Below, in pieces: positions 1-64,000 of a stretch of DNA of 64,000 nt. Position 1 is the first letter of the stretch; the number at the start of each line of letters is the position of its first letter. The DNA comes from Patescibacteria group bacterium (lineage in GTDB: Bacteria > Patescibacteriota > Minisyncoccia > Minisyncoccales > Staskawiczbacteraceae): positions 93,537-157,536 of the forward strand of contig JAHJTG010000016.1 of NCBI GenBank assembly GCA_018829965.1. The letters are read 5' to 3'. The position numbers were made by a program, and so were the translations under genes. The notes beneath the pieces are model-generated. The model was not told where the DNA came from and did no database searches. It saw only the letters and a program-made list of their open reading frames with translations.

Positions 1-2004
1 CCAGAAAGAATTTCAATGCCTGATATTGATTTGGATTTTACTGACCGACGCAGAAATGAGGTTATAAATTATATCGGCCAGAAATATGGCAAAGACCATG
101 TTGCTCAAATTATTACATTTGGAACTATGGCCGCCAGAGCTGTTATTAGAGATGTCGGCAGAGCATTAGCTATCCCCTATAGTTATTGCGACAGAATAGC
201 AAAAATGATTCCCTTTGGTATGTCTTTAAAAGAGGCGCTTGATGGCGTAAGCGAATTTAAAGAACTTTATGAAAGCGATGCTGAAGCAAAAAGATTAATT
301 GATTTGGCAAAAAATCTTGAAGGAGTTGCCCGCCACGCTTCAACTCATGCCTGCGGTGTTGTTATTTCTGAAAAACCTTTAACCGATTACGTCCCTTTGC
401 AACATCCGACTCAAGATGACGAAACTATTGTTACTCAATATGAAATGCATGCCATTGAAGATTTAGGACTTTTAAAAATGGACTTATTGGGTTTGAAAAA
501 TTTAACTATTATTGAAGATTGTTTAGCGCGTATTTATCAGATTTATGGCAAATCAATTCAAGTTGATAACATTCCCGCAGACGATGAAAAAACCTACAAA
601 CTTTTTCAAGAAGCGAACACAATAGGTATTTTCCAATTAGAATCATCAGGAATGCAAAATTATTTAAAACAATTAAAACCAACTAGTTTTGATGATATTG
701 TGGCAATGGTTGCTCTATATAGACCGGGACCGATGCAATTTATTCCTGATTTTATCAAAGGAAAACATAAAAAGAAAAAAATAGAATATTTGCATCCTAA
801 ATTACAACCTATTTTAGAAAGCACCTACGGCATTTGCGTTTACCAAGAACAATTAATGCAGATCGCCCAGCATTTAGCCGGATTTTCTTTATCCGAAGCC
901 GATGTTTTAAGGAAAGCAATCGGGAAAAAAATAAATGATCTACTCCAAGCTCAAGAACAAAAGTTTATTTCTGGCTGTATCAAAAATGAAGTGCCTAAAA
1001 AAACCGCTCAAGAACTTTGGCAATGGATTTTACCTTTTGCCTCTTATGGATTTAATAAAAGTCACAGCGTGGGTTACGCCACGATTGCCTGCCAGACAGC
1101 TTATTTGAAAGCTCATTACCCTGTTGAATTTATGGCAGCTCTTTTAACTTCTGAAAAATCAGACATTGAAAGAATCGCTGTCCTAATAAAAGAATGCCAA
1201 AAAATGGGAATCCCTGTTTTACCGCCAGACGTTAACGAAAGCTTTAGAAATTTTTCTGTAATTCCAAATGAAAATAAAATACGTTTTGGATTGCTGGCGA
1301 TAAAAAATGTCGGCGAAAATATAGTTGAAGCAATTTTAGCAGAAAGAAAAGCCAAAGGAAATTTTAAATCAATGTATGATTTTATTTCCCGAATACAATC
1401 CAAAACCTTAAACAAGAAATCGTTTGAAAGTTTGATAAAAACCGGAGTTTTTGATAAATTAGAGGATAGGAGCAAGCTTTTATACAATATGGAGGATATA
1501 TTGGAAGCTAATCGGGAAATCAAGCAAAACATGAATAATAACCAAACAAGTCTCTTTGCAAATTCCTCTTCATATAATCCCTCTGTATTAAGATTGAAAG
1601 AAGCTCAAAATATATCTCTAAACGACCAACTAAATTGGGAAAAAGAACTTCTAGGCCTTTACATCTCTGCCCACCCTTTAGATAGCTTTAAATCTGTTTT
1701 AGAAAAAAACTCTTATCCCCTATCAAGGCTAGACAATGACGTAGTCGGCAAGCTGGTAAAAATCGGCGGGGTGATATCAACAATCAAGAGGATTATAACA
1801 AGGAACGGAAAGCCGATGCTTTTTATGAGCCTTGAAGATTTAACGAATAAGGTTGAGGTAGTTGTTTTCCCAACAGTTATTGATAGAAATCCCACTGTTC
1901 TTCAAGAAAATAAAATCGTGTTTGTAAAAGGCAAAGTTGACAACAGAGATGGCGAGATAAAAGTTATCGCAGATGAAATAGAAGAAATTATAAACACGGA
2001 TTAA
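1..2004 (+). CDS. dnaE: DNA polymerase III alpha subunit, C-terminal ~660 aa (gene starts upstream of the window)
   Basis: Frame is open to the window edge. Motifs LLKMDLLGLKNL, YRPGPMQFIP, GFNKSHSVGYA and a C-terminal OB-fold-like region. Confidence 0.9.
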   Translation, partial: PERISMPDIDLDFTDRRRNEVINYIGQKYGKDHVAQIITFGTMAARAVIRDVGRALAIPYSYCDRIAKMIPFGMSLKEALDGVSEFKELYESDAEAKRLIDLAKNLEGVARHASTHACGVVISEKPLTDYVPLQHPTQDDETIVTQYEMHAIEDLGLLKMDLLGLKNLTIIEDCLARIYQIYGKSIQVDNIPADDEKTYKLFQEANTIGIFQLESSGMQNYLKQLKPTSFDDIVAMVALYRPGPMQFIPDFIKGKHKKKKIEYLHPKLQPILESTYGICVYQEQLMQIAQHLAGFSLSEADVLRKAIGKKINDLLQAQEQKFISGCIKNEVPKKTAQELWQWILPFASYGFNKSHSVGYATIACQTAYLKAHYPVEFMAALLTSEKSDIERIAVLIKECQKMGIPVLPPDVNESFRNFSVIPNENKIRFGLLAIKNVGENIVEAILAERKAKGNFKSMYDFISRIQSKTLNKKSFESLIKTGVFDKLEDRSKLLYNMEDILEANREIKQNMNNNQTSLFANSSSYNPSVLRLKEAQNISLNDQLNWEKELLGLYISAHPLDSFKSVLEKNSYPLSRLDNDVVGKLVKIGGVISTIKRIITRNGKPMLFMSLEDLTNKVEVVVFPTVIDRNPTVLQENKIVFVKGKVDNRDGEIKVIADEIEEIINTD

Positions 2005-2075
2005 TACGGATTTTAGCGGATTAATACTAATAAAAACCATCCGCATAAATCTGTCTTATCCGCATAAATCAGCGT
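2001..2075. repeat. Arm-inverted array of short degenerate words (CGGATTA... then ...ATCCGCATAAAT)
   Basis: Left arm acggattaatacggattttagcggattaat and right arm catccgcataaatctgtcttatccgcataaatcagcg are roughly reverse-complementary. Fills the dnaE-thrS spacer. Confidence 0.6.
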
Positions 2076-2078
2076 CTT

Positions 2079-3809
2079 ATGAACATAGAAACAATTCGTC
2101 ATTCATTGGCTCATATTATGGCTTATGCCATTCAAGAACTTTATCCGAAAACAAAATTCGGAATCGGCCCGGCAGTAGAAAACGGGTTTTATTACGATAT
2201 TGAAACTCAAAAACCGATAAGGCCAGAGGAATTGTCAAAGATTGAGGAAAAAATGAAAGAGCTAATTAAACAAGACATCAAGTTCAAGAAAAAACTAACC
2301 AATAAAGCCCAAGCGAAAAAGATATTTAAGAGCCAGCCGTATAAGCTGGAGCTTATCAAGGAACTCAAAGAAAAGAATGCCACTATCTACGAATCAGGCG
2401 ATTTCATTGATTTGTGTAAAGGACCGCATATAAAGTCTGGTAAGGAGATAACTCCTGATGCTTTTAAATTAACAAGGATTGCCGGAGCTTATTGGAAAGG
2501 CAGCGAAAAGAATAAAATGCTGACCCGCATTTACGGATTGGCTTTTGCTTCTAAAAGAGAATTGATTGATTATTTAAACAACCTTGCTGAGGCAGAAAAG
2601 AGAGACCATAGGATTATCGGGCAAAAATTAGACTTATTTGTTTTTTCTGATTTAGTTGGACCAGGCCTTCCTCTTTTTACATTCAAAGGCGCCACCATTT
2701 TAAAAGAGATAAAAGATTATTGCAACGAACTTCAAAATGAAATCGGCTACCAGGAAGTACAAACTCCCAACATGAATAGAGCCGAACTCTTTAAAATTTC
2801 TGGCCATTATGAAAAATTCAAAGACGACATGTTTAAAGTTGTTTCACATTATACAGAAGAAGACTATTATCTAAAACCGATGAACTGCCCTCAACATACG
2901 CAGATATATGCTTCGAAACCAAGAAGCTATAAAGACCTGCCTATAAGAATTGCTGATTTTGCCCAACTTTATAGAGACGAAAAAACAGGGGAACTTTCTG
3001 GCCTTACGCGTCTGCGTGGATTTGCCCAGGATGACGGCCATTCCTTTTGCAAAGAAGATCAGATAAAAGATGAGTTTAAGTCTGTACTTTCTGTTATTGA
3101 GAAAGCAATGAAAACTTACGGGATGAATTATAAGATAAGATTTTCACTATGGGATCCGAAACATCCCGAAAAATATTTGGGCGATACTAAAATTTGGAAA
3201 AAATCGCAACAAATGCTTGAAGAAATCTTAATTGAAAACAAAATTGAATATTTCAGAGCAATCGGAGAAGCAGCTATGTACGGCCCGAAAATGGATTTAA
3301 TATCAAAAGATTCTTTAGGAAGAGAATGGCAGATATCAACTATCCAATTAGATTTCATTATGCCTCAGAGGTTCGGCTTAAAATATGTTGACTCTGACGG
3401 AAAAGATAAAACTCCGGTCATGATACACCGGGCAATAGTCGGCTCTCCGGAAAGATTCTTCGGCATTCTGATTGAACATTACGCGGGCAGTTTTCCTGTT
3501 TGGCTTTCCCCTATTCAAGCTTGGGTTGTGCCAGTGGGAGATAATCACAAAAAATATGCCAAAGAAATTTGCGAGAAATTATTAAATGAAAAAATAAGAG
3601 CGGAGATAAAAGACGACAATAATACTATTTCAAAAAAGATTAGAGAGGGGGAAATACAAAAAATCCCTTATCTTTTAATTGTTGGTGATAAAGAAATTAA
3701 ATCAGGTTCCGTAGCAGTAAGGGAAAGAAAGAAAGGAGATGTCGGTATGATAAAATTTGCTCAATTTATTGAACAAATTAAAAAAGAAATAGAGACCAAG
3801 AAATCCTAA
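2079..3809 (+). CDS. thrS: Threonine--tRNA ligase lacking the N-terminal TGS domain
   Basis: 576 aa. Starts at editing-domain motif RHSLAHIMA. Class II core YRDEKTGELSGLTRLRGFAQDDGH, HRAIVGSPERF, and a C-terminal anticodon-binding domain. Confidence 0.95.
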   Translation: MNIETIRHSLAHIMAYAIQELYPKTKFGIGPAVENGFYYDIETQKPIRPEELSKIEEKMKELIKQDIKFKKKLTNKAQAKKIFKSQPYKLELIKELKEKNATIYESGDFIDLCKGPHIKSGKEITPDAFKLTRIAGAYWKGSEKNKMLTRIYGLAFASKRELIDYLNNLAEAEKRDHRIIGQKLDLFVFSDLVGPGLPLFTFKGATILKEIKDYCNELQNEIGYQEVQTPNMNRAELFKISGHYEKFKDDMFKVVSHYTEEDYYLKPMNCPQHTQIYASKPRSYKDLPIRIADFAQLYRDEKTGELSGLTRLRGFAQDDGHSFCKEDQIKDEFKSVLSVIEKAMKTYGMNYKIRFSLWDPKHPEKYLGDTKIWKKSQQMLEEILIENKIEYFRAIGEAAMYGPKMDLISKDSLGREWQISTIQLDFIMPQRFGLKYVDSDGKDKTPVMIHRAIVGSPERFFGILIEHYAGSFPVWLSPIQAWVVPVGDNHKKYAKEICEKLLNEKIRAEIKDDNNTISKKIREGEIQKIPYLLIVGDKEIKSGSVAVRERKKGDVGMIKFAQFIEQIKKEIETKKS

Positions 3810-3998
3810 ATCCCAAACCCTAAACTCTAAATAAGCCCAAATTCCAAAACCCCAAATCCAAAAGTGTTTATAATTATAAGCGAGGATGGAAAAGAAAAAT
3901 TTATTTTTATTTTTCAACCGAGCGAAATAATTATGTGGCAACGCCACAATAATTTAGATATTTGGATTTTGAATTTGTTTAGAATTTAGAGTTTAAAA
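3801..3998. repeat. Composite intergenic palindrome: AAATCCY heptamer arm, AGCGAGG...CCGAGCGA core element (3871-3952), TTTAGRR heptamer arm
   Basis: Read directly: aaatcctaaatcccaaaccctaaactctaaat (3801-3863), then tttagatatttggattttgaatttgtttagaatttagagttt (3953-3998) in inverted orientation. Confidence 0.7.
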
Positions 3999-4003
3999 AA
4001 CTT

Positions 4004-5641
4004 ATGCCTCAATTATCGCAAGCAACCAAAGATCTTCTGTCGCAATATCGTTCCGGAGATAAAGTTAATCAACTCCCAGAAGGAGTAACCACTGTTCATG
4101 TAGATGAAGTCGCAGCAAAAGTCGCTGTTTTCTATGAAAAAATAAGAGGGATTATTGATTGGAGAGAAGAGCATCTTCTAAAGAGAGGGGCTATACAGAG
4201 GACGTTAAAAAGACATTTTTTTGTAGGTATTGATATCCTCCAGGAAAAATTGACCCGCGAATCTATCGCCGAGCCTTTGGTCTTAGAATTAATACGCGGC
4301 GGGCATTATCCAAATGATAAAATTCCAGAAACGAAGATAACTGACGTTCAAAAAATAATTGAAAAATATATTTTTATTCTGAAGAATATACCTCAAGCCG
4401 AAAGCGGACAAGACTCCTTGCATTTTTACAATTGGCTTTTATCAATTGCGGCCTGCGAAATTGAAGAAACCCTTAGCTCCTCTTACAAAGAAAGAGCCCT
4501 TATCTCCTATATGTACGAATTAATGAAAGAACGCATTGTTCTAAATGAAGGAGCTCTCGCTATAAAACCGCTTAAGGAGGAAGAAAAAAACGTCCAAATA
4601 TACATCGCCGTCCAAAGAGCTCTCTTCAAGCTTGATGCGCCAGTAATAAGCTACCATTTATTGAAATACAAATATCCGGATTGGAGAGATATAGGACAAG
4701 AAAAATTGCTGGAAGCCGCAAAAAATATGCTCTTGTTGGAAAAAAAGATAGAAAGAAATTTATCGCACCCCTTATCGGGCAAGTTTTATCAAATTTGTGA
4801 AAAATATGACACCCCATACTTGCTTTTAGGAGACATTTTATCTGAAGAGAATCCCGAAGAGCTCTCTAAAAAAATAGCAGAACCGGAAGCTATGGAGAGT
4901 TTAATTAAAAATACCTACAACAAAAGACTATCTACTCTTAAAACCAGGGTTCATCGCGCCGCTTTTTACTCAACACTTTCTGTTCTATTGACTAATGCTT
5001 TTTCAGTTCTGATTTTAGAAATACCAGTAGCAAAATTAATCTACGGCTTTTTCAGCAACTCCCCTTTTCTTACAATATCAGTGGATATTTTAGGACCAAC
5101 ATTCTTAATGTTCTTAATGGTAGCCACAATTAAACCGCCGACGAAAAATAATCTGAACATTGTAATAATGGAAACAATGAAAATTATTTATCAAAAAGAA
5201 AAGCAGGATGTTTATGAAGTAAGACATTCTCGACAAAAGGGACTTATCATGAAATCAATTATTGGTCTTATTTATCTTTCTGTAGCTTTAGTCTCTTTTG
5301 GAGCCATCTATTGGATTTTCTATCTTGCTAAATTCCCTATAACTTCAGCGGTAATCAATATTATGTTTATAGCTATAATTATGTTCACTGGACTAGCTAT
5401 CAGACGAAAAAGTGAAGAGCTCACGGTTGAAGAGGCAACGCCGGGTTTCTTGGGTTTTATATTTGATATTCTTTCCTTGCCAATTGCCAGCACGGGCCAG
5501 TGGCTATCTAACAAATGGAAAAAATACAATATTATCTCCGCCTTCTTCAGCGCGTTGATAGATCTGCCGTTTATGACATTTGTGAGGTTTATAGAACAAT
5601 GGAGATATTTCCTAAAAGAGAAAAAAGAAAAAATGCACTAA
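4004..5641 (+). CDS. Hypothetical protein: soluble N-terminal half plus C-terminal polytopic membrane domain
   Basis: 545-aa ORF with several hydrophobic helices after about aa 320. No motif I recognise. Confidence 0.5.
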   Translation: MPQLSQATKDLLSQYRSGDKVNQLPEGVTTVHVDEVAAKVAVFYEKIRGIIDWREEHLLKRGAIQRTLKRHFFVGIDILQEKLTRESIAEPLVLELIRGGHYPNDKIPETKITDVQKIIEKYIFILKNIPQAESGQDSLHFYNWLLSIAACEIEETLSSSYKERALISYMYELMKERIVLNEGALAIKPLKEEEKNVQIYIAVQRALFKLDAPVISYHLLKYKYPDWRDIGQEKLLEAAKNMLLLEKKIERNLSHPLSGKFYQICEKYDTPYLLLGDILSEENPEELSKKIAEPEAMESLIKNTYNKRLSTLKTRVHRAAFYSTLSVLLTNAFSVLILEIPVAKLIYGFFSNSPFLTISVDILGPTFLMFLMVATIKPPTKNNLNIVIMETMKIIYQKEKQDVYEVRHSRQKGLIMKSIIGLIYLSVALVSFGAIYWIFYLAKFPITSAVINIMFIAIIMFTGLAIRRKSEELTVEEATPGFLGFIFDILSLPIASTGQWLSNKWKKYNIISAFFSALIDLPFMTFVRFIEQWRYFLKEKKEKMH

Positions 5642-5642
5642 T

Positions 5643-5735
5643 CTAATCGCTGATAAGACGCTGATTTCTACGCTGATAAAAGGCTGATTCAGCGTAAATT
5701 CTGCGTATATTTCAGCGTTAACTCAGCGGAAATAA
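5643..5735. repeat. Arm-inverted array of GCTGAT / ATCAGC words
   Basis: cgctgataagacgctgatttctacgctgataaaaggctgat followed by tcagcgtaaattctgcgtatatttcagcgttaactcagcgg. Confidence 0.6.
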
Positions 5736-5737
5736 GT

Positions 5738-7363
5738 ATGTCTAATTCAATAAAATTATTTTTAACCATAACAGTAATCTATTCTGGATTAGTAATGGGT
5801 TTATCCGTTTCCGCTCAAACATTAATCCCAGAAAAAGCGCTTACTGCAACTGCAAATTCACAAAGCTTAGAAATTAAAGACCAAAATTTATTGCCAGATA
5901 GTCCTTTTTACTTTCTGAAAGAATGGAGTCGCGGAATCCAATCTCTTTTTACCTTCAATGATGTGAAAAAAGCCGAACTGAAAGAAAAGTTTGCCAATGA
6001 AAAGCTGCTAGAGCTACAAAAACTGATAGATAACAACGCCAGTCAAAAGATAATAGAAAAGGCAGCTGACAAGTACGGAGCAGAAATGGAAAAGATAAAA
6101 CAAGCTGTAGATAAAATAAAAGATAAAACAGAAGATAATTCTAAGGTAGAAGAATTTCTAGACAAGTTCACCAAACAAGCGCTTTTACACGAAGAGATCC
6201 TCCAAAAATTAGAAGATCAGGTTCCAACCGAGGTTTTTCAAAAGATAGAAGAAGCGCGGAAGAATCACATTGATAAATTTTGGGAAGTAATGCAAAAACT
6301 GGAAAACAACAAAGAAGAGATTAAAAATAGAATAGAAAATAAAATACAGGAACAATCGGGTCAAGAACTTTTAGGAATCAAATCATTGGAAATATTAAGC
6401 GGTTTAGAAGAAAATGCGTCATCGGAAGATATTAAAAAGATGATATGGGGAATAAAGCAAAACGCCATTCAAAATCTAGGACAAAAAATAGAAAACTTAA
6501 CAATAGAGGAACAAGAAACACTTAAAAGCTACATAAGTAATCCAGCTGGCGACAAAACAAGAAGACTCCAAGCGATAGAAACGTTAAAGTCAGAAATAAC
6601 AAATAATCCGCCAATTAAAGAAAAGCTTATGGAGTCCCGCCAAAATGTATTAGAAAAAATAGGAGAAAAAAATCAAACGAGAAATTGCCCAATTCTTTCA
6701 ACCCCAGGACTAGATTTTTGCACCAATGGCAAAATAGCGACAGAAAAAAATGATGCTGGTTGCGTTAATTTTGAATGCACCGAAGAAACACAGGACGGAA
6801 ATACAGGAAATAATAAATGCTCCCCTATTTGCTTAAACATTAATACCGGATCAGAGGGTTGGTATAACTCATGCGACAATGAATTAATAAAATATGACAG
6901 CTGTAAAGATTGTAAAGTTACTTGTAAAAATATCGGGGCTAACTCTGAAGGATTATACAATTCTTGCTCTGGAATTTTAATTAAAATGGAGAAATGCGGC
7001 GAGAAACCAGCAATATGCGCGCAGGTTTACGACCCCGTCTGCGGGAAAAATGGAAAAAATTATAATAATGAATGTTTTGCAAAAAATGCCGGTAAAGAAA
7101 TTGCCTATAAAGGAATTTGCAAATTAGAGTGCCAAAAAGATACTGATTGTCCGCAAAAATGCGCTGTTAGTTTCGTTGCCGCAAACTGCAATACAAAAGT
7201 AAAATGCGTAAATAATAAATGCGTTACAATAGAAGTAAAAAGCACAGGGAATGAAAACACTGGTAAATCAACCAACTCAACTAATTCAAGTGAAGGATGG
7301 GAACCGCGAGAAGGAAGCAATGAACCAGAGGTACCATTTGTTGACACAGGCGAACAGGAATAA
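5738..7363 (+). CDS. Secreted coiled-coil protein (DUF5667-like N-terminus) with a Cys-rich C-terminal region containing a Kazal-type module
   Basis: N-terminal signal/TM segment. DSPFYFLKEWSRGIQ motif. Long Lys/Glu-rich helical region. C-terminal CAQVYDPVCGKNGKNYNNECFAKNAGKEIAYKGIC. Confidence 0.6.
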   Translation: MSNSIKLFLTITVIYSGLVMGLSVSAQTLIPEKALTATANSQSLEIKDQNLLPDSPFYFLKEWSRGIQSLFTFNDVKKAELKEKFANEKLLELQKLIDNNASQKIIEKAADKYGAEMEKIKQAVDKIKDKTEDNSKVEEFLDKFTKQALLHEEILQKLEDQVPTEVFQKIEEARKNHIDKFWEVMQKLENNKEEIKNRIENKIQEQSGQELLGIKSLEILSGLEENASSEDIKKMIWGIKQNAIQNLGQKIENLTIEEQETLKSYISNPAGDKTRRLQAIETLKSEITNNPPIKEKLMESRQNVLEKIGEKNQTRNCPILSTPGLDFCTNGKIATEKNDAGCVNFECTEETQDGNTGNNKCSPICLNINTGSEGWYNSCDNELIKYDSCKDCKVTCKNIGANSEGLYNSCSGILIKMEKCGEKPAICAQVYDPVCGKNGKNYNNECFAKNAGKEIAYKGICKLECQKDTDCPQKCAVSFVAANCNTKVKCVNNKCVTIEVKSTGNENTGKSTNSTNSSEGWEPREGSNEPEVPFVDTGEQE

Positions 7364-7376
7364 ATTATTTATAAAA

Positions 7377-7401
7377 ACAGCCCTTGAACGGGCTGTTTTT
7401 C
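7377..7401 (+). terminator. Rho-independent terminator
   Basis: acagccc-ttgaac-gggctgt stem-loop followed by a T5 run, 14 nt after the stop codon. Confidence 0.75.
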
Positions 7402-7425
7402 TATTATAATATAAGCCGTATGAAA

Positions 7426-7551
7426 CCCCGTTAGAAGTTTACAAAAATTAGATTTACTTTACTCTATTTTTTTTATAATATAATTCAATTTTAGCAAAAG
7501 AGAGTTTTCCTCTCTTTTACCGCAGAGAAATATGGCAAACTTCTAACGGGG
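7426..7551. mobile_element. MITE-like element (126 bp) with 15-bp perfect terminal inverted repeats and a 5-bp flanking direct repeat
   Basis: ccccgttagaagttt (7426-7440) versus aaacttctaacgggg (7537-7551). tgaaa lies immediately outside both ends (7421-7425, 7552-7556). Confidence 0.6.
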
Positions 7552-7564
7552 TGAAATAAATCGA

Positions 7565-8938
7565 ATGACACAAAAATATTACATAATAACTTTCGGCTGC
7601 CAGATGAATGTATCGGATTCGGAAAGAATCGCAGCGGTTTTAGAATCTATAAAATACAAACCTGTTCAGAAAATAGAACCTGCTGATTTGGTTGTAGTAA
7701 ATATGTGTTCTGTGAGACAATCAGCCGTTGACCGAGTTTTTGGTTTAAACCAAAAACTCGTCAAACTCAAAAACCACAACCCACAACTCACAACTATATT
7801 AACTGGCTGTGTTCTAAAAAAAGATGAGAAAAAATTATCCAGATTTTTTGATTACATTATCAATATTAAAGATATTGGAAAACTGCCTAAAATTTTAAGA
7901 AACAAAAATGAGGGAAAAAAAGATTACCTTAGAATAAAACCAGCGCACGTTAATAAATTTTCTGCAATAGTGCCGATTATGACTGGATGTAATAATTTTT
8001 GCGCCTACTGCGTTGTCCCATACACTCGTGGAAAGGAAGTTTCAAGGCCGGCCAAAGATATTATCTGCGAGATTAAAAACTTAATTAAGCGCGGATACAA
8101 AGAAATCTGGCTGATGGGACAAAACGTGAACTCTTACGGAGTTCAACGCGAAACTGATGCGAAACAAAACGCGAAACTGATGCGAAACAAAATAAACTTT
8201 CCTAAATTATTAAAGATGGTAAATAATATTCCAGGAAACTTTTGGATAAGGTTTACCTCTTCCCATCCTAAACCCAGCACTAGGGCAAAGCTCAGTGCTG
8301 GACTAGTCCCGTACCGAAACAAAGTTTCTGGTACGGGGGATTTTTCTTGGAATGAATTAATCAATATTATAGCTAAAGGAGAGAAAATCACCCCCTACCT
8401 TAATCTTCCGGTCCAAGCTGGTGACGATAAGGTTCTGAAAAGAATGAATAGGCCTTATACAATAAAACAATATATAAATATCATTAAGAAAGTCGGAAAG
8501 AAAATTCCTGATATTTGTCTTTCAACAGATATAATTGTCGGCTTCCCCGGAGAAACAAAAAAACAATTTCAGAATAGTGTTAAATTGTTTAAAGAGATAA
8601 ATTACGACATGGCATATATCTCAGAATATTCTCCAAGACCAAAAACAATGTCCGCTAAAATGAAAGACGATATTTCCATAGAAGAAAAATCTGAAAGAAA
8701 AAGAATTCTAAATAATATCTTAAAAGAAACTGCGTTGGGAAAAAACAAACGATACGTCAATAAAGTTGTAGAAGTTTTACCAATGGAATATAAGAACGGA
8801 CTCTTATTTGGTAAATCTTGGCACTATAAAACAGTGAAGTTTAAAGGGAATAAAAACCTGATCGGAAAATTCGTTAAAGTAAAAATTACTAACGCTTTGC
8901 CTTGGATACTGGAAGGAAAAATAGAATATAGAATTTAG
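7565..8938 (+). CDS. miaB: tRNA-i6A37 methylthiotransferase MiaB (radical SAM)
   Basis: N-terminal UPF0004 domain (YIITFGCQMN), CNNFCAYC radical-SAM cluster, C-terminal TRAM domain. Carries two internal repeat insertions. Confidence 0.9.
   Translation: MTQKYYIITFGCQMNVSDSERIAAVLESIKYKPVQKIEPADLVVVNMCSVRQSAVDRVFGLNQKLVKLKNHNPQLTTILTGCVLKKDEKKLSRFFDYIINIKDIGKLPKILRNKNEGKKDYLRIKPAHVNKFSAIVPIMTGCNNFCAYCVVPYTRGKEVSRPAKDIICEIKNLIKRGYKEIWLMGQNVNSYGVQRETDAKQNAKLMRNKINFPKLLKMVNNIPGNFWIRFTSSHPKPSTRAKLSAGLVPYRNKVSGTGDFSWNELINIIAKGEKITPYLNLPVQAGDDKVLKRMNRPYTIKQYINIIKKVGKKIPDICLSTDIIVGFPGETKKQFQNSVKLFKEINYDMAYISEYSPRPKTMSAKMKDDISIEEKSERKRILNNILKETALGKNKRYVNKVVEVLPMEYKNGLLFGKSWHYKTVKFKGNKNLIGKFVKVKITNALPWILEGKIEYRI
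8273..8338 (+). repeat. 66-nt twin-hairpin insertion, in frame inside miaB
   Basis: ccagcact...agtgctgg and cccgtacc(gaaac aaa gtttc)ggtacggg. Splits the conserved SSHPK|DF motif and is translated PSTRAKLSAGLVPYRNKVSGTG. Confidence 0.7.
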
Positions 8939-8970
8939 GATTTAGGATTTAGAATTTAGAATAAAAAATC

Positions 8971-9882
8971 ATGGATAATAAAAACAAAAAAATTATTGTT
9001 ATCGTTGGGCCGACGGCTTCTGGAAAAACCGATCTATCTATTAAACTCGCCAAAAAATTCAAGGGCGAGATAATTTCTGCTGATTCAAGGCAGGTCTATA
9101 AAGGAATGGATATTGGTACTGGAAAAGTGACCAAAAAAGAAATGAGAGGTATCCCCCATTATCTTTTAGATGTTATATCGCCTAAAAAAAGATTTGATGT
9201 TGCTCAATATAAGAAGCTGGCAGAGGAAGCAATCAATAGGATATATAAGAAAAATAAGCTTCCTTTTTTAGTCGGTGGCACTGGTTTTTACATCCAAGCC
9301 GTAATTGATAATATTTCAATGCCTAAAATTAAGCCAGACTGGAAATTAAGGAAAAAGCTGGAAAAGAAGCCTATTCCCGAGCTATATAAAATGCTGGTTA
9401 AATTAGACCCTAATAGAGCCTCTAATATTGATAAAAATAACCCCAGGCGTCTAATAAGGGCCCTAGAAATCGTTCTAAAATCAAAGAGGCCTGTGGGTCC
9501 GCTAATCCCTCAAAAACCACGATTTAAGGCATTATTCTTAGGAGTAAAAAAAGACCAAAAAGAATTAAAAAACTTGATTGAAAAACGACTATTAAAACGA
9601 CTAAAAAGCGGAATGATAAACGAAGTTAAAAAACTCCATCGCTCCGGAGTTTCTTGGAAACGATTAGAAGAATTCGGCTTAGAATACCGTTTTGTCGCAC
9701 AATACCTGCAAAAGAAATTAACTTACAATGAAATGATCCAAAAACTGGAAAAAGAGATAGAACATTACGCCAAAAGACAAATGACTTGGTTTAAGCGCGA
9801 TAAGCGAATTAAATGGATTAAGAATATAAAAGAAGCGGATAAATCAGTTAAAAATTATCTAATATTGACAGATAAAAAATAA
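8971..9882 (+). CDS. miaA: tRNA dimethylallyltransferase
   Basis: P-loop GPTASGKT, SADSRQVYKGMDIGTGK, typical length of 303 aa. Confidence 0.92.
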   Translation: MDNKNKKIIVIVGPTASGKTDLSIKLAKKFKGEIISADSRQVYKGMDIGTGKVTKKEMRGIPHYLLDVISPKKRFDVAQYKKLAEEAINRIYKKNKLPFLVGGTGFYIQAVIDNISMPKIKPDWKLRKKLEKKPIPELYKMLVKLDPNRASNIDKNNPRRLIRALEIVLKSKRPVGPLIPQKPRFKALFLGVKKDQKELKNLIEKRLLKRLKSGMINEVKKLHRSGVSWKRLEEFGLEYRFVAQYLQKKLTYNEMIQKLEKEIEHYAKRQMTWFKRDKRIKWIKNIKEADKSVKNYLILTDKK

Positions 9883-10063
9883 AGCTATATAATATTTGAA
9901 TAGAAGTAGACTATCTGAAGATAGAATTGTTATTTAAAAATTTTTTTGGAATAGGAGCGATATAATGAAAAAGAAAGTGTTCCAAATATGGTACCAAGTA
10001 TTTCTACATGAATCATTGATGCGATTCCGATCGGCGCTAATAATAGGAGAAGGTGATAAAACC

Positions 10064-10345
10064 ATGCCAAAAAAATCTTGCAGGAAGGATTGGCGAAAAA
10101 TTATTATCCTCATGCCGACAGGCGACCCTAAGACTCGTTTTTCGATTGGGTTTTATAAAGACGACATATATAAACTATCAACTGCCACCAGAAAGGTTAG
10201 AAATGGTCCATTTGGAATGAGGATGGGTCCAGAGAACTGCGGATTCTTTATAGTAAGCAATAAAAAAGATAGACGACTTGGGTTAAAGTTTGTGGAGTAT
10301 GCCGATATAGATGATAAAACTTATTCTAAATTGCCTCTTTATTAG
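10064..10345 (+). CDS. Small hypothetical protein (93 aa from the ATG at 10064)
   Basis: ggagaaggtg Shine-Dalgarno-like sequence 8 nt upstream of the ATG. The longer ORF from 9965 lacks one. Confidence 0.35.
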   Translation: MPKKSCRKDWRKIIILMPTGDPKTRFSIGFYKDDIYKLSTATRKVRNGPFGMRMGPENCGFFIVSNKKDRRLGLKFVEYADIDDKTYSKLPLY

Positions 10346-10367
10346 GTGGGATAGCATACATAGGACT

Positions 10368-10403
10368 AAAAACCAGTGCAGAATTTTTTGCTCTGGTTTT
10401 TTT
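10368..10403. terminator. Bidirectional terminator between convergent genes
   Basis: aaaaaccag...ctggttttttt stem flanked by an A-run and a T-run. Lies between the 10345 stop and the gatB stop. Confidence 0.7.
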
Positions 10404-11925
10404 ATTTGAGAATATTTTTCAACAATTTTTGAACCATTTCGGGATTAGCTTTGCCTCGGGTTTCTGCTATAACCTTTCCTGCTAAAAACTGCAAAGCATT
10501 CTGTTTTCCTTTTTTAAAGTCGTCTACTGCACTTTGGTTTTTTTCGATTACACTTTTAATCGCTTTTTCAATTTCTTTTTCGTCGCTAATCTGACTTAAG
10601 CCTTTTTCTTCAATAATCTGTGAAGGATCTTTACCAGTTTGCAACATTTGCACTAAAACTTCTTTCGCTGTTTTGCTAGTTATTTTTCCGTCGTTTATAA
10701 GAATTATAAATTCAGAGAAGTCTTCCGGAGTTATCGCGCATTCTTTCTCTGAAAATTGTTCTCCTAATAAGCCTTGTAGGTCTGTAATGATATAATTACT
10801 AGCTAATTTAATTAAAGACTGTTTTTTATCTTTTTTTGCCTCTGTTTCAATCTCGCTGATAACTTTTTCAAAATATTCTCCTAGGTCTTTGTTATCGGTA
10901 AAGATTTCTATAGATTTTGCATCCAAGTCATACTCTTTTTCAAATCTTTTTCTCTTATTCGCCGGCAATTCTGGGATTTCAGCCTGAACGCTGTTTATAA
11001 GTTGTGAGTCCAATATGATAGGTGGTATATCTGGCTCTGGAAAATACCTATAATCATGCGCTTCTTCCTTCTCCCTCTGACTGAATGTCTCCTCTTTGTT
11101 GTCATCCCAGCCACGTGTTTCCTGAATTACTTTTTTCCCGTCGTCTAAAACCTCTGTTTGCCTTTTAATTTCGTAATTAACTGCCTTCTCCGCCGCTTTA
11201 AAAGAGTTTAAATTCTTTATTTCCACCTTTGTCCCGAGTTTAGGATTTTGGACTTTCGATTTTGAATTTGTTTCGGATTTAGAATTTAGGATTTCGGATT
11301 TGAGTGGAAGTAAGCTTATGTTTACTTCGACTCTTAGTTGTCCTTTTTCCATATCAGCATCGGAAACCTCCAGATATCTTAAAATTAATTGCAGCTCCTC
11401 GGCAAAACGTCGTACTTCTAATCCTGATTTCAAATCAGGCTCTGTTACTAGTTCCATTAAGGGCATGCCTGCTCGATTATAATCAACTAAAGAATAGTCC
11501 ACGCCTTTTGGATGTAAAAGACGACCAGTATCTTCTTCTAGGTGTATCCTCGTAATTCTAATTTTCTTTAAATATAACTCTGAAAAATCTTGAGATACTG
11601 GTATTTCTAAAAAGCCTTTTTCACAAAACGGTTTATCATATTGAGAAATCTGATAACCTTTTGGCAAATCTGGATAGAAATAGTTTTTCCTATCAAACTT
11701 TGACTCTTCATTAATCTTGCAGTTTAAAGCTAATCCTGTTTTTACAACTTTTTTTATTGCTTCTTCATTAGCAACCGGAAGCGTCCCCGGGTGCGCCATA
11801 CAAATCGGGCAAATATTAAAATTCGGCTTTTTCTCATCCGGATCGTTCTTACAAGAACAAAACATTTTAGAGTTAGTTTTCAACTCCACGTGTATTTCTA
11901 ATCCTATTGTTGTTTTGTAATTCAT
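10402..11925 (-). CDS. gatB: Asp/Glu-tRNA(Asn/Gln) amidotransferase subunit B
   Basis: MNYKTTIGLEIHVEL, CPICMAHPGTLP, C-terminal GatB/YqeY domain. Contains a heptamer-array insertion at 11239-11301. Confidence 0.93.
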   Translation of the reverse strand: MNYKTTIGLEIHVELKTNSKMFCSCKNDPDEKKPNFNICPICMAHPGTLPVANEEAIKKVVKTGLALNCKINEESKFDRKNYFYPDLPKGYQISQYDKPFCEKGFLEIPVSQDFSELYLKKIRITRIHLEEDTGRLLHPKGVDYSLVDYNRAGMPLMELVTEPDLKSGLEVRRFAEELQLILRYLEVSDADMEKGQLRVEVNISLLPLKSEILNSKSETNSKSKVQNPKLGTKVEIKNLNSFKAAEKAVNYEIKRQTEVLDDGKKVIQETRGWDDNKEETFSQREKEEAHDYRYFPEPDIPPIILDSQLINSVQAEIPELPANKRKRFEKEYDLDAKSIEIFTDNKDLGEYFEKVISEIETEAKKDKKQSLIKLASNYIITDLQGLLGEQFSEKECAITPEDFSEFIILINDGKITSKTAKEVLVQMLQTGKDPSQIIEEKGLSQISDEKEIEKAIKSVIEKNQSAVDDFKKGKQNALQFLAGKVIAETRGKANPEMVQKLLKNILK

Positions 11926-12413
11926 TTTCTTTCTAAAATTACGAATGAATAATCAAACTTATTCTTTTCGTCAGCTTTATTGTCTGTTCTTTTTACTTCC
12001 CTCCATTCCTTTATATCAAATTCTGGGAAATATGTATCGCCTTCGAAACTGTGATGTATAAAGGTTAAATAAAGGCGGTTGGCTAATGGCAGAAGTTGCT
12101 TATACACCAATGCTCCTCCGCAAATCATTACTTCGTTTTCATTTTTTACCATATCTAAAAGTTCTTCTATAGAGTGCGCGACGAAGCAACCTTCTGGCGG
12201 AACATAACTTAAGTCGTTGTTTAAAATAATATTCTTTCTGCTTGGCAGGGGTTTTTCTCCAATTGATTTGAAAGTGTTCAAACCCATAACAATAGGTTTA
12301 TTCAGCGTGGTTTCTTTAAAATATTTAAAGTCGTCTGGCAGATGCCATGGCAAAGAGTTTTTGTTTCCAATCACTCTATTCTCTGCTACTGCTGATATTA
12401 TTGAAAGTATCAT
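11922..12413 (-). CDS. folA: Dihydrofolate reductase
   Basis: MILSIISAVAENRVIGNKNSLPW start. The upstream part of the ORF track covers a repeat element. ATGA overlap with the gatB start. Confidence 0.85.
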   Translation of the reverse strand: MILSIISAVAENRVIGNKNSLPWHLPDDFKYFKETTLNKPIVMGLNTFKSIGEKPLPSRKNIILNNDLSYVPPEGCFVAHSIEELLDMVKNENEVMICGGALVYKQLLPLANRLYLTFIHHSFEGDTYFPEFDIKEWREVKRTDNKADEKNKFDYSFVILERK

Positions 12414-12420
12414 ATATTTT

Positions 12421-12507
12421 ATAATTACAAGTGAAGGAGGAATATATGGAAACGAGTTTCTATATATTCCGACCGAACGACTAATTATATAAATTGCGGA
12501 GCAATTT
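12421..12507. repeat. AGCGAGG...CCGAGCGA-family modular hairpin element (variant GTGAAGG...CCGAACGA)
   Basis: ataattacaagtgaaggaggaatatatggaaacgagtttctatatattccgaccgaacgactaattatat, plus a second small hairpin. Confidence 0.7.
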
Positions 12508-13332
12508 CTAAACAGCCATTGGCGCTTTAATCGACGGATGATATTTATAGTCAACCAGCTTTATGTCTTCCATCTTAAAACTAAATATATCTTTTACTTC
12601 TGGGTTCAGCCATAATTTTGGCAAAGGATAAGGCTCTCTCGCCAACTGCTCTTTTACCTGGTCAAAATGATTTAAATAAATATGCGTGTCGCCTAAAATA
12701 TGCACAAATTCCCACGGCTCCAATCCCACAACCTGAGCCACCATATGTAAAAACAATGAATAAGAAGCAATATTAAACGGCACGCCTAAAAATGTATCGC
12801 AACTTCTTTGATACATTAACAAAGACAATTTGCCTTGAACGGAAAAAAAATGGAAAAGTAAATGGCAAGGCGGAAGAGCCATCATATCTAACTCTGCCGG
12901 ATTCCATGAAGACGCAATAATTCTTCTGTCTCCAGAATTTTTTTTCAATTGAGAAATAACATTGCTTATCTGATCTATCGGCACATCAGTATAAGGCGAC
13001 CTCCAGTTTCTCCATTGAACTCCATAAACTCTGCCCAAATCTCCCTCAAACTTTGCTTTTGGCTTCCAATAATCTGCATTAGCATTGCCATCCCAAATAT
13101 GACAACCTAGTTTTTGTAACTCTTTTACATCACTGCTTCCAGATAAAAACCAAAGTAATTCTGCTTTCATTGATTCAAATGCTAATTTTTTTGTTGTCAC
13201 TGCAGGAAAACCGTCTTTCATATTAAATCTCATCGGAACTCCGAAAATAGCTCGAGAACCAACTCCAGTTCTGTCAGGTCTATCAACACCCTCATCCATT
13301 ATTTTTTTTAAAACATCTAAATATTGCTTCAT
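12508..13332 (-). CDS. thyA: Thymidylate synthase (ThyA type)
   Basis: 274 aa. DRTGVG, PPCH (LPPCHLLFHF), DTHIY motifs. Confidence 0.95.
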   Translation of the reverse strand: MKQYLDVLKKIMDEGVDRPDRTGVGSRAIFGVPMRFNMKDGFPAVTTKKLAFESMKAELLWFLSGSSDVKELQKLGCHIWDGNANADYWKPKAKFEGDLGRVYGVQWRNWRSPYTDVPIDQISNVISQLKKNSGDRRIIASSWNPAELDMMALPPCHLLFHFFSVQGKLSLLMYQRSCDTFLGVPFNIASYSLFLHMVAQVVGLEPWEFVHILGDTHIYLNHFDQVKEQLAREPYPLPKLWLNPEVKDIFSFKMEDIKLVDYKYHPSIKAPMAV

Positions 13333-13340
13333 GTTTTTTT

Positions 13341-13400
13341 AATTATAATTTCTAGCGAGGGAGGAATGAAAATAAATTTTCATTCCAACCGAGAGACAAA
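13341..13400. repeat. AGCGAGG...CCGAGAGA-family modular hairpin element
   Basis: aattataatttctagcgagggaggaatgaaaataaattttcattccaaccgagagacaaa. Confidence 0.7.
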
Positions 13401-13401
13401 A

Positions 13402-14106
13402 TTATATTAATTTTTTTAAAAAAATTAATATTTTTTGATTTATTATTTCCGGTGACAATAACTCACTTTTATCCAAACATTCCACAACTTTAAAATCCTT
13501 TGGAAATTCTTTCGCTGCCGTTAAATAAGAATTAAGAGCGTTTTTTAAATGACTTCTGTCTTTTTCGTGTATATCTTGTTTTTTACTACTTCCCAAATAA
13601 GCTTTTCTTCTGTTTTGTTTATCTTTATCTGTTATGTTGTGTGCTAGCTTTAAAGAAAACTCTGGTGACGTTTTCAAAATAAACGTACAATCCGGCTTTG
13701 GTATTTTAAAAATATTATATTCTAAATTATACAACCAATTTACATATTTCTTCCATTCTTTTTTGCTTTTTATCTTTCCTCCTTGATGCCCAATATTTGA
13801 AACTAAATACCTGTCCGAAATAACAATCTTGCCTTCGTTTAACCATTTTTTAATTTTAAAACTAGCGTCATATCTATCACAAGCATAAAAAATAGAGGGA
13901 ACATAAGCCCCCACTTCTTCTGAGCTCCCGTATTTACCTGTTAAGTAATCATCTACTAATGCCGAGGATCTTTCTCCATGTTGTGGAAAATCAATTTTTT
14001 CTACTTTATATCCTTTATCTTTAAAATACTCAATCGCCAATTTTGCCTGAGTGGCTTTGCCACACCCATCAATTCCCTCGAAAACAATAAATTTTCCTTT
14101 TTTCAT
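13402..14106 (-). CDS. tmk: Thymidylate kinase
   Basis: FIVFEGIDGCGKATQ P-loop, DRY motif (SDRYLVS). Confidence 0.85.
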   Translation of the reverse strand: MKKGKFIVFEGIDGCGKATQAKLAIEYFKDKGYKVEKIDFPQHGERSSALVDDYLTGKYGSSEEVGAYVPSIFYACDRYDASFKIKKWLNEGKIVISDRYLVSNIGHQGGKIKSKKEWKKYVNWLYNLEYNIFKIPKPDCTFILKTSPEFSLKLAHNITDKDKQNRRKAYLGSSKKQDIHEKDRSHLKNALNSYLTAAKEFPKDFKVVECLDKSELLSPEIINQKILIFLKKLI

Positions 14107-14198
14107 AATTATGAGCGAGGAAGGGATATATGGAAACTCGTTTCCATATATTCCGACCGAGCGATTAACTATATAAACGGCTTCGCCGTTTATATAGT
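14105..14198. repeat. AGCGAGG...CCGAGCGA modular hairpin element (best-preserved copy)
   Basis: ataattatgagcgagg-aagggatatatggaaac-tc-gtttccatatattcc-gaccgagcga-ttaactat, then the perfect hairpin actatataaacggc-ttc-gccgtttatatagt. Confidence 0.75.
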
Positions 14199-14812
14199 CA
14201 TATTTTTTTTAAATATTCATTATAAACTATTTGCATCCAAACACTGTGACTTATTTTGTCACCCGACAAATCTTTTAAGCCTATCATCATTCCATCCATT
14301 TTATCGGCTTCTTTCACATTAATATTCGAGCTATCCCCCACGAAATGATAGACTAATCCTAAATGCACTTGCTCCACTGATCTTGATTCGTCGTTTATTA
14401 TACCGATTAATTTTTTTTGTATTAAATTACCTTGAAAATTAACTTCTTCATTCCACTCTCTCATCATACCAACCTCTAAAATATTCTTACCCCTATCGCC
14501 ATCTTTTTTGTTTATGTGTCCACCAACTCCTAGCTGATAATCATTATTAACTAATCTTTGATCGCCAGCTGCTTTTAAATACTTGTAAGCAAAAAATTGG
14601 TCTTCAAAACTAAAAAGGATATATGGAATTATCTGCTGAAAAGAAGAATCATTTTCCATATCTCCCCTTCTTTTAAATTGGCTTTCCTTTTTTATTAAAT
14701 CGATATAATAATCCAAATTATCAGTTTTCAATCCTTGCCACTTCCCATTTTTGAAAAGAATTTCTGATTTTATGACCAATACCTGCTCGTCCTCTTTTTT
14801 TATTTTTTCCAT
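14198..14812 (-). CDS. Hypothetical protein with a degenerate Nudix-like box
   Basis: GGHINKKDGDRGKNILEVGMMREWNEEV resembles the GX5EX7REUXEEXGU box. Sits inside the dTMP cluster. Confidence 0.45.
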   Translation of the reverse strand: MEKIKKEDEQVLVIKSEILFKNGKWQGLKTDNLDYYIDLIKKESQFKRRGDMENDSSFQQIIPYILFSFEDQFFAYKYLKAAGDQRLVNNDYQLGVGGHINKKDGDRGKNILEVGMMREWNEEVNFQGNLIQKKLIGIINDESRSVEQVHLGLVYHFVGDSSNINVKEADKMDGMMIGLKDLSGDKISHSVWMQIVYNEYLKKI

Positions 14813-14875
14813 TGTTCTTAATTATTATCATAAATTATTCAAAAGTAAAAGGGCTCATTTTTTGAGCCCTTTTAT

Positions 14876-15274
14876 CTAATCAATTTTCATCCATTCAAAT
14901 GAACCCGAGAAATAAGCACCACAATTTTCGGAGCAGTCAAATTCATATATATTTCCTACATGTTTTAAATTGCCGTAACTTCTTGCGCCTCTTGAAAAAA
15001 TGGGCTCTATTTTTGTTAACCTGATATGCCCTTTATTACAAAACGGACAAAAAACTTCGGTAACTTTCCCAACAGAACGGTCATCGCAAGGATCACCCAT
15101 ATCTAATTCTTTGATAAGAAAATCCTTATAGAGAATAATTGACTTACTTCTATTCCCGAAAGGAGAGACCATACCCATTTCGTGAGGTTCAAACTTTTTA
15201 GGAAATTCAATTTTCTTTTGACCGGAACAATCTTTCGGCAAATGCTGTTCTGGAAGGTCGCTATTGTCGTTCAT
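14876..15274 (-). CDS. Hypothetical small protein with putative zinc-ribbon cysteines
   Basis: CPFC...CSENC pattern. 132 aa. Confidence 0.4.
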   Translation of the reverse strand: MNDNSDLPEQHLPKDCSGQKKIEFPKKFEPHEMGMVSPFGNRSKSIILYKDFLIKELDMGDPCDDRSVGKVTEVFCPFCNKGHIRLTKIEPIFSRGARSYGNLKHVGNIYEFDCSENCGAYFSGSFEWMKID

Positions 15275-15310
15275 CTTTATACCTCCTTTTTCAGTTTTAA
15301 AAGTTCTTTT

Positions 15311-15841
15311 TTATTTTAAATTCTCTTTTATATTCCTGTCTGCGCCATACTGATATTTATCGTCATAAATATCTTTTTCCCGCCACTCTTTAATCCAATC
15401 ATCTACTATAAATATTTTAAGCTCACCTTTGTTAGTATGACAAATTACCCTATCCAAACCTGCGTTTATAATCATTCTTTTGCAAAAAAAACAAGGGAAA
15501 GAATCATTTTTTTCCCCGTTTTTTGGATTTAAACTATGAATATATATATCTCCGCTTAAAAGACTTACTCCAGCACGAGCAGCATTAATTATAGCGTTCA
15601 TTTCCGCATGAACGCTTCTACAAACCTCATAACTTGTGCCATGAGGAATTTTAAATTTATCTCTTAGGCATTCTCCCCTTTCTAGACAATCTTTAGTTTT
15701 TCTCGGAGCGCCAATATATCCCGTGGCAATAATTTGATCGTCTCTAACGATTATTGCTCCACACTTATGCCTAAAACAGGTGCTTCTATCACCAATTTCT
15801 TTAGCAATCCCTAGATAGTATTGATCTTTAGATGACCTCAT
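15311..15841 (-). CDS. Deoxycytidylate (dCMP) deaminase
   Basis: HAEMNAI and PCFFCKRMIINAG zinc-binding motifs of the cytidine/dCMP deaminase family. Confidence 0.85.
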   Translation of the reverse strand: MRSSKDQYYLGIAKEIGDRSTCFRHKCGAIIVRDDQIIATGYIGAPRKTKDCLERGECLRDKFKIPHGTSYEVCRSVHAEMNAIINAARAGVSLLSGDIYIHSLNPKNGEKNDSFPCFFCKRMIINAGLDRVICHTNKGELKIFIVDDWIKEWREKDIYDDKYQYGADRNIKENLK

Positions 15842-15908
15842 AGTTTAGGTTTTAGGTGTTAGGGTTTAGGGTCTAGTTAATTATACGCTAAACGCTATAC
15901 CTTATACG

Positions 15909-16334
15909 CTATTCGCTTATTTCAATACCCATATTCTTGGCCGTACCTGCAATAATCTTCATTCCTTGCTCAACATCATTAGTATTCAAGTCTTCTAATT
16001 TCTTCTGGGTTATTTCTCTTAATTGGGCTTTTGTAATCTTGCCAACTTTTGTTTTATTCGGAGAACCAGAGCCTTTTTCAATCCCAGCTGCTTTTTTCAA
16101 TAATTCTGATGCTGGTGGCTTTTTTAATTTAAAGGTGTAAGTTCTATCAACATAAATTGTGACTTCTACTGGAATAATAAAACCGGCTTGGTCTTTTGTG
16201 GCATCATTAAATTTCTGACAGAATTCAGAAATATTCAAACCATGAGTAGCTAAAGCTGGTCCTACTGGAGGAGCTGGGTTAGCTTTTGCAGCTTGTATCT
16301 GAAGTTTTACTATAGCTTTTACTTGCTTTGGCAT
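15909..16334 (-). CDS. rplK: 50S ribosomal protein L11
   Basis: [35 protein letters not shown]. Start moved to the second Met of the ORF. Confidence 0.93.
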
Positions 16335-16450
16335 AAATTTTATCAGCATTAATCCGCCAAAATCAGTATTAATCCGTGGTCTGCAATTGAAGTATTATTA
16401 ACCGCGGATTTATGCTGATACGACTGATTTATACGGATTTTTGTGTAATT

Positions 16451-16996
16451 TTAAAGTTTTTTAATCTGTAATGAGTCAAGCTCCACCGGAGTATCTCGAC
16501 CGAACATATTTACTAATACTTTTATCTTTCCTCTTTCTGCATCAAGCTCTGATATCTTTCCGTCAAAACCTTTAAACGGGCCGTCGGTAACCTTAACCAT
16601 TTCTCCGACTTCGACATCAATCTTGAAATTAGGCTCTTTAACTTCCATTCTTTTCATCAAATAGTCCACTTCTTCTTTTGAAACTGGGAGAGGCGTAGTA
16701 CCGGCTCCGATAAATCCTGTTACTCTCGGAGTATTTCTAACTACATACCAAGAAGCATCAGTAACAACCATTTCAACTAAAACATAGCCGGGATAAATCT
16801 TTTCTTCTATTGTTTTCCTCTTTCCATTTTTAATTTTAATCTTCCTTTCTTTTGGAACAATAACATTAAAAATCTTGTCTTCCATACCTAAACTCTCAAT
16901 CCTCTGTTTTAGGTTCTTGGCAACTGCATCCTCATAGCCTGAATAGGTATGAATCACATACCAGTTTTTACTTTGTTCAACTACTTGTTTTGGCAT
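16451..16996 (-). CDS. nusG: Transcription termination/antitermination factor NusG
   Basis: NWYVIHTYSGYE NGN domain and C-terminal KOW (VKVTDGPFKGFDGKI). Confidence 0.93.
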   Translation of the reverse strand: MPKQVVEQSKNWYVIHTYSGYEDAVAKNLKQRIESLGMEDKIFNVIVPKERKIKIKNGKRKTIEEKIYPGYVLVEMVVTDASWYVVRNTPRVTGFIGAGTTPLPVSKEEVDYLMKRMEVKEPNFKIDVEVGEMVKVTDGPFKGFDGKISELDAERGKIKVLVNMFGRDTPVELDSLQIKKL

Positions 16997-17017
16997 ACAC
17001 TTTTTGTTTCACAAAAG

Positions 17018-17149
17018 AAACTCTAAATTCTAAGCTCTAAACTCTAAACAATATCAAAACTCTAAATTCAAATAATTAAAACGTTTTTAGATTTTGAATA
17101 TTTAATATTTGGATTTATTTAGGATTTAGGATTTGGGATTTAGGATTTT
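17018..17149. repeat. Arm-inverted heptamer arrays (CTCTAAA-type arm, then TTTAGGA-type arm) forming a ~130-bp imperfect palindrome
   Basis: Left arm 17018-17074, right arm 17084-17149. Fills the secE-nusG spacer. Confidence 0.7.
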
Positions 17150-17156
17150 ATTAATA

Positions 17157-17366
17157 TTATTTATATAAGATGAATCTCTTAATTAATTCCGTAAAAATAT
17201 AGTCCAAACCGCCCAAGAAAGCAGCTGCCACAAAGGTAATTAAAATTACAATCATTGTGTATTTAAAAAGTTCCTGGCGGTTCAACCAATTAACTTTTCT
17301 GAGTTCTATATATACTTCCTTCAAAAAACTTTTAGTTTTAGCTGGAATATTAGAAATTTTGATCAT
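17157..17366 (-). CDS. secE: Preprotein translocase subunit SecE
   Basis: 69 aa. KEVYIELRKVNW motif plus a single C-terminal TM helix. Classical position upstream of nusG. Confidence 0.8.
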   Translation of the reverse strand: MIKISNIPAKTKSFLKEVYIELRKVNWLNRQELFKYTMIVILITFVAAAFLGGLDYIFTELIKRFILYK

Positions 17367-17515
17367 GCCCAGTATATCATCTTCCAGACAACCAAAAAAT
17401 TATATTATTTATTTGGTTAAATGGATTAATTATTATAGTATCTACATACCCAGAACCAACTTCTTATCTTTTTGTTTGATGCGAATTAAGAATACTGGAA
17501 GTTGTATTACTGGGC
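17367..17515. mobile_element. Foldback (MITE-like) element, copy 1 of 2
   Basis: Terminal inverted repeats gcccagtatatcatcttccag and ctggaagttgtattactgggc (17/21 complementary). Shares termini and the internal ttggttaaatgRattaa with 49547-49691. Confidence 0.6.
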
Positions 17516-17565
17516 ATGTTAAAATTATATTAAGATTTTGGCTAAAAGTCAACGAATTAAGGTAA

Positions 17566-17587
17566 TTAAAAACGGCCGCGAGGCCAT
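17566..17587 (-). terminator. Rho-independent terminator after the NUDIX gene
   Basis: Minus strand reads atggcc-tcgc-ggccgt followed by TTTTT. Confidence 0.55.
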
Positions 17588-17646
17588 CTATTTCTAGATT
17601 AGCCGAGATGATAAAAGAAGTCAATGCTTTTAAAATACTTGTAAAT

Positions 17647-18135
17647 TTATTCTTGCATAGTGTGAGTCAATAAATCTAATGGATATCTTTTGCCTGAAAA
17701 ATAATCTTTAACCATTTGTTTTATATCCATATCCCTAAGAGTCTTGGAATCCATCGCCTCTATTTCTTCAGGGGTGAACCATTTTGTCTCTGAAACATCA
17801 TCGGCAAGATCAGCAACCCTTTTATCAGAAATTGTACCAATGAAAATAATTTTTACAGGATGATGAATTTGCCCTAATTGCTTTTCTAAATCTTTTCTAA
17901 TAAGAGAATATATTCCTAAGATATGAATTGGAGTAAAAGAAAAACCCGTTTCTTCTTCTATTTCTCTTAATACCCCCGTTGGATCTTCACCTACTTCAAT
18001 CCATCCTGCTGGATGATTCCATTTTCCCTCATCTGGTCCCTTTTTTTGAGATTCTTTAACTAAAAGAATTTTACCATCTCTTTCAATAATAGCTCCCACT
18101 ACTCCAAATGTTTGTGTAAAAACTCTATTTGCCAT
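17647..18135 (-). CDS. NUDIX hydrolase
   Basis: Canonical Nudix box GWIEVGEDPTGVLREIEEETG. Confidence 0.85.
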   Translation of the reverse strand: MANRVFTQTFGVVGAIIERDGKILLVKESQKKGPDEGKWNHPAGWIEVGEDPTGVLREIEEETGFSFTPIHILGIYSLIRKDLEKQLGQIHHPVKIIFIGTISDKRVADLADDVSETKWFTPEEIEAMDSKTLRDMDIKQMVKDYFSGKRYPLDLLTHTMQE

Positions 18136-18139
18136 AAAT

Positions 18140-20779
18140 TTATATATCTAAGTTCTTTACCGTCTTTGCATGAGTCTGGATAAATTTCTTTCTTGGCTCT
18201 ACCTCTTCGCCCATTAAAATATCAAAAATTTTATCTGCCTCTCTGGCGGTATCAATTGTAACCCTTAATAATAATCTATTTTGAGGATTCATTGTTGTCT
18301 CCCAAAGCTGTATTGAATCCATTTCTCCCAAACCTTTATATCGTTGGATAGAAATACTTTGATTTTTATTAACTGTTTTCAAAAGCTTCTCTTTTTGTTC
18401 GTCGTTATAGACATGCTTTATTTCTCTGCCAATCTGTATTTTATAAAGCGGTGGCTGAGCGATATAAATATATCCAGCGTCAACCAATGGTCTGAAGTGA
18501 CGATAGAAAAGAGTTAAAAGTAATGTCCTAATATGGGCGCCATCAACATCAGCATCAGTCATAATAATAACTCTATGATATCTTAGTTTTTCTATATTAA
18601 AATCTTCGCCAATCGCTGTCCCTAGAGCAATAACCAAAGCTCTTATCTCTTTTGAATCCAACATTTTGTCCAAACGAGCCCTTTCCACATTTAGAATCTT
18701 GCCTCGTAAAGGTAAAATCGCTTGAAAATGCCGGTCTCTTGCTTGTTTTGCGCTATTATGAACAAAAACCCCCGATGCCAATGCAAAGTTATGAGTATTC
18801 TTAACTTCTAAATCATAAACATCTACCCTTTCTTTCAATTTAACTATTCTTTTAATTTTATGGTTATAGCTTGAAACTGTTTGTTCTAATACTCTTTCTT
18901 TTCTAAAACATTCTTTATGAAAAGGCATTAAAGAATCTTCTGTTTTTAAGTCTTTTGCCATTTTGTAATTTCCGCCCCTCAACATAAACTTGTGATCTGG
19001 CGTACAAATCATCTCTTCGTCATTATCTAAAACAACTTTAATAACTTCTGCGTTTTCTTTTGTTTTTCTTGGATTATCAATTGGCTCGATTCCAACACTA
19101 CCGTCATTTTTAATTGTATAACAATAATTCTTCTTTCCTTGTTTATGTTCTTCAACCAAATTTTCAAAAGATAAGTTTCTTCCATCAGCTAAAGCAACTT
19201 CAGTTTTTCCAAACCAACAACCACCGGCACTCTCTCCTTCGACGATATACAATTCTGATTCTTCTGGTTTTCTTGAAAGACAATCTGCAAGTTTTCCAGG
19301 CAACGCTAATCCTTCTAATACTCCTTTTCTTAAAACTGTCTGACGAGCGCTTTTTGCCGCTTGCCTGGCTTTTGCCGCCAATAAACAGTTTTCAACAATT
19401 CCTTTAGCATCTGATGGGTAACGTTCTAAATAATCGCTTAAACCTTCTGCCACAGCTGTCTCTACGGCGTTTTTGGCTTCTGGGTTTCCTAATTTTGCTT
19501 TTGTCTGGCCCTCAAATTGAGGATTCCTTATTTTTACAGAAATTACTGAAGTTAATCCTTCTCTTACGTCTTCACCTGAAAGATTTTCATCTTTTTCTTT
19601 TAAGTATCCTTCCCTTCTAGCATAATCATTTAATGACCTCGTTAAAGCCGCCCTAAAACCAGTTAAATGAGTGCCTCCTTCTGGAGTATAGATATTATTG
19701 GCAAAACTTTCTTCAATGCATTCCATCTCTTGGGTATATTGAAAAGCTGCTTCAACTGCGATTTCGTTTTTTGTAGTAGCTATGCTGAAAACATTAGGAT
19801 TTCTTGGTGTATTCCCAGTAGTTAAATATTTTACGTAAGAAGCCACTCCCCCTTCAAAATAAAAGGCGTAGCTAAATTTCTCTTTAGAATTTCTTTCATC
19901 TGAAAAAGAAATCCTAACCCCCTTAGTAAGATAAGCCTGTTGGCGTAAATGATTTAGAATCTTCTTAGAATCAAATTTTATCTCTTTAAAAATATCTGGA
20001 TCTGCTTGGAAAGTAACAGTGGTTCCTGTCTTTCTGCAAGCTCCTATTTTTTTAACCGGAGACTTTACATCACCCTTAGCATATTCCTGCATATACAAAC
20101 CGCCATCTCTGCAAACTTCTGCTCTCATTTGAATAGACAATGCGCAAACAACAGAAACGCCGACACCATGCAAGCCTCCAGATACCTGATATGCTTTACT
20201 ACCAAATTTACCACCAGCATGTAAAACCGTCATTACAGTTTCTAATGCTGATTTTTTAGTTTGAGAATGTTTTTCTACTGGAATGCCTCTGCCATCATCA
20301 GAGACTTTAACCAAATTGTCTTGCAAAAGAGAAACCTCTATATTTTTACAATGACCAGCCATCGCTTCATCCAAGCTATTATCAATAACCTCCCAAATTA
20401 AATGATGAAGACCATCCAAACCAGTTGAGCCAATATACATTGCTGGTCTTTTTCTTACCGCCTCAAGACCTTTTAAAACATAAATATCTTTAGCTGTGTA
20501 TTCGTCCTTTCCTGTTTTTTCTTTTAAAGGCTTCTCGTCTCTCACTGTCTCAATAACCTCTTTTTCTACTTTAGTTTGTCTTGTTTTAGTTTTAATAGAT
20601 TCAACCTTAGTCGGTTTAACTTTAGCCACAACAGCTTTCTTGACTATTTTTTCAGCTTTTGGTTTCTTCTTTCCCTCACCTGCAACGCTATGCCAGCCCG
20701 CAGTAGATACAGCGTTTCTGGCGGGCGAAACATTGCGGGCAGGTTCTTTTATCTCTCTTATTTTTATTTTTATAGCCAT
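18140..20779 (-). CDS. gyrB: DNA gyrase subunit B, interrupted by a mini-intein. The long Lys-rich 5' extension is of uncertain translation.
   Basis: VLKGLEAVRKRPAMYIG, GGLHGVG, EGESAGG|intein|SAKQARDR, Toprim and C-terminal motifs. Possible alternative GTG start at 20545. Confidence 0.9.
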   Translation of the reverse strand: MAIKIKIREIKEPARNVSPARNAVSTAGWHSVAGEGKKKPKAEKIVKKAVVAKVKPTKVESIKTKTRQTKVEKEVIETVRDEKPLKEKTGKDEYTAKDIYVLKGLEAVRKRPAMYIGSTGLDGLHHLIWEVIDNSLDEAMAGHCKNIEVSLLQDNLVKVSDDGRGIPVEKHSQTKKSALETVMTVLHAGGKFGSKAYQVSGGLHGVGVSVVCALSIQMRAEVCRDGGLYMQEYAKGDVKSPVKKIGACRKTGTTVTFQADPDIFKEIKFDSKKILNHLRQQAYLTKGVRISFSDERNSKEKFSYAFYFEGGVASYVKYLTTGNTPRNPNVFSIATTKNEIAVEAAFQYTQEMECIEESFANNIYTPEGGTHLTGFRAALTRSLNDYARREGYLKEKDENLSGEDVREGLTSVISVKIRNPQFEGQTKAKLGNPEAKNAVETAVAEGLSDYLERYPSDAKGIVENCLLAAKARQAAKSARQTVLRKGVLEGLALPGKLADCLSRKPEESELYIVEGESAGGCWFGKTEVALADGRNLSFENLVEEHKQGKKNYCYTIKNDGSVGIEPIDNPRKTKENAEVIKVVLDNDEEMICTPDHKFMLRGGNYKMAKDLKTEDSLMPFHKECFRKERVLEQTVSSYNHKIKRIVKLKERVDVYDLEVKNTHNFALASGVFVHNSAKQARDRHFQAILPLRGKILNVERARLDKMLDSKEIRALVIALGTAIGEDFNIEKLRYHRVIIMTDADVDGAHIRTLLLTLFYRHFRPLVDAGYIYIAQPPLYKIQIGREIKHVYNDEQKEKLLKTVNKNQSISIQRYKGLGEMDSIQLWETTMNPQNRLLLRVTIDTAREADKIFDILMGEEVEPRKKFIQTHAKTVKNLDI
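18755..19219 (-). mobile_element. Mini-intein (155 aa, no endonuclease domain) in the GyrB EGDSAGG-SAKQGRD site
   Basis: Starts CWFGKTEV (Cys1), block B TPDH, ends GVFVHN followed by Ser+1. The exteins rejoin to the conserved EGESAGGSAKQARDR. Confidence 0.85.
20676..20742. repeat. GC-rich palindromic element type B (core tgccagcccgcagtagatacagcgtttctggcgggcg)
   Basis: The 37-bp core at 20691-20727 is 35/37 identical to 53807-53843. Outer stem acctgc/gcaggt. Confidence 0.75.
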
Positions 20780-20842
20780 ATTTACTTTAATAATTTTTAA
20801 TTTTTAATTTTTAATGATTAAATTTTGAAAACTATTTAGACA

Positions 20843-22048
20843 TTAACGCAATGTAGCTCCCAAGTCCTGTTTAGTCTTTTCCCTAATTTCTTCTTGAATT
20901 TTATTTATCTCTTCATTTGTCAGCGTTCTTTCTGGCGAACGATAAACAATCCTGAACGTATAGCTCTTCTTGTCTTTTCCAAACTTACTTTCATCTTCGT
21001 ATTCGTCAATTAATTTCACCTCTTCAATAATTCCAACATTTGAATTTTCTGTCCCGACGGCTCTGCCGTCGAGGATCCTCGATGACGAAGTCATCGGGAC
21101 AAAATCTCTTACAATTTCGTAATAATTATTCAAATTTATATTTTTGTCTATCACAAAAGAAATATCTCTTGAGGTTTCCGGATACTTGCTTACTTCTTTA
21201 TACTTGCTATTAATATCTTTAAATTGGCTGGTAATTCTTAGGTCATCCGACCAAAGAACTCTAATATCTGGTATTCCCATTTTTACCATTGCTAACCTAT
21301 CTATCCCGAAGCCGAAAGCCCAGCCATTGTAAACTTCCGGATCTAAACCAAAATTCTTCAAAACCTGCTTATGAACAAGTCCCGACCCAACAACTTCCAT
21401 CCATTGCTCACCCAACTTAATATCCATCTCTACTGACGGATCCGTAAAAGGGAAAGAGTCAACGATAAACTTATGCTCAACCTTTTCTCCAAAGATACTT
21501 TTTCCGATATCGGCTAAAATATCTTTCAAATCTTCTAGGGTGATAACTTTTTGGTCTTTTTTGCAAATATATAGTCCGTCTATTTGATGAAAGGCAGGAA
21601 AATGATTTTTATCAATTTCATCTTTGCGGAAAACTATTCCAGTTGATAAAGCCCCAACACTCCCCTTTTCTTTTAATCTTTTAAAAATCTCAGGATCTCT
21701 TAAATAAAAAGGCCACATAACTGTTGTCTGCGTTCTTAAAACATATTCGTCTGTAAGGTAATAGGTATCTGTTTCTCTGCGACTCGGGTGGCCTTCTGGA
21801 GTATTTAAAACATCGAAGTTCTCTTCTAATGTAACCACTCTAGGAAAATCGACTAAATCAAAATCAGCAAATCTTGACAATTTTATTATCTGATTAGCTA
21901 AAATCTTTACAGGAGAATTCTGCTTCTTTGTAAGGTCAGGAAGGTTTAATAATTTTTTGATTCTCTCTGCTTTAATATCTTTCCTCTTCCCCAACTCCTC
22001 AATAATAGCGCCTTCTTTAGAGTTTTCTATTACGATATTTTTACGCAT
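20843..22048 (-). CDS. pheS: Phenylalanine--tRNA ligase, apparent single-chain type: PheS catalytic core fused to a C-terminal FDX-ACB (anticodon-binding) domain
   Basis: Motif 2 FRKDEIDKNHFPAFHQIDG. Motif 3 GWAFGFGIDRLAMVKMGIPDIRVLWSDDLR. C-terminus YPETSRDISFVI...KSYTFRIVYRSPERTLTNEEIN. Confidence 0.85.
   Translation of the reverse strand: MRKNIVIENSKEGAIIEELGKRKDIKAERIKKLLNLPDLTKKQNSPVKILANQIIKLSRFADFDLVDFPRVVTLEENFDVLNTPEGHPSRRETDTYYLTDEYVLRTQTTVMWPFYLRDPEIFKRLKEKGSVGALSTGIVFRKDEIDKNHFPAFHQIDGLYICKKDQKVITLEDLKDILADIGKSIFGEKVEHKFIVDSFPFTDPSVEMDIKLGEQWMEVVGSGLVHKQVLKNFGLDPEVYNGWAFGFGIDRLAMVKMGIPDIRVLWSDDLRITSQFKDINSKYKEVSKYPETSRDISFVIDKNINLNNYYEIVRDFVPMTSSSRILDGRAVGTENSNVGIIEEVKLIDEYEDESKFGKDKKSYTFRIVYRSPERTLTNEEINKIQEEIREKTKQDLGATLR
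21051..21100. repeat. GC-rich palindromic element type A, in frame inside pheS
   Basis: gtcccga-cggctctgccg-tcgaggatcctcga-tgacgaagtca-tcgggac. Translated VPMTSSSRILDGRAVGT. Confidence 0.8.
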
Positions 22049-22146
22049 ATTGTTTAAAAAATATAATCCAAATAGTACAAGGATTACTCTCTTATTTTAC
22101 CCTAAAAACAAACAATAATCAACGCTTTTTTGTGGAAAACTTTGTA

Positions 22147-22176
22147 ATAAAAAGGGCAGATTTTTAGGTCTGCCCT
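22147..22176 (-). terminator. Rho-independent terminator
   Basis: Minus strand reads agggcaga-cctaaaaa-tctgccct followed by a T-run. Lies downstream of the 22209 stop. Confidence 0.7.
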
Positions 22177-22208
22177 ATATCTCGGAGTTTTAAAATCTCG
22201 TTTTAGAC

Positions 22209-22881
22209 TTAATTCACAAAAGCAGGCTGTATATAAAGACGAGAAGGCGTAATACTTTGGTTATTTACCTCGTTGGCATCAATCCATTTAAGAACTGGCC
22301 CACTAGCATCAAGACACAAACTCACAATTTTGTTTTGCATACTACGCCGAGACCAAACTGCGTTTATAGAATACTGTGAAAGCACATTAGTGTAAATACC
22401 GAAAGAAATAACCTCGGCAACTGTAAGACATCTATGATTCATATTTCTGTTAAAAGCTTCTGCTGCACACGGAGTAAAATTAAGAACATCTTCACCGTTC
22501 TTTATGCCGATAATCCAATAACAAGCGGTAAAAAACCCTTCCAAAATCTTGATCTTGTATCTCATCCGGATCAATCTCGCATCTGCCAATTTTTCCGTTA
22601 CATTCAATTAATTGCGCTTGTACGGAAACGCCTAAAATGTTTTTTGGAATAATTGGCAAAAGAAGGGGCGTCTGTTCTTGCAAAATCGGTGTATTCATAA
22701 CTACTCCGATAGCACTTTCACGACTTTGTTCTAAGCTCTTAAAAATCGCGTCGGCTTTCTTTTGTTCAATTATCTTGCTGGTATGCTGTCTTTCGAATAT
22801 AACGGCCAAACGACCTAATTGGTGTGCGGTTAAAGCATACAACTTGTTCTTTGTTTCATATCTTTTATTTTTATCAATCAC
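22209..22881 (-). pseudogene. Hypothetical gene split into two overlapping frames at a T6 homopolymer (frameshift, or a sequencing or slippage artefact)
   Basis: ORFs 22492-22881 and 22209-22607 overlap by 116 nt. The frames can be joined by a +1 shift at gggttttttacc (22530-22535). Strong SD aaggagg before the GTG at 22881. Confidence 0.5.
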
Positions 22882-23126
22882 TGGAATTCCTCCTTATTTT
22901 AAAAGAACTTATTATTGCTATTTTTTATAACTAAACCAGAACCCTTCTGGAATTTGTTATTATATAATAATGTTTTCGAAAATGCAAAAACCTGTATGAT
23001 GCCACTTACTAGTGGTTTTCTGTAGCTCAAATTTATATATTATGCGCCCCTTACTGTGTGCGTTTAGAACACTAAACTGGGATTTAATGAAGGTTGAGAT
23101 GGATATAGTTTGAGCTTTATTTAGAT

Positions 23127-25817
23127 TCACCCCACCCTGCGACTCAATATAGTTTTTGTAACAAAAATCCTCTTTTTGAAAAATTCAATCAATGAAATTT
23201 CTATCAAACTGACGCTAAAAATGGCTAACCATTCCATTATGCTTAACGGCTGGGTGGCTAAAAGTTTTTGCAGCGGCGGAAGATAGATGCTGGAAAAAAG
23301 CAAAACGAATCCAATAATAACACCGCCAACCAAGTAGCGGTTAGAAAATATGTCTTTCCTAAAGATGGTTCTTTGAAACGAGCGGACTGAAAAAGCGAGG
23401 ATAAGAGAAGCGACGCACATAAACGCAAAAACCATTGTTCGTGTTTTATCAAGGTCTTCAGTAAACTTCCAGAAAAAAATAAAAAATAGGAACGCATTTA
23501 TCCCAGTAATAAAGAAAATGGTGGTCATCCAGCGTTTCATATCCTTATTTAGTATCGGTTCTTTAGGATTCCTTGGTTTCTCGTCCATCAATCCTTTGGT
23601 CTCTTGTTCTGTGGTAAGGGCAATATCTGGAAATCCGCTTTCAACAAGGTTTATCCAAAGAATCTGGGCTGGCAATAATGGAAGCGGAAGCCCCATTGCC
23701 ATACTTACCAAAAATAAAAATAGTTCTGAAAAATCATTTACTACAAGATAAACAAACACTTTACGAATGTTTCCGAAAATCACCCTGCCTTGCTCAATGG
23801 CTTTTAATATCGTTTTGAAATTGTCGTCCAATAATATCAAATCGGCCACTTCTTTTGCCACATCTGTGCCAGAACCAACGGCAACCCCAATATCGGCTAA
23901 TTTAAGGGCTGGAGCGTCATTAACGCCATCACCAAGCATTGCCACCACCTCTCCATTAGCTTGAAGGACGCTAACAATTCTTAATTTATGGCGTGGGGAT
24001 ACACGGGCGTAAATAGAGATAGTCTTTGCTTTTTCTTTTAACTCGTCATCGCTTATTGTCTCCAAATCCTTACCCTCAATTATGTTATCGTCTTCTGCCC
24101 CAAGACCAATCTCTTCAGCAACGGCTTTAGCGGTAAATTTATGGTCTCCCGTAACAATAACTGTGCGGATACCAGCCTTTTTAGTGATTAAAATTGATTC
24201 CTTGGCGTCTTGACGAAGCGGGTCTTTAAGAGCGATAAAACTAACAAGTGAAAGGCCATTAACTAATTCTGTAAGATTTTGATATTTTGTTTTGGAATCG
24301 TAATCCCTATGGGCACAAGCAAGAACACGTAATCCTTTCTGTGTGAGCGTTTCTAATTTCTTTATTAATTTATTCACTTGAGCCGTACCTAATTTATCCG
24401 TTCTGCCATCAACATCCAAATCAACAGAACGAGCAATAATCTCCTCTGGCGCTCCGACAACATAAAGCATATTTTGCTTCTCGTCTTTGCGATGAAAAGT
24501 GGCGGCAAATTTGTAATCCGATTCAAAGCTGATTCTATCCAATATGGGATATTGCTCTTCCAGTTCTTTTTTATTCAAACCCAACTGCATTCCTGCCAGA
24601 AGCAATGCCTGTTCGGTTGGTCTGCCTCGCACCACCCATTTTTCCAATTCCGCCTCTGGGTTTTCCACAAAGGCTTCGTTTGTCAAAATGGCGATTTTTA
24701 ACGCCAAGAGATGTGATTCAACGCCATTAATATTTTTGTCTTTAGCGAGCCCTCTAATGTTGCCTCCCATCAGTTCTTTTGTGCTCGTCAAAATATGGCT
24801 TACCTGCATTTTTCCTTCGGTAAGAGTACCCGTTTTATCAGTGCAAATGACAGTTACGCTTCCCAAAGTCTCTGTGGCGGCAAGTTTTCTTACCAGACCG
24901 CCCTGTTTGAAAATACGCCTCATCCCTAAAACTAATATAACTGTAATAGCTGGAAGCAATCCTTCGGGTATCGCTGAAACTGCAAGGGCAAGGGAGGCTA
25001 TAAAAACATCTATAAAATTCTTTTCAGTAAAATAACCCTCAATGATGATAATGGCGATTATAGACAGAATGAAAATGCTAAGCCACCCTGAGAGAGTTAC
25101 AATTTTCCGTTGCAGAGGAGTTTTGCGTTCTTTTGTTTCTTTAAGAAGCGACACAACTTCTCCGATTTGCGTATTAATTCCAGTAGCGATAATTACTATT
25201 GTAGCTCGTCCTTCCTCTACAATCGTACTCATAAAAACCGTATTCGTTCTTTCGGAAAGCGACGCTGATTCAGAAAGGTTATCACCAGCCTTTTTTTCAA
25301 CCGCCAACCATTCTCCCGTAAGGCTCGCTTCATCTATCTTTAAGTTTTTTGATTCAATAATGCGTCCATCTGCTGGCACTTTATCTCCTGATTTTAGAAA
25401 CACCACATCTCCAACAACTAATTCCTCGCTGTCTATTTCTTTTTCATAGCCATTCCGCAAAACTTTCGTCCTCACTTTTACCATTTTCTTTAGAGCGAGA
25501 AGCGACTGATTGGCTTTATTTTCTTGATAAAATCCGACAGTAGTGTTAATAAGCAACACAATAATAATAAAGATGGAGTCTGAATAGTGCTTCAATAGAA
25601 AAGAAACAACAACGGTCGCAAGCAAAATATACATTAATGGACCGTTGAACTGACTCAAAAACAGCCGCATCTTGGAATACGGTTTTTCTTGAGGGAGAGT
25701 ATTTCTTCCAAACCTTTTAAGTCTCTCCGCCGCCTCTTGGTTGGTGAGACCATCTTTTCTGCTTCCTGTTTCGACAAAAATTTTCTCTAATGAAATTGTG
25801 TGCCAATTTTTTTTCAT
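23127..25817 (-). CDS. P-type cation-transporting ATPase (type II, Ca2+/Mg2+-like)
   Basis: DKTGTLT phosphorylation site, TGDHKFTA, GDGVNDAPAL, about 10 TM helices. Start taken at MKKNWHTISLEKIF. Confidence 0.9.
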   Translation of the reverse strand: MKKNWHTISLEKIFVETGSRKDGLTNQEAAERLKRFGRNTLPQEKPYSKMRLFLSQFNGPLMYILLATVVVSFLLKHYSDSIFIIIVLLINTTVGFYQENKANQSLLALKKMVKVRTKVLRNGYEKEIDSEELVVGDVVFLKSGDKVPADGRIIESKNLKIDEASLTGEWLAVEKKAGDNLSESASLSERTNTVFMSTIVEEGRATIVIIATGINTQIGEVVSLLKETKERKTPLQRKIVTLSGWLSIFILSIIAIIIIEGYFTEKNFIDVFIASLALAVSAIPEGLLPAITVILVLGMRRIFKQGGLVRKLAATETLGSVTVICTDKTGTLTEGKMQVSHILTSTKELMGGNIRGLAKDKNINGVESHLLALKIAILTNEAFVENPEAELEKWVVRGRPTEQALLLAGMQLGLNKKELEEQYPILDRISFESDYKFAATFHRKDEKQNMLYVVGAPEEIIARSVDLDVDGRTDKLGTAQVNKLIKKLETLTQKGLRVLACAHRDYDSKTKYQNLTELVNGLSLVSFIALKDPLRQDAKESILITKKAGIRTVIVTGDHKFTAKAVAEEIGLGAEDDNIIEGKDLETISDDELKEKAKTISIYARVSPRHKLRIVSVLQANGEVVAMLGDGVNDAPALKLADIGVAVGSGTDVAKEVADLILLDDNFKTILKAIEQGRVIFGNIRKVFVYLVVNDFSELFLFLVSMAMGLPLPLLPAQILWINLVESGFPDIALTTEQETKGLMDEKPRNPKEPILNKDMKRWMTTIFFITGINAFLFFIFFWKFTEDLDKTRTMVFAFMCVASLILAFSVRSFQRTIFRKDIFSNRYLVGGVIIGFVLLFSSIYLPPLQKLLATQPLSIMEWLAIFSVSLIEISLIEFFKKRIFVTKTILSRRVG

Positions 25818-25834
25818 AACTAATTTAATTCTAA

Positions 25835-25866
25835 CAAAAAACCACCTCAATTAAAAGGTGGTTTTT
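25835..25866 (-). terminator. Strong stem-loop plus U-tract located 18 nt upstream of the ATPase start codon (leader terminator or attenuator candidate)
   Basis: Minus strand reads aaccacct-tttaattg-aggtggtt followed by TTTTTG. Confidence 0.55.
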
Positions 25867-25869
25867 AAC

Positions 25870-26035
25870 AACGCGCCCAGTGCTTTGCCCGTCCGTAGCT
25901 TTAGCGAAAGAGGGCTTTGTCCTGCCGTAGTTTTAACGAAGGCGGAGGACGCAGTTCCCTGCCCGCAATGCTAAAGCATAGCTTTTGCAGACGGGGAACT
26001 TGGTTTTGGGAAAACTTCCCAGTGGTAGAACCGAA
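25870..26035. repeat. Array of four GC-rich hairpins, two with the GCTAAAGCTACGG-type loop
   Basis: gcccgtccgtagctttagcgaaagagggc, gtcctgccgtagttttaacgaaggcggaggac, agttccct...ggggaact, gggaactt...aacttccc. Confidence 0.6.
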
Positions 26036-26198
26036 TATTGGCCTAAAATAAAAAGCCCTGACTCCATTTATTCTCGTAAATTGTGGCTGACCCCATTTAT
26101 TTCATTTATTGGAACCTTTTTTCTAAAATCTTGCTGGCTATACAAACATTGCCAATCAAATAAATTAAAGTATTACACAGAGACTTAACGATAAATTC

Positions 26199-27056
26199 TT
26201 AAGATTTCGCTTGGTGAACAACTCGTTGAGGAAACGGAATTTCAATCCCCTCTTTGTCAAAAGCAATTTTAATCCTTTTTCTCAATTCACCTGTTACATC
26301 CCACTGCTTAAGTGGTTTTGTTTCTCCGAGAATTTTAATAATAATCGCCGATTCTCCGAAATCATCCACCCGCAAAAATTGCGGAGGCTTTATAATATAA
26401 CTCTTCCACGCACTATCTTCAGCGAGTTCTTGACCAATTTTATTCACCACGGAAATAACCTGCTCAAGATTAGAACCATAAGAAACCCCGATGTTTAAAT
26501 TCACTCTAGCAAAAAGCTTAGAGAGATTAGAAACTTTTTTGATTTCTCCATGCGGAATATGATGAACTGTTCCATCTAAATCTCTTAATGTAGTCATTCT
26601 TAAGCTTATATCTTCAACCAATCCGCAAGTTCCATCAAAACAAACAACATCGCCAATTCGGTATTGATTTTCCATTATGATAAAAAGCCCACTGATAAGG
26701 TCGCGGATAAGGTACTGCCCGCCAAAACCAAAAGCCAATCCAACAATTCCAGCCGCCGCCAGAAGCGGACCTATTGCAAAACCGACTTCCTGAAGAATCA
26801 TCAGAAAAGCAAGAATCCATATAAAAATACCGAGCGAAGTTGAAAAAATTCTAATTAAGGTATCTTCTCGTTTCTTTTCGGCTTCTTTGTTTAAAAAATG
26901 GTCTGCCACAATAAGTTTCCTTGTGAGTTTTTCAATAAAAATACCAGCGAATTTACGGATGATGTGCGCAATAATTATAATTGCGACGATTTTAATTCCG
27001 TGATTAAAAAGCCAAGAAGGCGTGCTTTGGGTAATTTTTTGAATAAAATCTTGCAT
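26199..27056 (-). CDS. mscS: Small-conductance mechanosensitive channel (MscS family)
   Basis: Three N-terminal TM helices, then IMENQYRIGDVV and the beta-domain typical of MscS. Confidence 0.85.
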   Translation of the reverse strand: MQDFIQKITQSTPSWLFNHGIKIVAIIIIAHIIRKFAGIFIEKLTRKLIVADHFLNKEAEKKREDTLIRIFSTSLGIFIWILAFLMILQEVGFAIGPLLAAAGIVGLAFGFGGQYLIRDLISGLFIIMENQYRIGDVVCFDGTCGLVEDISLRMTTLRDLDGTVHHIPHGEIKKVSNLSKLFARVNLNIGVSYGSNLEQVISVVNKIGQELAEDSAWKSYIIKPPQFLRVDDFGESAIIIKILGETKPLKQWDVTGELRKRIKIAFDKEGIEIPFPQRVVHQAKS

Positions 27057-27154
27057 ATTTATGAAAAAATTTTGTCTTTATTAATAATTTATTTTTATTC
27101 TAGCAAAAAATCATTTCTTTAGCAACTCTTTGATTTTCATTTTGTAAAGGCTAA

Positions 27155-28625
27155 GTTAAAACGTCATACCTGTCGGCAAAGTTAAAATGTCATACTTGCC
27201 TCAGGTCTTATCGTTCCACTGCCGATAAAATCGGCTGTTTTTTATTGATTAAAAATTGCTTTCGCCAAGGATGATTGGCTGGTGGCGTCCAACTAGCTTG
27301 TTTTCTGCTTGTAAGAGCCGCTAACTTTATATCCATCTCCTTCTTCGGCCTTTCTGGCAAACAGAAGTAATTTAAACAATGATTTCTCAGAGAAATTTTA
27401 ATCTCGCCGCTTAAATGTTCTTCAATCGTTATTTTCTCTTTCTTGTAAACCGTGGTCGGTTGGGTTTCCTCTAATTGGTAATAATTACCTTTAAACCGAA
27501 TCGTGTAATCATTATTAATTTTTCTTTCTGACTGGACTGATAATATTTTGTCCAATTCTTTCATTTTTTCTGCATCTAATATTTGATGCAGATCGCTTTT
27601 CTTTTTTGGCAACACCGCAAACTGTTTGCTGAATTTAGGAATGAATATTTCCTTTAAAAATTTGCTGGCATCGGCGATGGTGTTAATATTGCTAAGTCTT
27701 AATTCTTTCACTAACCGTCTCTGAAGCGTGTTGTTCATTTTTTCCACTCGGCCATTGGCCTGTGGGCTATTGGCGCTGATTACTCTAACGCCTAACTGAT
27801 TCATTGCTCGTTGAAACTGTGTCATTAACTCCTTATTATCAACTGCATTTTTATGATTAACCTTATAGGTGCTGAATTTGTCTAAATAGATTGATATTGG
27901 CAGGCCGTTGGCTACAAAATATTCTTTCCAGAACCTGAATACCGCCCCTACGCTTTCATTGCTCTCAAATATGGCTCCAGTGAGCTTGCCGGTGGCGTCA
28001 TCCACCGATAGAAGCAAACATTGTTCAAGCCCTAACTCTTTTTCATTCCTACCCTCAAACCAATTATGATAAGAGCCGTCAAATTGCTGCATTTCGCCAT
28101 AGTTGTCTTTTCTTTCTCGCCAAAAATGTTTTTTAGTAATACCCTTTTTCCGCGGTTTCCATAACTGCTCGCTAATCATTAATTTCCTGACAGTTTCTTT
28201 ACTCAATTTCACTTTGTTTATTTCAAATAGTTTTTCCTGAGCCAAGAGAGGATTAAAATCGTGATAATCTTTGTGTAAATATTTCTTGGCTTTTGCTAAA
28301 ATTACTGGGCATGTTTTGTTATGACTAACTTTCCCCCTGTTGCCATGAATAATTCCCTTAATACCTAAACATTTAACAACTGCCTTTATTCTTTTGATTT
28401 GCCTCACTGAGCGAGACAGTAATTTAGCAGCTTCTGCGCCATCTATCTTTTTAGATAGCAGTTCCTTAATAATTTCGTAACGATTAACTTCTTTTTGAGT
28501 CATAGTTATTAGCTGATTTTGATTCATAATTTAGTCTAAATTAATTATTAATAATTTAGATAAATTATTACACAAAACTTGTTAACTATGACATTTTAAC
28601 TTTGCCCGTACTATGACATTATCAC
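27155..28625 (-). mobile_element. Insertion sequence (~1.47 kb), ISNCY-like, with ~38-bp imperfect terminal inverted repeats
   Basis: Left end acgtcatacctgtcggcaaagttaaaatgtcatac matches the reverse complement of the right end, atgtcatagtacgggcaaagttaaaatgtcatag. Single transposase ORF. Confidence 0.75.
27208..28527 (-). CDS. DDE transposase (N-terminal HTH plus rve integrase core)
   Basis: MTQKEVNRYEIIKELL...RSVRQIKRIK HTH. DDE candidates QFDGSYH, IYLDKFS, ANGRVEKMN. Confidence 0.85.
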   Translation of the reverse strand: MNQNQLITMTQKEVNRYEIIKELLSKKIDGAEAAKLLSRSVRQIKRIKAVVKCLGIKGIIHGNRGKVSHNKTCPVILAKAKKYLHKDYHDFNPLLAQEKLFEINKVKLSKETVRKLMISEQLWKPRKKGITKKHFWRERKDNYGEMQQFDGSYHNWFEGRNEKELGLEQCLLLSVDDATGKLTGAIFESNESVGAVFRFWKEYFVANGLPISIYLDKFSTYKVNHKNAVDNKELMTQFQRAMNQLGVRVISANSPQANGRVEKMNNTLQRRLVKELRLSNINTIADASKFLKEIFIPKFSKQFAVLPKKKSDLHQILDAEKMKELDKILSVQSERKINNDYTIRFKGNYYQLEETQPTTVYKKEKITIEEHLSGEIKISLRNHCLNYFCLPERPKKEMDIKLAALTSRKQASWTPPANHPWRKQFLINKKQPILSAVER

Positions 28626-28895
28626 TTGGGCGGGACACCTTTCTTCTGCTGTAGCTTTTGATAATTGCCCAGTTCTAATGCAAGTTGGACAGCGTTGGGT
28701 TGCGTGAAAAAGGAATACTTCAACTTTTTCAGGGCTTGTGAATGATTGCATCGTTTGACTTGAGAACGTATTGTTTTGACTGTTTTGATTGTCTTGAACT
28801 ATTCCAGGCAATCTAGGCGAACCCGAACTGGCAATCACTAAAATTAAAATAATTCCCAATCCGATTACAAACCCGACGATGATTTTTTTGTTCAT
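28611..28895 (-). pseudogene. Membrane-anchored thioredoxin-like (CPTC) protein whose 3' end runs into the IS terminus
   Basis: N-terminal TM helix and HATQRCPTC motif. The last codons (VIMS, stop) are encoded by the IS inverted repeat. Confidence 0.5.
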
Positions 28896-28900
28896 AGCTT

Positions 28901-29875
28901 TTATTTCACAAATAAATTAAAAAGATATCCAATGATAATAATATTTATGGCGGTCACGCCAAAAAAATAAACCAGTAGCTTTATTTTCATTACTCGTTTT
29001 AGTATTAAGGCCTCTGGCAAAGATAGACCCACCACAGCCATCATAAAAGCCAAAGCAGTACCGATGGGAATACCTTTTTCAACTAGCGACTGCATAATTG
29101 GAATAACTCCTACGACATTAGCATACATAGGCACGGCAACAATTGTGGCTATTGGCACGGCAAACAAATTTTCAACTGTAATATATTTTTCAAAAAACCC
29201 AGCAGGAATATAGCCATGGATTAAAGCGCCCACAGCTATTCCCAAAAGAACATAAGGTGTAATTTTCTTGGTTAATGAAAAACCCTCTTGCCAAAAAATT
29301 TTAACAAGCTTTCTAAGAGACTCCTTTTTATTTACAGCTTTACTCTTTTTACTTCTAATCTGCCAGACATAATCAGCTACTTGTTTTTCCAGATTTAATT
29401 TACCCAAAATAAATCCGCCGGTTACCCCCAAAATCATAGCTGAAATAACATATAAAATTGTTATTTTCCAACCGAATAGCCCTGCGAATAAAACAACTGC
29501 CACCTGATTAACAAGGGGCGAAGTGATCAAAAAAGATAAGGTTACGCCAAGCGGAATCCCGGCCTCCAAAAATCCTATAAACAAAGGAATTGAGGAACAA
29601 GAACAAAAAGGAGTAATTGTGCCAAAAATAGAAGATAGCAGATAATCTAAACCATACCATTTTCTGGAGGCCAAAAAATCCCGCAGTTTTTCCACTGACA
29701 GATAATATCTAATTATGGCCATAAAATAATTTATGACCAAAAGTAGAAAGATAATTTTTAAAGAGTCATATATAAAAAAATTCAGTGACGTGCCTAAGTG
29801 CGACACTTTTCCAAGATTAAAAATTCCGTAAACTAACCAATCAGATAATAATTGCAAGGGATAAAATATGTCCAT
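28901..29875 (-). CDS. Permease of the YraQ/ArsP (DUF318) type
   Basis: Polytopic protein with the TPFCSCSSIPLF motif characteristic of this family. Confidence 0.8.
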   Translation of the reverse strand: MDIFYPLQLLSDWLVYGIFNLGKVSHLGTSLNFFIYDSLKIIFLLLVINYFMAIIRYYLSVEKLRDFLASRKWYGLDYLLSSIFGTITPFCSCSSIPLFIGFLEAGIPLGVTLSFLITSPLVNQVAVVLFAGLFGWKITILYVISAMILGVTGGFILGKLNLEKQVADYVWQIRSKKSKAVNKKESLRKLVKIFWQEGFSLTKKITPYVLLGIAVGALIHGYIPAGFFEKYITVENLFAVPIATIVAVPMYANVVGVIPIMQSLVEKGIPIGTALAFMMAVVGLSLPEALILKRVMKIKLLVYFFGVTAINIIIIGYLFNLFVK

Positions 29876-29876
29876 A

Positions 29877-30131
29877 TTATTTTATAATTTCTTTTATGGT
29901 TTCTTTTATTTTTTTTATGTCAGGCGATAAGCCAGCTATTACTGGTTTTCCGCCTATTGCCAAAACGGGGCTGGATATTACGCCCATTTCCACAATTTTT
30001 TGAATATCAGTAATATATTCAACCTCTATTCTCAAATTAAGTTCGTTGACGGCCTGTTTGGTTAATTCAAACAATTTTTTACATGTTGAACAACCCGAAC
30101 CAAGAACTTGTATTTTAATTTCTTTATTCAT
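29877..30131 (-). CDS. Thioredoxin-fold redox-active disulfide protein
   Basis: 84 aa. GSGCSTCKKL CxxC motif. Confidence 0.8.
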   Translation of the reverse strand: MNKEIKIQVLGSGCSTCKKLFELTKQAVNELNLRIEVEYITDIQKIVEMGVISSPVLAIGGKPVIAGLSPDIKKIKETIKEIIK

Positions 30132-30135
30132 ATTA

Positions 30136-30438
30136 TTATAAAAATTTATTCAATAATTTTAGATATTTTTTAATGATAATTTTGTTTAATTTATAAAAAA
30201 CTTTCAAACCGTCTTTTCTTGAAGATATTAAACTAAAACCCTTTAGAACTTTTAGGTGGTGCGATGTTAAATTTTGTGGGGAATCTAAGTATTGCCAAAT
30301 CTCACAAACACACATTTCTTGTTCTTTCAGAATACATAAAATCCTCAGACGATTTTCTTCTGAGATAACTTTCAGAAAATCAACTATGCCCTTTAATTCG
30401 CTCCCCACTTTTTTATTTTTGCAACATTTTATCTTCAT
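30136..30438 (-). CDS. ArsR/SmtB-family metalloregulator
   Basis: ENRLRILCILKEQEMCVCEIWQYL winged-HTH with a CVC metal-site motif. Confidence 0.85.
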   Translation of the reverse strand: MKIKCCKNKKVGSELKGIVDFLKVISEENRLRILCILKEQEMCVCEIWQYLDSPQNLTSHHLKVLKGFSLISSRKDGLKVFYKLNKIIIKKYLKLLNKFL

Positions 30439-30448
30439 AAATTAAAAC

Positions 30449-30470
30449 AATATCAATATGTATTGATATT
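30449..30470. promoter_or_regulatory. Perfect 10-2-10 palindrome, candidate ArsR operator
   Basis: aatatcaata-tg-tattgatatt, 11 nt upstream of the arsR-like start codon. Confidence 0.55.
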
Positions 30471-30507
30471 ATATCAAGCGATTATTTATAATTCAAGCTA
30501 TACAAAT

Positions 30508-30534
30508 AAAAAATCGCCTAAAAGGCGACTTTTT
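30508..30534. terminator. Bidirectional terminator-like hairpin
   Basis: aaaaaatcgcc-taaaa-ggcgacttttt. Confidence 0.55.
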
Positions 30535-30542
30535 ACCAAATA

Positions 30543-30830
30543 CCCACGACGGGATTTGAATTAAAAATAATCGGGAAAAGTTCTGAAATACTTTTACCCC
30601 TCTAAAATATGCCTGTTTTCAGAACCGTCAAAATAAGTTTAAAACAGGCGATTTTCGTCTACTTATTCCGTCGTGCGCGGGCGACGGGCCTCCTTTGCTA
30701 AAGCTACGGACGGCCAAAGGATTTGAATAACGGGTTCATTCACCCACCACAACAACACATAAAAATAAAATGCCCACGAGGGGCATTTATTTTTATGCGC
30801 CCGCGTGAGGATTTGAACCGGACGGGTCAC
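30543..30830 (-). other. Cluster of three decayed tRNA 3'-end-like fragments (integration scars)
   Basis: 30543-30575, 30669-30750 (tgcgcgggcgacggg...atttgaataacggg, split by a hairpin insertion) and 30796-30830. Compare the tRNA-Asp 3' end tgcgcgggtgacgggatttgaacccg. Confidence 0.55.
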
Positions 30831-30854
30831 TCAGAAAAAAGTGCTACGCCATCA

Positions 30855-31445
30855 CTATACAATAATTCCCAATCTTAAAAGTTTTTGGAAATGGTTAGGA
30901 TTATTTATTCTTAAATATTCGACTACTTTACCTCTGACAACAGTGTCAGAATTTATATTATGTCGTTTTGCAAATTCAATAATAGACCTTGTTGCCTCTT
31001 CCATTTCTAATTCTTTATTCGTCATATATTCTATTTCTGTAATAGTATAACCAAAATCCATAAAATCTAAATCGATGTTAAACTTTGACTTTTTATATTT
31101 TCTTCTCGTAGTAGTTATTGCGCAGAAAGGGTTAAATTCATTTTTTACTAAAAAATCGGCGAGTGATCCATCGATATTAGCTTTAAAATAATTTAATATA
31201 TCTTTATCATTTTCTATCTCTTTGTACTGATCTGATACTCTATCTTCAATACACACATTCATTGGAATTTTTAACTCAAACCTATTATCTCTACTACGAA
31301 GCCAAATATCTTTACTTGTTAAAGAATAATTTGAGTCGTCATAATATATATCAGTAAATTTTTTCCCACCTAAAAATTCTGCGCCATCAATAAGAGCTTT
31401 CTCTTGTTCGTTAGTTAAAATAAATTTCTTTTCTACCTCAATCAT
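30855..31445 (-). CDS. CYTH-domain protein (triphosphate tunnel metalloenzyme; CyaB / thiamine-triphosphatase-like)
   Basis: N-terminal ExExK signature (MIEVEKKF). 196 aa. ATGA overlap with the upstream gene. Confidence 0.7.
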   Translation of the reverse strand: MIEVEKKFILTNEQEKALIDGAEFLGGKKFTDIYYDDSNYSLTSKDIWLRSRDNRFELKIPMNVCIEDRVSDQYKEIENDKDILNYFKANIDGSLADFLVKNEFNPFCAITTTRRKYKKSKFNIDLDFMDFGYTITEIEYMTNKELEMEEATRSIIEFAKRHNINSDTVVRGKVVEYLRINNPNHFQKLLRLGIIV

Positions 31446-32212
31446 AAACTTAATTTAGTAATAATAGCTGAATGATCGCTTAATCTCTCTTTCCTTGGAT
31501 TATGTAAATAATAACACTCTTTAATAGACGGCAAAAGGTCTTTTGATACAAAACAGTAGTCATATCTATAACCATCTCCTGTGCGACCAACCCAGCTGTA
31601 ATCTTGTTTTTTGGGATTTAAATGACGAAAAGAATCGAAAAGTCCATAACTTATCAGAGAATTATAAAAACCATACTCCCAATTTTCAAAAAAAGGATAA
31701 TGAGGAGTATGGTTAGGTTCTAAAATATTAAAATCTCCACAAAAAATTCTATTAGAATTATTATTATATAATTGAAATGATTTTCTAAGATTTTCAATAA
31801 ATTGTTTTTTTCTTTGGACTTTATCAAAACTTTTATCTCGCGATGGAATATATGCACCTATAATTTCTACAAACTTATTACTTAAAAATACTTTTACTGA
31901 AACTATCCTAGGCTTAAGATTATCATTTAAATTATAAAAGCCTATCGGCTCTAACTGATGCTTACTTATTACCATTGAACCATATTCTTTTCCATCTGGT
32001 TTTGTAAAAATTACACTATAATTATTTTTTTTAAAATATTCTTCAATAAATGCACACCCTTTACTGTTTTTTGTTTCGGTTAATACAAAAATATCCTCAT
32101 TTCTCTTAGATAACCAATCGACTTGCCTACTCGCCCGTTCAATAGACGGATTTGCTATGTTCCAACAAAATATCGAAAAATTATTTTTTAGATCTTTTTT
32201 CTGCTTAATCAT
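31442..32212 (-). CDS. Exonuclease III-like endonuclease/exonuclease/phosphatase (EEP) family protein
   Basis: CWNIAN, VLTETK, CGDFNI, LSDHSAI motifs. Confidence 0.8.
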   Translation of the reverse strand: MIKQKKDLKNNFSIFCWNIANPSIERASRQVDWLSKRNEDIFVLTETKNSKGCAFIEEYFKKNNYSVIFTKPDGKEYGSMVISKHQLEPIGFYNLNDNLKPRIVSVKVFLSNKFVEIIGAYIPSRDKSFDKVQRKKQFIENLRKSFQLYNNNSNRIFCGDFNILEPNHTPHYPFFENWEYGFYNSLISYGLFDSFRHLNPKKQDYSWVGRTGDGYRYDYCFVSKDLLPSIKECYYLHNPRKERLSDHSAIITKLSL

Positions 32213-32225
32213 TAATACAGTATAA

Positions 32226-32266
32226 CAAAAAAAATCCTTATCGAGAACAAACTCTCAATAAGGATT
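32226..32266 (-). terminator. Rho-independent terminator between the radical-SAM gene and the EEP gene
   Basis: Minus strand reads aatccttat-(16 nt)-ataaggatt followed by T8. Confidence 0.65.
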
Positions 32267-32275
32267 ATAATAAAA

Positions 32276-33370
32276 TTAACCATTTTTATCCTCCGATAAT
32301 AGATCTACTATAGGACAAACTTCTTTGTCCATTCCACCCAACTTATTGCCAGATGCAATAATAGCAGCAGGACAACCCTTTCCGCAAACTGACCTAAGGT
32401 GGCATTTCTGACATTCAGGATTATTCCCTGATTGGCACAACTCTTGAAAATTGTATTTGTCGAGCTTTTTACTAATGTCGGCGTCCTTAAAAATATTTCC
32501 AATGATGAACTCGCTTGATTTATGCTTACTTTGAGGAGTTCTCGCAGCAAATATAAGATACGGGCAAATCGTGACTTCGCCATGCGTAAATACATAAATA
32601 ATATTTCCCGCTTCGCACGAAGAAAGTGGGAGCTTTTGTTCATTTGGAAATCTAACATCTACAACTTCTATCCTATCTCTAAACGGTTGTATAGCTTCTT
32701 TAATTTTTCTCATCATTTCATCTGGAGATCCCAACTCACCAATAGACGCAACCCCTCTTCCCATTCGAGATAGAGGGTTCATAAGCACATAAGATGCATG
32801 ATTCTGGATAGCAAATTCGCATATCTCTGCATATTCGTTTATGTCGGCCAATGTGTTAGGAGTGACTAAAATTCCCCGCAGAAGACGGTTATCTCCCAGT
32901 AACCTAATCCCAGATATTGTTTTTAAAAAGGATTCTTCATTTCCACGAAACTTTCCGTGGCTTTCTGGCTTAAATCCATCTAAACTGACATTAACATGAA
33001 CATCGCCGATATTCGTTAGTGACTCAATTTGCTCCGGTTTTATCACAGAAGCATTTGAGCAAATACCGACTTGAATATTGCTTGCTTTAAATAGCAAAAC
33101 TATATCCAAAATATCTGGATGTAAAAACGGTTCTCCTCCAGTTAAGGTAATACTGACCACTCTGCATTCTCTTAACCGTGGTATTACCATTTTACGAATA
33201 TTATCAATCGACACATAATTACCCTTGGGACCCGCCGAAAGAAAACAATGAGCACAATTCAAATTACATCGTTCTGTAATTTGCAATAATGCCTTACGTT
33301 CTGGTGGCGTAACTGATGACCTAAAATAGCAAGACGATGCCATATTTCTATTAGCAAGTGCTTTCTTCAT
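32276..33370 (-). CDS. Radical SAM enzyme with a C-terminal SPASM/twitch Cys-rich domain
   Basis: CNLNCAHC (CX3CX2C), GGEPF, C-terminal CEAG...CPYL...CQKCHLRSVCGKGCPA. Confidence 0.85.
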   Translation of the reverse strand: MKKALANRNMASSCYFRSSVTPPERKALLQITERCNLNCAHCFLSAGPKGNYVSIDNIRKMVIPRLRECRVVSITLTGGEPFLHPDILDIVLLFKASNIQVGICSNASVIKPEQIESLTNIGDVHVNVSLDGFKPESHGKFRGNEESFLKTISGIRLLGDNRLLRGILVTPNTLADINEYAEICEFAIQNHASYVLMNPLSRMGRGVASIGELGSPDEMMRKIKEAIQPFRDRIEVVDVRFPNEQKLPLSSCEAGNIIYVFTHGEVTICPYLIFAARTPQSKHKSSEFIIGNIFKDADISKKLDKYNFQELCQSGNNPECQKCHLRSVCGKGCPAAIIASGNKLGGMDKEVCPIVDLLSEDKNG

Positions 33371-33617
33371 ATTCCACCTCTCTTTTATTTATTGTTTGAT
33401 TTTCAAAGCCGAAAAACATTTTCGGCGAACTATTATCAGTCTACAACTTTTATGCCAATCCGTCAAATTTTTGGCGAACAAAAAATCCGCCTATTTATCG
33501 GATTTTTTCATTATTTTATCCTATTTTTTCAAATCCCTTCGGGGTCACGGCGACGGGATGTGAACTTTCTCCTATTTTTGTGAGGCCTTCGGGTCTCTCG
33601 ATACTAAAAGCTTCGTG

Positions 33618-33692
33618 CGCGGGTGACGGGATTTGAACCCGTGATCTGATCCGTGACAGGGATCCGAGGACTCCAGACTCCTCCACACCCGC
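33618..33692 (-). tRNA. tRNA-Asp (GUC)
   Basis: Manual cloverleaf: GCGGGTG/CACCCGC acceptor, GATCC-CTGTCAC-GGATC anticodon arm, ACGGG-TTCAAAT-CCCGT T arm, G73. CCA not encoded. Confidence 0.9.
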
Positions 33693-33759
33693 AGGACTAA
33701 ATATAAAAATAATTAAAGTTTTCGTTTTTTGTTTTAAAAATTGGCATTTTTAATTTCTG

Positions 33760-33831
33760 TGCCGACGGCTGGAATCGGACCAGCGACCTTAGCCTTATGA
33801 AGACTCTGCTCTACCACTGAGCTACGCCGGC
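33760..33831 (-). tRNA. tRNA with CAU anticodon (elongator Met or Ile2-lysidine type)
   Basis: GCCGGCG/CGTCGGC acceptor (one G-U pair), GCTC-AGTGGTA-GAGC D arm, loop TTCATAA, unusual T loop TCCGATT. Confidence 0.8.
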
Positions 33832-33835
33832 TTTT

Positions 33836-34528
33836 TTATACGACCCTTAACAAACCTTCTATCCAACCAATAATTTTTCTTCTTATTTTAACCCCTTTAT
33901 GCACAGAAACCCTTACAGTACCATAATGGTTATTATAATTTGAATAAATCTTTTTTGATTTTGTATTAATTAAAACTGTTTTTGTAAATTGGGAAGATGG
34001 AATTTTCGTTAATCTTGACCAATAACCCTCTATTTCTCTTATCCTGTTTTTATGAATTTTGTTTATTCTAATTTGTAACGCGAACCTATCCATAGATACT
34101 TCGCAAACTTCTTTAAACCATTTAAGCATATAAAGAACCATTTTAGGATCTGAATTAGAAAAACTTGTTTCCTCAGCATTCACAGATGTTGTCCCTTCAC
34201 TACAATACATCGCTATCCCACCAATTAATAAATCTCTATTACTTAGTTTCCCAATTTCCTTTAACCCTTCTTCTTTGAGTTTTATTGTCTCTTCTTTTCT
34301 TGCTTTTCTAACATTCTCTAAAAATTTCATCCGACCCTTATAACTACCTTCCATCATTTTTTCGTGTAATCTTTCAATTTGTTTATTTGTTAATTTAATG
34401 TTCCTACACCAACGACTAACTACGCTTTTAGAAACCCTTAATGCTTCCGAAATGTCCTTTATGCTCTCTCCTTTTTCCCTTAATTGAATTGCTTTATATT
34501 TCTCTTTAAATTTTGCCATAGAACCCAC
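33836..34528 (-). CDS. HTH plus LAGLIDADG-like (homing-endonuclease-like) protein, free-standing
   Basis: N-terminal HTH (IKDISEALRVSKSVVSRWCRN). LLIGGIAMYCSEGT resembles a single LAGLIDADG motif. Lies between two tRNA genes, next to the group I intron. Confidence 0.45.
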   Translation of the reverse strand: MGSMAKFKEKYKAIQLREKGESIKDISEALRVSKSVVSRWCRNIKLTNKQIERLHEKMMEGSYKGRMKFLENVRKARKEETIKLKEEGLKEIGKLSNRDLLIGGIAMYCSEGTTSVNAEETSFSNSDPKMVLYMLKWFKEVCEVSMDRFALQIRINKIHKNRIREIEGYWSRLTKIPSSQFTKTVLINTKSKKIYSNYNNHYGTVRVSVHKGVKIRRKIIGWIEGLLRVV

Positions 34529-34579
34529 GTTTAATATTATTATTTAATTATAACGTGGGTTCTAAAATATTGCAATTTG

Positions 34580-34913
34580 TTGCGCTGCCTGGAATTGCAC
34601 CAGGGCCTTCAGCTTCTTTTTATACCTTTTATTTCTAAAAGGAATGGACTATACCATGTCGCCCGAGGCGACTTCCTATTATAGTCTCTGAACCTCCCGC
34701 CTTTATTTAAAGGACGGTTTGGATGCTGATTGCCAAATCTCTTTTCTTTTCAAACGTTCGCGTTTATCCTTACGGATTCCGCTGTCGTGAAAAAAGCTCT
34801 AATGGGTTTCCAGCAGTTTAAGGAATTTTTCCGCTGAGTGTTGCCACTCAGGGTCACACTTGGGCCTTTGGCCTTTATATGAGACTGACGAGGTACTACT
34901 CCTCCACAGCGCT
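34580..34913 (-). tRNA. tRNA(CAU) gene interrupted by a group I intron in the anticodon loop (exons 34913-34879 and 34615-34580)
   Basis: Exon 1 AGCGCTGTGGAGGAGTAGTACCTCGTCAGTCTCAT. Exon 2 AAGCTGAAGGCCCTGGTGCAATTCCAGGCAGCGCAA. Joined, they give a 71-nt cloverleaf with loop CTCATAA. Confidence 0.8.
34616..34878 (-). ncRNA. Group I intron (~263 nt)
   Basis: The 5' exon ends in U, which is pairable with an internal GTGTGA guide (U-G wobble). Conserved TTCAGAGACTATA core. The last intron nucleotide is G. Same insertion site (after CAU) as the cyanobacterial tRNA-fMet introns. Confidence 0.75.
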
Positions 34914-35024
34914 ATTTAAATACTATCATAAAAGGAGATGTAATCAATAGCTCATATTTCAGCCGATATAGGTAAAACAAAAAAACACCCGCCCAAGGCA
35001 AGTGTTTTTCATACTGCAATCTAA

Positions 35025-35282
35025 CTAAGATAAATGTTTTGAAACTAATTTTGTCATTTCAAACATATTCACTACTTTCTTTCCGCCAAAAACTGCTTTC
35101 AAGTTTTCATCAGCGTTGATGTTCCTTCTATTTTTGCTATCCTGTAAGTTGTTTTTCTTTATATACATCCAAAGTTTCTTTACAACCTGGGGACGGGACA
35201 TAGGACCCTTGCCTACTACTGCTTCTAAATCAGCAGTGAGCTTTAACGGCTTCATAAAAGCCGAATTTGCTTTTCCTGGCAT
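35025..35282 (-). CDS. SWIB/MDM2-domain protein
   Basis: PLKLTADLEAVVGKGPMSRPQVVKKLWMYIKKNNLQD...MFEMTKLVSKHL. Confidence 0.8.
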   Translation of the reverse strand: MPGKANSAFMKPLKLTADLEAVVGKGPMSRPQVVKKLWMYIKKNNLQDSKNRRNINADENLKAVFGGKKVVNMFEMTKLVSKHLS

Positions 35283-35390
35283 ATTTTTTTTATTCGACTT
35301 AACCCAGTATTAACCGTAAGCTATGTCGAAAGTTAATTATAATTATTGTATCTAATATAATACTACCATATATCCTAAATCAAGACAACC

Positions 35391-37319
35391 TTACTGCCTG
35401 CTCTTAAATATCTCCAAGAATGCCCGATGGGAGATTTCAACCCTCCCCTTCTCCTTTAATAGCTTTTTTCCTTTCTTCTGTTTCTCTAAAAGTTTTCTTT
35501 TTCTTGTCACATCTCCTCCGTATAGATAACCGGTGACATCCTTTCTTCTGGCCCTGATTGTTTCACGGGCTAAAACCTTGCCTTGAACTACTGCCTGCAA
35601 AGCAACTGAGAATTGTTCCGGAGGCAAAACATCTTTTAATTTTTCTACCAAAAACTTTCCTTCCCTATATGCTTCGTCTTCGGAAACAATCTTTGAAAAC
35701 GCTTCTTCTGAGTGTCCTGCAATCCAAATTTCCATTTTTACCAAATTACCTGGCCTAAAACCTAAAACCTTATAGTTCATTGAAGCATAACCTTGGCTTA
35801 CGCTTTTTACTTTATCGTAAAGATTGCTAATAATCCCGCGCAAAGGCACTTCATAAATAATAATTGCCCTATCTTGGCCAAAATATTGGGTATCAACATA
35901 GATTCCTCCGGTATTTTTTAAAATATCAGAAAGCTTGCTTATGTAAACACTCGGGGTAATAAGCTCTAAAGACACCCAAGGCTCTTCAGTTTTTTGGATA
36001 AAGGTAGCATCCGGCCAATCCGAAGCTGAATAGATAAATTCTTCTTTGCCCTTTTGATTAAAGATTTTATAAACAACCGATGGCGTTGAAATCACTAGAT
36101 TAAGACCGAATTCTCTTCTTAGTCTTTCAGAAGCAATCTCAACGTGTAAAGTACCTAAAAATCCGCATCTGTATCCTCTGCCTAAAGCTTCTTTTGTTTC
36201 GGGCTCAAATATAAAAGATGGGTCGCTTAACTTTAGTTTTGCCAATGCGTCTTTTAATAAATCAAAGTCGCCAGCATCCTGCGGATAAAAACTGGCAAAA
36301 ACCATTGGTCTTGGTTCTAGATAACCATGCAGGGGTTGGATTTCAGAGGCTTTTAATTTAAACTGCTGGCTTGAAACAATTGTATCGCCGACCCTTACCT
36401 TGCCTGGCTCTTTAATTCCTGTAGCAATATATCCGATTTCACCTGCTGAAATCTTTCCTTGAGCAACAGGTCCTGGCATAAAATATCCTATTTCTTTTAT
36501 CTCTGCTTCAGTATTCGTAACCATCAACCTTACTCTCTCGCCTGCGTTAATTTCACCATCAACAACTCTGATAAAAGCAATGACTCCTTTATAGGCATCA
36601 TAATCTGAATCAAAAATTAAAGCCCTAAAAGGTTTTTGAGTATTTATTTCTGGAACAGGAACTTCTTCAATAATTTTACTTAAAAGAGTATCTACATTAG
36701 CTCCTGTTTTCCCAGAGATTCTAAGAATTTTCTCCGGATCAATGCTTAAAAGATTAGCGATTTCTAAAGCGCTTTCTTCAATTCTGGCATCTGGCGCATC
36801 TATTTTATTCACCACAGGAATTATTACTAAATTTTGTTGTTTAGCCAACTCTAAATTAGCTAATGTCTGGGCTTGAATGCCTTGAGTGGCATCAACCAAT
36901 AAAACTGCTCCTTCAACTGCAGCCAAAGCTCTTGAAACTTCGTAGGAGAAATCAACGTGGCCTGGAGTATCTACCAAGTTCAAAACATATTTTAAACTTG
37001 GAAACTCTAAATTCGAAGCACTAAATTCTAAACTATTGGTTTCGGATTTTGGGTTTTGGGTTTTGGGTTTATTTAGAATTTCGGATTTAGGATTTAGGAT
37101 TTGCGAATGATATATCATTCGTACTGGTTTAAGTTTAATTGTAATCCCCTTTTCTCTTTCTAAGTCCATTCTATCCAAAAACTGCGGTTTCATTTTACCC
37201 GGCTTTACCGCTCCAGTTATTTCTAAAAATCTATCGGCTAAGGTAGATTTCCCATGGTCAATATGGCTAATAATTACAAAATTACGTATATTCTCCTGCA
37301 TATTTATATTTTTTACCAA
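35391..37319 (-). CDS. lepA: Elongation factor 4 (LepA)
   Basis: NFVIISHIDHGKSTL, DTPGHVDF, NKID, LepA C-terminal domain. Contains a ~37-codon heptamer-array insertion. Confidence 0.93.
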   Translation of the reverse strand: MVKNINMQENIRNFVIISHIDHGKSTLADRFLEITGAVKPGKMKPQFLDRMDLEREKGITIKLKPVRMIYHSQILNPKSEILNKPKTQNPKSETNSLEFSASNLEFPSLKYVLNLVDTPGHVDFSYEVSRALAAVEGAVLLVDATQGIQAQTLANLELAKQQNLVIIPVVNKIDAPDARIEESALEIANLLSIDPEKILRISGKTGANVDTLLSKIIEEVPVPEINTQKPFRALIFDSDYDAYKGVIAFIRVVDGEINAGERVRLMVTNTEAEIKEIGYFMPGPVAQGKISAGEIGYIATGIKEPGKVRVGDTIVSSQQFKLKASEIQPLHGYLEPRPMVFASFYPQDAGDFDLLKDALAKLKLSDPSFIFEPETKEALGRGYRCGFLGTLHVEIASERLRREFGLNLVISTPSVVYKIFNQKGKEEFIYSASDWPDATFIQKTEEPWVSLELITPSVYISKLSDILKNTGGIYVDTQYFGQDRAIIIYEVPLRGIISNLYDKVKSVSQGYASMNYKVLGFRPGNLVKMEIWIAGHSEEAFSKIVSEDEAYREGKFLVEKLKDVLPPEQFSVALQAVVQGKVLARETIRARRKDVTGYLYGGDVTRKRKLLEKQKKGKKLLKEKGRVEISHRAFLEIFKSRQ

Positions 37320-37454
37320 TCGCTTGGCTTGACAGCGCTTGTTGATTTGCTATTATTAATATGTGCTTGTGGGCGAAAGCCCCGTTCAGCCAAGGATTTC
37401 CTAAGCTGAAGGCAAGCACGACAAAAATGCTGTCCATTGGACGGCTTTTTTGTT

Positions 37455-37919
37455 TTATTCGTCTTCAATGCCATCGGTATATAATTTTTGTCCTCTCTTA
37501 AGGTTTGAATCTGGCATAACGCTCCAAAAAATAATATTGCCATCACCTACCCTTTTCAAAACTACTCTAATTTTAATATTAGAATCGCCAATAATCGCTA
37601 TAAATGTCCAAAACTCTACGTTTTTTGTTTTTTTGAGTCCATCTTTACCCGTCTTACCAATAGGGGCAAATCCCCTCCTAATTTCTTGGAGTGTCCCAGA
37701 ATTTCTAATAACTTTTAAAGCCAGCGGTAAAAGACTGAATTTAAGAATTTGTTCTCTTTTATTTCTTTCTCTCCTCGCAGAAAATTGTAAATGATGAAAT
37801 CCATCGGAATTCAAAACAATATCGCTTTTAAAATAAGGGCTGTAAATCGTTTTTTGGGTGTAATATATAGCCCTTGCTTTTTCCTTTTTTTGATTGAAAT
37901 ACTCAATATTTATATCCAT
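37455..37919 (-). CDS. Hypothetical protein (154 aa)
   Basis: ORF only. No motif recognised. Confidence 0.4.
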   Translation of the reverse strand: MDINIEYFNQKKEKARAIYYTQKTIYSPYFKSDIVLNSDGFHHLQFSARRERNKREQILKFSLLPLALKVIRNSGTLQEIRRGFAPIGKTGKDGLKKTKNVEFWTFIAIIGDSNIKIRVVLKRVGDGNIIFWSVMPDSNLKRGQKLYTDGIEDE

Positions 37920-37926
37920 TGTTTTT

Positions 37927-39597
37927 TTACTTTTTATTCTTCCCGTTTAAAAATCCGACTTGGCTTAAAACAAAATTTTTGAGATGTTTCACTTCGGGGG
38001 ACTTAAAAATATAGGTAGCCAATAGATAGAATGAAAATCCTAAACCTCCGGAAATTAAAGCTTGGAACAAAATTGTCAAAAAAGTTTTCTCGCCTATATA
38101 ACCACCAACAACCTGACGAACGAAATAAGTGAAAAATATCGTTAAAAAGGTTGCAACTAAAACTTTTTTTAAGGAGGACAAAATTTCTTTTGTATGGAAA
38201 TTAATAACTTTCTTTTTAAAAATAACAATTAATAAAAATAATTGTAAAACAGCATTTAACGAAATTGCTAATGGCAAACCGACAACGGCTAAATTTTGCA
38301 TACCTTCAATTTTTAAAAATTGACTTAATAAAATAGAAAAGAAGTTTTGGAAACCTAAAGCCCAAACAAAAAAATAACCGAACGCGGCCGTACTGGCTAT
38401 ACTGATAATACTGATTAAGGCTGGAGTTTTTGTATCGTGCATTGCGTAAAAAGCTTTGGCTAAAAGATAAATTAATCCCTGGGCAAAAAGACTTAACATA
38501 AAAATTCCAAAACAAGCAGCGGTCAATTTAGTGGCTGACCAATCAAACTTTCCAGCGCCGAAAGCAATTCTTACGAGATGAGCTCTTAAAATAAATGCGA
38601 TGGCGCTTATGGGAATTATTAGAAATAGAATTTGGCGAAAAACCGAAGTAAATTTAGCAAGCATTTCTTTTTTATCTCCTTTTGAAAAAGCCAAAGACAA
38701 AGCCGGAAAAACAGCAATGGCAAACGGAATAGCAACCAAGCCAATTATCGGCAAGGACAAATCGTTAGCTAAACTAAAAACACCAATGCTCCCAGGAATT
38801 AATGTTGAACCGATGATAGTAATGACAACCAAGTTAATTTGAGCGGCAGCTAAACCAATTGCTCTAGGCACAGTGAGTTTTAAAGTTAACAAAAATTCCT
38901 TGTCAAGAAAATTAAAGACATTCTGGATTTTAAAGCCAATTTTAAATAATGTGGGCAACTGAATTATAAGATGGAGAATGGCTCCCAAAACAATACCCCA
39001 TGCAAGGCCTGAAATCCCCATCCTGGGAACAAAAAATATAATACCGATTATACTGCCAAGATTATAGACTATTGGAGCTAAAGCAGTTATTAAAAACCTT
39101 TGGAAAACCCTTAAAATAGCAGAGATTATATTACTAATACCCATTAAAATCGGGCTTAAAAACATTATTCTGGTCAGCGTAGTTGTAATTTCCCTTTTCT
39201 CTCCTGAAAAACCCGGCGCAATTAAAGAAATCAATTGAGGGGTAAAAATAAATAAAATCCCACAGATTATAATCAAACCAACCAAAGCTAGGTTTAAAAG
39301 ATTAGATATATAGTTAAAAGCTTCTTTCCTGCTTCTTATTAAGTTTTTAGTAAAAATTGGAATAACTGCGACACCGATAGCGCCAGTCATTAAAACCATC
39401 GCGACAAAGTCCGGAATACGAAATGCAGTATAATAAACATCAAGCTCATTCCCCAATCCATATCTTCCGGTTAATAAACGGTCTCTTAATATCCCTAAAA
39501 CAAAACTTAGAAAAGAGAAAACGGACAAAATTAAAGCGGCCAAAGAAATATTTTTGGCCTCATGATTATATATTTTTTTAAGAAGATTTTTTAACAT
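37927..39597 (-). CDS. murJ: Lipid II flippase MurJ (MviN family)
   Basis: 556 aa, about 14 TM helices. N-terminal LGILRDRLLTGRYGLGNELDVYYTAFRIPD is typical of MurJ. Confidence 0.85.
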   Translation of the reverse strand: MLKNLLKKIYNHEAKNISLAALILSVFSFLSFVLGILRDRLLTGRYGLGNELDVYYTAFRIPDFVAMVLMTGAIGVAVIPIFTKNLIRSRKEAFNYISNLLNLALVGLIIICGILFIFTPQLISLIAPGFSGEKREITTTLTRIMFLSPILMGISNIISAILRVFQRFLITALAPIVYNLGSIIGIIFFVPRMGISGLAWGIVLGAILHLIIQLPTLFKIGFKIQNVFNFLDKEFLLTLKLTVPRAIGLAAAQINLVVITIIGSTLIPGSIGVFSLANDLSLPIIGLVAIPFAIAVFPALSLAFSKGDKKEMLAKFTSVFRQILFLIIPISAIAFILRAHLVRIAFGAGKFDWSATKLTAACFGIFMLSLFAQGLIYLLAKAFYAMHDTKTPALISIISIASTAAFGYFFVWALGFQNFFSILLSQFLKIEGMQNLAVVGLPLAISLNAVLQLFLLIVIFKKKVINFHTKEILSSLKKVLVATFLTIFFTYFVRQVVGGYIGEKTFLTILFQALISGGLGFSFYLLATYIFKSPEVKHLKNFVLSQVGFLNGKNKK

Positions 39598-39607
39598 TAA
39601 AGTTAGA

Positions 39608-39862
39608 AAGCGAGGTGTTAGCGTTAAAAGTAAATTTCACAGGCTCAATTCCCAATCTGTTGAGCGAGGCGACGAGTTTAAAGATAAATTTCGCAGGCTC
39701 AATTCCCAAACTGTTAAGCGAGGCGACGAGTTTAAAAGTAAATTTCGCAGGCAATTTAGCATGGTTTCGCCGATTGGCGACCGCAACCGACCGCAACACC
39801 GGGTGTTGCGGAGTAAGGGGTTTGGATTATCGCCACTTTTATGGCTACTGCCGAGCGACATT
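39608..39862. repeat. Expanded AGCGAGG...CCGAGCGA element: ~2.6 tandem 54-55-bp units plus a conserved ~110-bp GC-rich module
   Basis: Units start at 39608, 39663 and 39717. The tail gcatggtttcgccgattggcg...ccgcaacaccgggtgttgcgg...attatcgccacttttat...ccgagcgaca is shared with 44618-44826. Confidence 0.7.
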
Positions 39863-40549
39863 TCTAATAATGATAATCGGTGTTTGTTCGTCTGATTGCC
39901 CAGCTGGGTTGTCTTTCAAGATTTTAAGCAATAATTTTTCCTTGCCAATTAAATCCCGACTCCTGCCTAAAATATTGCCACCTAAATCATTGACATCAGA
40001 CACGCAAAAAGAAAAACCAAATTTTTCTTCTAATTTGTCGCACAATGAGTCGCAGCCAACAGGGCCAAAAATTCCCATTTCTGTATATTGAGGAAAAAAT
40101 TTCCCATAAAATCCGTCTAACTCGTTTATCTGATTACCGACTATCCTATAAAAAATACCTGATATCCCAAATAATTTACAGATCATGCCACAAAATCCGG
40201 CAAAAAAAATCCGGGGAAGGCCGGCCAAATTTATCGCGACTTGCATTTTTAATGGATTCCCTACTGAAAAACCGTAAGGTGTTTTTTTAGCGAATTTTGA
40301 TAAAAATTTTGCCCAAAAACCAACTCTAATGTCTTTTTTATAAACAATCCTTTTCTGCAGAATTGAAACTATCTTTTGACCCAAAGCAACAATATCGCCC
40401 TTCTGGGCAACTGACAAAACATATTTTTCTATAATATCCTCAAAACCATCTTCAACTCCAATAAAATGAGTTTTTATAGGATAGCGAAACCATTTCTGAC
40501 TGCCAACTTCAATTATTAAATTTTTCCCAAAATTTGGAACAGCCTCCAT
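39845..40549 (-). CDS. F420-0:gamma-glutamyl ligase (CofE)-like domain protein
   Basis: KGDIVALGQKIVSILQKR and VSDVNDLGGNILG resemble CofE-family motifs. This is a weak call from memory. Start taken at MEAVPNF. Confidence 0.45.
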   Translation of the reverse strand: MEAVPNFGKNLIIEVGSQKWFRYPIKTHFIGVEDGFEDIIEKYVLSVAQKGDIVALGQKIVSILQKRIVYKKDIRVGFWAKFLSKFAKKTPYGFSVGNPLKMQVAINLAGLPRIFFAGFCGMICKLFGISGIFYRIVGNQINELDGFYGKFFPQYTEMGIFGPVGCDSLCDKLEEKFGFSFCVSDVNDLGGNILGRSRDLIGKEKLLLKILKDNPAGQSDEQTPIIIIRNVARQ

Positions 40550-40563
40550 GTTTATTAAAAAAA

Positions 40564-41694
40564 TTAGATTGAACCCCAAACGTCATTAGTCCTTTGACCA
40601 CTGGTTAACATTCCTCCCATAAAAAATAACCTATTTTTAAAATCCACGCAAGCGGAATCTTCTCTCCCCTTCCAAGGGGATTGAGCTTCTGGTTTTTGCC
40701 AACCAATGCCATCTTTTGAAAACCAGACATCGTTAAATCCTTTTCCGTAGCCTGACCATCCGCCAATTATCCAAAGATAGCCTTCATAACCGATAAAACA
40801 ATGCCCATGCCGTCCAGTCCAAGGAACTTTTGGGACAACGAGCTCCCATTTTATGCCATCATCAGAAACCCACACCTCAGACATACCCATCTTACCAGGA
40901 AAAACGCCGGCAGAAAGCCATAATCTATTATTAAAAACTTCTATAGCCATGTCGTATCGCGGAGACCAGCTTGCGTTATCTACAGCTAAAAGCCAATCCT
41001 TGCCATTTTCTGAATACCAAACGTCATTTTTCATTCCTTCTGAAGACGCTCCGCCGAATACCCAAATTTTATCGTTATAAACAGCTGAACTAAAACCTTT
41101 TCTTGGAGACCAACCAGCACTCTTTGTGGCTTGAACCCAATTTATCCCATCTTCCGAGCTCCAAACATCATTTAGATATTTTCCATCTGTAGTCACTCCA
41201 CCCAAGAGCCAAATTTTATTGTTAAAAACTACTGAATCGTGAGCTCGTCTTAAGCCCCAAGGAGCTTTATTTGTAACTAAAGTCCAATTTATTCCATCTT
41301 CTGAACTCCAAACATCACTATAATTTTGAGTGTAATCAGGAGCTTTACCGCCTATCCCGCCCAAAAGCCAGATTTTATCTTTAAAAACAACTGCGGTGTG
41401 AGCATCTCTTCCAAGCCACTGCGCTTTAACGCTAACCATTTGCCAATTTAATTTTATTGGTTCAAAAAGCGGATTATCGTTTTTAACAATCGGGACTATT
41501 TCTCCTTCTTTATTTATCTCCGGTGTATCAATATTAGGCATATCAGCTACAGAAATCGGAGTAACTATTGTATATGAGACAACAACTTCATTTGTTTTCA
41601 AAATAAAAAAAGAGATAGGAAATAATATCCCTACAAATATAAATAAAAATAATACTATTTTTTCTAATAAATTATAGTCTATGGAGTCTTGCAT
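40564..41694 (-). CDS. Membrane-anchored beta-propeller protein with Kelch/Asp-box-like repeats
   Basis: N-terminal TM helix, then about 6 repeats of DVWxSxDGxxW...W..R.....V.F..K.W..GG. Confidence 0.7.
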   Translation of the reverse strand: MQDSIDYNLLEKIVLFLFIFVGILFPISFFILKTNEVVVSYTIVTPISVADMPNIDTPEINKEGEIVPIVKNDNPLFEPIKLNWQMVSVKAQWLGRDAHTAVVFKDKIWLLGGIGGKAPDYTQNYSDVWSSEDGINWTLVTNKAPWGLRRAHDSVVFNNKIWLLGGVTTDGKYLNDVWSSEDGINWVQATKSAGWSPRKGFSSAVYNDKIWVFGGASSEGMKNDVWYSENGKDWLLAVDNASWSPRYDMAIEVFNNRLWLSAGVFPGKMGMSEVWVSDDGIKWELVVPKVPWTGRHGHCFIGYEGYLWIIGGWSGYGKGFNDVWFSKDGIGWQKPEAQSPWKGREDSACVDFKNRLFFMGGMLTSGQRTNDVWGSI

Positions 41695-41873
41695 AAAATT
41701 TTATTTAACAGGATTTTATAGACTTATTCTAATCATTTTTTAACAATTTTACAAATTTAGCCAGTAGAGACTCGCCCTCCACGTAATTTTATTGCAGGTA
41801 TTGCAGGGTCGGACCTTGCAATAATTTTGAACCGACAGAAGCCTGTCCTCTGCGGAATTACTTCCACGGAATT

Positions 41874-41901
41874 AAAAAGCCCGTCATATAACGGGGTTTT
41901 T
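41874..41901 (-). terminator. Terminator after rnpB
   Basis: Minus strand reads aaaaaccccgt-tatatg-acgggc followed by TTTTT. Confidence 0.6.
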
Positions 41902-41904
41902 AAT

Positions 41905-42280
41905 ATCTCAACAAGACTATAAGCCGAATTCTGTTCTATGTGATCATCTGTCTGGACCAAAAATTACTCTTTGGTTCTTGCGAACTACTTTTAACAGAAA
42001 TTCAAGATGAAATTAACCTAAATTTCTGCTTTGTTCTTGCGCCCAGTAAGGATTTAGCCGTTTCATTTCCGTATTACTACGGAATTCGCCCCCCTTCGCA
42101 TAAAGCTACGGAAGGGCGTTTTAATCCTTTCGAATTAAAACGTTTCTGCTCGCACCTCTAACCTCGCGGTCGACGGCTGTTAGCCGCTACTTTTTTAGAG
42201 TCGCCTAAGCGACAATGGGTGTTCGGACTTTCCTCCCTTTATCAATTAAGATAAAGAGCGATCACTCGTCTTGTTGAGAC
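41905..42280 (-). ncRNA. rnpB: RNase P RNA (bacterial type A)
   Basis: P1 TCTCAACAAGAC/GTCTTGTTGAGA. P3 hairpin CTTTATC-TTAATT-GATAAAG. CR-I GGGAGGAAAGTCCGAACACCC. CR-V ACAGAATTCGGCTTATAG. Confidence 0.85.
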
Positions 42281-42286
42281 AATTAT

Positions 42287-42315
42287 ATAATACCAAACCT
42301 TTAACCCCTTGTCAA
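42287..42315 (-). promoter_or_regulatory. Sigma-70-type promoter for rnpB
   Basis: TTGACA (42315-42310), 17-nt spacer, TATTAT (42292-42287). The P1 helix starts 6-7 nt downstream. Confidence 0.7.
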
Positions 42316-42380
42316 ATTAGAATTGGGGTGTCCGACATAGAATTGGGGTGTCCGACACCCCAATAACTCAATGAAATTAA

Positions 42381-42421
42381 AAGAAAACCCGCTAAAACAG
42401 TTTTCTTCTGCTTTAGCGGGT
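42381..42421 (-). terminator. Rho-independent terminator
   Basis: 10-bp stem acccgctaaa/tttagcgggt followed by TTTCTTTT on the minus strand. Confidence 0.7.
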
Positions 42422-42432
42422 TATTATACCCT

Positions 42433-42786
42433 TCATTCTTCTGACGACCAGTCTGTCCCTATATGTGGAGGTATTATAGGCTGAACGACACATCTGACGT
42501 AAGCTTTTTGAAAGTATGAACGTTTGGTTGCTTCACTAAGACGCCTGCAAACTTCTTTCAGTAATTCTGCGGTTACATATAAACCGACGACTGAAATAAT
42601 TATTTCTCCTCCTAATCCTTTTTTGTAAAGATCCTGGGGGAAAAATATTGAAACCCCATCTTGAGAAACGTTTAACCCCTTAACGCCACTGATGAGAATC
42701 TGGAAATCGGCTATCATTTCTGCCAACAATTCCTGACTAGTACATAGGGGCACCCCATAAACGATAATAGTAACTTTATTATTCAT
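42433..42786 (-). CDS. Hypothetical protein (117 aa)
   Basis: AAGGAG 7 nt upstream of the ATG at 42786. No motif recognised. Confidence 0.45.
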   Translation of the reverse strand: MNNKVTIIVYGVPLCTSQELLAEMIADFQILISGVKGLNVSQDGVSIFFPQDLYKKGLGGEIIISVVGLYVTAELLKEVCRRLSEATKRSYFQKAYVRCVVQPIIPPHIGTDWSSEE

Positions 42787-42905
42787 CAATCATCTCCTTA
42801 TCAAAAAATTTTCGTCACATATTTTGCTAACAAACAACTATTTATAACATAACATTTTATATCTTTTTTTGTCAAACTAAAATAGAGGGACCAGCCCTCC
42901 ATTTC

Positions 42906-43349
42906 TTATATCAACTTCTGATTCTTATAAGTATTATCCAGTGCCTCATTTGCCATCTTATCGGCTTCCCTATTCTTTTCGCGAGGAATATGTTTAAATT
43001 TTATCTTTTTAAAGTCTAATCTCAGATTCCATAATTCCAAAAATAGTTTTTGTATTTTTTCGTCTAAAATTTTATATTCGCTATTAACCTGGCTAACCAA
43101 TAATTCGGAATCAGACCTTATTTCAATTTCTGTGTTTTCGGCAAGCTTTTTGCCAAAAAGAGCTTTAAACTTCTTTAGAGCAAAAATTACTGCCTTGTAT
43201 TCAGCTTCATTATTGGTCAGATTATCTCCTAAATATTCCCCGTATTTTTTAAGCTCTTGCTCTTTCTCATTGCAAATTACAACTCCTATTCCTCCCTGAC
43301 CGGGATTACCGCGAGAACCGCCATCTGTATATATAATAAATTTTTTCAT
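42906..43349 (-). CDS. rnhA: Ribonuclease HI
   Basis: IYTDGGSRGNPG, NNEAEYKAVIFAL, DSELLV, NREADKMAN (DEDD catalytic residues). Confidence 0.9.
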   Translation of the reverse strand: MKKFIIYTDGGSRGNPGQGGIGVVICNEKEQELKKYGEYLGDNLTNNEAEYKAVIFALKKFKALFGKKLAENTEIEIRSDSELLVSQVNSEYKILDEKIQKLFLELWNLRLDFKKIKFKHIPREKNREADKMANEALDNTYKNQKLI

Positions 43350-43350
43350 G

Positions 43351-44508
43351 TTATTTCTTTTTAAAATATTCTATTAAACAGCTTTTAAATTTTTCTAAAT
43401 TTTCGTTTTTAATTCTAAATCCGGAAGCTGGCGGATGTCCACCGTAAGTTATTAAAAGGTCGGCACAGGTAGCCATGGCATCAACAGAATTTACATTCTT
43501 TGGTACCCTCACAGACCCGCAGCTTTCTGTATCGCCTTTTTTAAAAATAAAAGTTGGCTTCTCGTATCTTTGAGAAATAGTTGAAGCGACAGAACCAGCT
43601 AAAATTAACGACCAAAATGAATCCCCCTCAAATATAATTGGCTCTAATGTTTTTGACTCTACTCTGTTTTCAACTTCTCTTATTATCTCTTTGATTCGAA
43701 ATTGTTTTCCTTGAGAATTTTCAATTAACCTTTGGGCTATTTTCTTGGAATCTTCTAAAGAAGAAGAGATTAAAAGTAAATATGTTTCATTAACCCTGCC
43801 AACTCTTTTACAAGTATTTAAAGCGCCGATAATTTTTTGAAGATTATTTTGGCTTTGAATATTATCCCCAAAAATTTCAAAAAAAGCTCTCAGTCCCGGC
43901 CGAAAAGTATTCCCTAGAGAGTCTAACCCATTTTCAATAAAAATTTTATTTTCATCCACTATTGGCATCATATCTGCTAAAGTGCCCAAAGCCGTAAGTT
44001 CTAAAAAACTATTTCTTAAACTTTGAGACATATTTTTTCCTAAAAGAATTTCTGATAATTTGAAAATTAAGCCAACATTCGCAAAATTTTTAAAAGTAGA
44101 TTTATCGCTCTCCTGCTTCGGAGCAACAATAATTGAAGCCTTTGGCAACCCATTTAATGGCTGATGATGGTCAATTATTATTACTTCAAAACCCATAGAC
44201 TCCGCTATTTCTACCTCTGCAAAACTGCTGATACCCAAATCCATTGAAATAAATAATGCTGGAGACAAATCCTTTAATTCCTCTATGGCTTTTTTTGTTA
44301 TGCCATATCCATCACTTTCCCTGTCAGGGAAAAAAACTGCGGAGACTTCTCCACCTAAATTCTGGATGCTTTCTTTCAAAATTATAACCGACGTTTCTCC
44401 ATCCAAGTCTGAATCGCCATAAAGTATAATGCGCTCTTTATCTTTTACTGCCTTTTTTATCCTTTCAGCCGCTTTTTTTAAATTTTTTATTTGTATTTCT
44501 TTAGGCAT
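43351..44508 (-). CDS. DHH-family phosphoesterase, RecJ-like
   Basis: ILYGDSDLDGETS (motifs I/II), IIIDHHQP (DHH motif), C-terminal DHHA1-like GGHPPASG. Start taken at MPKEIQ, downstream of a repeat element. Confidence 0.75.
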   Translation of the reverse strand: MPKEIQIKNLKKAAERIKKAVKDKERIILYGDSDLDGETSVIILKESIQNLGGEVSAVFFPDRESDGYGITKKAIEELKDLSPALFISMDLGISSFAEVEIAESMGFEVIIIDHHQPLNGLPKASIIVAPKQESDKSTFKNFANVGLIFKLSEILLGKNMSQSLRNSFLELTALGTLADMMPIVDENKIFIENGLDSLGNTFRPGLRAFFEIFGDNIQSQNNLQKIIGALNTCKRVGRVNETYLLLISSSLEDSKKIAQRLIENSQGKQFRIKEIIREVENRVESKTLEPIIFEGDSFWSLILAGSVASTISQRYEKPTFIFKKGDTESCGSVRVPKNVNSVDAMATCADLLITYGGHPPASGFRIKNENLEKFKSCLIEYFKKK

Positions 44509-44544
44509 AATAATTTTAATTTTCAATTCCCAATTTTCAATTTT

Positions 44545-44587
44545 TCCCGACTTCGTCGAGGATCCTCGATGGCTTCGCCATCGGGAC
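44545..44587. repeat. GC-rich palindromic element type A, intergenic copy
   Basis: tcccga-cttcgtcg-aggatcctcga-tggcttcgcca-tcgggac. Confidence 0.8.
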
Positions 44588-44617
44588 AATGAATTTTTAA
44601 TTATCTAATCTTCAAAA

Positions 44618-44826
44618 TGTTAAGTGAGGCAATAATGTATACGGAGCACTTCGCGGAGCCAAGCTAAACTGTTAAGCGAGGTGGTAGTTATAAAAGTGCC
44701 TCTCGCGGGCGATTTTGCATGGCTTCGCCGATTGGCGGCCGCAACACCGGGTGTTGCGGAGTTGGTGTTGCGAAGTGAGGGGTTTGAATTATCGCCACTT
44801 TTATAACTACTACCGAGCGACACTCT
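44618..44826. repeat. Expanded AGCGAGG...CCGAGCGA element with a 15-bp perfect stem enclosing the conserved GC-rich module
   Basis: gtagttataaaagtg (about 44684) pairs with cacttttataactac (about 44796). The cargo contains the ccgcaacaccgggtgttgcgg hairpin. Confidence 0.7.
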
Positions 44827-45887
44827 CATTGTATTAAAGGTTGTAATCCAACAAGCTGTTCCCCTGAAAGAAAACTTAACATTGCGCCTCCTCCGGTTGA
44901 AACATAATCAAACTTTGATGCCAATTTTGTTTTAGTTAAAAATTCAACCGTCTCGCCTCCACCAACTAAAGTGAAACAAAACCATTTTTTAGTAATTGCT
45001 TTGGCAATCGCAAGCGTCCCCTTCGCAAACTCTTCTTCTTCTGTCTGGCCGAGAGGACCATTCCAAAAAATAGTCTTTGCTTTTTTAATTTTTTTCCTAA
45101 AAAGTTTAACCGTCTCCGGGCCAATATCTAATTTTCTTCCGTCCGACTCAATGGCATCAATCGGTACCACTAACTTCTCCTTAAAACTAAACTCTATTCC
45201 CATTTTTTCTATTTCCTGTTTTATCAACTCTCCGATTATAACAACATCTGCAAACTTTAAGATATTTTCGATTAATTTCGTCTTTGTTTCTACTTTCTTA
45301 CCGCCAATAATAGCTAACATTGGCCTCTTTGGTTTTTGCATCACTTTTTCCAATGTCCTTATTTCTTTTTCAAGTAAAAGCCCGACTCCTTTCTCTTTTA
45401 TATATTGCGGCACGCCAACAACCGAGGCGTGAGCTCTATGACAGACGCCGAAAGCATCATTAATATATATCTCTCCCGTTCTTGAAAGAAACGATGCAAA
45501 CTCTTGATTATTTTCAGTTTCTTCTTTATGAAACCTTAGATTTTCCAAAAGAAAAATATCACCGGGATTCAATCCATAAGTGTATTTTTCTATTTCATAC
45601 CCTATACAATCTGGGGCTTTGGTTACAGGACGGCCCAAATGAGCTACAAGATTTTCTTGAACCTTATCCATTGTTAAAGTCGGGACAATCTTGCCGTCCG
45701 GATTCCCCAAATGACTCATTAATATTATTTTTGCCTTTTTTTTAATAAGATATTTAATAGTTGGAAGAATTTTCACAATTCTTGAATCATCTAAAATGTT
45801 CCCTTGTTCATCCAAGGGAACATTAAAATCACATCTGACCAAAACTCTTTTATTTCCGACATTAAGGTCGTAAATTTTCTTAATCAT
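44826..45887 (-). CDS. pgk: Phosphoglycerate kinase
   Basis: RCDFNVPLD, HLGNPDG, GGGETV/STGGGA motifs. Short at 353 aa. Confidence 0.93.
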   Translation of the reverse strand: MIKKIYDLNVGNKRVLVRCDFNVPLDEQGNILDDSRIVKILPTIKYLIKKKAKIILMSHLGNPDGKIVPTLTMDKVQENLVAHLGRPVTKAPDCIGYEIEKYTYGLNPGDIFLLENLRFHKEETENNQEFASFLSRTGEIYINDAFGVCHRAHASVVGVPQYIKEKGVGLLLEKEIRTLEKVMQKPKRPMLAIIGGKKVETKTKLIENILKFADVVIIGELIKQEIEKMGIEFSFKEKLVVPIDAIESDGRKLDIGPETVKLFRKKIKKAKTIFWNGPLGQTEEEEFAKGTLAIAKAITKKWFCFTLVGGGETVEFLTKTKLASKFDYVSTGGGAMLSFLSGEQLVGLQPLIQ

Positions 45888-47645
45888 TTAAAGTTTAATT
45901 GTTTCTCCGGGGTTAATTACGCCTTTTTTGATCTTGTTTTCCCCAGTAGTAGTCGCTTTGGGCGACACTACGGGGCTACGCTCGCCCTGCGGGGCTCGCT
46001 TGTTTTTTTCAGGGACAGATTCTTCTTCCAGCGATTCTTCTAATGCTTTTTTAAGTTCGCTAATATCCACTTCTTTTCTTTTCGGTTTCTCTTTCTCAGT
46101 TCTTTTCCTTGGAGAAGAAAAAGAAACTACTTCTTTCTCTATGGCCTCTTTTAAAGATACTGTCGGAGCCCTATTAGTTTCTGTCTTCTCGCTTTTTCCA
46201 GAATTTTCCCTAACTTTTTTTAAACAATTTTTACAATAAATAGGCCTTCCTTTTTCTGGTTGGAAAACAACTTTAGTTGGTTTATTACAATTAGAACAAA
46301 TAGCATCATAAAGCGTAGGGGGGGTTCCGGCAGGAGCCGATGAATGAGTTTTCATTGTTCCTTCATCAGTTTCTCCAGTCCAGCGCCTAATTTTATCTTC
46401 AACCAGCTCTCTTCTAACACCGTATCTTTCACGGCTGGTTTTAATAATTTTATCCCTGCTTGATTTTTCTGGCGCTTCTATCGGAGGGAGAGTCTGCGCT
46501 GAGAACGGACGGCCAGCAACTCCATCAATCATTAATTTTAAATAAATATTATACTTTGTTAAACCTACTAAATCTTGGGCGAGAAATTCTGGAGTAAACT
46601 CTCTCTCTAAATATTCTGCATCTTCAGCGCCAATACGGAAAAGAATTAAAGTACCTACGTTTCCAAAAACAGCATCTCTTACTTCGTCCTCCATTTGGGC
46701 TATATATTGATGACCTAAAGTTAAATCTAAGCGATATTTTCTCGCTTCAGATAAAATATTGGCAAATGATTCAGTGGCAAAGTTTTGAAATTCGTCAACA
46801 TAAAGATAAAAATCACGCCTTTCTTCTTCTGGAATATCAACTCTAGACATTGCTGCTAATTGAAGTTTAGTAATCAATAAAGCTCCCAACAGCCTTGAAT
46901 TATCTTCTCCTATTCTGCCTTTAGATAAATTCAAAATTAATATTTTTCCTTCATCCATAATCTTTCTCATATCAATGGTAGATTTCACTTGGCCAATACT
47001 ATTTCTTATTAAAGCGTTTGAAACAAACTGTCCGACTTTATTCTGGATAGCAGCCGTTGCCTCTACTTCATATCTTTGAGTATAGCGGGAGTATTCATTA
47101 ACCCAAAATGACTTAATAACAGGGTCAGTTACTTTTTCTACTACTTTTGCCCTATATTCCGGGTCTGCTAACATTCTATTAACTCCAAGTAAGGTTGAAT
47201 CAGGATATTCTAAGAGCGCTAAAATTGAATTATTTAAAATATATTCCATTCTAGCCGACCAAACATCCGGCCAAACTTTTTTAAAAACACCCATCAAACC
47301 GCCTGCAACTAAATGACGATACCTAAAATCTACTTTTTCCATAACATTAAAAGCTATCGGAAAATCAATGTCAGCTGGATTAAAATAAACTACGTCATTG
47401 ATTCTGCTTGAAGGAACAAAATCAAGCAGTCCCTCTGCCGCTTCACCGTGAGGGTCAACAAAAGCTACGCCCCTTCCTTGCAGAATGTCTTGTCTTGCCA
47501 TATTTTCCATTAAGACGGTTTTGCCCATACCTGTTTTACCAATAATATAAATGTGCCGCCTTCTATCGTCGGTTTTAATTCCGAAATTCTTTTCTTGATT
47601 TCTGAAGGTTGTTTTGCCTATAATAGTTATTTTTTTCTCTATCAT
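45888..47645 (-). CDS. P-loop ATPase of the VirD4/TraD/HerA (DUF87-like) type with a C-terminal CxxC...CxxC zinc ribbon and a Lys/Glu-rich tail
   Basis: Walker A GKTGMGKT, Walker B FYLYVDEFQNF, CSNCNKPTKVVFQPEKGRPIYCKNC. Confidence 0.75.
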   Translation of the reverse strand: MIEKKITIIGKTTFRNQEKNFGIKTDDRRRHIYIIGKTGMGKTVLMENMARQDILQGRGVAFVDPHGEAAEGLLDFVPSSRINDVVYFNPADIDFPIAFNVMEKVDFRYRHLVAGGLMGVFKKVWPDVWSARMEYILNNSILALLEYPDSTLLGVNRMLADPEYRAKVVEKVTDPVIKSFWVNEYSRYTQRYEVEATAAIQNKVGQFVSNALIRNSIGQVKSTIDMRKIMDEGKILILNLSKGRIGEDNSRLLGALLITKLQLAAMSRVDIPEEERRDFYLYVDEFQNFATESFANILSEARKYRLDLTLGHQYIAQMEDEVRDAVFGNVGTLILFRIGAEDAEYLEREFTPEFLAQDLVGLTKYNIYLKLMIDGVAGRPFSAQTLPPIEAPEKSSRDKIIKTSRERYGVRRELVEDKIRRWTGETDEGTMKTHSSAPAGTPPTLYDAICSNCNKPTKVVFQPEKGRPIYCKNCLKKVRENSGKSEKTETNRAPTVSLKEAIEKEVVSFSSPRKRTEKEKPKRKEVDISELKKALEESLEEESVPEKNKRAPQGERSPVVSPKATTTGENKIKKGVINPGETIKL

Positions 47646-47654
47646 CTTAAAAAT

Positions 47655-49052
47655 TTATTCTTCAAAAGGTAAATTAGCAGGTGGACCGCCTCTTTTAGCC
47701 TCTACGCCAGCCACCGCAGAAGAGCTAATTCCGCTAATTTTGGTTGGAAAATGAAAAATAGTAGCTAATTCTTCGGTATTTAAAATAGGGTTTCCTTCTC
47801 CGAACAATACTGGAAATTTATATGGATACCTCTTTATATAATTCCGGAAAATCTTTTTAGCCCTTAAACGTTCCCTGGTTTTTCTTAAAATATAATGAAT
47901 TTTAGTCCTTGTATCAAGTGAAAATCTAATATAGTTTAGATTCGCAGCCGCAAAATGCATAAAATAAGTTCTGGCAATTTTCCCGTTAGGACCCTTAAAA
48001 GAACCTTTTTTTGCGATGTAAACAGCTCTGATATTGGTTTTATAGGCCGCTTTTTTAATTTTTTCCTCAACGCCAGAAAGAATTTCTCTTTCCCCTGGAG
48101 TAATTATCATTTCTCTTTCCGTACTTTCAGATTTAGCCGGCGATAAAGATTTGGCTTTTCCCTTATCATCAACTCCCGCGCTTCCTGTTATTCCAGCAAA
48201 AAGCTCGTTAAACATATTGCCTAACATATCCCAAAATGATTCCTTTTTCTCTTCTGGGCGCTTGGCAATCTTATTAATTATTTTTTTTGCCTCTTCTTTC
48301 CATGGAATCTCGTGATCAACAGCAGGATTGATTATAATCTGAAGCCAAAATTGCTCTCCTGGATCCAATGTCGCAAGGTTTTCTAATAAAGAGGCTATCG
48401 GGTCAATCCTTTTTTCTTCTTGGGATATTTTTTCGCCTTGAGGCTCAAAAAACTTTGAATATGTTTTAATGGGATAAGCATTCCCCCTGCCTAAAATATA
48501 ATCTTCTGCGTATATCTGCCATTCTTCGTTAGGAATATCTTGAGGAACATTTTTAGTATAATCGGATGTTTCCACAATTTCTACTTCAGGATAATGCGAA
48601 TAAAGAACCGATTCAATAATGTTACGGTGTTGGGCCAAGCACCTGACATAAAAATGAACTTTTCCTTCAATGCTTGCTATTTCCCAAGAACACCAATAAG
48701 GGCATATCGGCAATTCTCCTTCGCACCAAGTCTCTCTCCAATTTGCCGAGTCTATAATACTCCAGACAACATTAAAAACATCGTCCATCGCAGAAAACGG
48801 GGCAAGAACTTCTTTTGGCGGGATTAATTCCAACATCACCCATTTTTGCTTCTTATACTCAAAATCCCAACTTATCCACCAAAGATAGTATGTTTGAAGA
48901 TGATAAACAAGAAATATCGGTATTATCAGCCACCACCAAACATTAATTACTGGCACTAACAAAACAATTGCGGATAAAAACAAACTCCAAAATGGCTTCC
49001 AAATTACTCTTTCAGGAACCTCTAACCAGAAAAAATAATCTTTAAATTTCAT
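47655..49052 (-). CDS. Membrane protein (two N-terminal TM helices plus a large soluble domain), partner of the ATPase
   Basis: 9-nt gap to the ATPase gene, same strand. No motif recognised. Confidence 0.55.
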   Translation of the reverse strand: MKFKDYFFWLEVPERVIWKPFWSLFLSAIVLLVPVINVWWWLIIPIFLVYHLQTYYLWWISWDFEYKKQKWVMLELIPPKEVLAPFSAMDDVFNVVWSIIDSANWRETWCEGELPICPYWCSWEIASIEGKVHFYVRCLAQHRNIIESVLYSHYPEVEIVETSDYTKNVPQDIPNEEWQIYAEDYILGRGNAYPIKTYSKFFEPQGEKISQEEKRIDPIASLLENLATLDPGEQFWLQIIINPAVDHEIPWKEEAKKIINKIAKRPEEKKESFWDMLGNMFNELFAGITGSAGVDDKGKAKSLSPAKSESTEREMIITPGEREILSGVEEKIKKAAYKTNIRAVYIAKKGSFKGPNGKIARTYFMHFAAANLNYIRFSLDTRTKIHYILRKTRERLRAKKIFRNYIKRYPYKFPVLFGEGNPILNTEELATIFHFPTKISGISSSAVAGVEAKRGGPPANLPFEE

Positions 49053-49157
49053 AAAAGGTTTTTGTAAAACAAAAAATGTTTTTTTACTATTATCTTAGTG
49101 ATTTTAACACATAAAAGTAAAAAAACATAGCTATATTTGAAAGAAAAATCTTACTTT

Positions 49158-49337
49158 ATTACTTTGAATTACGAAATGCATTATTAAAAGCAAGTTTCAG
49201 GTCTTTTCTCCAAATTTCAGCTGAAAATTTGCTATAATTATTTGGCGTATGCGTTGCATATGCCTCATAGTTCTATCAAATTTTCGCTCTGAAATTTGGA
49301 GAAAATCCCAAGAAAGCATTCCGTAATTCAAAGTAAT
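49158..49337. repeat. ~180-bp extended imperfect palindrome (long hairpin)
   Basis: Outer 21-bp stem ttactttgaattacgaaatgc/gcattccgtaattcaaagtaa. 17-bp perfect inner stem ttttctccaaatttcag/ctgaaatttggagaaaa. 9-bp gaaaatttg/caaattttc. Confidence 0.7.
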
Positions 49338-49546
49338 TAAAAAAGCTGCGGGACATATTCCAACAGTATAGATAGAATAATTACTATTAAAAAACCTACT
49401 AAAAAAAACTTAAAGGAAAACATTAATGGCACTAAAATATAAGTTAATTCTTTTTTATGCCAGTAGTAAACGAATCCGAAAAAGATTGCGTAGTAAACAA
49501 TTGTTAATAAAAAAAGGATTTTTATCAACAAAAGAAAATATATCAT
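49337..49546 (-). CDS. Small hydrophobic protein (69 aa, two TM helices)
   Basis: ORF only. The start codon abuts foldback element copy 2. Confidence 0.35.
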   Translation of the reverse strand: MIYFLLLIKILFLLTIVYYAIFFGFVYYWHKKELTYILVPLMFSFKFFLVGFLIVIILSILLEYVPQLF

Positions 49547-49691
49547 CCCAGTATATCAACCTCCAGAGCCAAACAACACATAGGTTCTTGGTTGGTTAAA
49601 TGAATTAAATTAATAAATACCATTGCCCAGAGACAACTTTCGTGTTCTTTGTTTGGCATAGACCAAGAACACTGGAGGTTGTATTACTGGG
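49547..49691. mobile_element. Foldback (MITE-like) element, copy 2 of 2
   Basis: cccagtatatcaacctccag and ctggaggttgtattactggg. Internal pairings ccaaacaa/ttgtttgg and ggttcttggt/gaccaagaac. Confidence 0.6.
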
Positions 49692-49699
49692 TCATCTTA

Positions 49700-50728
49700 T
49701 TAAGCAGTTTGGGTTTTTCTTAATATGTATTTTCCTTTATCATCTATTGAAAAATATTTCCTATCGTTCAAGTTCATTAAAACAGTATTTTTTGCAACTA
49801 TTCTTTGAGAAAGAACCTTATTAACTAACGCATCTTTTGTTAATGGTTGTTTATGCTCTCCCATAATTTGAGCGATTACGTCCCTAACTGTTCCAGGATT
49901 ATATCCCCATTCTCTTAAAGCATACATACCCCTTCCCACTAAGACAAACCTATTATCTTTTATTAATTCGTTATGAACTGTTTGAGGAAGAGTTTTTTTG
50001 TTAGGTAAATTATAGTTTAAAGTGTCAATTAAAGTAGCCACTTTGGTAAAATGAAGCGGTTTATTTTCTTTTTGAAATACTAAGAATGATTTATCTCTTA
50101 CGCCCCTTGGGCTAATTTCTGGCCAATTAATTAAACCGATCCTTCCTTCATTATTTTCCTTAATGTTTTTTGAAACTTCAAAATAAGAATCTAAAATCAC
50201 CGGAGTTAAATTATATTTGCCAGTGAATTGAGTTATAAATTCTTTTTTAACTAAAGGTTTACCCATTTTTTCAAGTCCGCCAGATAAAGAAGCTAATACT
50301 TTTTTAACTCCTGTTTCTCCATTAATAACATTGGCCCAGAAAGAATAGAAATCTCTCTTTTCGCAAACACGCGAAAATTGCTCACCTAAGGTTAACAAAA
50401 ACAATACATATGGTTGAGCATTATTCCCGCCAAAATCTGCTAAAATTAAATCCTCTCTTCTAAAACCGCCTTTATTTTTAAAATAATTTGAAAAATCTTT
50501 AAATATTTTTTCTAAAATTTCTTTGTTCTGATTTTTTATATGAGAAAAACCAACTGCCTCTATTTGACGCACTCTTTCACGAGTAATGCCCATGCTCTTG
50601 CCGATTGAATCCAAGGTCTCTCTTTCTTTTTGATTAATGCCAAAACGCCGACTAAAAATCTCTTTTGTTTTGTCGGATAAACCTTTAGTAAGGTTTGCGT
50701 ATGTCGTAGAATAATTTATTTTTTCCAT
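49700..50728 (-). CDS. Sigma-70 region-4-like HTH protein with C-terminal HARE-HTH-like winged helices
   Basis: LDSIGKSMGITRERVRQIEAVGF, then GRGMYALREWGY. Confidence 0.6.
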   Translation of the reverse strand: MEKINYSTTYANLTKGLSDKTKEIFSRRFGINQKERETLDSIGKSMGITRERVRQIEAVGFSHIKNQNKEILEKIFKDFSNYFKNKGGFRREDLILADFGGNNAQPYVLFLLTLGEQFSRVCEKRDFYSFWANVINGETGVKKVLASLSGGLEKMGKPLVKKEFITQFTGKYNLTPVILDSYFEVSKNIKENNEGRIGLINWPEISPRGVRDKSFLVFQKENKPLHFTKVATLIDTLNYNLPNKKTLPQTVHNELIKDNRFVLVGRGMYALREWGYNPGTVRDVIAQIMGEHKQPLTKDALVNKVLSQRIVAKNTVLMNLNDRKYFSIDDKGKYILRKTQTA

Positions 50729-50989
50729 TGTTGTATATTTTAATTTATATATGACGGATTACGACATCCAGCATATTGTTCTATTCAATCATACTTATCA
50801 ATATGTGTCAAGACTTTCACCTTGTAAAAGCAAGGTAAGAGGCGCGGACCCTTGCACTTATTTTGCCATATTTTTACTTATCAATAAAACTATTAGATAA
50901 AGTCTGGAAATATTTTACAGTCCGCGTGGGGCGAATAGCCACATCCCTTGTTGGGCGAAGCGGACTGCCGTAGAACTTTTTCGCAAAAT

Positions 50990-51108
50990 TGTGATTCACC
51001 ACATAATTAATCGTTCGGTCAAAATGAAAATTTCGGTTGTCAAAAATAAAAGTAAATTTTTATTTTTTTCCCTCAATTTTCATTTTTCCCTCACTCATAA
51101 TTATAAGT
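50990..51108. repeat. AGCGAGG...CCGAGCGA-family element in reverse orientation
   Basis: The minus strand reads ataattatgagtgaggg-aaaaatgaaaatt...aattttcatttt-gaccgaacgattaattat. Confidence 0.6.
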
Positions 51109-51139
51109 GGCGGGGCCAAGCTCTTACCAAGCCCTAATG

Positions 51140-52051
51140 TTATTTTACCGCTCTTTTCTCTTTTCTTTTTAACCAACTTACTAAAATCTGACTAGCAATA
51201 AACAAAGACGAGTAAGTGCCGATAATAATACCAATTATCAAAGCTAAAGAAAAATATTTGAGAGATTGTCCGCCTAAAAAGAAGATGGCAAAAAGTGGAA
51301 ATAAAGTCGTAAGAGATGTGCTCAAGCATCTGCTCAATATTTGATTCAAGGATACATTTACAATTTCATCATAATTAGAAGAACTTTTTCTTAAAAGATT
51401 TTCCCTAATCCTATCAAAAACTACAATTTTATCGTTAATTGCATAACCAACTATGACCAATAAAGCCGTAACAACAGGGATTGTCACCTGCACCCCGTAA
51501 AACTTTCCTAAAATACTAAAAACCCCTAATGTTATTAAAACATCTTGAGAAAGAGTTAATAAAGAAGCGACTCCATATTGCCAAGAAGAAATCGGCCTTG
51601 CGACCCTGCCGAAAGCAATGGCTATATAAAGTACTATCACTAATATTGATAAAATTGTAATAATCTGAGTTTTTGCCCTTAGCTCTTTACCGATGACTGG
51701 ACTGATTGTTTCAAAGCTTAAAGAGCCATCCTCTACCTCTCCCAGTGTTTTTAATTTATCGCTTATTTTTTGTTGTAAATCGTTAGTAATGTTTTTTTCA
51801 CTAATCCTTAAGTTGATATTTTTTCCCCCTATTAATTTGATTTCTATTTCTTTAAAATCAAACTCTGAAAGAGTCTTTTTAAGATTATCAATCGTAGGTC
51901 TTTGATTATTATAGCTAATATCAATAAGCGTACCCCCGGTAAATTCAATGCCTGGTTGCAAGCCAAAAATAAATAAAGAACCGATAGAAGCAACTATCAA
52001 AATACCAGAAAAGATAAAGAAAATTATACGATATTTTAAGAAATCTATCAT
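51140..52051 (-). CDS. secF: Protein translocase subunit SecF
   Basis: 303 aa, 6 TM helices. GIEFTGGT motif. Confidence 0.9.
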   Translation of the reverse strand: MIDFLKYRIIFFIFSGILIVASIGSLFIFGLQPGIEFTGGTLIDISYNNQRPTIDNLKKTLSEFDFKEIEIKLIGGKNINLRISEKNITNDLQQKISDKLKTLGEVEDGSLSFETISPVIGKELRAKTQIITILSILVIVLYIAIAFGRVARPISSWQYGVASLLTLSQDVLITLGVFSILGKFYGVQVTIPVVTALLVIVGYAINDKIVVFDRIRENLLRKSSSNYDEIVNVSLNQILSRCLSTSLTTLFPLFAIFFLGGQSLKYFSLALIIGIIIGTYSSLFIASQILVSWLKRKEKRAVK

Positions 52052-52071
52052 ATTTTAATTTATAGTTTAAA

Positions 52072-53502
52072 TTACGCCCACAGCCATCTCCATCTTTCAA
52101 GCCTGGTTCCTTCAAATAATCTTAAAAGGTTTCTCGTAATTACAATCGCTGAAAACACACTGATGACAATACCAATGCTTAAAGTTAAAGCAAATCCTTT
52201 AATAAAACTTGTGCCCAAGAAAAAGAAAATAAAGGCAACGATTATAGTAGTTAAGTTGCCATCGCGAATTGACGGCCAAGCTCTTTTGAAACCATCTGTA
52301 ATACTTTGACTGAATATTTTGCCATCTCTTAACTCTTCTTTCATGCGGGAAAAGATTAGAACATTAGCATCTACGGCCATGCCTATTGATAGAATAAAAC
52401 CGCCTATGCCGGCCAAAGTTAAAGTAACTGGGATAAGTTTAAATAGTGCCAGTATTAAGATTATATAAATTGTCAAAGATAAAGAAGCAACAACGCCAGA
52501 ACCCCGATAAACAATTATTATAAATACAACAACTGCCAAAAGACCGACTAGTCCCGCCCATAGTGATTTTTGTAATGATTCTTTCCCTAATGTAGGGCCT
52601 ACTATTGTTTGAGAAATCGGTTCCCCTATTTTTACCGGTAAAGCCCCGGAATTTAATCTTTTAACAATTTCGTTTGCTCTTTGAATGCTCATATCACCCG
52701 TAATTACTGCCTTGCCACCAGATATTTTATCTTGTACTATCGGCGCATATAAATCATTGATGTCAATTTTTCCGTCGCCATTCGTATCAACAATAGACAT
52801 ACTGTCTAAAAAAATAGCCAAAGGCTTTTTTATGTTTCTTTCTGTAATTTGTTCAAACAATTCTGCGCCCTCATCGTCAAACTGAAGTTGAATTGTTGGT
52901 TTATAACTTGTTTGGTCAAAAATAACTGTTGTTTTTGATAAATATTTTCCAGTTAATTCGGTTGGTTTAAAATAAGGATTTTGAAAAGCTATTTGCCAAT
53001 CTTCAACTTTTTGCATTTCTTCTAAATTCTTTTCTTCTAATTCTTTTATTTTATCCAAAATAGTATTTGTTTCTTCCTCTGCTCTTTGTTCCAAAAATTC
53101 AAGATACGGCGTTTCTCCAATCATTCTTATTGCTTCATCAACATTTTTAACACCGGCTAATTCTACAAGTAAACGATTTTCCCCTACTACTTGAACCAAC
53201 GGCTCTGTAACCCCAAGGATATTAACTCTTCTTTCAATAATGTCACGAAGCCCTGCCATTACTTCTGTTTTGTTCCTATCACCAATAGTGCTTAAATCTG
53301 CCTCATAAGTCAGACTCACCCCACCTTGCAAATCAAGACCTAATCTAAATGGTCTTGTCCAAAAATGAGGGATTTTAAAAGCAACTTTCGTATTCAAAAA
53401 ATCAACTCCTTTATCAAAATAGTCGGGGTAAACAAAAGTCCCAGCTAAGAAAACCAGAACTAAAATACCAATAAAAATTAAATATTTTTGTTTCACCCCC
53501 AC
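52072..53502 (-). CDS. secD: Protein translocase subunit SecD (GTG start as called)
   Basis: LGLDLQGG, large periplasmic domain, C-terminal 5-TM bundle with the GIGMAVDANVLIFSR motif. Confidence 0.9.
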   Translation of the reverse strand: MGVKQKYLIFIGILVLVFLAGTFVYPDYFDKGVDFLNTKVAFKIPHFWTRPFRLGLDLQGGVSLTYEADLSTIGDRNKTEVMAGLRDIIERRVNILGVTEPLVQVVGENRLLVELAGVKNVDEAIRMIGETPYLEFLEQRAEEETNTILDKIKELEEKNLEEMQKVEDWQIAFQNPYFKPTELTGKYLSKTTVIFDQTSYKPTIQLQFDDEGAELFEQITERNIKKPLAIFLDSMSIVDTNGDGKIDINDLYAPIVQDKISGGKAVITGDMSIQRANEIVKRLNSGALPVKIGEPISQTIVGPTLGKESLQKSLWAGLVGLLAVVVFIIIVYRGSGVVASLSLTIYIILILALFKLIPVTLTLAGIGGFILSIGMAVDANVLIFSRMKEELRDGKIFSQSITDGFKRAWPSIRDGNLTTIIVAFIFFFLGTSFIKGFALTLSIGIVISVFSAIVITRNLLRLFEGTRLERWRWLWA

Positions 53503-53606
53503 ACCAAACGAATTTATATCCTACAATCAGGTAAAATTTTCATTCGTTGGTATATTTTATTTTTTATTTTATTGCCCCCACATTGATTATTCGTTTGGTG
53601 TGGGGG
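53496..53606 (-). promoter_or_regulatory. secDF leader with mutually exclusive helices, one of which covers the start codon
   Basis: 18-bp perfect inverted repeat cccccacaccaaacgaat (53496-53513) / attcgtttggtgtggggg (53589-53606), plus a competing local 8-bp pairing with cccccaca at 53575-53582. Confidence 0.5.
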
Positions 53607-53658
53607 TTCATAAACTAATTTTAATATTATATCCTATTATGAAAAATAATCAAGGATT

Positions 53659-54231
53659 TTATAGTCTTTCCACAATTTTTAATTCTACACTATCCTTCTC
53701 CGTATCATAAACAGCGAAAGTTGGCTTAAAGATTTGACCTGCAGCTTCACCGGGGTTAATTAATAAGCATCCTTTTTCTTCCCCGCTCGCAACGCTTCGC
53801 TTCGCTTGCCAGCCCGCAGTAGATACAACGTTTCTGACGGGCGTAGCGATGCGGACGAGCCATGGCTTATGAGTATGGCCGTAAAAAACTATATCGTATT
53901 TTCCTGATTCGGCTAATTGTTTAGCCGGCTCTAATTTATGGATAACAGCTATTTTTTTACCGTCTAATTCTATTTCCAAGGGTTCTTGAACAACTTTGAT
54001 TGTCGACGGATTTTGATATTCCTCTATCCTTATATCCCAATCTTTATCCATATTGCCAAAAATCCCAAGAAATTCTCCTTTGAAATTTGCCAAAGACTCC
54101 TTCAATGATTCCGGGCTGCCGATATCGCCGCAATGCAAAATAGTCTTTATATTTTCTTTGTTTACCCATTCAACAATTTTTTTAAAAGTTGCAGTATTAC
54201 CGTGAGTATCAGAAATAATTACGATTTTCAT
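53659..54231 (-). CDS. Metallophosphoesterase (YfcE/MJ0936 family) with an in-frame repeat insertion
   Basis: MKIVIISDTHGN, HCGDIG, GNMD, GHTHKP...INPG. Confidence 0.8.
   Translation of the reverse strand: MKIVIISDTHGNTATFKKIVEWVNKENIKTILHCGDIGSPESLKESLANFKGEFLGIFGNMDKDWDIRIEEYQNPSTIKVVQEPLEIELDGKKIAVIHKLEPAKQLAESGKYDIVFYGHTHKPWLVRIATPVRNVVSTAGWQAKRSVASGEEKGCLLINPGEAAGQIFKPTFAVYDTEKDSVELKIVERL
53781..53860. repeat. GC-rich palindromic element type B, in frame inside the phosphoesterase gene
   Basis: Core 53807-53843. Translated RIATPVRNVVSTAGWQAKRSVASGEE between the conserved GHTHKP and INPG motifs. Confidence 0.8.
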
Positions 54232-54235
54232 CGTA

Positions 54236-54478
54236 TTATTTAATATATTTAAATCTTGGAACTTTTTTACCACCAATTTCTACCTTTTCTAAAAACATTT
54301 TAAGCGGTCTAACCCAAAGCTCGCCGTCGCCCCTCATCCGCTTGCGAGCTTCGGACGGACAAGCATAAAGCGATTTATAGACAACTAATTCTTCTAAGGT
54401 TTCGCTATGTTTGGCAGTGCCTAAAACCTCGTAATTATTCCCTTTAAAATGCTGGTAAATTCCTGTTTTGATTTCCAT
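54236..54478 (-). CDS. DUF1653-domain protein
   Basis: GIYQHFKGNNYEVLGTAKHSETLEELVVYKSLY...LWVRP. Confidence 0.7.
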   Translation of the reverse strand: MEIKTGIYQHFKGNNYEVLGTAKHSETLEELVVYKSLYACPSEARKRMRGDGELWVRPLKMFLEKVEIGGKKVPRFKYIK

Positions 54479-54481
54479 AAT

Positions 54482-55003
54482 TTAAATAATTATTCTCTTA
54501 TAATTATACTTTTTAAGAAATGTCTCCAAGTCTGAATATTTTTTTCCTGCTAACATACCGCCAGCAAAAACTTTTTCCTGCGTAACATCTGCCAAACAAA
54601 AACTTGGCATTTTAAATCCATCTTTTTCTCCCCGATTATTAAATTCAAAATCAATTAAAATAAGTCCTTTTAAATCGTCTAAATAGACATCTACTTCTGC
54701 TGTTCTGTTGTTATAAGGATAAAAATAACGTATTTTCCGAAATCTTTTTCCTTTAAGCTTTGACAATTCATTAAATTCTTCTTTTGACAAAGAAATAGTA
54801 TGCTCTCCCTGTTCCGAAGAATCATTTCCTTTAACTGGGCATTTTTTAGTTATTTCAAAAGAATCCCCTCTTTTACGAATTCTTAAAATAGGGTGTTCTG
54901 TAATCTCTGGGATATAGATATCAATAATCTCAATCAATTTACAGCTTTCCAATCCTGAAGGAATATCTTTTAATAAAAATGTTCTCTCTAATTCTATTTC
55001 CAT
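54482..55003 (-). CDS. CYTH-domain protein (second paralog in the window)
   Basis: MEIELERTFLL (ExExK-like). Start moved downstream of a GC-rich hairpin that the long ORF reads through. Confidence 0.7.
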   Translation of the reverse strand: MEIELERTFLLKDIPSGLESCKLIEIIDIYIPEITEHPILRIRKRGDSFEITKKCPVKGNDSSEQGEHTISLSKEEFNELSKLKGKRFRKIRYFYPYNNRTAEVDVYLDDLKGLILIDFEFNNRGEKDGFKMPSFCLADVTQEKVFAGGMLAGKKYSDLETFLKKYNYKRIII

Positions 55004-55086
55004 ATTATTTCCCATGACACTTTTTATATCCCAGTAGTAGAACTCGCTTCGCTTGTTCACTACGGGACTGCGCTTCGGCTTGTTTT

Positions 55087-57576
55087 TTATTTTCCATGGC
55101 AGTGTTTGTACTTTATCGGACGACCATCTTCATGCTTCGCTCCGCATGGACAAGGATCATTTCTGCCAACTTCTCCTTTAGGTTTTGGTGCCTGCCCGCC
55201 TAAATGCGACGGCTTTTGGCGGGTTAATTCAGCTTTTAAAATATTATTAGCAATAGCAATCTCTGTCTCTTCTAAAAATCTTTGGAACATTCTTCTCCCC
55301 TCTCTTTTATATTCTATCAACGGATCCTGCTGGCCGTAAGCCCTTAATCGCACGGAATCCCTTAAATAATCCATATCTTCCAAATGTTCTATCCAATAAG
55401 TGTCTAAAACTCTAAGAGAGACAAATTTTAGAATTTGCTCCATATTCTCTTTGCCGATTTCTTTTTCTTTCTTATTATAATCCTCTTCTGTAAATCCAGC
55501 CTTTTTAATAATCTCTAAAATATATTCTTTTAAATTATTTTGGTCATTGGTTATTGGGGTTTGTCCCGCGAAGCGGGATCCCGTCTCGCGGGAGGATTTT
55601 TCTAGTATCTCTTTTCTCTTTTTATAAAATACCTCTCGGTGTTTATTCATTACCTCGTCGTATTCTAAAATATGTTTTCTGGAGTCAAAATGAAACCCCT
55701 CAACTTTTTCTTGGGCTGAAGCGATTGCTTTTGAAATCATTCCTGATTCTATTGGCTGGTCTTCTGGAATATTAAAAGTATTCATTATGTTCTTTATCCT
55801 GTCCCCGCCGAAAACTCTCATCAAATCGTCTTCTAAAGACACGAAAAACTGGGAAGAGCCGGGGTCTCCCTGCCTGCCAGACCTTCCTCGCAACTGGTCA
55901 TCAATTCTTCTTGCTTCGTGCCTTTCTGTGCCAATAACGTGAAGCCCGCCTGCTTCTATAACTTTCTTCTGCTCTTCCAAGTCCGGCGGATTCCCCCCCA
56001 AGATTATATCCACGCCTCTTCCTGCCATATTAGTAGCAATGGTTACAGCTCCAAGTTTTCCTGCTTGAGCAATAGTTTCAGCTTCTTTCTCATGATTCTT
56101 GGCATTTAAAATCTGGTGCCGAATCCCCTCTCTTTCTAATAGTTTCCCCAAAAACTCATTCTTTTCAATTGAAACCGTTCCGACTAAAACTGGCTGGCCT
56201 TTTTTATTCCTTTCTTTGATTTCGTTCACAACCGACTTAAACTTTCCTTCAATAGATTTATATACCCTATCTGGTAGATATTCTCTTATAAGTGGCTTAT
56301 TCGTAGGGATAGAAACGACTTCTAATTTATATACTTTATCAAATTCTTCGGCAGAAGTCTGGGCAGTGCCGGTCATACCAGATAGTTTTTTATACATCCT
56401 AAAATAGTTTTGAAAAGTAATTGTTGCCCATGTTTTTGATTCCTCCTGAACATCAACTCCTTCTTTGGCCTCAACTGCCTGATGCAGACCCGCAGACCAG
56501 CGACGGCCAGGCATTAACCTGCCGGTAAATTCATCTACGATTATAACCTTCCCGTCTTTTACAACATAATTTTTATCTTTTTGAAATAATGTTTTTGCTT
56601 TTAGAGCTGATTCTAATTGATGAATCGTCGTAATGTCGCTATCTAACCAAGGGTCGGAACCAAGGCTTTTTATCATTTTTACCTGACCCTGTTCAGTAAA
56701 AGTAGCTACTCTTAATTTCTCGTCTAATTCATAGTCTTCTTTTTCTTGTAAGCCTATTACTAATTTCGCAAATTGATAATATTTTCCGGTCGGCTCCCCG
56801 CCTGGAGAAGAAATAATTAAGGGGGTTCTTGCCTCATCAATTAAAATAGAGTCTATCTCATCAACAATCGCATAGTTATGACCCCGCTGGGATTGCTCTT
56901 GCAAGCTATGAACCATATTATCTTTTAAATAATCAAAGCCGAATTCATTGTTCGTGCCATAAGTAATGTCAACTGAATACGCTTCTTTTCTGGAAACCGG
57001 CCTTAAGAAGTCTTCCATGACCTTAAAGCTTCCTATCGAGTCTCTAATTTTATCTTCTGTCTCTTCTGCTTTCTTATATCCAGAATCATAGACAAAAGAT
57101 TGTTCGTGATTCAAACAACCTACTGTCAAGCCAAGAAAATGGTATATCTGGCCCATCCAAACAGTGTCTCTTCTTGCTAAATAATCATTGACCGTAATAA
57201 TATGAACGCCCTTTTCAGTTAAGGCATTTAAGTAAGCTGACAAAGTAGCGGTTAATGTTTTTCCTTCTCCTGTTTTCATTTCTGCAATTTGGCCTTGGTG
57301 TAAAACAATGCCACCGATCATTTGAACGTCAAAATGACGTTGTGAAAGTACTCTTTTTGATGCCTCGCGGACTACGCCAAAAGTCTCTGACAATAAATCG
57401 TCCACTGTTTTCCCATTAGCTAATTGTTCTTTAAACTCTTTAGTCTTATTTCTTAATTCCTCATCAGAAAGCTTTTGAAGAGCTGCTTCAAAAGAGCCTA
57501 TTTCAGCAATTATTGGGTCTAGTTTTTTTAGATTTTTCTGATGGACATCACCGAAAATCTTTGTGAAGATTGACAT
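55087..57576 (-). CDS. secA: Preprotein translocase ATPase SecA
   Basis: MKTGEGKTL, DEIDSILIDEARTPLIIS, TNMAGRGVDI, C-terminal zinc motif CPCG...HCHG. Confidence 0.95.
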   Translation of the reverse strand: MSIFTKIFGDVHQKNLKKLDPIIAEIGSFEAALQKLSDEELRNKTKEFKEQLANGKTVDDLLSETFGVVREASKRVLSQRHFDVQMIGGIVLHQGQIAEMKTGEGKTLTATLSAYLNALTEKGVHIITVNDYLARRDTVWMGQIYHFLGLTVGCLNHEQSFVYDSGYKKAEETEDKIRDSIGSFKVMEDFLRPVSRKEAYSVDITYGTNNEFGFDYLKDNMVHSLQEQSQRGHNYAIVDEIDSILIDEARTPLIISSPGGEPTGKYYQFAKLVIGLQEKEDYELDEKLRVATFTEQGQVKMIKSLGSDPWLDSDITTIHQLESALKAKTLFQKDKNYVVKDGKVIIVDEFTGRLMPGRRWSAGLHQAVEAKEGVDVQEESKTWATITFQNYFRMYKKLSGMTGTAQTSAEEFDKVYKLEVVSIPTNKPLIREYLPDRVYKSIEGKFKSVVNEIKERNKKGQPVLVGTVSIEKNEFLGKLLEREGIRHQILNAKNHEKEAETIAQAGKLGAVTIATNMAGRGVDIILGGNPPDLEEQKKVIEAGGLHVIGTERHEARRIDDQLRGRSGRQGDPGSSQFFVSLEDDLMRVFGGDRIKNIMNTFNIPEDQPIESGMISKAIASAQEKVEGFHFDSRKHILEYDEVMNKHREVFYKKRKEILEKSSRETGSRFAGQTPITNDQNNLKEYILEIIKKAGFTEEDYNKKEKEIGKENMEQILKFVSLRVLDTYWIEHLEDMDYLRDSVRLRAYGQQDPLIEYKREGRRMFQRFLEETEIAIANNILKAELTRQKPSHLGGQAPKPKGEVGRNDPCPCGAKHEDGRPIKYKHCHGK

Positions 57577-57669
57577 TGCGCTTATTTTACATAAAATTAC
57601 CCTCTTTGTAAATCAAAAAGCCACCCTTTGTTGCTTAAAGCGACTAGGTGACTTTTTATGTTCTTTATA

Positions 57670-58992
57670 CTAATAAATCCTATACGTATGCTTATCTACC
57701 AGAAGACCACTTTTATCTCTTAAAATAATCGTATCAACACTTCTGTTGATAAGATTTTGGTTCATATAAATATGCCATTCGTTTTGAAAAAAGTCTTGGT
57801 CTTTTGAGTGCTTACTAACGCAACCCGAATAACTAAAATTATCATTAATATATGAGGTACACTGGGAATCTGTAGAAATAGCATAATTTGATCCATAGTC
57901 AGGTATTTCGCAAGTTCCTAATACAAGAATGTAATTCTGACAAGAAGACCTAAGGCTTGTAACTTCATAATTTTCTGTCCTTGGGCAATTGTCATAAAAG
58001 TAAATTGGGAATGTTTGATAGTTCTTTAAATAGCCAAGACATTTATTGAGACGGAAATTATTATCCCTCCCTAACGGATTTTGGCTACTTGAAAGATATA
58101 TTCTATCTCCGGATTTAACAAAAATATTGCTTGTAAACGTATTAGAAGGATTATACTTTTCCATTCCTTGAGGGATAGGAAATTTTCCCTGCATGCTTTC
58201 AATGCTCCATCCCGTAATATCAATTTTATTTTCGTTATAGAAATATGCTCCTAGCGTTATTAACGAAGAAGAAGGATTGGTTTTATTTTCAACGCTTGAA
58301 ACCTTTATCTTTCCGAAATAAGGAGAAACTTTAATGCTAAAGGTTCGTATTGCTGGAGTTTTATCAACCAAATTGCCAACTTTTACTCTAACAGAAAAAA
58401 CATATGATTTTGACTCTGCTGGTAAATATATAGTTCTCTCTTTGCCATAAGCGGTTTGCCAATTACTATCTAACCCATATACCATTGTTTCAAACGTAAC
58501 TTGCTGATTGTTCTTGTCTGCTGGAATCTGAGCATCAAATTTAAAAGTAATATTCTCTGTTGATTCTAAAATATCTCCGTTATTAGGACCTGAAATAATA
58601 AAAGTATCTATTGCTTCTGGTAATATTTGCGTGTTTGTTTGCGGTACATACGAGTTTGATTGTCCTACAGCTTTTTTAACAACCGGCGGAACATAGTCAT
58701 AGTTATAAGTAATTAAGGGTTTATTTTTAGAACCGACAGGAGAATTAGAAGCAGCGGATGGAGAAGTAGAAGGATTGATTTGATTATTATTTTGCGCCAC
58801 AACATTAGTATTAACGCTTCCTGAATAGCCAACCAATTGAGCAGTTAAAAACCTCCCGATGTCTTTTAGCTCAATACCTAATTTATTGATTGATGATTTT
58901 TCATTTTTAAAAGACTCAAAAAACGACATGCCAGATAATGTCAAAGCAATTATAATGACAATAATAATGATAATGGGGAAAAATCTTTTCAT
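57670..58992 (-). CDS. Membrane-anchored or secreted hypothetical protein with a possible lamin-tail-like domain and a Cys-rich C-terminus
   Basis: N-terminal TM helix. IDITGWSIES...GDRIYLSS is LTD-like. Weak call. Confidence 0.45.
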   Translation of the reverse strand: MKRFFPIIIIIVIIIALTLSGMSFFESFKNEKSSINKLGIELKDIGRFLTAQLVGYSGSVNTNVVAQNNNQINPSTSPSAASNSPVGSKNKPLITYNYDYVPPVVKKAVGQSNSYVPQTNTQILPEAIDTFIISGPNNGDILESTENITFKFDAQIPADKNNQQVTFETMVYGLDSNWQTAYGKERTIYLPAESKSYVFSVRVKVGNLVDKTPAIRTFSIKVSPYFGKIKVSSVENKTNPSSSLITLGAYFYNENKIDITGWSIESMQGKFPIPQGMEKYNPSNTFTSNIFVKSGDRIYLSSSQNPLGRDNNFRLNKCLGYLKNYQTFPIYFYDNCPRTENYEVTSLRSSCQNYILVLGTCEIPDYGSNYAISTDSQCTSYINDNFSYSGCVSKHSKDQDFFQNEWHIYMNQNLINRSVDTIILRDKSGLLVDKHTYRIY

Positions 58993-59123
58993 AATTTATA
59001 GACAGACTGTATCATACTAACATTGTTCTGTCAAGTCCGCCTTAGGCGGGCACAGACCAGCCAATTAAAAAAGCCTTGACTCTTGACTTGGGCTTTAATA
59101 ATTATCTCATCAAATAGTTTAAA

Positions 59124-59666
59124 TTACGGCACAAAAATTGCGGCTGCTATTACTGTCGTCCATAAACCATTTTTATTGCCTTCGGCTGTTTGGGTAACAT
59201 TGGAGGTATAAACAATCTTACCTGACATTTTAAAAACTTTTTCTTTCTCATCCCAAGCGCTATCTGAATTAAACTCAACTCCTAAAGTTGTAGCGAGCAT
59301 TGAAGCGGCTAAATCTTCTGTGTAATCACTTACTTTTTCCTCTGTTTCGCCGAAAGAATGGTGCTCCGAAAGATAGCCATACTGATTTCCTTCAGCTGGA
59401 ATAGCGCAACCGACAGAAGCTGCAACCAACCTATTCGGCTCATTGGTTTCGTTCCTTGCTAAAACGCAATAAACTATTTCACCAGCCTTTAAATCTTCTA
59501 AGCCTTTCTCTCTTGGAACTTTTTTACAGCCGGGCGGTAAAATGCTGGATACAGAAACTAGATTAAATTTCTCAATGCCGGCGTTTCTTAAAGCCAATTC
59601 AAAAGAAGTAAGCTTTTCTTTGGCAGCGCCGACTCCTTTGGTAAAAAAAACTTTTGTTGGAATCAT
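59124..59666 (-). CDS. pdaD: Pyruvoyl-dependent arginine decarboxylase
   Basis: [13 protein letters not shown]...[12 protein letters not shown] (self-cleavage Ser-Ser site). 180 aa. Confidence 0.85.
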
Positions 59667-59681
59667 AATATTAGATGTTGG

Positions 59682-59767
59682 GTGTCCCGACTTCGTCGAG
59701 GATCCCCGATGGTTCCGACTTTGTCGAGAATCCTCGACTTTGTCGGGACTTCGCCATCGGGATTAGT
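59682..59767. mobile_element. Nested or double GC-rich palindromic element type A, flanked by a 13-bp perfect direct repeat
   Basis: tattagatgttgg occurs at 59669-59681 and 59768-59780. Interior: gtcccgacttcgtcgaggatcc...ttccgactttgtcgagaatcctcgactttgtcgggac...ttcgccatcggga. Confidence 0.75.
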
Positions 59768-60152
59768 TATTAGATGTTGGATATTTAGAATTTTTTATGC
59801 TTCTTGCGTCCCTTTGTTCTAAATCAATTTTTCTTAATTTATATTTTTTAATTTCCTGCTGCATCTCATTTTTAACTTCAACAATTGCCGTTTTTAAATC
59901 TTCTCCTTTTGCCTCAACTCTTAAGGTTCTACCCGATAGATAAACCTGAGCTTCGGCTCGAAAATAAGGGCCTTTTTTATGATGCCTTGTTTCTTTTTCT
60001 ATCTCAACAAAAACTTTAACTGTTGGTTTGCCTATTTTTCCGTCTTTTCTTAATAAATCAATAAATTTTTTGAGACCTCCTATTTTCTCTTCAATAAAAT
60101 CCCCTATTGCCTCACTTGGTGTTATGTTTTTCGATCTAACAATAATCTTCAT
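59763..60152 (-). CDS. hpf: Ribosome hibernation promoting factor (HPF/RaiA family)
   Basis: MKIIVRSKNITPSEAIGDFIEEK...YFRAEAQVYLSGRTLRVEAKGEDLKTAI. Confidence 0.85.
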   Translation of the reverse strand: MKIIVRSKNITPSEAIGDFIEEKIGGLKKFIDLLRKDGKIGKPTVKVFVEIEKETRHHKKGPYFRAEAQVYLSGRTLRVEAKGEDLKTAIVEVKNEMQQEIKKYKLRKIDLEQRDARSIKNSKYPTSNN

Positions 60153-60306
60153 CTATTTTAAAATTAAAAATTAAAACATTAAGAAATTATTTAAAAATAG
60201 AGATTAAGTAACCTATATAATTGGTTCGCTCGCTCGGAATAAATAAGCAAAGCTTCTTTATTCTTCACTCGCTACCAATTATTAAAAATTACAAAATTAA
60301 AAATTG

Positions 60307-61257
60307 TTACTTAAGGTATTGTATTTCCTCTTTTAATTCTATTCCAAACTTTTCTTTTATTTTTTTCTTAATAATTTTTATTAATTTTACCACATCTTTT
60401 GTTTTCGCTCCACCTAAATTAACAATAAAGTTTGCGTGTTTTTCAGAAATTTTTGCCTTGCCTATCACTTTTCCTTTTAATCCGCACTTATCAATTAAAT
60501 ACGACGTTGGAATTCTACTTCCTTTATTAAATTCGTTAAGTTCTGGAAATTTTTTAAGTAAGTTTTTATTTTTTATTTTTTTAGCATAATTTTTAAAAAC
60601 ACAGCCGGCTGATGGAAAATTCAAAGGATGATTTCGTTTTCTATAGTCGGAGAATCTTTTTATTTCTTTTTGAATTTCTTCTTTATCCCTTTTTTTCAAT
60701 TCTAATATGACGGATAAAATAACAAGGTTTTTTTTCTTTTTAAAAACACTGCTTTTATTACCGAACCTGCATTCTTTATTAGAAAAAGTTTTAATCTTTA
60801 AGGTTTTAATGTCTAAAGCTTTTATACTATGAACGCTATCTGCCATTGAAGACCCAAAGGCTCCAACATTCCCATAAACAGCAGCGCCAACAGTACCCGG
60901 GATACCAACCGCCCATTCTAAGCCGGTTAATTCTTTGTCTGTTGAAGTATTAACTAATTCTCTTAATTTTGTTCCCGCGCCAGCAATAATTTTATTTTTT
61001 TGAAACTTGAAACTTGAAACTTGAAACTTGATTACTAGTCCTTTATACCCTTTATCCGAGACCAGAATATTGCTTCCGCTACCTAAAATAAAAAACGGCA
61101 AATTAAATAATTTTGCCGCTTTTATGGCTTTGATCAAACCTTTTTGATTTTTGGCTCCAAAAAAAAACTTCGCCTGCCCACCAATTTTGAAAGTGGTGTG
61201 CCCAGCCATTAATACATTTTCTTTTATCCCATGTAATATTTTTTTGATGTCTTCCAT
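60307..61257 (-). CDS. murB: UDP-N-acetylenolpyruvoylglucosamine reductase
   Basis: HTTFKIGGQAKFF, ILGSGSNILVSD, AGAG, PSAGCVFKN motifs. Confidence 0.9.
   Translation of the reverse strand: MEDIKKILHGIKENVLMAGHTTFKIGGQAKFFFGAKNQKGLIKAIKAAKLFNLPFFILGSGSNILVSDKGYKGLVIKFQVSSFKFQKNKIIAGAGTKLRELVNTSTDKELTGLEWAVGIPGTVGAAVYGNVGAFGSSMADSVHSIKALDIKTLKIKTFSNKECRFGNKSSVFKKKKNLVILSVILELKKRDKEEIQKEIKRFSDYRKRNHPLNFPSAGCVFKNYAKKIKNKNLLKKFPELNEFNKGSRIPTSYLIDKCGLKGKVIGKAKISEKHANFIVNLGGAKTKDVVKLIKIIKKKIKEKFGIELKEEIQYLK
61001..61031. repeat. Heptanucleotide tandem repeat (TGAAACT) x4.4 inside murB
   Basis: tgaaact tgaaact tgaaact tgaaact tga. Translated KFQVSSFKFQ. Confidence 0.85.
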
Positions 61258-61374
61258 ATTTCTTACTTTTAAACTTTAAAAAGTTAGTCAATGATGAGGT
61301 AACTTTATAAGGTTACCCGAAGAGAACGCCTTACAGATTCAAATGAATTATCTAATTCTTCTTTGCCCAGCCTT

Positions 61375-62466
61375 CTATAATTTTCTATATCTTGCGCTTC
61401 TGCCAAGGCCTATTCGTTCAATCTTTTTTAGACGCAAAAGCTTATCAAGAGCCTGTTTTACAGTAGGCCGCGCTATCTTGGTGTTATTTACTATTTCACC
61501 AGTTGTAGTTTCATTTATTTTCTGTAAATATTCCCACACGGCGAGCTGTTTTACTGATAAAAGTTTTTCAACGTTTTCTTTAGACAGTAAGTCAATTGCC
61601 ATTTTCGATTGTTTTAAGAAAATCTCTAAGAAAAAATCCAGCCATGGGACTATATCTTCTTTTTCTGTCTTAAATGTTTTTTGGCTTCTGCGCAACGCCA
61701 CATAATAATCTGGCTTATTGTCCTCAATTAATTTTTCGTGAGAAACATAAGGCACATAAAAATATCCTTTTTTTAATAGAAGAAGGTTTGTAAGTATGCG
61801 TGAGACGCGACCGTTGCCATCCTCAAAAGGATGTATCTGTAGAAACTCAACAAGAAAATTTCCAATAATAAGCAAAGGATGGAATTTTTTCTCATCAAAA
61901 GCCTGTTGGCTCCATTCCACTAATTCCTGCATTTCTTTTGAAGCAAGATAAGCTGGCGTAGTATCAAAAAGAATACCAATAGGTTTTCCGGCTATATCAA
62001 GCATATGTACTTGGTTTTCTTTCTTTTTATAATCGCCTCGGTGTTGTTCGTCTTTTTTTACATATTTTAAAAGTTCTTTATGAAAATGTTTAATGGTGTT
62101 TTCTGAAAATTTAATCAATTTCCATGCATCAAAAACATTTTCAAGCAATTTAAAATACCCCCTTACCTCTTGCTTGTCGCGATTAGTAAATTTCTGTATA
62201 TCTATGCCTCGCATTAACTTTTCTACATCTTCATCAGACAGCCTTGCGCCCTCAATACGCGTTGAAGAACCAGTTGAAGTAACCAAAACAGAACGTTTTA
62301 ATCGTCCCAAAACTTGAGGACTTAATTGAACGCCAGCAATCCATTGTCCTTTTAGCCCATCTATCTGTGCTATTTTGGACCAGATTTCTGTTGGCATACT
62401 ATCAATCCTTTGATCAAATTGTTTATTTGTTGCCATAAATTCATTGGATATATTAACTATATCCAA
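61375..62466 (-). CDS. Fic-family protein with an N-terminal inhibitory-helix motif and a C-terminal winged HTH
   Basis: HPFEDGNGRVSR Fic motif. STRIEG matches (S/T)xxxE(G/N). Confidence 0.85.
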   Translation of the reverse strand: MDIVNISNEFMATNKQFDQRIDSMPTEIWSKIAQIDGLKGQWIAGVQLSPQVLGRLKRSVLVTSTGSSTRIEGARLSDEDVEKLMRGIDIQKFTNRDKQEVRGYFKLLENVFDAWKLIKFSENTIKHFHKELLKYVKKDEQHRGDYKKKENQVHMLDIAGKPIGILFDTTPAYLASKEMQELVEWSQQAFDEKKFHPLLIIGNFLVEFLQIHPFEDGNGRVSRILTNLLLLKKGYFYVPYVSHEKLIEDNKPDYYVALRRSQKTFKTEKEDIVPWLDFFLEIFLKQSKMAIDLLSKENVEKLLSVKQLAVWEYLQKINETTTGEIVNNTKIARPTVKQALDKLLRLKKIERIGLGRSARYRKL

Positions 62467-62531
62467 TTATATCCAATTAATGGCGGGCGGTCAAGTAAGC
62501 GACGGAAACCCGCCAAATCCGTCCTACAGAG

Positions 62532-62565
62532 TTATTTATTCAACAAAAGATTTAATTGGGTTCTA
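62532..62565. repeat. 34-bp direct repeat upstream of each Fic gene (second copy at 63858-63891)
   Basis: ttatttattcaacaaaagatttaattgggttcta is identical at both positions, 1326 bp apart. Confidence 0.85.
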
Positions 62566-62588
62566 TCCCCGATGACGATTTTTATTTT

Positions 62589-63731
62589 CTAACTCCTAAA
62601 TAATTCGACATATTCAGATAACTCAAACGAACGATTTCTTGAAAAACCGGTAATTTCCTTTAAGATTCTTTCTTTTTCAAAATCTTTGATTATTCTTGTA
62701 GCTGTTACAAAAGAAACGTCAAGCACATTCGCAATCTCTTGCGCATTTATTATCGGTTTAGAAAACAGGGCGATAAGCAGTTTCTGTCCAGATTCTGCTC
62801 GACGGCCCATCTTTATTATACTTTTTTCATAATTTTGACGTAAAGAAACTATAGCCTCAAAGGTTTCTTTACCCTTGCTGGCAGTTTCGATAACACCTGA
62901 AATAAAAAATTTAATCCACTGCTCTAAATTATTAGAGTTTCGAACAATGGTCAAAGAATCGTAATATGATCCCTTATGTTTTTCAAAAAAATCTGAGAGA
63001 TAAAGTGTTGGTTTTTGTAGTATTTTACTATCCACTAATTGCAAGGTTATAAGCAAACGTCCTATCCTACCATTACCATCTAAAAATGGGTGAACTGTTT
63101 CAAATTGATAATGGCTAATTGCTACCTTAATTAAAAATGGTATTTCAAGATTTTTGTTATGCCAAAATTTTTGTAAATCAGAAAGCAACTCTTCTATCTC
63201 CTCGTGGTGCGGTGGTATAAAAAAAGCATCTTTTAAATTTGAACCACCGATCCAATTTTGGCTTTTTCTTATTTCGCCCGGAGTTTTATGCTCACCCCTA
63301 ACGCCAGAAAGTAAAATTTTGTGGGCATCTTTTAATAAACGTATTGATAGGGGTATATTTTCCAACTCTTTAATGGAATAATTTATTGCTTCTATATAAT
63401 TATGAACTTCTTTCCAGTCGTCACGGCGTTCCGGATTAATGTCTTCCTTAACCTTCAATACATCGTCGATGGCGGTTTTTGTTCCCTCAATACGACTCGA
63501 TGTCGTTGCTTCTTTAGCTATGTGCATTTTTATAAAATAATCAACATCAGGCACAAGCGTTGAATATGCGTTAAGTTCACCTAAAAGACGCATCGCTTCA
63601 TCAGAAAGCATGTTGATTTTTTTATCTTGCCATTCAAATGGCTTATTAACTAAAGATGGACTGAAACTTTTATATTCCAGCTGTTGTTTATACAAGCCTG
63701 CCTTAAATTCTTGACTCATATGTGAAAACAT
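62589..63731 (-). CDS. Fic-family protein with an N-terminal inhibitory-helix motif and a C-terminal winged HTH
   Basis: [12 protein letters not shown] Fic motif. SSRIEG inhibitory motif. Confidence 0.85.
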
Positions 63732-64000
63732 AAATATTTATACTTTCAGTTTACCATAACAAGTGAAAGTATGCAACAACATACTTTCAATTGTAATTAT
63801 CTAATTATATCTGGCTAACTTCAATAACCGATAGAGCAAACTCCAACCTAATTAAACTTATTTATTCAACAAAAGATTTAATTGGGTTCTAGTCCCAATA
63901 CCAACAAAACCGGTAGCACGTATAGCATAACCAGCTATTGCAGATATTGCTGATTTGTATTTATTTTGGAGACATCTTACCGCTTGCAGAGTCAAGGGGC

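Follow-up and report, generated by a model that had tools for sequence, protein, structure and literature searches.

Foldback elements inserted at start codons in CPR/Patescibacteria as probable derivatives of a small mobile unit encoding a GIY-YIG nuclease

Introduction

The described repeats closest in appearance to the elements reported here are MITEs such as Correia/NEMIS (Neisseria), ERIC, and RUP, which are likewise about 100–160 bp long, non-coding, bounded by inverted ends that fold back, and flanked by short duplications, and which occur in many intergenic copies that are often co-transcribed with a neighboring gene. Correia elements duplicate TA and are found in either orientation and at varied distances from genes. 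A second resemblance, to the IS200/IS605 family and the PATEs, lies in the strict orientation beside a short target, the reliance on hairpins, and the presence of tiny non-autonomous derivatives; IS200/IS605 elements produce no target duplication, have a target tetranucleotide on the left side only, and carry a separate subterminal hairpin at each end. The T4 gene 60 bypass, the yeast mitochondrial “byp” elements, and the hairpins of T4 genes 25 and 38 are similar in the bracketing by identical codons (ATG...ATG in our elements), the compact fold, and the unchanged host protein, and these insertions are located inside coding regions or between the Shine–Dalgarno motif and the AUG.

The remaining related systems involve GIY-YIG nucleases. 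GIY-YIG homing endonuclease genes lying between host genes are represented by the seg genes of phage T4 (PMC1564403), and the resemblance of the T4 seg genes and the I-TevI family to our elements is that of a selfish GIY-YIG gene placed between host genes and using host expression signals. The homing enzymes have features of their own, namely a C-terminal DNA-binding domain, one cognate site, and neither inverted-repeat ends nor a duplication. The Slx1-like/UPF0213 group comprises a minimal stand-alone GIY-YIG domain, and its members have been treated as vertically inherited cellular proteins (PMC1564403). The nuclease reported below resembles this group (YhbQ, BH0048, EF2693) in size, fold, and conserved residues. 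Below, we describe two foldback copies that abut start codons, together with the wider element family to which they belong, and we examine how they compare with these systems.

Results

Two foldback copies in the window

The window, that is, the whole 64-kb stretch of DNA that was analyzed, harbors two short foldback copies, each adjoining the ATG of a minus-strand ORF. Copy A has its core (CCCAG...CTGGG) at 17368–17514 (147 bp) on the minus strand, the same strand as its host gene secE (17157–17366, minus; Pfam SecE, E = 1.5e-18). The core of copy B (CCCAG...CTGGG) is located at 49547–49691 (145 bp), also on the minus strand like its gene, a 69-aa hydrophobic ORF recognized by ORF calling (49337–49546, minus), for which a Pfam search found no family. 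The preliminary description had reported these two foldbacks of ~147 bp, and both are real by their arm matches and by their folding: the energies on the gene strand are −37 and −48 kcal/mol (z = −3.8 and −4.3 versus shuffles), and both strands of both copies fold far more stably than shuffles. The boundaries it gave for copy A, 17367–17515, do contain the element and additionally extend at each end by a single base into the flanking duplication. Four matches to the 20-nt arm pattern occur in the window versus 0.02 expected from shuffles, and three to the pattern of the other arm versus 0.00. Two features had been overlooked, namely a 4-bp direct repeat including the start codon that brackets each copy, and the imperfect complementarity of the arms in both copies, in which a 3×3 mismatch places ATA opposite ATA on the gene strand.

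Copy A is a short non-coding copy with the family arms, which we aligned with 68 other copies. Its 5′ arm, CCCAGTAATACAACTTCCAG on the gene strand (17495–17514, minus), is the region that encodes PSNTTSS in full-length elements (see below), and its 3′ arm, CTGGAAGATGATATACTGGG on the gene strand (17368–17387, minus), is the one that there holds the TGA ending the nuclease ORF. As read from the sequence, the duplicated CATG is found upstream at 17515–17518, with an ATG at 17517–17515 (minus) that is presumably the original secE start, and downstream at 17364–17367, where the current start codon of secE lies within it (17366–17364, minus). The upstream ATG opens a remnant ORF, MPSNTTSSILNSHQTKR followed by a stop (17464–17517, minus), whose translation identifies it as the decayed N-terminus of the nuclease ORF.

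Copy B is likewise short and non-coding with the family arms, and the T-to-C change in its 5′ arm, CCCAGTAATACAACCTCCAG (49672–49691, minus), is compensated in its 3′ arm, CTGGAGGTTGATATACTGGG (49547–49566, minus; an arm-pattern match). Its 4-bp repeat, ATGA on the gene strand and TCAT on the plus strand, occupies 49692–49695 upstream, where it opens a three-codon ORF (ATG ACC CAG TAA), and 49543–49546 downstream, where it holds the start codon of the 69-aa ORF. The coding capacity of the two copies is confined to remnant ORFs of 17 and 3 codons. When the copies are aligned, the arms are conserved and a common TTGGTTAAATGRATTAA block is found, which is confined to one subfamily and has no family-wide conservation; the interiors differ by about 30%, so that both copies may be old and immobile. 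An Rfam search of the window returned nothing that passed the gathering threshold, and relaxing the limit to E = 10 added only chance-level matches at either copy. Neither a further ATG-abutting foldback family nor a nuclease gene of the family described below was found within these 64 kb.

Upstream of copy A, a putative promoter recognized from its consensus match alone (TTGACT-17-TATAAT, 17524–17552, minus; 11/12 consensus matches) has a −10 box (TATAAT) that ends 6 nt 5′ of the upstream ATG, which suggests that secE was leaderless before the insertion. Copy B lies within an operon-like junction, since the stop codon of the upstream gene (49700–50728, minus; Sigma70_r4 and HARE-HTH in Pfam) is located 4 nt before the upstream ATGA. 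Shine–Dalgarno-like motifs of any sort precede about 4 of the 54 genes in the window. The preliminary description had suggested secE leaders of related genomes as a check, and in three relatives (NusG 89–93% identical) gyrB is followed after 68–69 nt by secE with no element in between. An exact empty site for copies A and B was not found in the relatives, whose sequences are too divergent right at the ATG.

The arms behave as a paired nucleic acid

The two 20-nt arms form a stem composed of a 7-bp helix, a conserved 3×3 mismatch, and a 10-bp helix. The covariation anticipated for a structure of this kind was observed: two-sided changes affect 6 of the 10 inner-helix pairs, a level reached by 0 of 500 shuffles, and a compensated change in the outer helix is present in one coding copy. 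Across 66 distinct copies among the matches listed, 98.8% of the arm cells are paired. The 17 paired positions retain pairing in 18–20 of 20 distinct arm pairs, and the three loop positions keep their mismatch in 17–18 of these 20. The arms also differ from each other, in that nearly all 3′ arms read TGnTATACT-GGG-(T)-ATG and the other arm has no −10-like hexamer; the simpler account of this asymmetry is that the sequence creates the TGA stop of the nuclease ORF.

Copies in metagenomes are tied to start codons

A pattern scan of metagenome contigs returned at least 115 loci, 78 of which are true copies (69 distinct) on low-GC groundwater contigs with 31–46% GC. About 40 of the 115 matches represented a conserved coding stretch on contigs with 57–69% GC and were discarded as false positives. 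A loose two-arm pattern applied to species-representative genomes gave 22 matches, every one a heptamer array of the form (CCCAGTA)n...(TACTGGG)n that is unrelated to the element and in most cases comes from Acidobacteriota; searches of phage and plasmid records and of IMG/VR contigs yielded no copies. The short-copy sample was chosen by arm pattern among the matches listed. Among these matches, the orientation relative to the flanking ATG and the downstream gene was identical in 69/69 distinct copies, an exact 4-bp duplication was present in 55 of the 69 (TATG in 43, ATGA in 6, CATG in 2, and AATG, TAAT, TACA, and CAAG in one each), and 6 of the 69 lay at non-ATG intergenic sites. The rare duplication variants are identical on either side of the element, and an IS200/IS605-like insertion without duplication was rejected on this ground. 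An integron attC site (RYYYAAC...GTTRRRY) was also considered and rejected: the outermost sequences are CCCAGTA...TACTGGG, and the inner ATACAAC/GTTGATA is only a partial fit.

An ORF of at least 60 aa begins at the junction ATG in 50 of 56 evaluable copies, versus 21.5% of control ATGs (p = 3e-27), and T occupies position −1 at 80% of the insertion sites versus 49% of background starts. This start-codon bias may reflect targeting, selection against insertions elsewhere, or both. The search for further copies and their gene context thus yielded at least 69 distinct additional copies in the same gene orientation, tied to start codons and with compensatory changes in their arms. From their N-termini we take the downstream genes to include mreB, secF, secG, rplT, alaS, rpsB, gatB, clpB, murG, rpoB, yidD, rplU, greA, and lepB. 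The hosts comprise more than 25 housekeeping genes of every sort, most of which do not encode membrane proteins. Because the junction ATG opens genes of all sorts (secF, secG, rpoB, alaS, murG, ribosomal proteins), the link with small membrane proteins seen in the window is coincidental.

Short copies have moved

Reciprocal filled and empty sites occur at two genes in a pair of related contigs, L027 and L074. Where the element is missing there is a single ATG, the filled site reads ATG-element-ATG, and the N-terminus of the protein is the same in both; the elements at these filled sites are near-identical short copies of 134 nt. Furthermore, ten pairs of short copies have interiors that are 88–100% identical within flanks that are unrelated, for example at secG and rpsB, and short copies have therefore themselves been copied to new start codons. 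Across the family as a whole, the interiors of short copies are not conserved. The suggestion of a MITE with insertion-site preference, made in the preliminary description, is borne out by these dozens of copies at unrelated loci, by their 3–4-bp duplications, by the reciprocal sites, and by the short copies with closely similar interiors at unrelated genes.

A full-length unit encodes a GIY-YIG nuclease

The same arms bracket units of 309–315 bp in six contigs (L066, L073, L140, L150, L152, and L158). The lengths are all multiples of 3, and each unit consists of a single ORF running from the borrowed upstream ATG through the 5′ arm (MPSNTTSS...) to a TGA in the 3′ arm, with the host ATG located 9–10 nt past this TGA. 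The product is a Slx1/UPF0213-like GIY-YIG nuclease of 100–102 aa (Pfam GIY-YIG, E = 4e-17; PF01541 scores of 62.7 and 58.8 bits versus a cut-off of 22.6), with related proteins forming 704 clusters at 90% identity; public MAG records label it “excinuclease ABC subunit C.” Its closest relatives of solved structure are UPF0213 (1zg2, E = 2.7e-7) and Slx1–Slx4, ahead of I-TevI. Foldseek on the AlphaFold2 model (mean pLDDT 75) placed 1zg2 best, followed by Slx1–Slx4 (6sei, 6seh, 7cq2-4), with I-TevI (E = 0.43) far behind these UPF0213 and Slx1 structures. Residues Y14, Y25, G27, R35, and E59 show no variation in sets of 28 and 62 sequences and, by analogy, would be of the catalytic type. All 20 full-length (100–102 aa) proteins read have the ends MP(S/R)NTT. 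... G(S/G), and ..FGxGS is present in 18 of them. The arm-encoded residues 1–7 and 99–102 are not part of the folded domain (pLDDT < 50), so that the protein consists of a catalytic core of roughly 80 aa and two arm-encoded tails; no obvious DNA-binding module was found in this 100-aa catalytic domain.

The short copies retain upstream-ORF remnants beginning MPSNTTSS..., and some also retain a C-terminal ..QSAFGTGS. When subterminal stretches are set aside, the short-copy interiors outperform shuffles in similarity to the full-length interior in 9 of 69 cases among the matches listed. A deletion origin argued from interior similarity was accordingly abandoned, most interiors being no nearer to the full-length one than shuffles are, and it is instead the arms, together with the subterminal sequence and the remnants of the coding ends, that link short and full copies. 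The upstream ORFs of short copies stop at scattered positions. Frame-preserving short copies ending at the arm TGA were sought and none was found, the lengths modulo 3 being uniform. These scattered stops imply that a ribosome hand-on via the TGA cannot account for host translation behind short copies.

Discussion

The shared arms and the remnant coding ends held in common with the GIY-YIG units lead us to regard the window copies as non-autonomous, internally deleted, MITE-like derivatives belonging to a CPR/Patescibacteria family with a 309–315-bp parent that encodes a GIY-YIG nuclease, a joint reading to which we assign a probability of roughly 85%. The element inserts precisely at a host start codon, co-oriented with the gene, and duplicates 3–4 bp, ATG included. 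Together with the promoter and initiation region of the host, the upstream ATG becomes the start of the element ORF, and the downstream ATG gives the host gene back unaltered; short copies of the kind seen in the window have kept only the arms and subterminal remnants. In a full copy, the host gene would be translated by ribosomes passed on from the element ORF through termination–reinitiation. In a short copy, the arms may pair so that the insert is looped out, or translation of the remnant upstream ORF may melt the stem and free the host AUG. The nuclease, akin to structure-specific nucleases, would act on the arm stem as the mobilizing enzyme, and the window copies would either rely on a nuclease gene at another place in the genome or represent fossils. 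Taken further, these features may define a new class of prokaryotic transposable elements, in which the sole gene product, a Slx1-like structure-specific GIY-YIG nuclease of roughly 100 aa, serves as the transposase, the ends act as a paired stem inside the gene instead of as double-stranded binding sites, start codons are targeted with duplication of the ATG, and the promoter, ribosome entry site, and start codon of the host gene are taken over, the ribosome being handed back 9–10 nt past the stop; at 309–315 bp, such units would rank with the smallest autonomous mobile elements so far known. We advance this broader proposal tentatively and give it somewhat less than an even chance. GIY-YIG nucleases are not known to act as transposases. 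The family is apparently undescribed and widespread in ultra-small (CPR/Patescibacteria) bacteria, and full-text searches of the literature found no description of the element.

Several other explanations deserve consideration. The preliminary description had raised translational control shared by two small membrane proteins, in which the foldback would be an RNA leader dedicated to cis-regulation, masking the ribosome-binding region of secE and of another such gene. The strong arm pairing ending 0–1 nt from the AUG, the covariation of the arms, and the purine-rich GGAAG/GGAGG in the proximal arm are all in keeping with such a leader. Against it, the element is carried by many unrelated genes, mostly not for membrane proteins; the secE leader of close relatives is different and lacks it; the filled/empty polymorphism and the flanking duplications denote insertion; the interior is unconserved and without an Rfam match; and the proposed ribosome-binding sequence lies 13–15 nt from the ATG in a window where most genes have no Shine–Dalgarno-like motif. 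We therefore find regulation as the raison d’être of the element scarcely credible, whereas it is plausible, on a model of pairing around the host AUG, that some translational effect accompanies insertion as a by-product. A role for the 3′ arm as an outward promoter, with TGATATACT as an extended −10 box followed by GGG and giving a leaderless host mRNA, would explain both the orientation and the asymmetry of the arms, and it agrees with the near-universal 3′-arm sequence, with the lack of a −10-like hexamer in the other arm, and with the fact that several targets, including that of copy A, looked leaderless before insertion (−10 box 6 nt from the ATG). Yet only 4–5 nt would separate this box from the A of the ATG, versus 6 nt in native leaderless-looking promoters of these contigs, the promoter scan did not call the site, and the TGA stop accounts for the asymmetry more simply, which makes this role improbable.

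Two further alternatives concern the relationship between the full units and the short copies. The full units could be free-standing homing endonuclease genes, of which the short copies would be remains decayed in place that inherited the start-codon position; GIY-YIG homing genes between host genes are well known from the T4 seg genes, and the short copies do contain remnants of N- and C-terminal coding ends. Decay in place is nevertheless at odds with short copies 88–100% identical inside at genes as different as secG and rpsB and with the near-identical 134-nt copies at reciprocal filled and empty sites, and homing into a cognate allele cannot spread one element over dozens of genes that share only NATG. 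The nuclease, moreover, is a catalytic core without the DNA-binding domain of homing GIY-YIG enzymes, its fold is nearer to Slx1/UPF0213 than to I-TevI, and it is found at dozens of loci instead of one cognate target, on which grounds the free-standing homing gene was rejected as very improbable. The short copies might instead be MITEs of an unseen DDE-type IS with the same arms, the GIY-YIG gene being cargo, or a second type of deletion product, and not encoding the mobilizing enzyme. The combination of terminal inverted repeats and a 3–4-bp duplication is classically a mark of DDE transposition; no GIY-YIG transposase is known, and the literature searched gave none. A search for a conventional transposon with the same arms at 0.7–3 kb turned up nothing beyond the ~315-bp units and copies in tandem or nested arrangement, and among about 115 loci, in what was a limited search, neither an arm pair 0.7–3 kb apart nor a solo arm beside a transposase was seen. 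Across more than 700 protein clusters, the ORF is kept exactly from arm to arm, with arm-encoded ends; covariation of the arms is not expected if a transposase recognizes double-stranded ends; and it is unusual for DDE elements to keep a strict orientation relative to a duplication that is not a palindrome. We thus judge a hidden DDE parent unlikely and retain the GIY-YIG unit as the probable parent of the short copies.

Should this reading be true, a selfish element resides in the start codons of essential genes in reduced CPR genomes, where its expression is guaranteed and its imprecise loss destroys the start. The Slx1/UPF0213-type GIY-YIG domain would then be a candidate for a new transposition enzyme, which would offer a function for widespread small proteins. 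The copies also provide natural test cases for translation without a Shine–Dalgarno motif, with an AUG directly behind a stable 17-bp stem or 9–10 nt past a stop. In practical terms, short copies may mislead start-codon calling in genome annotation, and whether a given start codon carries the element could serve as a strain marker for groundwater metagenomes.

Each of the known systems considered at the outset shares part of this organization and departs from it elsewhere. In contrast with Correia elements, the duplication in the CPR family is NATG or ATGN, the element always points the same way as the gene, and 0–1 nt separates it from the start codon; in contrast with Correia-type MITEs in general, its arms covary around a fixed 3×3 mismatch and the unit sharing its ends encodes a GIY-YIG nuclease instead of a DDE transposase. 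Unlike IS200/IS605 elements, it has equal flanks, its two ends pair together, and neither an HUH transposase nor TnpB is present. In contrast with the insertions that translation skips or tolerates, the CPR insert follows the initiation codon itself, and full copies are not skipped but translated as an ORF of their own. Homing genes differ in their confinement, the CPR element being present at dozens of genes and having non-coding derivatives that move as well. Finally, compared with the UPF0213 proteins, the CPR clade is distinguished by inverted repeats inside its ORF, by duplicated flanking ATGs, and by positional polymorphism.

Two foldback elements abutting start codons

The window has a GC content of ~35% and stems from a Patescibacteria (CPR) genome, its NusG being 85–87% identical to proteins named Candidatus Staskawiczbacteria, and from 10 kb on nearly all of its genes lie on the minus strand. 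The two foldback elements singled out in the preliminary description were confirmed by coordinates, arm statistics and folding. Their cores, both with CCCAG...CTGGG ends, occupy 17368-17514 (copy A, 147 bp) and 49547-49691 (copy B, 145 bp). The window contains four matches to the pattern of the 20-nt imperfect inverted ends (arms), where 0.02 would be expected, and on either strand both copies folded far better than shuffled sequence (z -3.8 to -5.2), with a fixed 3x3 mismatch of ATA opposite ATA in the arms. The arms and one internal block are common to the two copies, which diverge by ~30% elsewhere. On the gene strand, each element ends 0-1 nt ahead of the ATG of a real or plausible gene, which is secE behind copy A (Pfam SecE, E = 1.5e-18) and, behind copy B, a 69-aa hydrophobic ORF for which the Pfam search returned no family. 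A 4-bp direct repeat holding the start codon flanks each element, namely CATG on both sides of copy A and ATGA on both sides of copy B; like the arm mismatch, this repeat had escaped the preliminary description.

Copy B heads a minus-strand gene run (45888-49546), among whose products are a TrwB/TraG-like coupling ATPase of 585 aa and a membrane protein of 465 aa without a family in the Pfam search; the run may form a module for type IV secretion or a competence-like process. Several other repeats were observed. Inverted arrays built of 7-8-nt units (CTAAATC...GGATTTAG type), all intergenic, at 3800-3995, 8922-8990, 11238-11320, 17017-17149 and 37001-37103, form a separate family of long imperfect hairpins, and one of them takes up the interval from the secE stop to the nusG start. 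A 94-nt repeat at 12417-12510 and 14101-14194 (78% identical, with an internal hairpin GGAATATATGGAAAC...GTTTCCATATATTCC) lies in both cases directly 5' of a minus-strand gene start and constitutes another gene-proximal repeat family. A ~200-nt block occurs twice with 80-90% identity (39600-39860 and 44666-44822), and the palindromic motif CGTCGAGGATCCTCGATG three times (21067, 44554 and 59694). Both the coding strand and the sign of the GC skew change at ~10.4 kb, from plus-strand genes with mostly positive skew to minus-strand genes with negative skew, and the cumulative skew reaches its maximum at this switch, as it would at a replication terminus.

A family of elements inserted at start codons

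The search for further copies and their gene context, as the preliminary description had proposed, yielded at least 69 distinct copies, mostly at start codons. Metagenome contigs scanned with a pattern made of a complete arm and the opposite terminus gave at least 115 loci, ~40 of which were discarded as a coding false positive on contigs of 57-69% GC. The true copies among the matches listed number 78 (69 distinct), measure 132-174 bp and reside on contigs of 31-46% GC, many of them from groundwater. A loose arm pattern run on species-representative genomes returned unrelated heptamer arrays only; these inverted CCCAGTA...TACTGGG arrays of Acidobacteriota/Terriglobales MAGs (L003-L024, e.g., L005:6091-6221 and L012:3205-3346) are analogous to the CTAAATC-type arrays of the window.

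Insertion occurs exactly at start codons, in the orientation of the gene, and duplicates 3-4 bp, the ATG among them. Being symmetric, the search pattern could introduce no orientation bias, and every listed copy oriented by its arms exhibits the identical layout of (N)ATG, CCCAGTAATACAAC at the 5' end, GTTGATATACTGGG at the 3' end and (T)ATG. An exact 4-bp duplication was found in 55 of the 69 listed copies (TATG in 43, ATGA in 6, CATG in 2, and AATG, TAAT, TACA and CAAG once each), 4 of the 69 have a 3-bp duplication, and most of the remainder differ by one base. Even the rare 4-mers are identical on both flanks of their copies, which indicates that the repeat is generated by the insertion itself and does not belong to the element. 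Of the 56 evaluable listed copies, 50 have a downstream ATG that begins an ORF of ≥60 aa, as do 21.5% of control ATGs on the same contigs (p = 3e-27). According to our reading of the N-termini, the downstream genes comprise mreB, rplY, secF (twice), secG, rplT, alaS (twice), rpsB, rseP, rpsN, gatB, clpB, murG, rpoB (twice), yidD, rplU, greA, lepB and a pilin, to which the window adds secE. Since these hosts are ordinary housekeeping genes, the tie to tiny membrane proteins is coincidental, and the translational control of small membrane proteins earlier proposed as a shared function finds no support.

The few listed copies whose duplication lacks an ATG are intergenic without exception: one is located at a stop codon, another in the loop of a terminator and the others 7-39 nt upstream of a start. 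Among the listed targets, position -1 is T in 80%, compared with 49% of background starts (p = 2e-6), an enrichment that suggests some sequence preference in insertion, and the shifted ATGA class together with the non-ATG insertions implies that the tetranucleotide is no absolute requirement. The start-codon position may reflect either a choice by the insertion machinery or what remains after selection. Some copies form head-to-tail tandems of two or three, with TATG between each (L112:1901-2259, L073:3947-4436 and L130:141-570); a short copy is combined with a full-length one in the L073 array, and L130 contains a nested composite.

Mobility and the secE leader

Two related contigs, L027 and L074, provide reciprocal filled and empty sites. 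A 260-aa membrane-protein gene is filled in L027 (...AACAATG, a 134-nt element, ATGCGCAGT...) and empty in L074 (...AAAAATGCGTGAT...), and a rseP-like gene is filled in L074 (...ATCAATG, the element, ATGCTGACG...) and empty in L027 (...AAGCAATGTTGACG...), with one ATG at the empty sites, two at the filled ones and the same encoded N-termini. The non-coding derivatives spread too: among the matches listed, 10 pairs of short copies have interiors 88-100% identical within unrelated flanks (100% between secG and rpsB), showing that short copies were themselves copied to new start codons.

Inspection of secE leaders, a check proposed in the preliminary description, indicated that the foldback is not a conserved feature of them. 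In three relatives (NusG 89-93% identical to that of the window), gyrB is followed by 68-69 nt and then secE, and this leader lacks the element, holding a promoter and a small hairpin instead. This ancestral leader consists of TTGACT-17-TAATCT and then the hairpin GATGGCC...GGCCATTTT, immediately 5' of the ATG; it is conserved in the relatives (L168:1715-1782, L170 and L172) and kept in the window at 17560-17620 (minus strand), upstream of a second promoter-like site. At copy A, the promoter scan detected a strong promoter-like site, TTGACT-17-TATAAT, ending 6 nt 5' of the upstream ATG, which suggests that secE was originally leaderless; the present secE mRNA would open with a 17-codon remnant ORF. 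One relative's secE (L170:1719-1994) presents an annotation problem, being called as 91 aa from an upstream TTG. The window's gyrB (18140-20779, minus strand) encodes 879 aa with an intein-like insert; in relatives, the gene encodes either 651-655 aa, with no intein, or 1078 aa, and the latter form matches Pfam Intein_splicing.

Compensatory changes in the arms

Pairing involves 98.8% of the arm cells in the 66 distinct short copies among the matches listed, and 6 of 10 inner-helix pairs have changes on both sides, a level reached by 0 of 500 shuffles; the arms covary. With full-length copies added, the 20 distinct arm pairs exhibit compensated changes at eight positions, among them CCAA with TTGG, CCCG with CGGG and, in a coding copy, an outer-helix change of CCCCGTA with TACGGGG that turns Ser into Arg. 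The three loop positions remain mismatched in 17-18 of the 20 arm pairs. Residues 1-7 and 99-102, which the arms encode, are not part of the folded domain of the encoded protein (pLDDT <50); arm pairing is thus selected even when amino acids change as a result, and the constraint acts at the nucleic-acid level. Such covariation is predicted by a stem in ssDNA or RNA and not by transposase recognition of double-stranded ends. The conserved asymmetry of the arms has a simple reading, in that ATA in the 3' arm makes the TGA stop codon.

A full-length parent element encoding a GIY-YIG nuclease

At a few loci, the arms of this family lie ~275 nt apart. These full units measure 309, 312 or 315 bp, lengths that are all divisible by three, and contain a single ORF that begins at the upstream duplicated ATG, the host's original one, passes through the 5' arm (CCC AGT AAT ACA ACT TCC AG, PSNTTSS), encodes a GIY-YIG domain and stops at a TGA within the 3' arm (CT GGA AGT TGA TATACTGGG); a gap of 9-10 nt separates this stop from the regenerated host ATG. 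The host genes are DUF72, cysS, murG and two others. The product matched Pfam GIY-YIG (E = 4e-17) with invariant expected active-site residues, its closest solved relatives by sequence being the UPF0213 proteins 1zg2 and 1ywl; an AlphaFold2 model (mean pLDDT 75) best matched 1zg2, followed by the structure-specific nuclease Slx1-Slx4, with I-TevI far behind. The protein is a member of the Slx1/UPF0213 branch.

A word-indexed protein search returned 704 clusters at 90% identity, nearly all of 100-103 aa. All 20 full-length proteins read (100-102 aa) start with MP(S/R)NTT. and end with G(S/G), the arm-encoded parts, 18 of them having ..FGxGS. At 50% identity, the clade collapses into about one representative within 6,748 small GIY-YIG representatives with other termini. 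In public records from Nealsonbacteria, Portnoybacteria and other Patescibacteria, the proteins of the clade carry the name 'GIY-YIG nuclease family protein' or, incorrectly, 'excinuclease ABC subunit C', the latter being given to the 102-aa nuclease in the NCBI MAG records P0005, P0013 and P0110. A divergent small GIY-YIG gene (L100:3890-4081, minus strand, 38% identical to the present family) lies between the halves of a perfect 17-bp inverted repeat of different sequence, ACCGAGCACATAATTTT...AAAATTATGTGCTCGGT, and many related small GIY-YIG proteins also start with MP... and have other common C-terminal tails, e.g., ..YLTG; together, these suggest sister families with other arms.

The short copies keep the 5' coding remnant MPSNTTSS... 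and, in some, the 3' remnant ..QSAFGTGS, and have a subterminal GTTTGG-nn-CTGGAAG in common; the remaining interiors are no closer to the nuclease gene than shuffled sequence. We read them as internally deleted, decayed MITE-like derivatives. The 64-kb window contains no nuclease gene of the family, and its two copies are ordinary family members that may be fossils.

In a full copy, the element's own ORF would rely on a promoter and initiation region borrowed from the host, and the host gene behind it would be read by termination-reinitiation, a process reviewed for overlapping and closely spaced gene pairs (PMC6728339). The upstream ORFs of short copies stop at scattered places, leaving two options: pairing of the arms could extrude the insert as a loop and so place the native leader beside the host AUG, or ribosomes translating the remnant ORF could melt the 5' arm and make the host AUG accessible. 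The Slx1-like nuclease would act on the arm stem.

Comparison with known systems

The preliminary description's proposal of a MITE with insertion-site preference is supported and made more specific. The nuclease of the parent element is a candidate for the mobilising enzyme, and in their other defining features the short copies agree with MITEs. Full-text literature, in which not all journals are covered, contained no description of the element, so an earlier one is possible. Both the family and the parent element are sufficiently unusual to deserve further study. From attC sites, the family is set apart by its end sequences. The Slx1/UPF0213 branch has been described as minimal, vertically inherited cellular nucleases and not selfish genes (PMC1564403). 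Compared with Correia, ERIC and RUP elements, the present family differs by its start-codon target, strict orientation and covarying arms. Unlike free-standing GIY-YIG homing endonuclease genes, it is devoid of a DNA-binding domain, occurs at many targets and exhibits inverted repeats, a duplication and non-coding derivatives; unlike IS200/IS605, it makes a target duplication.

Follow-up and report, generated by a model that had tools for sequence, protein, structure and literature searches.

A palindromic element read in frame in the PheRS gene of a Patescibacteria genome, probably one copy of a dispersed family that resembles REPs and Rickettsia palindromic elements

A 50-bp sequence in the PheRS gene of a Patescibacteria genome is probably a copy of a dispersed family of GC-rich palindromic elements of the REP/RPE kind, which was inserted in this gene, is read through, and was later scattered among lineages. 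The sequence lies in a 64,000-nt stretch of contig JAHJTG010000016.1 (hereafter, the window), in which a first-pass annotation had likened it to Rickettsia palindromic elements (RPEs). This reading is supported by the occurrence of both coding and intergenic copies, by insertion relative to empty orthologs, and by the surface-loop position of the additional residues, with the understanding that the resemblance is one of behaviour.

The element (copy c1, GTCCCGACGGCTCTGCCGTCGAGGATCCTCGATGACGAAGTCATCGGGAC, 21051-21100, minus strand) reads GTCCCGA-TGACTTCGTCA-TCGAGGATCCTCGA-CGGCAGAGCCG-TCGGGAC on the coding strand and encodes VPMTSSSRILDGRAVG(T). The 7-bp outer stem and the three inner palindromes were found exactly as first described. 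As also proposed, the element interrupts the FDX-ACB anticodon-binding domain (about aa 292-401, 20846..21175, minus strand) without breaking the frame of the 401-aa PheRS gene (20843..22048, minus strand), which matches tRNA-synt_2d and FDX-ACB in Pfam. The name pheS given to this gene was wrong, as the protein is a monomeric (mitochondrial-type) PheRS and not a classical pheS alpha subunit. The element is no product of chance: the 14-nt core is found four times in the window (up to 2 mismatches), versus 0.08 occurrences expected, and c1 has folding z-scores of -4.6 (DNA) and -4.9 (RNA). Single-stranded DNA or RNA of the element has two folds open to it, namely a pair of bulged hairpins and a small cloverleaf or cruciform. 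A unique cloverleaf as the only fold is unsupported, since the covariation described below bears only on the self-pairing of each arm; the minimum-energy DNA fold is a tandem pair of bulged hairpins, and the RNA preferentially forms one long hairpin.

Compared with orthologs of 381 aa, the window PheRS is 20 residues longer. The first-pass annotation had attributed 17-20 residues to the element; the total of 20 is within this range, but only 16 codons (48 nt, codons 317-332) belong to the element, and the other four come from a second small in-frame block (CAAATGTTGGAA, encoding SNVG, 12 nt, 21031..21042, minus strand). On the coding strand, this block follows the element after 8-9 nt, and orthologs with an empty site lack it. 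Its length in other orthologs with the insert is 9 nt (TTTGTACCA or TTTATTCCA), with similarity to the left junction TTTGTCCCG, and in alleles with a different insert (INS2) the block is GTCCC, which pairs with the 3' GGGAC of the element.

An alignment of the 120 closest orthologs shows 105 sequences without the insert, running straight through the site, among them the nearest ortholog P0004 (88% identical). The additional residues are thus an insertion, and not a homologous peptide common to all close orthologs. Human mitochondrial PheRS (5mgu, 3cmq) likewise has no residues at the position of the insert, as had been anticipated for mitochondrial-type enzymes. In an AlphaFold model of the window PheRS, pLDDT is below 50 only at residues 317-336, and the insert is placed between helix 307-315 and strand 341-350 of FDX-ACB (helix 1 and strand 2). 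The model supports the suggestion of an extra surface loop, probably flexible and tolerated, where helix 1 and strand 2 of the anticodon-binding domain are joined. The element in PheRS would be translated, as judged from intact ORFs and from lengths in multiples of three. The allele blocks measure 48, 42 and 33 nt, the second block accounts for net changes of 12, 9 and 3 nt, and all of these are multiples of 3 and stop-free. The insert does not qualify as an intein or homing element, since 48 nt cannot encode an enzyme and splicing motifs are absent from the PheRS alleles.

We find it hardly credible that the insert is an assembly artefact, or that it is removed before or during translation by intron-like excision or by ribosomal bypass, for which the GC-rich 'byp' inserts of yeast mitochondria are a precedent. 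The very stable hairpin that the element would form in mRNA (-33.6 kcal/mol) could be taken to favour removal, but multiples of three and freedom from stops in all alleles would be needless for a segment that is removed or bypassed. Identical inserts are moreover present in many independent assemblies from four sources (NCBI, JGI, ENA and Logan), where the same insert occupies the same codon in at least 10 distinct PheRS clusters (nine with the full-length insert, one with a shortened form, and one of the clusters represented on 40 contigs). A family copy outside PheRS is also found in L095, a genome record without a MAG tag in its title.

Comparison of the PheRS alleles is informative about their history. 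A search of 241 million metagenome records for the exact arm variant of c1 gave 6 matches, each of them in PheRS and at the same codon. The site is occupied at one nucleotide position by the insert of the window (INS1), by a shortened INS1, and by the different INS2. The empty site, TTTCG^C(C)GAAA, is short, AT-rich and palindromic, and on aligning filled and empty DNA no target duplication was found at the PheRS site. According to these alignments, one family element was inserted in the PheRS gene at this palindrome without detectable target duplication, and the frame was kept because the element insert is 48 nt long and stop-free. As judged from the aligned alleles, INS1 had a single origin, since the unique arms and the second block are common to all its alleles, and it is old, since the adjoining sequence has diverged. 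One of the hairpin loops of the insert is inverted between alleles (TTC/GAA). Intact stems, changes in loops only, and the inverted loop together suggest that the DNA hairpin itself is under constraint or repair, on top of constraint at the protein level.

Insert-bearing PheRS sequences are found at eight or more places in a neighbour-joining tree (with the insert masked). The filled locus L001 and the empty locus L002 are mostly 90-100% identical per 60-nt interval, and about 96% identical overall, across a syntenic gene region. Precise excision is an unlikely source of the empty L002 allele, as two separate deletions plus substitutions would be needed to restore the ancestral TTCGCGGAAAACTTG. 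The most likely cause for the scattering of the insert among lineages, beside empty alleles, would be allele exchange by homologous recombination. Mosaic PheRS sequences (P0016/L123, and P0005 versus P0008) are kept as a hint only, and not as proof, of recombination; L123 is possibly a chimeric contig, because it shares its source metagenome with a near-identical relative, L127. Across ten related genomes, 130 kb of sequence surrounding PheRS contain no family member other than the PheRS copy, which therefore persists without an active family nearby.

The occupation of one nucleotide position by three forms and the sporadic distribution with empty sister alleles might also be expected of a site-specific, homing-like element, with a trans-acting nuclease or recombinase that recognises the empty PheRS site and repeatedly copies the element in. 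The palindromic nature of the empty PheRS site, and the Mur ligase orthologs (L004, L027, L072) in which the same site is filled with elements of different orientation and arms, would also agree with such a mechanism. We nevertheless regard it as most improbable. All INS1 alleles go back to one event, and because divergence between the blocks and next to them is like that of neutral DNA, these alleles are old and were not repeatedly re-created; there is no associated nuclease gene, and most family copies are at unrelated sites.

Another alternative, which we consider very unlikely, is an adaptive lineage-specific PheRS loop (making, for example, a new contact with tRNA or a partner), in which the peptide is selected and the palindromic DNA is incidental. 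FDX-ACB of mitochondrial PheRS binds tRNA (PDB 3TUP), and the insert is located within this domain. The peptide VPMT(S/K)SSRILDG(K/R/E)AVGT is almost unchanged among orthologs that are 72-81% identical overall, and two further element-derived alleles (INS2 and shortened INS1) occupy the same site. However, the conservation reaches third codon positions (94-100% identity between alleles in the insert versus 36-64% in the flanks, with differences confined to loops), and the constraint is therefore on DNA, and not on the peptide alone. The variable residues are only those encoded by the hairpin loops, 105 of the 120 orthologs, nearest relatives included, manage without the insert, AlphaFold gives it no confident structure, and the same family is inserted in more than 20 unrelated proteins. 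One of the hairpin loops of the insert is inverted between alleles (TTC/GAA). Intact stems, changes in loops only, and the inverted loop together suggest that the DNA hairpin itself is under constraint or repair, on top of constraint at the protein level.

The other copies in the window tie the PheRS insertion to a family. A covariance model identifies exactly three strong copies, at 21050-21101, 44543-44588 and 59683-59750, all with E < 1e-7. The second copy (c2, 44543..44588) has the three-way form (T)TCCCGA-CTTCG-TCGAGGATCCTCGA-TGGCTTCGCCA-TCGGGAC and is intergenic. It is flanked on one side by a DHH/DHHA1 (RecJ-like) gene and on the other by a gene that we take, from its ORF sequence, to be pgk, and it adjoins a heptamer array, (AATTTTC)x4.9, at 44512-44544. 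The third copy (c3, 59684..59762) is an intergenic composite of several hairpin units with two cores (1 mismatch each), located between the genes for a ribosome hibernation factor and a pyruvoyl arginine decarboxylase, with a 12-nt direct repeat, ATTAGATGTTGG, on both sides. Intergenic copies near 44545-44587 and 59682-59767 had been listed in the first-pass annotation as near-identical to the PheRS element. They are indeed family members and intergenic, but the inner arms differ and identity is 86% and 61% over 36 nt; it is the core and the outer arms that c1, c2 and c3 have in common. The further point that the same unit serves as both coding sequence (21051-21100) and spacer (44545-44587 and 59684-59762) holds for the window. 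Recent transposition of c2 or c3 into PheRS was rejected, given the different arms and an arm set of PheRS that is seen only in PheRS.

A doublet of a second subfamily, GTCCCGCGAAGCGGGA|TCCCGTCTCGCGGGA with centre CGGGATCCCG, lies in frame in secA (55563..55593, minus strand; peptide SSRETGSRFAGQ), and INS2, the alternative insert at the PheRS site of other genomes, has the same design. Separately, a true mini-intein is present in the neighbouring gyrB.

Scanning of GTDB species genomes with the pattern TCGAGGATCCTCGA-N(4-12)-TCGGGAC yielded at least 119 stretches; the family counts given here refer to the matches listed. The family comprises more than 100 copies, distributed over many Patescibacteria classes and genuine Bacteroidota contigs. 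Pattern matches in high-GC actinobacteria were set aside as chance matches within conserved genes. From the matches listed, 114 full elements were extracted, in the arm-length classes (11,5), (11,11), (5,11) and (5,5). Their common plan is (G)TCCCGA, a variable hairpin, TCGAGGATCCTCGA, a variable hairpin or 5-nt mini-hairpin, and TCGGGA(C). There is hardly any variation in the outer arms and in the 14-bp core; the inner arms are free in sequence but always self-complementary. Among the matches listed, 142 of the 156 arms of at least 9 nt have a perfect terminal stem of 3 bp or more, with 106 distinct arm sequences. All four arm pairs and the closing pair of the mini-hairpin covary, 97% of the cells are paired with almost no G-U, and the covariation scores exceed those of 500 out of 500 shuffles and of all slid controls. 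Single units, TCCCGAC-loop-GTCGGGA, occur as well. The element is a head-to-head doublet, [TCCCGA-arm-TCG(A)GGA][TCC(T)CGA-arm-TCGGGA], with the GGATCC centre as the junction of the units. It is bounded by the terminal inverted repeats GTCCCGA...TCGGGAC, with G at flank position -1 in 65% and C at +1 in 82% of cases, values that are partly forced by the pattern.

The element matches no Rfam 15 family at gathering thresholds in the window (only RNase P and two tRNAs were reported), and eight loci searched at E <= 1 had only chance matches of the microRNA type. Four open-frame peptides were compared with a protein database and none scored, the queries being too short for the E-value scale. Viral contigs contained no matches to the family pattern, and there is therefore no sign of a phage vehicle. 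In agreement with the expectation that such elements are uncharacterised in these genomes, we found no paper on this family in Patescibacteria or Bacteroidota.

Insertion in coding sequence is not peculiar to PheRS. Among the matches listed, 36 of the 87 non-Bacteroidota copies outside PheRS (about 40%) are in ORFs that extend for 40 aa or more to either side of the copy, and by a second ORF criterion 42 of 106 copies are within ORFs. Pfam domains were detected in all 25 tested element-bearing ORFs outside PheRS, which are thus real conserved proteins. They include GyrA, PNPase, IleRS, SecA, RpoC, LeuRS, PolX, UvrA, DnaK and ATP synthase, and also a PilB-like ATPase, Mur ligases, a class II aaRS, UvrC, MurB and others. 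The copies are at unrelated positions of these unrelated proteins, and all three open frames are used. A second clean insertion is seen in a DEAD-box helicase (L075 filled, L035 empty), with a net gain of 48 nt at G^CAMAAA and no duplication. Among the matches listed, the length is a multiple of 3 for 69 of 87 non-Bacteroidota copies (79%) versus 3 of 19 Bacteroidota copies (16%). Stop-codon avoidance was rejected as a Patescibacteria adaptation: Bacteroidota copies, none of which is coding, are equally stop-poor, so that stop-poverty follows from the element sequence itself.

Our best guess for the spread of the family is that a hairpin-recognising enzyme would mobilise it in trans, for example one of the HUH/Y1 type as for REPs or another transposase. 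No Y1/HUH (RAYT) transposase was detected among 3989 ORFs of the loci searched (about 1 Mb), in what is a weak test with approximate query sequences, nor did these loci contain a longer element with the same ends. Nine end pairs 150-5000 bp apart with matching 7-mer flanks were treated as chance, because the two that were inspected (L075, L035) enclose ordinary, non-transposase genes. Abutting 7-nt direct repeats (at most 1 mismatch) accompany 16 of 103 copies versus 0.8% in controls, and only for k=7 at zero offset. Many of these copies sit in heptamer arrays, and period 7 alone would produce such repeats. At both coding sites with an empty allele (PheRS and DEAD-box helicase), target duplication is absent. 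Period-7 AT-rich arrays fill spacers, and they accompany copies even inside genes.

The near-invariant 14-bp core and 7-bp arms across phyla, like the perfect PheRS stems, are more than would be expected of a decaying selfish insertion, and therefore leave room for a host-level function.

A role as a host-selected nucleic-acid signal, in place of selfish DNA, appears unlikely to us. The element would then act either as a structured mRNA signal or as a conserved cruciform or palindromic target of a dimeric protein, for instance a topoisomerase or a factor of the nucleoid, of recombination or of DNA uptake, and would be retained wherever it landed, genes included. Invariance of the 14-bp palindrome and 7-bp arms across Patescibacteria and genuine Bacteroidota contigs would be accounted for, as would arm covariation that maintains the hairpins, PheRS stems that are unchanged beside saturated flanking synonymous sites, and retention of the PheRS copy in genomes without another copy nearby. 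A signal of this kind is difficult to reconcile with presence/absence differences between genomes that are about 96% identical, with the very uneven copy density (14 listed loci in one MAG, none in 20 kb in others), with copies that share neither host protein nor position and that use all three open frames, and with an orientation of intergenic copies that shows no preference relative to flanking genes (14 versus 12). The lack of G-U pairs argues in addition against a function at the RNA level.

The dispersed family of inserted palindromes thus remains our preferred reading, and a more ambitious version of it may be put forward as a tentative possibility, somewhat doubtful as it stands. Patescibacteria and Bacteroidota would have in common a single, still-active family, moved by a conserved enzyme that recognises hairpins or cruciforms and 'coding-compatible' in Patescibacteria; the period-7 arrays would be footprints of insertion and excision, and the hairpin would still be recognised and repaired. 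If this were true, repeated insertion into loops of essential proteins would be a general source of lineage-specific insertions there, and the flawless state of old coding copies would reflect continued recognition and repair of the hairpin.

Patescibacteria have gene-dense genomes of about 1 Mb that are usually called streamlined. A multicopy palindrome tolerated in RpoC, GyrA, SecA, DnaK, Mur ligases and several aaRSs would be the Rickettsia story in a second, unrelated group with reduced genomes, and it provides a concrete DNA-level source for some lineage-specific protein insertions in Patescibacteria. The element could serve as a marker of recombination and of presence/absence polymorphism between strains, and 'universal' marker genes should be annotated, aligned and used for phylogeny with such insertions in mind. 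In PheRS, the insert marks a permissive loop of the anticodon-binding domain. Identity of the core across phyla makes the mobilising or recognising protein worth finding.

Several known systems invite comparison. GC clusters and double-hairpin elements of fungal mitochondria are short GC-rich palindromes in an AT-rich genome and are occasionally in-frame; in contrast to the present family, they are organellar, with a mobility tied to mitochondrial recombination, and there is no sequence relationship. RPEs, reportedly described by Ogata and colleagues in 2000 and 2002, are closest in behaviour. In both cases, a repeated palindrome of a small, AT-rich, reduced genome is found in intergenic positions and in frame in essential genes, and is translated as an extra, tolerated surface segment (for the present element, as predicted from sequence and the AlphaFold model). 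However, RPE-1 measures about 100-150 bp versus 36-50 bp here, the phyla differ, and the likeness is one of behaviour. A further difference from RPEs is that an old coding copy has retained a perfect palindrome here, and that members of this one family are found in more than one phylum.

The element shares with MITEs (for example, Correia/NEMIS) the non-autonomous, multicopy nature, terminal inverted repeats (GTCCCGA/TCGGGAC), occasional read-through, and 7-nt direct repeats beside a minority of copies. It differs from them in being far below the usual 70-300 bp, in the absence of target duplication at both coding sites with an empty allele, and in the lack of a parent IS in about 1 Mb of loci. 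Coxiella MITEs add residues to proteins (PMC5896051), and bacterial MITEs have been reviewed (PMC10969869).

RPEs are also discussed by Di Nocera et al. (2013, PMC3733652) in an article on a CGTC-tagged REP super-family, to which Neisseria dRS3 and Rickettsia RPE-4 and RPE-6 belong. As described there, CGTC REPs are, like the present family, short GC-rich hairpins, mostly in head-to-head dimers that can form two hairpins or one cruciform, and they occur in several phyla including Bacteroidetes, with intragenic in-frame copies that contribute about 20-30 residues, often in replication or repair genes; some are inserted within small palindromes, and the same account knows of no dedicated transposase (PMC3733652). 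The present family likewise had no linked transposase in the loci searched (about 1 Mb). Its criteria comprise an 8-9 bp stem beginning with A-T pairs, a 4-5 nt loop and a CCA tail (PMC3733652). By this description, the present element differs in that it has no unpaired tag and no CCA tail, its loops are 3 nt, its stem starts differently, its units abut without spacer to form the invariant 14-bp core, and each unit has a conserved bulged A/T.

With REPs and REPINs more generally, the family shares imperfect palindromic units of 20-40 nt that are paired in inverted orientation, and the existence of singlets. Unlike in REPs and REPINs, an unpaired GTAG is absent from the consensus, and CGTC arises only where an arm starts with C-G and is then paired. 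The stem TCCCG.../...CGGGA recalls dRS3, which is ATTCCC-N8-GGGAAT. The architecture of the element resembles that of short head-to-head REP dimers more than that of RPE-1.

The palindrome that the first-pass annotation had reported at 21051-21100 was confirmed in sequence and position. It reads GTCCCGA CGGCTCTGCCG TCGAGGATCCTCGA TGACGAAGTCA TCGGGAC, and as read represents the antisense strand of ORF 20843..22048 (401 aa, minus strand), in which it lies in frame. This ORF carries the Pfam domains tRNA-synt_2d (38-276) and FDX-ACB (337-401), and its closest solved structures are chains of human mitochondrial PheRS. A Patescibacteria MAG, with a contig of up to 250 kb, has an identical protein (100%). 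Chance is a very poor explanation of the element. In the window, which has a G+C content of 35%, the 14-nt core was found four times with at most 2 mismatches (0.08 expected), and the folding z-scores of the four copies ranged from -3.4 to -5.2. A covariance model trained on copies from other genomes matched the window strongly at three places and no more, namely 21050-21101, 44543-44588 and 59683-59750.

The PheRS of these Patescibacteria is of the monomeric, mitochondrial type, in which a catalytic core is combined with FDX-ACB, and has thousands of database homologs; a small tRNA_bind (PF01588) gene is located immediately upstream in two loci from other genomes (L001, 3562-3960; L002, 3615-4016). 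A literature search found nothing linking monomeric PheRS with the Candidate Phyla Radiation.

In PheRS, the element is an insertion, located in a loop. The extra residues noted in the first-pass annotation were absent from 105 of the 120 best PheRS homologs, which have an empty site with the five residues F-A-E-N-L between ...YYEIVRD and IEEVK. Ten homologs have FVPMT(S/K)SSRILDG(K/R/E)AVGTEN(F/S)(V/I)P(I/M) or the window form ...ENSNVGI, one has a shortened form, three have a different insert (FVPPQRDPA.GGTEVP), and one lay outside the search pattern for the site. Human mitochondrial PheRS aligns with a gap at this position. When the alleles were aligned, empty DNA read GATTTC-GCS-GAAAAY-TTR-ATT and filled DNA GATTTT-G[TCCCGA...TCGGGA]CA-GAAAAYT-[9 or 12 nt]-ATT, a gain of a 48-nt block and a second small block. 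The insert is presumably translated. In an AlphaFold2 model of the window protein (78 homologs, mean pLDDT 87.8), residues 317-336 form the only segment with pLDDT below 50. In the ferredoxin-fold domain, this segment connects helix 307-315 with strand 341-350, and the predicted structure is consistent with a surface loop.

One genome per GTDB species was scanned with the pattern TCGAGGATCCTCGA-N(4-12)-TCGGGAC, yielding at least 119 stretches. Those in high-GC actinobacteria lie within conserved genes and probably arose by chance. The remaining matches listed share a common plan, namely (G)TCCCGA, arm, TCGAGGATCCTCGA, arm, TCGGGA(C), with arms usually of 11 nt (4-bp stem and 3-nt loop) or 5 nt (one closing pair and 3-nt loop). 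Among the 156 arms of at least 9 nt in the matches listed, there are 106 distinct sequences; 142 of the arms end in a perfect stem of 3 bp or more. In 25 three-way copies, two-sided changes were seen in every arm pair and in the closing pair of the mini-hairpin, 97% of cells were paired with almost no G-U, and all covariation measures exceeded those of shuffles and slid controls.

Each outer arm can pair with the other or alternatively, leaving one base bulged, with half of the core. This second possibility favours reading the element as a pair of REP-like hairpins placed head to head, with GGATCC as the junction. The two-hairpin reading is supported by the minimum-energy DNA fold (two tandem hairpins), by the existence of single units TCCCGAC-loop-GTCGGGA, and by a second subfamily with the centre CGGGA followed directly by TCCCG (a secA copy at 55563-55593, and INS2, the insert of this subfamily in other PheRS genes). 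No Rfam family matches the element. In a Bacteroidales MAG (L050, 47-254), hairpin singlets TCCCGACCTAAAGTCGGGA occur three times in tandem with about 95-nt spacing.

According to record labels, the listed matches come from Saccharibacteria, Yanofsky-, Staskawicz-, Wildermuth-, Lipton-, Magasanik- and Sungiibacteria and Paceibacterota, and from one record without MAG tag. Bacteroidales, Rikenellaceae and Draconibacterium MAGs are also represented, and two element-bearing contigs are genuinely Bacteroidota, since they encode a TonB-dependent receptor (Rikenellaceae MAG) and a T9SS sorting-domain protein (Bacteroidales MAG). Further copies were found in some low-GC MAGs whose record label reads Gammaproteobacteria.

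The presence of intergenic as well as in-frame copies, with all 25 scanned element-bearing ORFs being real conserved proteins, supports the RPE-like interpretation of the first-pass annotation. The element-bearing proteins comprise a first set (GyrA, PNPase, IleRS, SecA, RpoC, LeuRS), a second (PolX, UvrA, DnaK, ATP synthase alpha/beta, a PilB-like ATPase, Mur ligases, class II aaRS, glycosyltransferases) and a third (more Mur ligases, GalT/HIT, pol III delta', O-antigen ligase, UvrC, MurB). Among the matches listed, 36 of the 87 non-Bacteroidota copies outside PheRS lie in ORFs with at least 40 codons on each side, and none of the 19 Bacteroidota copies lies in an ORF. Lengths that are multiples of three, counted over non-independent events, were seen for 69/87 non-Bacteroidota versus only 3/19 Bacteroidota copies listed. 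Coding copies use all three stop-free frames (SR..RGSS..SGQ, VP..SRILD..VGT, PD..IEDPR..RD). Stop-poorness as an adaptation was rejected; copies of both groups are alike stop-poor, and it is therefore a property of the element sequence. Purine-rich loops point toward the sense strand in 28 of 36 orientable coding copies, and intergenic copies have no orientation bias.

A single site can host different members of the family. In PheRS, it is also occupied by a shortened insert of 42 nt, with one core mismatch and without the second block, and in other lineages by the 33-nt INS2. The latter (GTCCCGCCACAGCGGGATCCCGCAGAAGGCGGGAC) is found at exactly the same codon in two loci (L129, 10925-10975; L130, 10922-10972), directly followed by AGAA-GTCCC, which can pair with its 3' arm. 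Mur ligase orthologs (L004, 7217-7256; L027, 3083-3122; L072, 6194-6233) have the element at the same site in copies that differ in orientation, arms and reading frame, a pattern that points to repeated use of one landing site or to inversion of the element where it sits.

The exact arm pair of the PheRS copy (TGAC...GTCA, CGGC...GCCG) occurs six times in 241 million metagenome records, always at the same PheRS codon, so that the allele has a single origin and repeated seeding from other copies is ruled out. When alleles are compared, identity at third codon positions is 36-64% in the flanks versus 94-100% in the 48-51 nt insert, where only the two hairpin loops differ, one of the differences being a clean inversion (TTC versus GAA). 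The DNA just downstream, including the second block, has freely diverged. In an NJ tree with the insert masked, insert-bearing PheRS proteins fall in at least 8 places, each beside empty-site sisters, although only close pairs carry weight because deep branches are short. The best filled/empty pair is L001/L002, two syntenic loci whose identity in 60-nt windows is mostly 90-100% and averages ~96% over the gene region that they share. The allele alignment shows that a simple deletion cannot turn the filled allele into the empty one, and for this reason we infer that one allele replaced the other through homologous recombination, which could have run either way and may be promoted by breakage at the hairpin. 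Mosaic PheRS proteins fit this inference: the C-termini of homologs P0005 and P0008 are identical, and P0003 and P0016 share 95% identity in one half and 76% in the other, but the mosaic locus of P0016, L123, could be chimeric.

Empty alleles for comparison are available for two coding sites, PheRS and a DEAD-box helicase (L075 versus L035). At both, the net gain equals the element itself, placed between G and CA(A/C)AAA, and target duplication is absent. In 16 of 103 listed copies, the 7 nt preceding TCCCGA and the 7 nt following TCGGGA agree with no more than 1 mismatch (0.8% in random pairings), a signal restricted to k=7 and zero offset but confounded, because many such copies lie in tandem heptamers, for example (CAAATTC)n, whose period alone suffices. 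Element flanks have a specific lag-7 autocorrelation, and heptamers adjoin copies even within Mur ligase, IleRS and SecA genes, where they are translated. The dominant tandem repeats of the window are likewise period-7 arrays (~24 TRF rows), one of them adjoining the intergenic copy at 44543-44588, and similar heptamers flank elements in many genomes. The heptamers may be preferred targets or footprints of insertion or excision. Window examples of these AT-rich arrays (ATTTAGG, TAGAATT, AATTTTC, TTGAAAC and others) are 3801-3832, 8922-8962, 11239-11301, 15843-15917, 17018-17148, 37038-37102, 44512-44544 and 61000-61031; the arrays are often paired inversely across spacers. The element is presumably moved by a mobilising enzyme. 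In ~1 Mb of loci, no Y1 transposase was found among the ORFs with approximate query sequences, nor any longer element bounded by the same ends (two candidate pairs were inspected), and viral contigs scanned with the family pattern contained no copy.

The window has other repeats. An unrelated GC-rich one, TGCCAGCCCGCAGTAGATACARCGTTTCTGRCGGGCG, occurs at 20691-20738 (gyrB N-terminal region) and 53807-53854 with 88% identity, in frame in gyrB and in metallophosphoesterase ORF 53659..54276, encoding ...VSTAGW...; the Metallophos_2 domain of this ORF is stretched (179 residues versus a 153-position profile). GyrB also contains a mini-intein (Pfam Intein_splicing) within the Toprim region (window ~18755-19195, residues 529-675), and has 879 aa versus 717-752 aa beside PheRS in L129 and L130. 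An intergenic module at 39609-39860 and 44666-44822 (80-90% identical between sites) begins with 54-nt tandem units (AAACTGTTAAGCGAGG...), after which come a GC-rich palindrome, GCATGG(T/C)TTCGCCGATTGGCG(A/G)CCGCAAC...ACCGGGTGTTGCGGAG, and a tail of 59 conserved nt. Two spacers share a 94-nt palindromic unit (GGAATATATGGAAAC/GTTTCCATATATTCC) (12417-12510 and 14101-14194, 78% identical), and the 31-nt GC-rich pair CTTTGCCCGTCCGTAGCTTTAGCGAAAGAGG (25883-25913 versus 30689-30719) is 90% complementary.

A literature search on Patescibacteria, Saccharibacteria, Parcubacteria and the Candidate Phyla Radiation found no description of such palindromic elements. The family behaves like Rickettsia RPEs and like the intragenic REPs catalogued by Di Nocera et al. 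(PMC3733652). These authors report head-to-head REP dimers that encode 20-30 residues, often in replication or repair genes, REP dimers inserted in small palindromes, and CGTC-type REPs in five phyla including Bacteroidetes, without dedicated transposase. Our family is of the same kind as RPEs and REPs but probably not a member of those families, because neither the GTAG or CGTC tag that defines them nor the CCA tail is present, and because its two units abut. The element represents a new addition to the REP/RPE kind, and its family is unusual in its sequence invariance across phyla, covarying arms, multiple-of-three lengths and heptamer companions.

Follow-up and report, generated by a model that had tools for sequence, protein, structure and literature searches.

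What function unites three co-oriented genes, encoding a radical-SAM enzyme, an ExoIII-like protein (EEP) and a CYTH protein, that lie next to tRNA genes in the genome of a Patescibacteria group bacterium (GCA_018829965.1)? The initial annotation of this locus, which covered a stretch of 64,000 nucleotides (hereafter the window), had taken them for an unrecognised accessory system, perhaps directed against phage. We find the trio to be a genuine but reduced version of an operon, so far undescribed, whose occurrences span many bacterial phyla and one archaeon. The minus-strand arrangement, the upstream tRNA genes, the terminator between the first two genes and the ATGA overlap, in which the CYTH start and the EEP stop share 4 bp, are all present in the sequence as first described (Table 1).

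Table 1. Features of the cassette and its surroundings, in window coordinates
Feature	Position	Strand	Length or method	Remark
SPASM radical-SAM (rSAM) gene	32276..33370	minus	364 aa	core gene 1, constant
ExoIII/APE1-like EEP gene	31442..32212	minus	256 aa	core gene 2, constant
CYTH gene, thiamine-triphosphatase-like type	30855..31445	minus	196 aa	variable NTP-pyrophosphatase slot
Hairpin and U8 tract, rSAM/EEP intergenic	32233..32266	minus	hairpin scan	internal terminator or attenuator
Promoter-like site and 5'-leader hairpin before rSAM gene	33409..33466	minus	scan	
tRNA-Asp(GTC)	33617..33692	minus	ARAGORN and Rfam	upstream anchor of the islet
tRNA-Met	33759-33831			just upstream of cassette
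Three tRNA-Asp 3'-end-like fragments	30545..30819	minus	repeat search	directly past CYTH stop codon
Terminator-like hairpin 3' of CYTH gene	30768..30788	minus	scan	8-bp stem, 4 GC pairs, T-run
Canonical Tmk of the window	13402-14106			outside cassette; P-loop FEGIDGCGKAT

The evidence that the genes belong together comes from neighbor counts obtained by family-seeded tblastn. Among 80 species genomes with a relative of the rSAM protein, the EEP gene follows the rSAM gene in 73 of 75 testable loci, and when EEP was used as the anchor in metagenomes, the rSAM gene was found upstream of it in 51 of 57. With the same gene order in well over 100 independent loci, the adjacency of the trio is far beyond chance. 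The order rSAM-EEP-CYTH is itself present in the window and in five other loci (L120, L121, L125, L127 and L129), which bears out the notion of a conserved accessory nucleotide-enzyme cassette; elsewhere (L007, L009, L010 and others) the trio is joined by a kinase gene. The SPASM rSAM and the ExoIII-like enzyme form the constant core of the operon. The terminator had been raised as a caveat against grouping the rSAM gene with the other two. The hairpin is real (-17.8 kcal/mol, z = -5.3 by folding) and L120, L121 and L122 retain it, two stem positions showing compensatory changes, yet the synteny holds in spite of it. On its 3' side lies the sequence TATACT-N6-ATG, which has no Shine-Dalgarno sequence.

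The trio thus stands as a system in its recurrent gene order but not as a complete one, for the usual operon adds a gene of the thymidylate kinase family, which accompanies the cassette in 70 of 73 loci and is missing from the clade formed by the window and its closest relatives. That the added gene belongs to this family is indicated by the scores of three representatives (110, 122 and 99 bits for L029, L039 and L011), which pass the TIGR00041 cut-off of 83.25; a truncated copy in L007 scores 69.9. The P-loop reads G-P-[N/G]-G-x-G-K in 103 of 104 cassette kinases. An acidic residue in this loop (GxDxxGKS/T) is unique to TMPKs (PMC3169407). At the position of this hallmark Asp, the 104 cassette kinases have Asn in 57 cases, Gly in 46 and Asp in one, and the canonical Tmk of the window retains it. 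The cassette kinases also show weak PADLOC matches to the viperin-associated kinase VakA and to PDC-M51B. Other partners are a deoxynucleoside kinase (dNK) and, in one locus (L146), ThyX. The three genes of the window represent a CPR-type form, without the kinase, of an operon that is self-contained and horizontally mobile.

A fourth-slot gene is present in 67 of the 73 loci, and the slot is filled by NUDIX (27 loci), CYTH (16), MazG (14) or other proteins, including dNK. CYTH, NUDIX and MazG, three unrelated NTP-pyrophosphatase folds, therefore swap within one slot, and the cassette NUDIX proteins are closest to MutT. The CYTH gene, which the initial annotation had counted as a fixed member, does recur in this position, but only as one of several interchangeable fillers. 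The window protein matches PF01928 over residues 1-169 (1.3e-16), opens with MIEVEKK, an ExExK motif, has mammalian ThTPases as its best solved relatives (3e-13) and falls below the CyaB equivalog cut-off (23.8 versus 57.95). It is 61-65% identical to CPR CYTH proteins encoded by stand-alone genes, and most CPR genes of its type are of that kind. In L120 and L121 the same slot holds a CyaB-like CYTH that is unrelated in sequence to that of the window, with the 4-bp overlap kept, and the EEPs ahead of the two subfamilies are 82% identical. The presence of two unrelated CYTH subfamilies in one overlapping slot indicates that a triphosphatase is selected there.

The first core protein is a radical-SAM enzyme (Pfam Radical_SAM, 7.9e-22) with the cluster motif CxxxCxxC at C35/C39/C42, residues that are invariant, together with C14, in a family whose members are 56-84% identical. 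Its C-terminus has seven conserved cysteines in a SPASM-type motif and qualifies as a SPASM domain; C252, C269, C320, C323, C329 and C333 are invariant in 83 sequences and C352 is nearly so. The nearest PDB folds to its AF2 model (pLDDT 90.6) are SkfB, SuiB, BlsE and PqqE (TM 0.6-0.68), with viperins scoring lower. With the SPASM/twitch enzymes (SkfB, SuiB, CteB, PqqE, MftC and BlsE), its best matches in both sequence and fold, the protein shares the core and a Cys-rich, auxiliary-cluster domain at the C-terminus. It differs from them in its low identity (at most 22%) and fold similarity (TM at most 0.68), in the nucleotide enzymes that are its operon partners, and in having neither a peptide-recognition domain nor a precursor gene. 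Its core begins at about residue 25, leaving no RRE/PqqD-like N-terminal domain (the SkfB, CteB and SuiB matches start at their residues 93-136); the coding strand upstream offers only spurious ORFs of 22-38 aa, as the initial annotation had found; and protease and transporter genes are absent from among the cassette neighbors. BlsE, a small-molecule member that acts on a nucleoside, is nearest in substrate class and aligns over residues 24-179 only. The protein reaches none of the NCBIfam equivalog cut-offs (StsB, MftC, AlbA, SkfB, PapB and others), the best scores being 92 bits (cut-off 625) and 90 bits (cut-off 265), which sets it apart from housekeeping maturases.

The second core protein, EEP (Pfam Exo_endo_phos, 2.8e-10), is a bare, single-domain ExoIII fold of 256 residues without a sensor domain. 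Its predicted structure resembles ExoIII, NExo, APE1 and Mth212 (TM about 0.8; 1ako, 2voa, 6fk4), and the catalytic set N18, E46, Y121, D160, N162, D218, D246 and H247 is invariant. Such a complete set of ExoIII catalytic residues, on the matching fold, is as compatible with ordinary DNA repair as it is with self-immunity. EEP nevertheless differs from Xth in scoring below the xth cut-offs, narrowly for TIGR00633 (92.0 versus 99.05) and widely for TIGR00195 (90.5 versus 182.55), with a Streptomyces member at 64 against the xth model; in a family-specific invariant segment, LEPNHxPHYPFFExWEYxFY; in a shorter loop before the YRYD motif, where the aligned APE1 stretch is TYMMNARSKNVGW; and in being bound in an operon to rSAM, in one case on a plasmid.

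How is the cassette distributed? The distribution is sporadic, with 394 relatives among 185,579 species genomes; the hosts include CPR, Actinomycetota, Bipolaricaulota, Bacteroidota, Planctomycetota, Bacillota, Melainabacteria and the archaeon Methanoregula. The flanks of the cassette vary between loci, and one copy resides on a Streptomyces plasmid, where the genes, annotated radical SAM, tmk, EEP and MazG-like, have overlapping stop and start codons and the tmk-like gene is a second one. Plasmid NZ_CP109010 of Streptomyces sp. NBC_00690 and locus L029, from Ferruginibacter, are examples that carry a four-gene cassette. In its distribution the cassette is more suggestive of a mobile, accessory trait than of core repair. 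An origin in phage is disfavored: 50,697 phage records contain no member of the rSAM family, apart from two distant rSAMs, IMG/VR yields only four matches, of provirus type, and PHROGs matches are generic.

The description of the locus as a tRNA-anchored islet gained in strength. The 3' end of the tRNA-Asp gene points toward the cassette, and the cassettes of the closest relatives lie 236-292 bp downstream of genes for tRNA-Gln, tRNA-Gln and tRNA-Arg, with that of L003 lying 174 bp downstream of tRNA-Ser. Directly past the CYTH gene are tRNA-Asp-like fragments belonging to the repeat families D1, D2 and D6. The sequence TTCAAATCC occurs five times in the 64 kb, as compared with about 1.7 copies expected for the whole window, and four of the five are minus-strand copies, namely the tRNA-Asp gene itself and three within 270 bp past CYTH. 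These short 3'-end-like fragments, which received no ARAGORN or Rfam call as tRNA pseudogenes, are possible att-type scars that mark the far end of the islet. The rSAM gene is preceded by a promoter-like site (TTGACG-N17-TAGACT, with an extended TG) and a leader hairpin (CCGAAAA/TTTTCGG); an alignment showed that these elements and a TTTGAcAAT box are common to the window, L122 and L003. A search for riboswitches and other known RNAs with Rfam in the window region and 17 related loci returned only tRNAs; a weak match to tsr26 RNA (38 bits versus 141) was put down to chance.

No existing name was found for the cassette. NCBIfam gave nothing above cut-off for rSAM, EEP or the window CYTH, a full-text search of the literature found no description of the operon, and PADLOC recognised no known defence system. 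PADLOC-DB v2 returned no match for EEP, CYTH or MazG among proteins of the window, Streptomyces, Ferruginibacter and CPR; its matches for the remainder, those of the kinase, of NUDIX to PDC-S07 and of the rSAM core to pVip, are weak and partial. Nor did a recurrent defence family emerge, by raw counts, from 150 ORFs flanking 24 diverse loci, in which PDC-S02, CARF and ShosA were matched once each. The anti-phage role that had been suggested for the trio gains no support from these surveys.

The system that the cassette most invites comparison with is viperin (RSAD2/pVip) and its kinase (CMPK2/VakA). Both systems show genetic linkage between a radical-SAM enzyme and an NMP kinase, and both are sporadic and horizontally spread. 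Linkage of viperin to a kinase and fusions of viperin to a triphosphatase are documented, and an occasional association with a cyclase domain is reported. The weak matches to VakA and pVip run in the same direction. There are also differences. The pVip profile is matched at positions 4-111 of 257 only (rSAM residues 29-141), and the Streptomyces homologue likewise matches only the N-terminal part. The cassette enzyme is of the SPASM type with two predicted auxiliary clusters, whereas viperin has a single [4Fe-4S] cluster, and the fold search ranks SPASM enzymes above viperins. Furthermore, the cassette has an additional ExoIII-like enzyme and an NTP-pyrophosphatase slot, and the family of its kinase, together with the dNK partners, suggests a deoxy-pyrimidine substrate rather than CTP, UTP or GTP.

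Judged from sequence, the partner genes all point to the making or processing of an unusual DNA building block. Reasoning by analogy, we tentatively favor the possibility that the function of the operon is to produce and process a modified pyrimidine (deoxy)nucleotide by a viperin-plus-kinase logic, with a product that might act on phage polymerases or against competitor cells. One or more kinases would phosphorylate a thymidine-like nucleotide to the degree that the rSAM enzyme needs, or would activate its product, and the rSAM enzyme would change the sugar or the base of the nucleotide. The triphosphatase and the ExoIII-like enzyme might then remove phosphates to yield a nucleoside. Alternatively, they might protect the cell that makes the product, the one by clearing the nucleotide pool and the other by trimming DNA whose 3' ends are blocked, a role modeled on the action of E. 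coli ExoIII against AZT: ExoIII excises AZT-MP, a chain terminator, from 3' ends, and xthA mutants are sensitive to AZT. Given the absence of the cassette kinase from the window, the canonical Tmk would have to serve there. As the operon encodes both a kinase and a pyrophosphatase, which work in opposite directions, any sequence of steps is conjectural. A partial precedent is the oxetanocin pathway, in which OxsB, a B12-dependent radical-SAM enzyme, takes a phosphorylated deoxynucleotide as its substrate and OxsA, an HD-domain phosphohydrolase, strips phosphates to give a nucleoside analogue; presumably this is a likeness of logic, as we take the cassette proteins to have no homology to OxsB and OxsA beyond the rSAM core.

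Several observations bear on the modified-nucleotide reading from either side. Counting for it are the synteny from either anchor, the broad host range with changing flanks, the exchange of pyrophosphatase folds in the fourth slot, the dNK and ThyX partners, the altered P-loop of the cassette kinases, the documented viperin linkages, the action of ExoIII on AZT-MP, and an rSAM enzyme with neither an RRE domain nor a precursor ORF. Counting against it are the missing kinase in the window clade, the mostly stand-alone occurrence of the window CYTH family, the complete catalytic set of EEP, an rSAM enzyme that is no viperin, the want of a defence match for EEP, CYTH and MazG, and neighbors among which no defence family recurs.

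The strongest competing explanation, which we consider rather unlikely, is that the cassette is a module for DNA-precursor sanitation or repair and makes no toxic product. The rSAM enzyme would reverse or remove one particular lesion or modification of a pyrimidine, be it in DNA or in a free nucleotide; damaged DNA would be incised or trimmed by the ExoIII-like enzyme; NUDIX, MazG or CYTH would hydrolyse an aberrant (d)NTP; and the Tmk-like and dNK kinases would re-phosphorylate the salvaged nucleotide. All of the partners do come from classical repair or pool-cleaning families (an ExoIII with its active site intact, a NUDIX closest to MutT, a MazG-like protein, a Tmk family member and dNK), ThyX lies next door in L146, ExoIII homologues such as Mth212 directly recognise altered pyrimidines, and the survey of 24 flanks gave no defence-island signal. 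Sitting poorly with such a module are the sporadic spread of the family (394 relatives in 185,579 genomes), the variable flanks, the plasmid-borne copy and the CPR copies at tRNAs, and the Asp hallmark of TMPKs that the cassette kinases have systematically lost, which speaks against dTMP as their substrate. We know of no SPASM-type rSAM enzyme that acts in DNA repair.

Two further possibilities concern the partners of the rSAM enzyme. The initial annotation had raised the idea of a signal-based anti-phage system, in which a second messenger made by rSAM or CYTH would activate the EEP nuclease as a killing effector. In its favor, class IV adenylate cyclases are CYTH enzymes, the score of the actinomycete CYTH lies just above the CyaB cut-off (58.5 versus 57.95), and EEP has a nuclease fold. 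Such a system is nonetheless very improbable: EEP is a bare single domain without a sensor, PADLOC finds no match, and a cyclase product cannot be essential when loci lack CYTH or have a NUDIX or MazG hydrolase or a kinase in its place. It is just as hard to credit that the rSAM gene stands by chance beside plain housekeeping genes, namely the sole Xth of the genome and a triphosphatase of CPR bacteria. EEP comes near an xth cut-off, no other EEP gene lies within the 64-kb window and the CYTH resembles stand-alone CPR proteins, but an EEP subfamily that is bound to rSAM in 51 of 57 loci, has its own invariant segment and accompanies a second tmk-like gene on a Streptomyces plasmid is probably no canonical Xth. 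Least credible of all is a peptide (RiPP) or protein maturase that merely adjoins unrelated nucleotide-metabolism genes, for despite nearest relatives that are peptide-modifying SPASM enzymes (SkfB, SuiB, CteB, PqqE and MftC), the RRE domain, precursor ORF, protease and transporter are all absent, the scores fall far short of the equivalog cut-offs, and nucleotide enzymes are the only conserved neighbors in more than 100 loci from eight or more phyla.

Returning to the modified-nucleotide reading, we can imagine a more specific form of it, which is speculative and must be held doubtful. The SPASM rSAM enzyme might turn a thymidine-type deoxynucleotide into a 3'-altered chain terminator of DNA synthesis, which would be activated by dedicated kinases that lack the P-loop Asp that contacts the 3'-OH. 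The cell's own immunity would reside in the ExoIII-like enzyme, which would trim blocked 3' ends, and in the triphosphatase (CYTH, NUDIX or MazG), which would keep the pool in check. Such a cassette would be a DNA-directed counterpart of viperin that has spread horizontally over the bacteria and into an archaeon.

Finally, we consider what these genes may mean for the biology of the family. If the operon does produce a modified nucleotide, it would represent a second, independent solution to the viperin idea of pairing a radical-SAM enzyme with a kinase to generate a polymerase poison, on a different scaffold, with a deoxy-pyrimidine target and with its own self-protection genes. It would then constitute a new natural nucleoside-analogue chemistry, with possible leads for antivirals or antibiotics, and a new enzyme class in SPASM radical-SAM biology, whose substrates have so far been mostly peptides. 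It would also give a function to genes that NCBI names generically, at least in the Streptomyces plasmid record ('radical SAM protein', 'dTMP kinase' and 'endonuclease/exonuclease/phosphatase family protein'). If the cassette instead serves repair, it would reveal an unrecognised, radical-based handling of damaged or modified thymidine nucleotides. Under either reading, a cassette of three to four genes that is present in cultivable Streptomyces is directly testable.

Three head-to-tail ORFs on the minus strand of the window, which derives from a 249,967-bp contig of a low-GC member of the Patescibacteria (CPR), encode a SPASM radical-SAM protein (rSAM), an ExoIII-like protein (EEP) and a CYTH triphosphate-tunnel protein, all bearing only generic names in the sources. 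The initial annotation had described the three genes, an ATGA overlap joining the EEP stop codon to the CYTH start, a terminator, an adjoining tRNA and the lack of a precursor-peptide ORF. Our ORF, Pfam, sequence and tRNA checks agree with that description: tRNA-Asp and tRNA-Met lie immediately upstream of the cassette, and no plausible precursor-peptide ORF was seen upstream of rSAM in the window.

Features of the window at and around the cassette
Feature	Coordinates	Strand	Remarks
rSAM gene	33370..32276	minus	364 aa; Pfam Radical_SAM
EEP gene	32212..31442	minus	256 aa; Pfam Exo_endo_phos
CYTH gene	31445..30855	minus	196 aa; Pfam CYTH
15-bp hairpin, then T-run	32266-32233	minus	between rSAM and EEP genes
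Stretch between internal terminator and EEP start, TATACT-N6-ATG	32213-32232	minus	Shine-Dalgarno absent; conserved in L120-L122
rSAM leader	33409-33466	minus	extended -10 promoter-like site; 17-nt hairpin CCGAAAA-TGT-TTTTCGG; TTTGAcAAT box
Three clustered tRNA-Asp 3'-end-like fragments	30545-30819	minus	just after CYTH stop
Fourth tRNA-Asp 3'-end-like fragment	33549-33565	minus	right after true tRNA
ArsR / thioredoxin-like / ArsP-type permease cluster	28611-30438		between transposase and cassette
Transposase	27208-28527	minus	439 aa; phrog_8463, 6e-35; 2.3 kb beyond cassette
Canonical Tmk	13402-14106		sole Tmk in window; ~17 kb from cassette
HTH_23 protein	33836-34528	minus	230 aa; abuts tRNA-Met; also adjoins cassettes L001 and L002 (same genome)
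LepA-like GTPase	35391-37319	minus	642 aa; low-complexity insert ILNPKSEILNKPKTQNPKSETNSLEFSASNLEF within GTPase domain

We are highly confident that the cassette is a conserved, mobile functional module. Protein searches with rSAM, EEP and CYTH each recovered a large, tight family, and many of the EEP and rSAM matches lay on contigs of equal length. A pattern scan across 185,579 species, each represented by a single genome, yielded 394 rSAM relatives, of which the best 80, all 50-65% identical to the window rSAM, were retrieved. Their hosts were CPR bacteria, many Actinomycetota (Streptomyces, Lentzea, Amycolatopsis, Nocardia and Solirubrobacterales), Bipolaricaulota, Ferruginibacter, Planctomycetota, Symbiobacteriaceae, Melainabacteria and one archaeon, Methanoregula. 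Family-seeded tblastn at these loci placed EEP downstream on the same strand in 73 of the 75 with enough sequence, and a thymidylate-kinase-family gene (Tmk) was adjacent in 70 of 73. The fourth gene was NUDIX (27 of 73), CYTH (16), both (3), MazG-like (14), a deoxynucleoside kinase (2), a Solirubrobacterales-specific membrane protein (5) or absent (6). With EEP as the starting point, metagenome contigs had rSAM upstream in 51 of the 57 loci with enough upstream sequence and CYTH downstream in 18 of 55. On a plasmid of Streptomyces sp. NBC_00690 the NCBI annotation reads radical SAM protein, tmk, EEP family and MazG-like, in genes whose stop and start codons overlap. Comparison of the flanks of related loci revealed no conserved gene outside the cassette.

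In five Solirubrobacterales loci (L027, L028, L036, L047 and L075) an additional EEP gene lies upstream of rSAM in divergent orientation, and the membrane protein in their fourth slot (~270 aa, motif FYxAGHSxGxWC) has no Pfam match. In four metagenomic loci (L144, L145, L147 and L172) rSAM appears as two separate tblastn segments, as might result from a frameshift, a pseudogene or a tandem copy. Streptomyces plasmids also carry EEP paralogues that are more distant (33-39% identical; L203, NZ_CP107864, 141431-152183; L204, NZ_CP108678, 146671-157453) and lie within biosynthetic-looking clusters, one containing PqqD, a 598-aa radical SAM protein, an aldo/keto reductase, an aminotransferase, a formyltransferase and a second EEP, the other adjoining an FxLD lanthipeptide cluster with NUDIX and phosphotransferase genes. 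Finally, ThyX (1.4e-50; L146, 5946-6611) and a Dam-type DNA methyltransferase (L157, 2840-3667) each directly follow the cassette at a single locus, and a 5-hmdU DNA kinase helical domain (7.5e-101) occurs in one of 150 scanned flanking ORFs (alignment A2); these neighbors, each seen once, hint at thymidine metabolism or modification.

The usual gene order is rSAM-Tmk-EEP-X, and in CPR genomes it is Tmk-rSAM-EEP-CYTH, with an extra NUDIX gene in L007. The window cassette has no adjoining kinase, and tRNAs occupy the kinase's position. The kinase is also missing, in three different contexts, from its closest relatives (rSAM 80-84%, EEP 75-84% identical): L120 (tRNA-Gln, rSAM-EEP-CYTH), L121 (the same, then Bro-N and PIF1 genes) and L122 (tRNA-Arg, rSAM-EEP only). 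Because L122 retains just these two genes, the minimal core is rSAM plus EEP. In both L120 and L121, CYTH and the EEP stop share a 4-bp overlap. The L120 CYTH, which follows an EEP 82% identical to that of the window, shows no sequence relationship to the thiamine-triphosphatase-like CYTH of the window (BLASTP E = 0.4) and is of the CyaB-like type of actinomycete cassettes (E = 2e-13). Two CYTH lineages, NUDIX and MazG in one slot represent non-orthologous displacement, the strongest sign that the cassette requires NTP-triphosphate hydrolase activity.

In the window, L120, L121, L122 and L003, a tRNA on the same strand ends 174-292 bp ahead of rSAM; which tRNA it is varies among these loci. 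Four short copies resembling the tRNA-Asp 3' end (T-arm/acceptor) lie on the minus strand of the window, and a similar T-arm-like fragment follows the tRNA-Arg of L122; such fragments may be att-site scars of repeated integration. GC content falls to 0.277 across the EEP/CYTH segment. No integrase was found at the islet. From the tRNA, its fragments, the transposase and the GC dip, we read the window cassette as an old tRNA-targeted islet.

The terminator had been raised as a caveat to treating the genes as one system. The hairpin is real, being kept with its U8 tract and compensatory changes in the window's clade (z = -4.4 to -5.8), and it bears on differential expression, not on functional independence. 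Judging from the sequence that follows it, EEP and CYTH may form a separate, possibly leaderless, transcript. Ahead of rSAM, the promoter, the leader hairpin (with A/G wobble changes) and the TTTGAcAAT box are common to the window, L122 and L003 and persist at an rSAM identity between genomes of only 65%; Rfam gave no match.

The AF2 model of rSAM (pLDDT 90.6) is nearest to SkfB, SuiB, BlsE, PqqE and CteB (TM 0.6-0.68, identity <=22%), with viperins ranking below these. The protein has the complete SPASM Cys set, an additional invariant C14 (motif ASCYFRS) and a number of basic residues that are invariant or almost so. EEP has the complete ExoIII/APE1 catalytic set and a similar predicted fold (TM about 0.8). 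Its loop preceding YRYD is shorter than that of its relatives, and the family has its own invariant segment, LEPNHxPHYPFFExWEYxFY. Three of four relatives' kinases tested exceed the dTMP kinase cut-off. In TMPK structures (yeast, human and M. tuberculosis) the 3'-OH of dTMP lies in contact with a P-loop Asp, which AZT-MP displaces. Among NMP kinases that Asp occurs only in TMPKs (PMC3169407); 103 of 104 cassette kinases lack it, having G-P-[N/G]-G-x-G-K as P-loop. The altered loop would fit a 3'-modified or otherwise non-dTMP substrate.

We infer that the conserved partners all act on deoxynucleotides or DNA 3' ends; any specific mechanism is tentative. In a linear scheme, one or more kinases would phosphorylate a nucleotide, rSAM would act on it, and a pyrophosphatase and then EEP, as a phosphatase, would yield a modified nucleoside. 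In a second scheme, pyrophosphatase and ExoIII-like enzyme would confer self-immunity against a chain-terminating product, as two precedents suggest: kinases show genetic linkage to viperins, which are occasionally fused with triphosphatase domains, and E. coli ExoIII excises AZT-MP (PMC4636137). A repair or pool-sanitation module, which would account for the same gene set without a toxic product, is possible. A signaling system with EEP as effector is unlikely, and the cassette corresponds to no system listed in PADLOC. A RiPP maturase is also unlikely: profile and sequence matches placed no RRE domain in rSAM, which is not one of the known SPASM maturases. The window CYTH is 61-65% identical to stand-alone CPR CYTHs in unrelated contexts and so, taken alone, suggests a housekeeping gene; a chance housekeeping neighborhood is nonetheless unlikely for the cassette. 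Its EEP is probably not the canonical Xth.

The cassette is not a viperin, and full-text literature searches turned up no account of it. It seems improbable that the cassette represents a new DNA-directed chain-terminator system equipped with its own immunity. We rate it as a variant of the theme of radical-SAM nucleotide modification plus kinase, and as such new.
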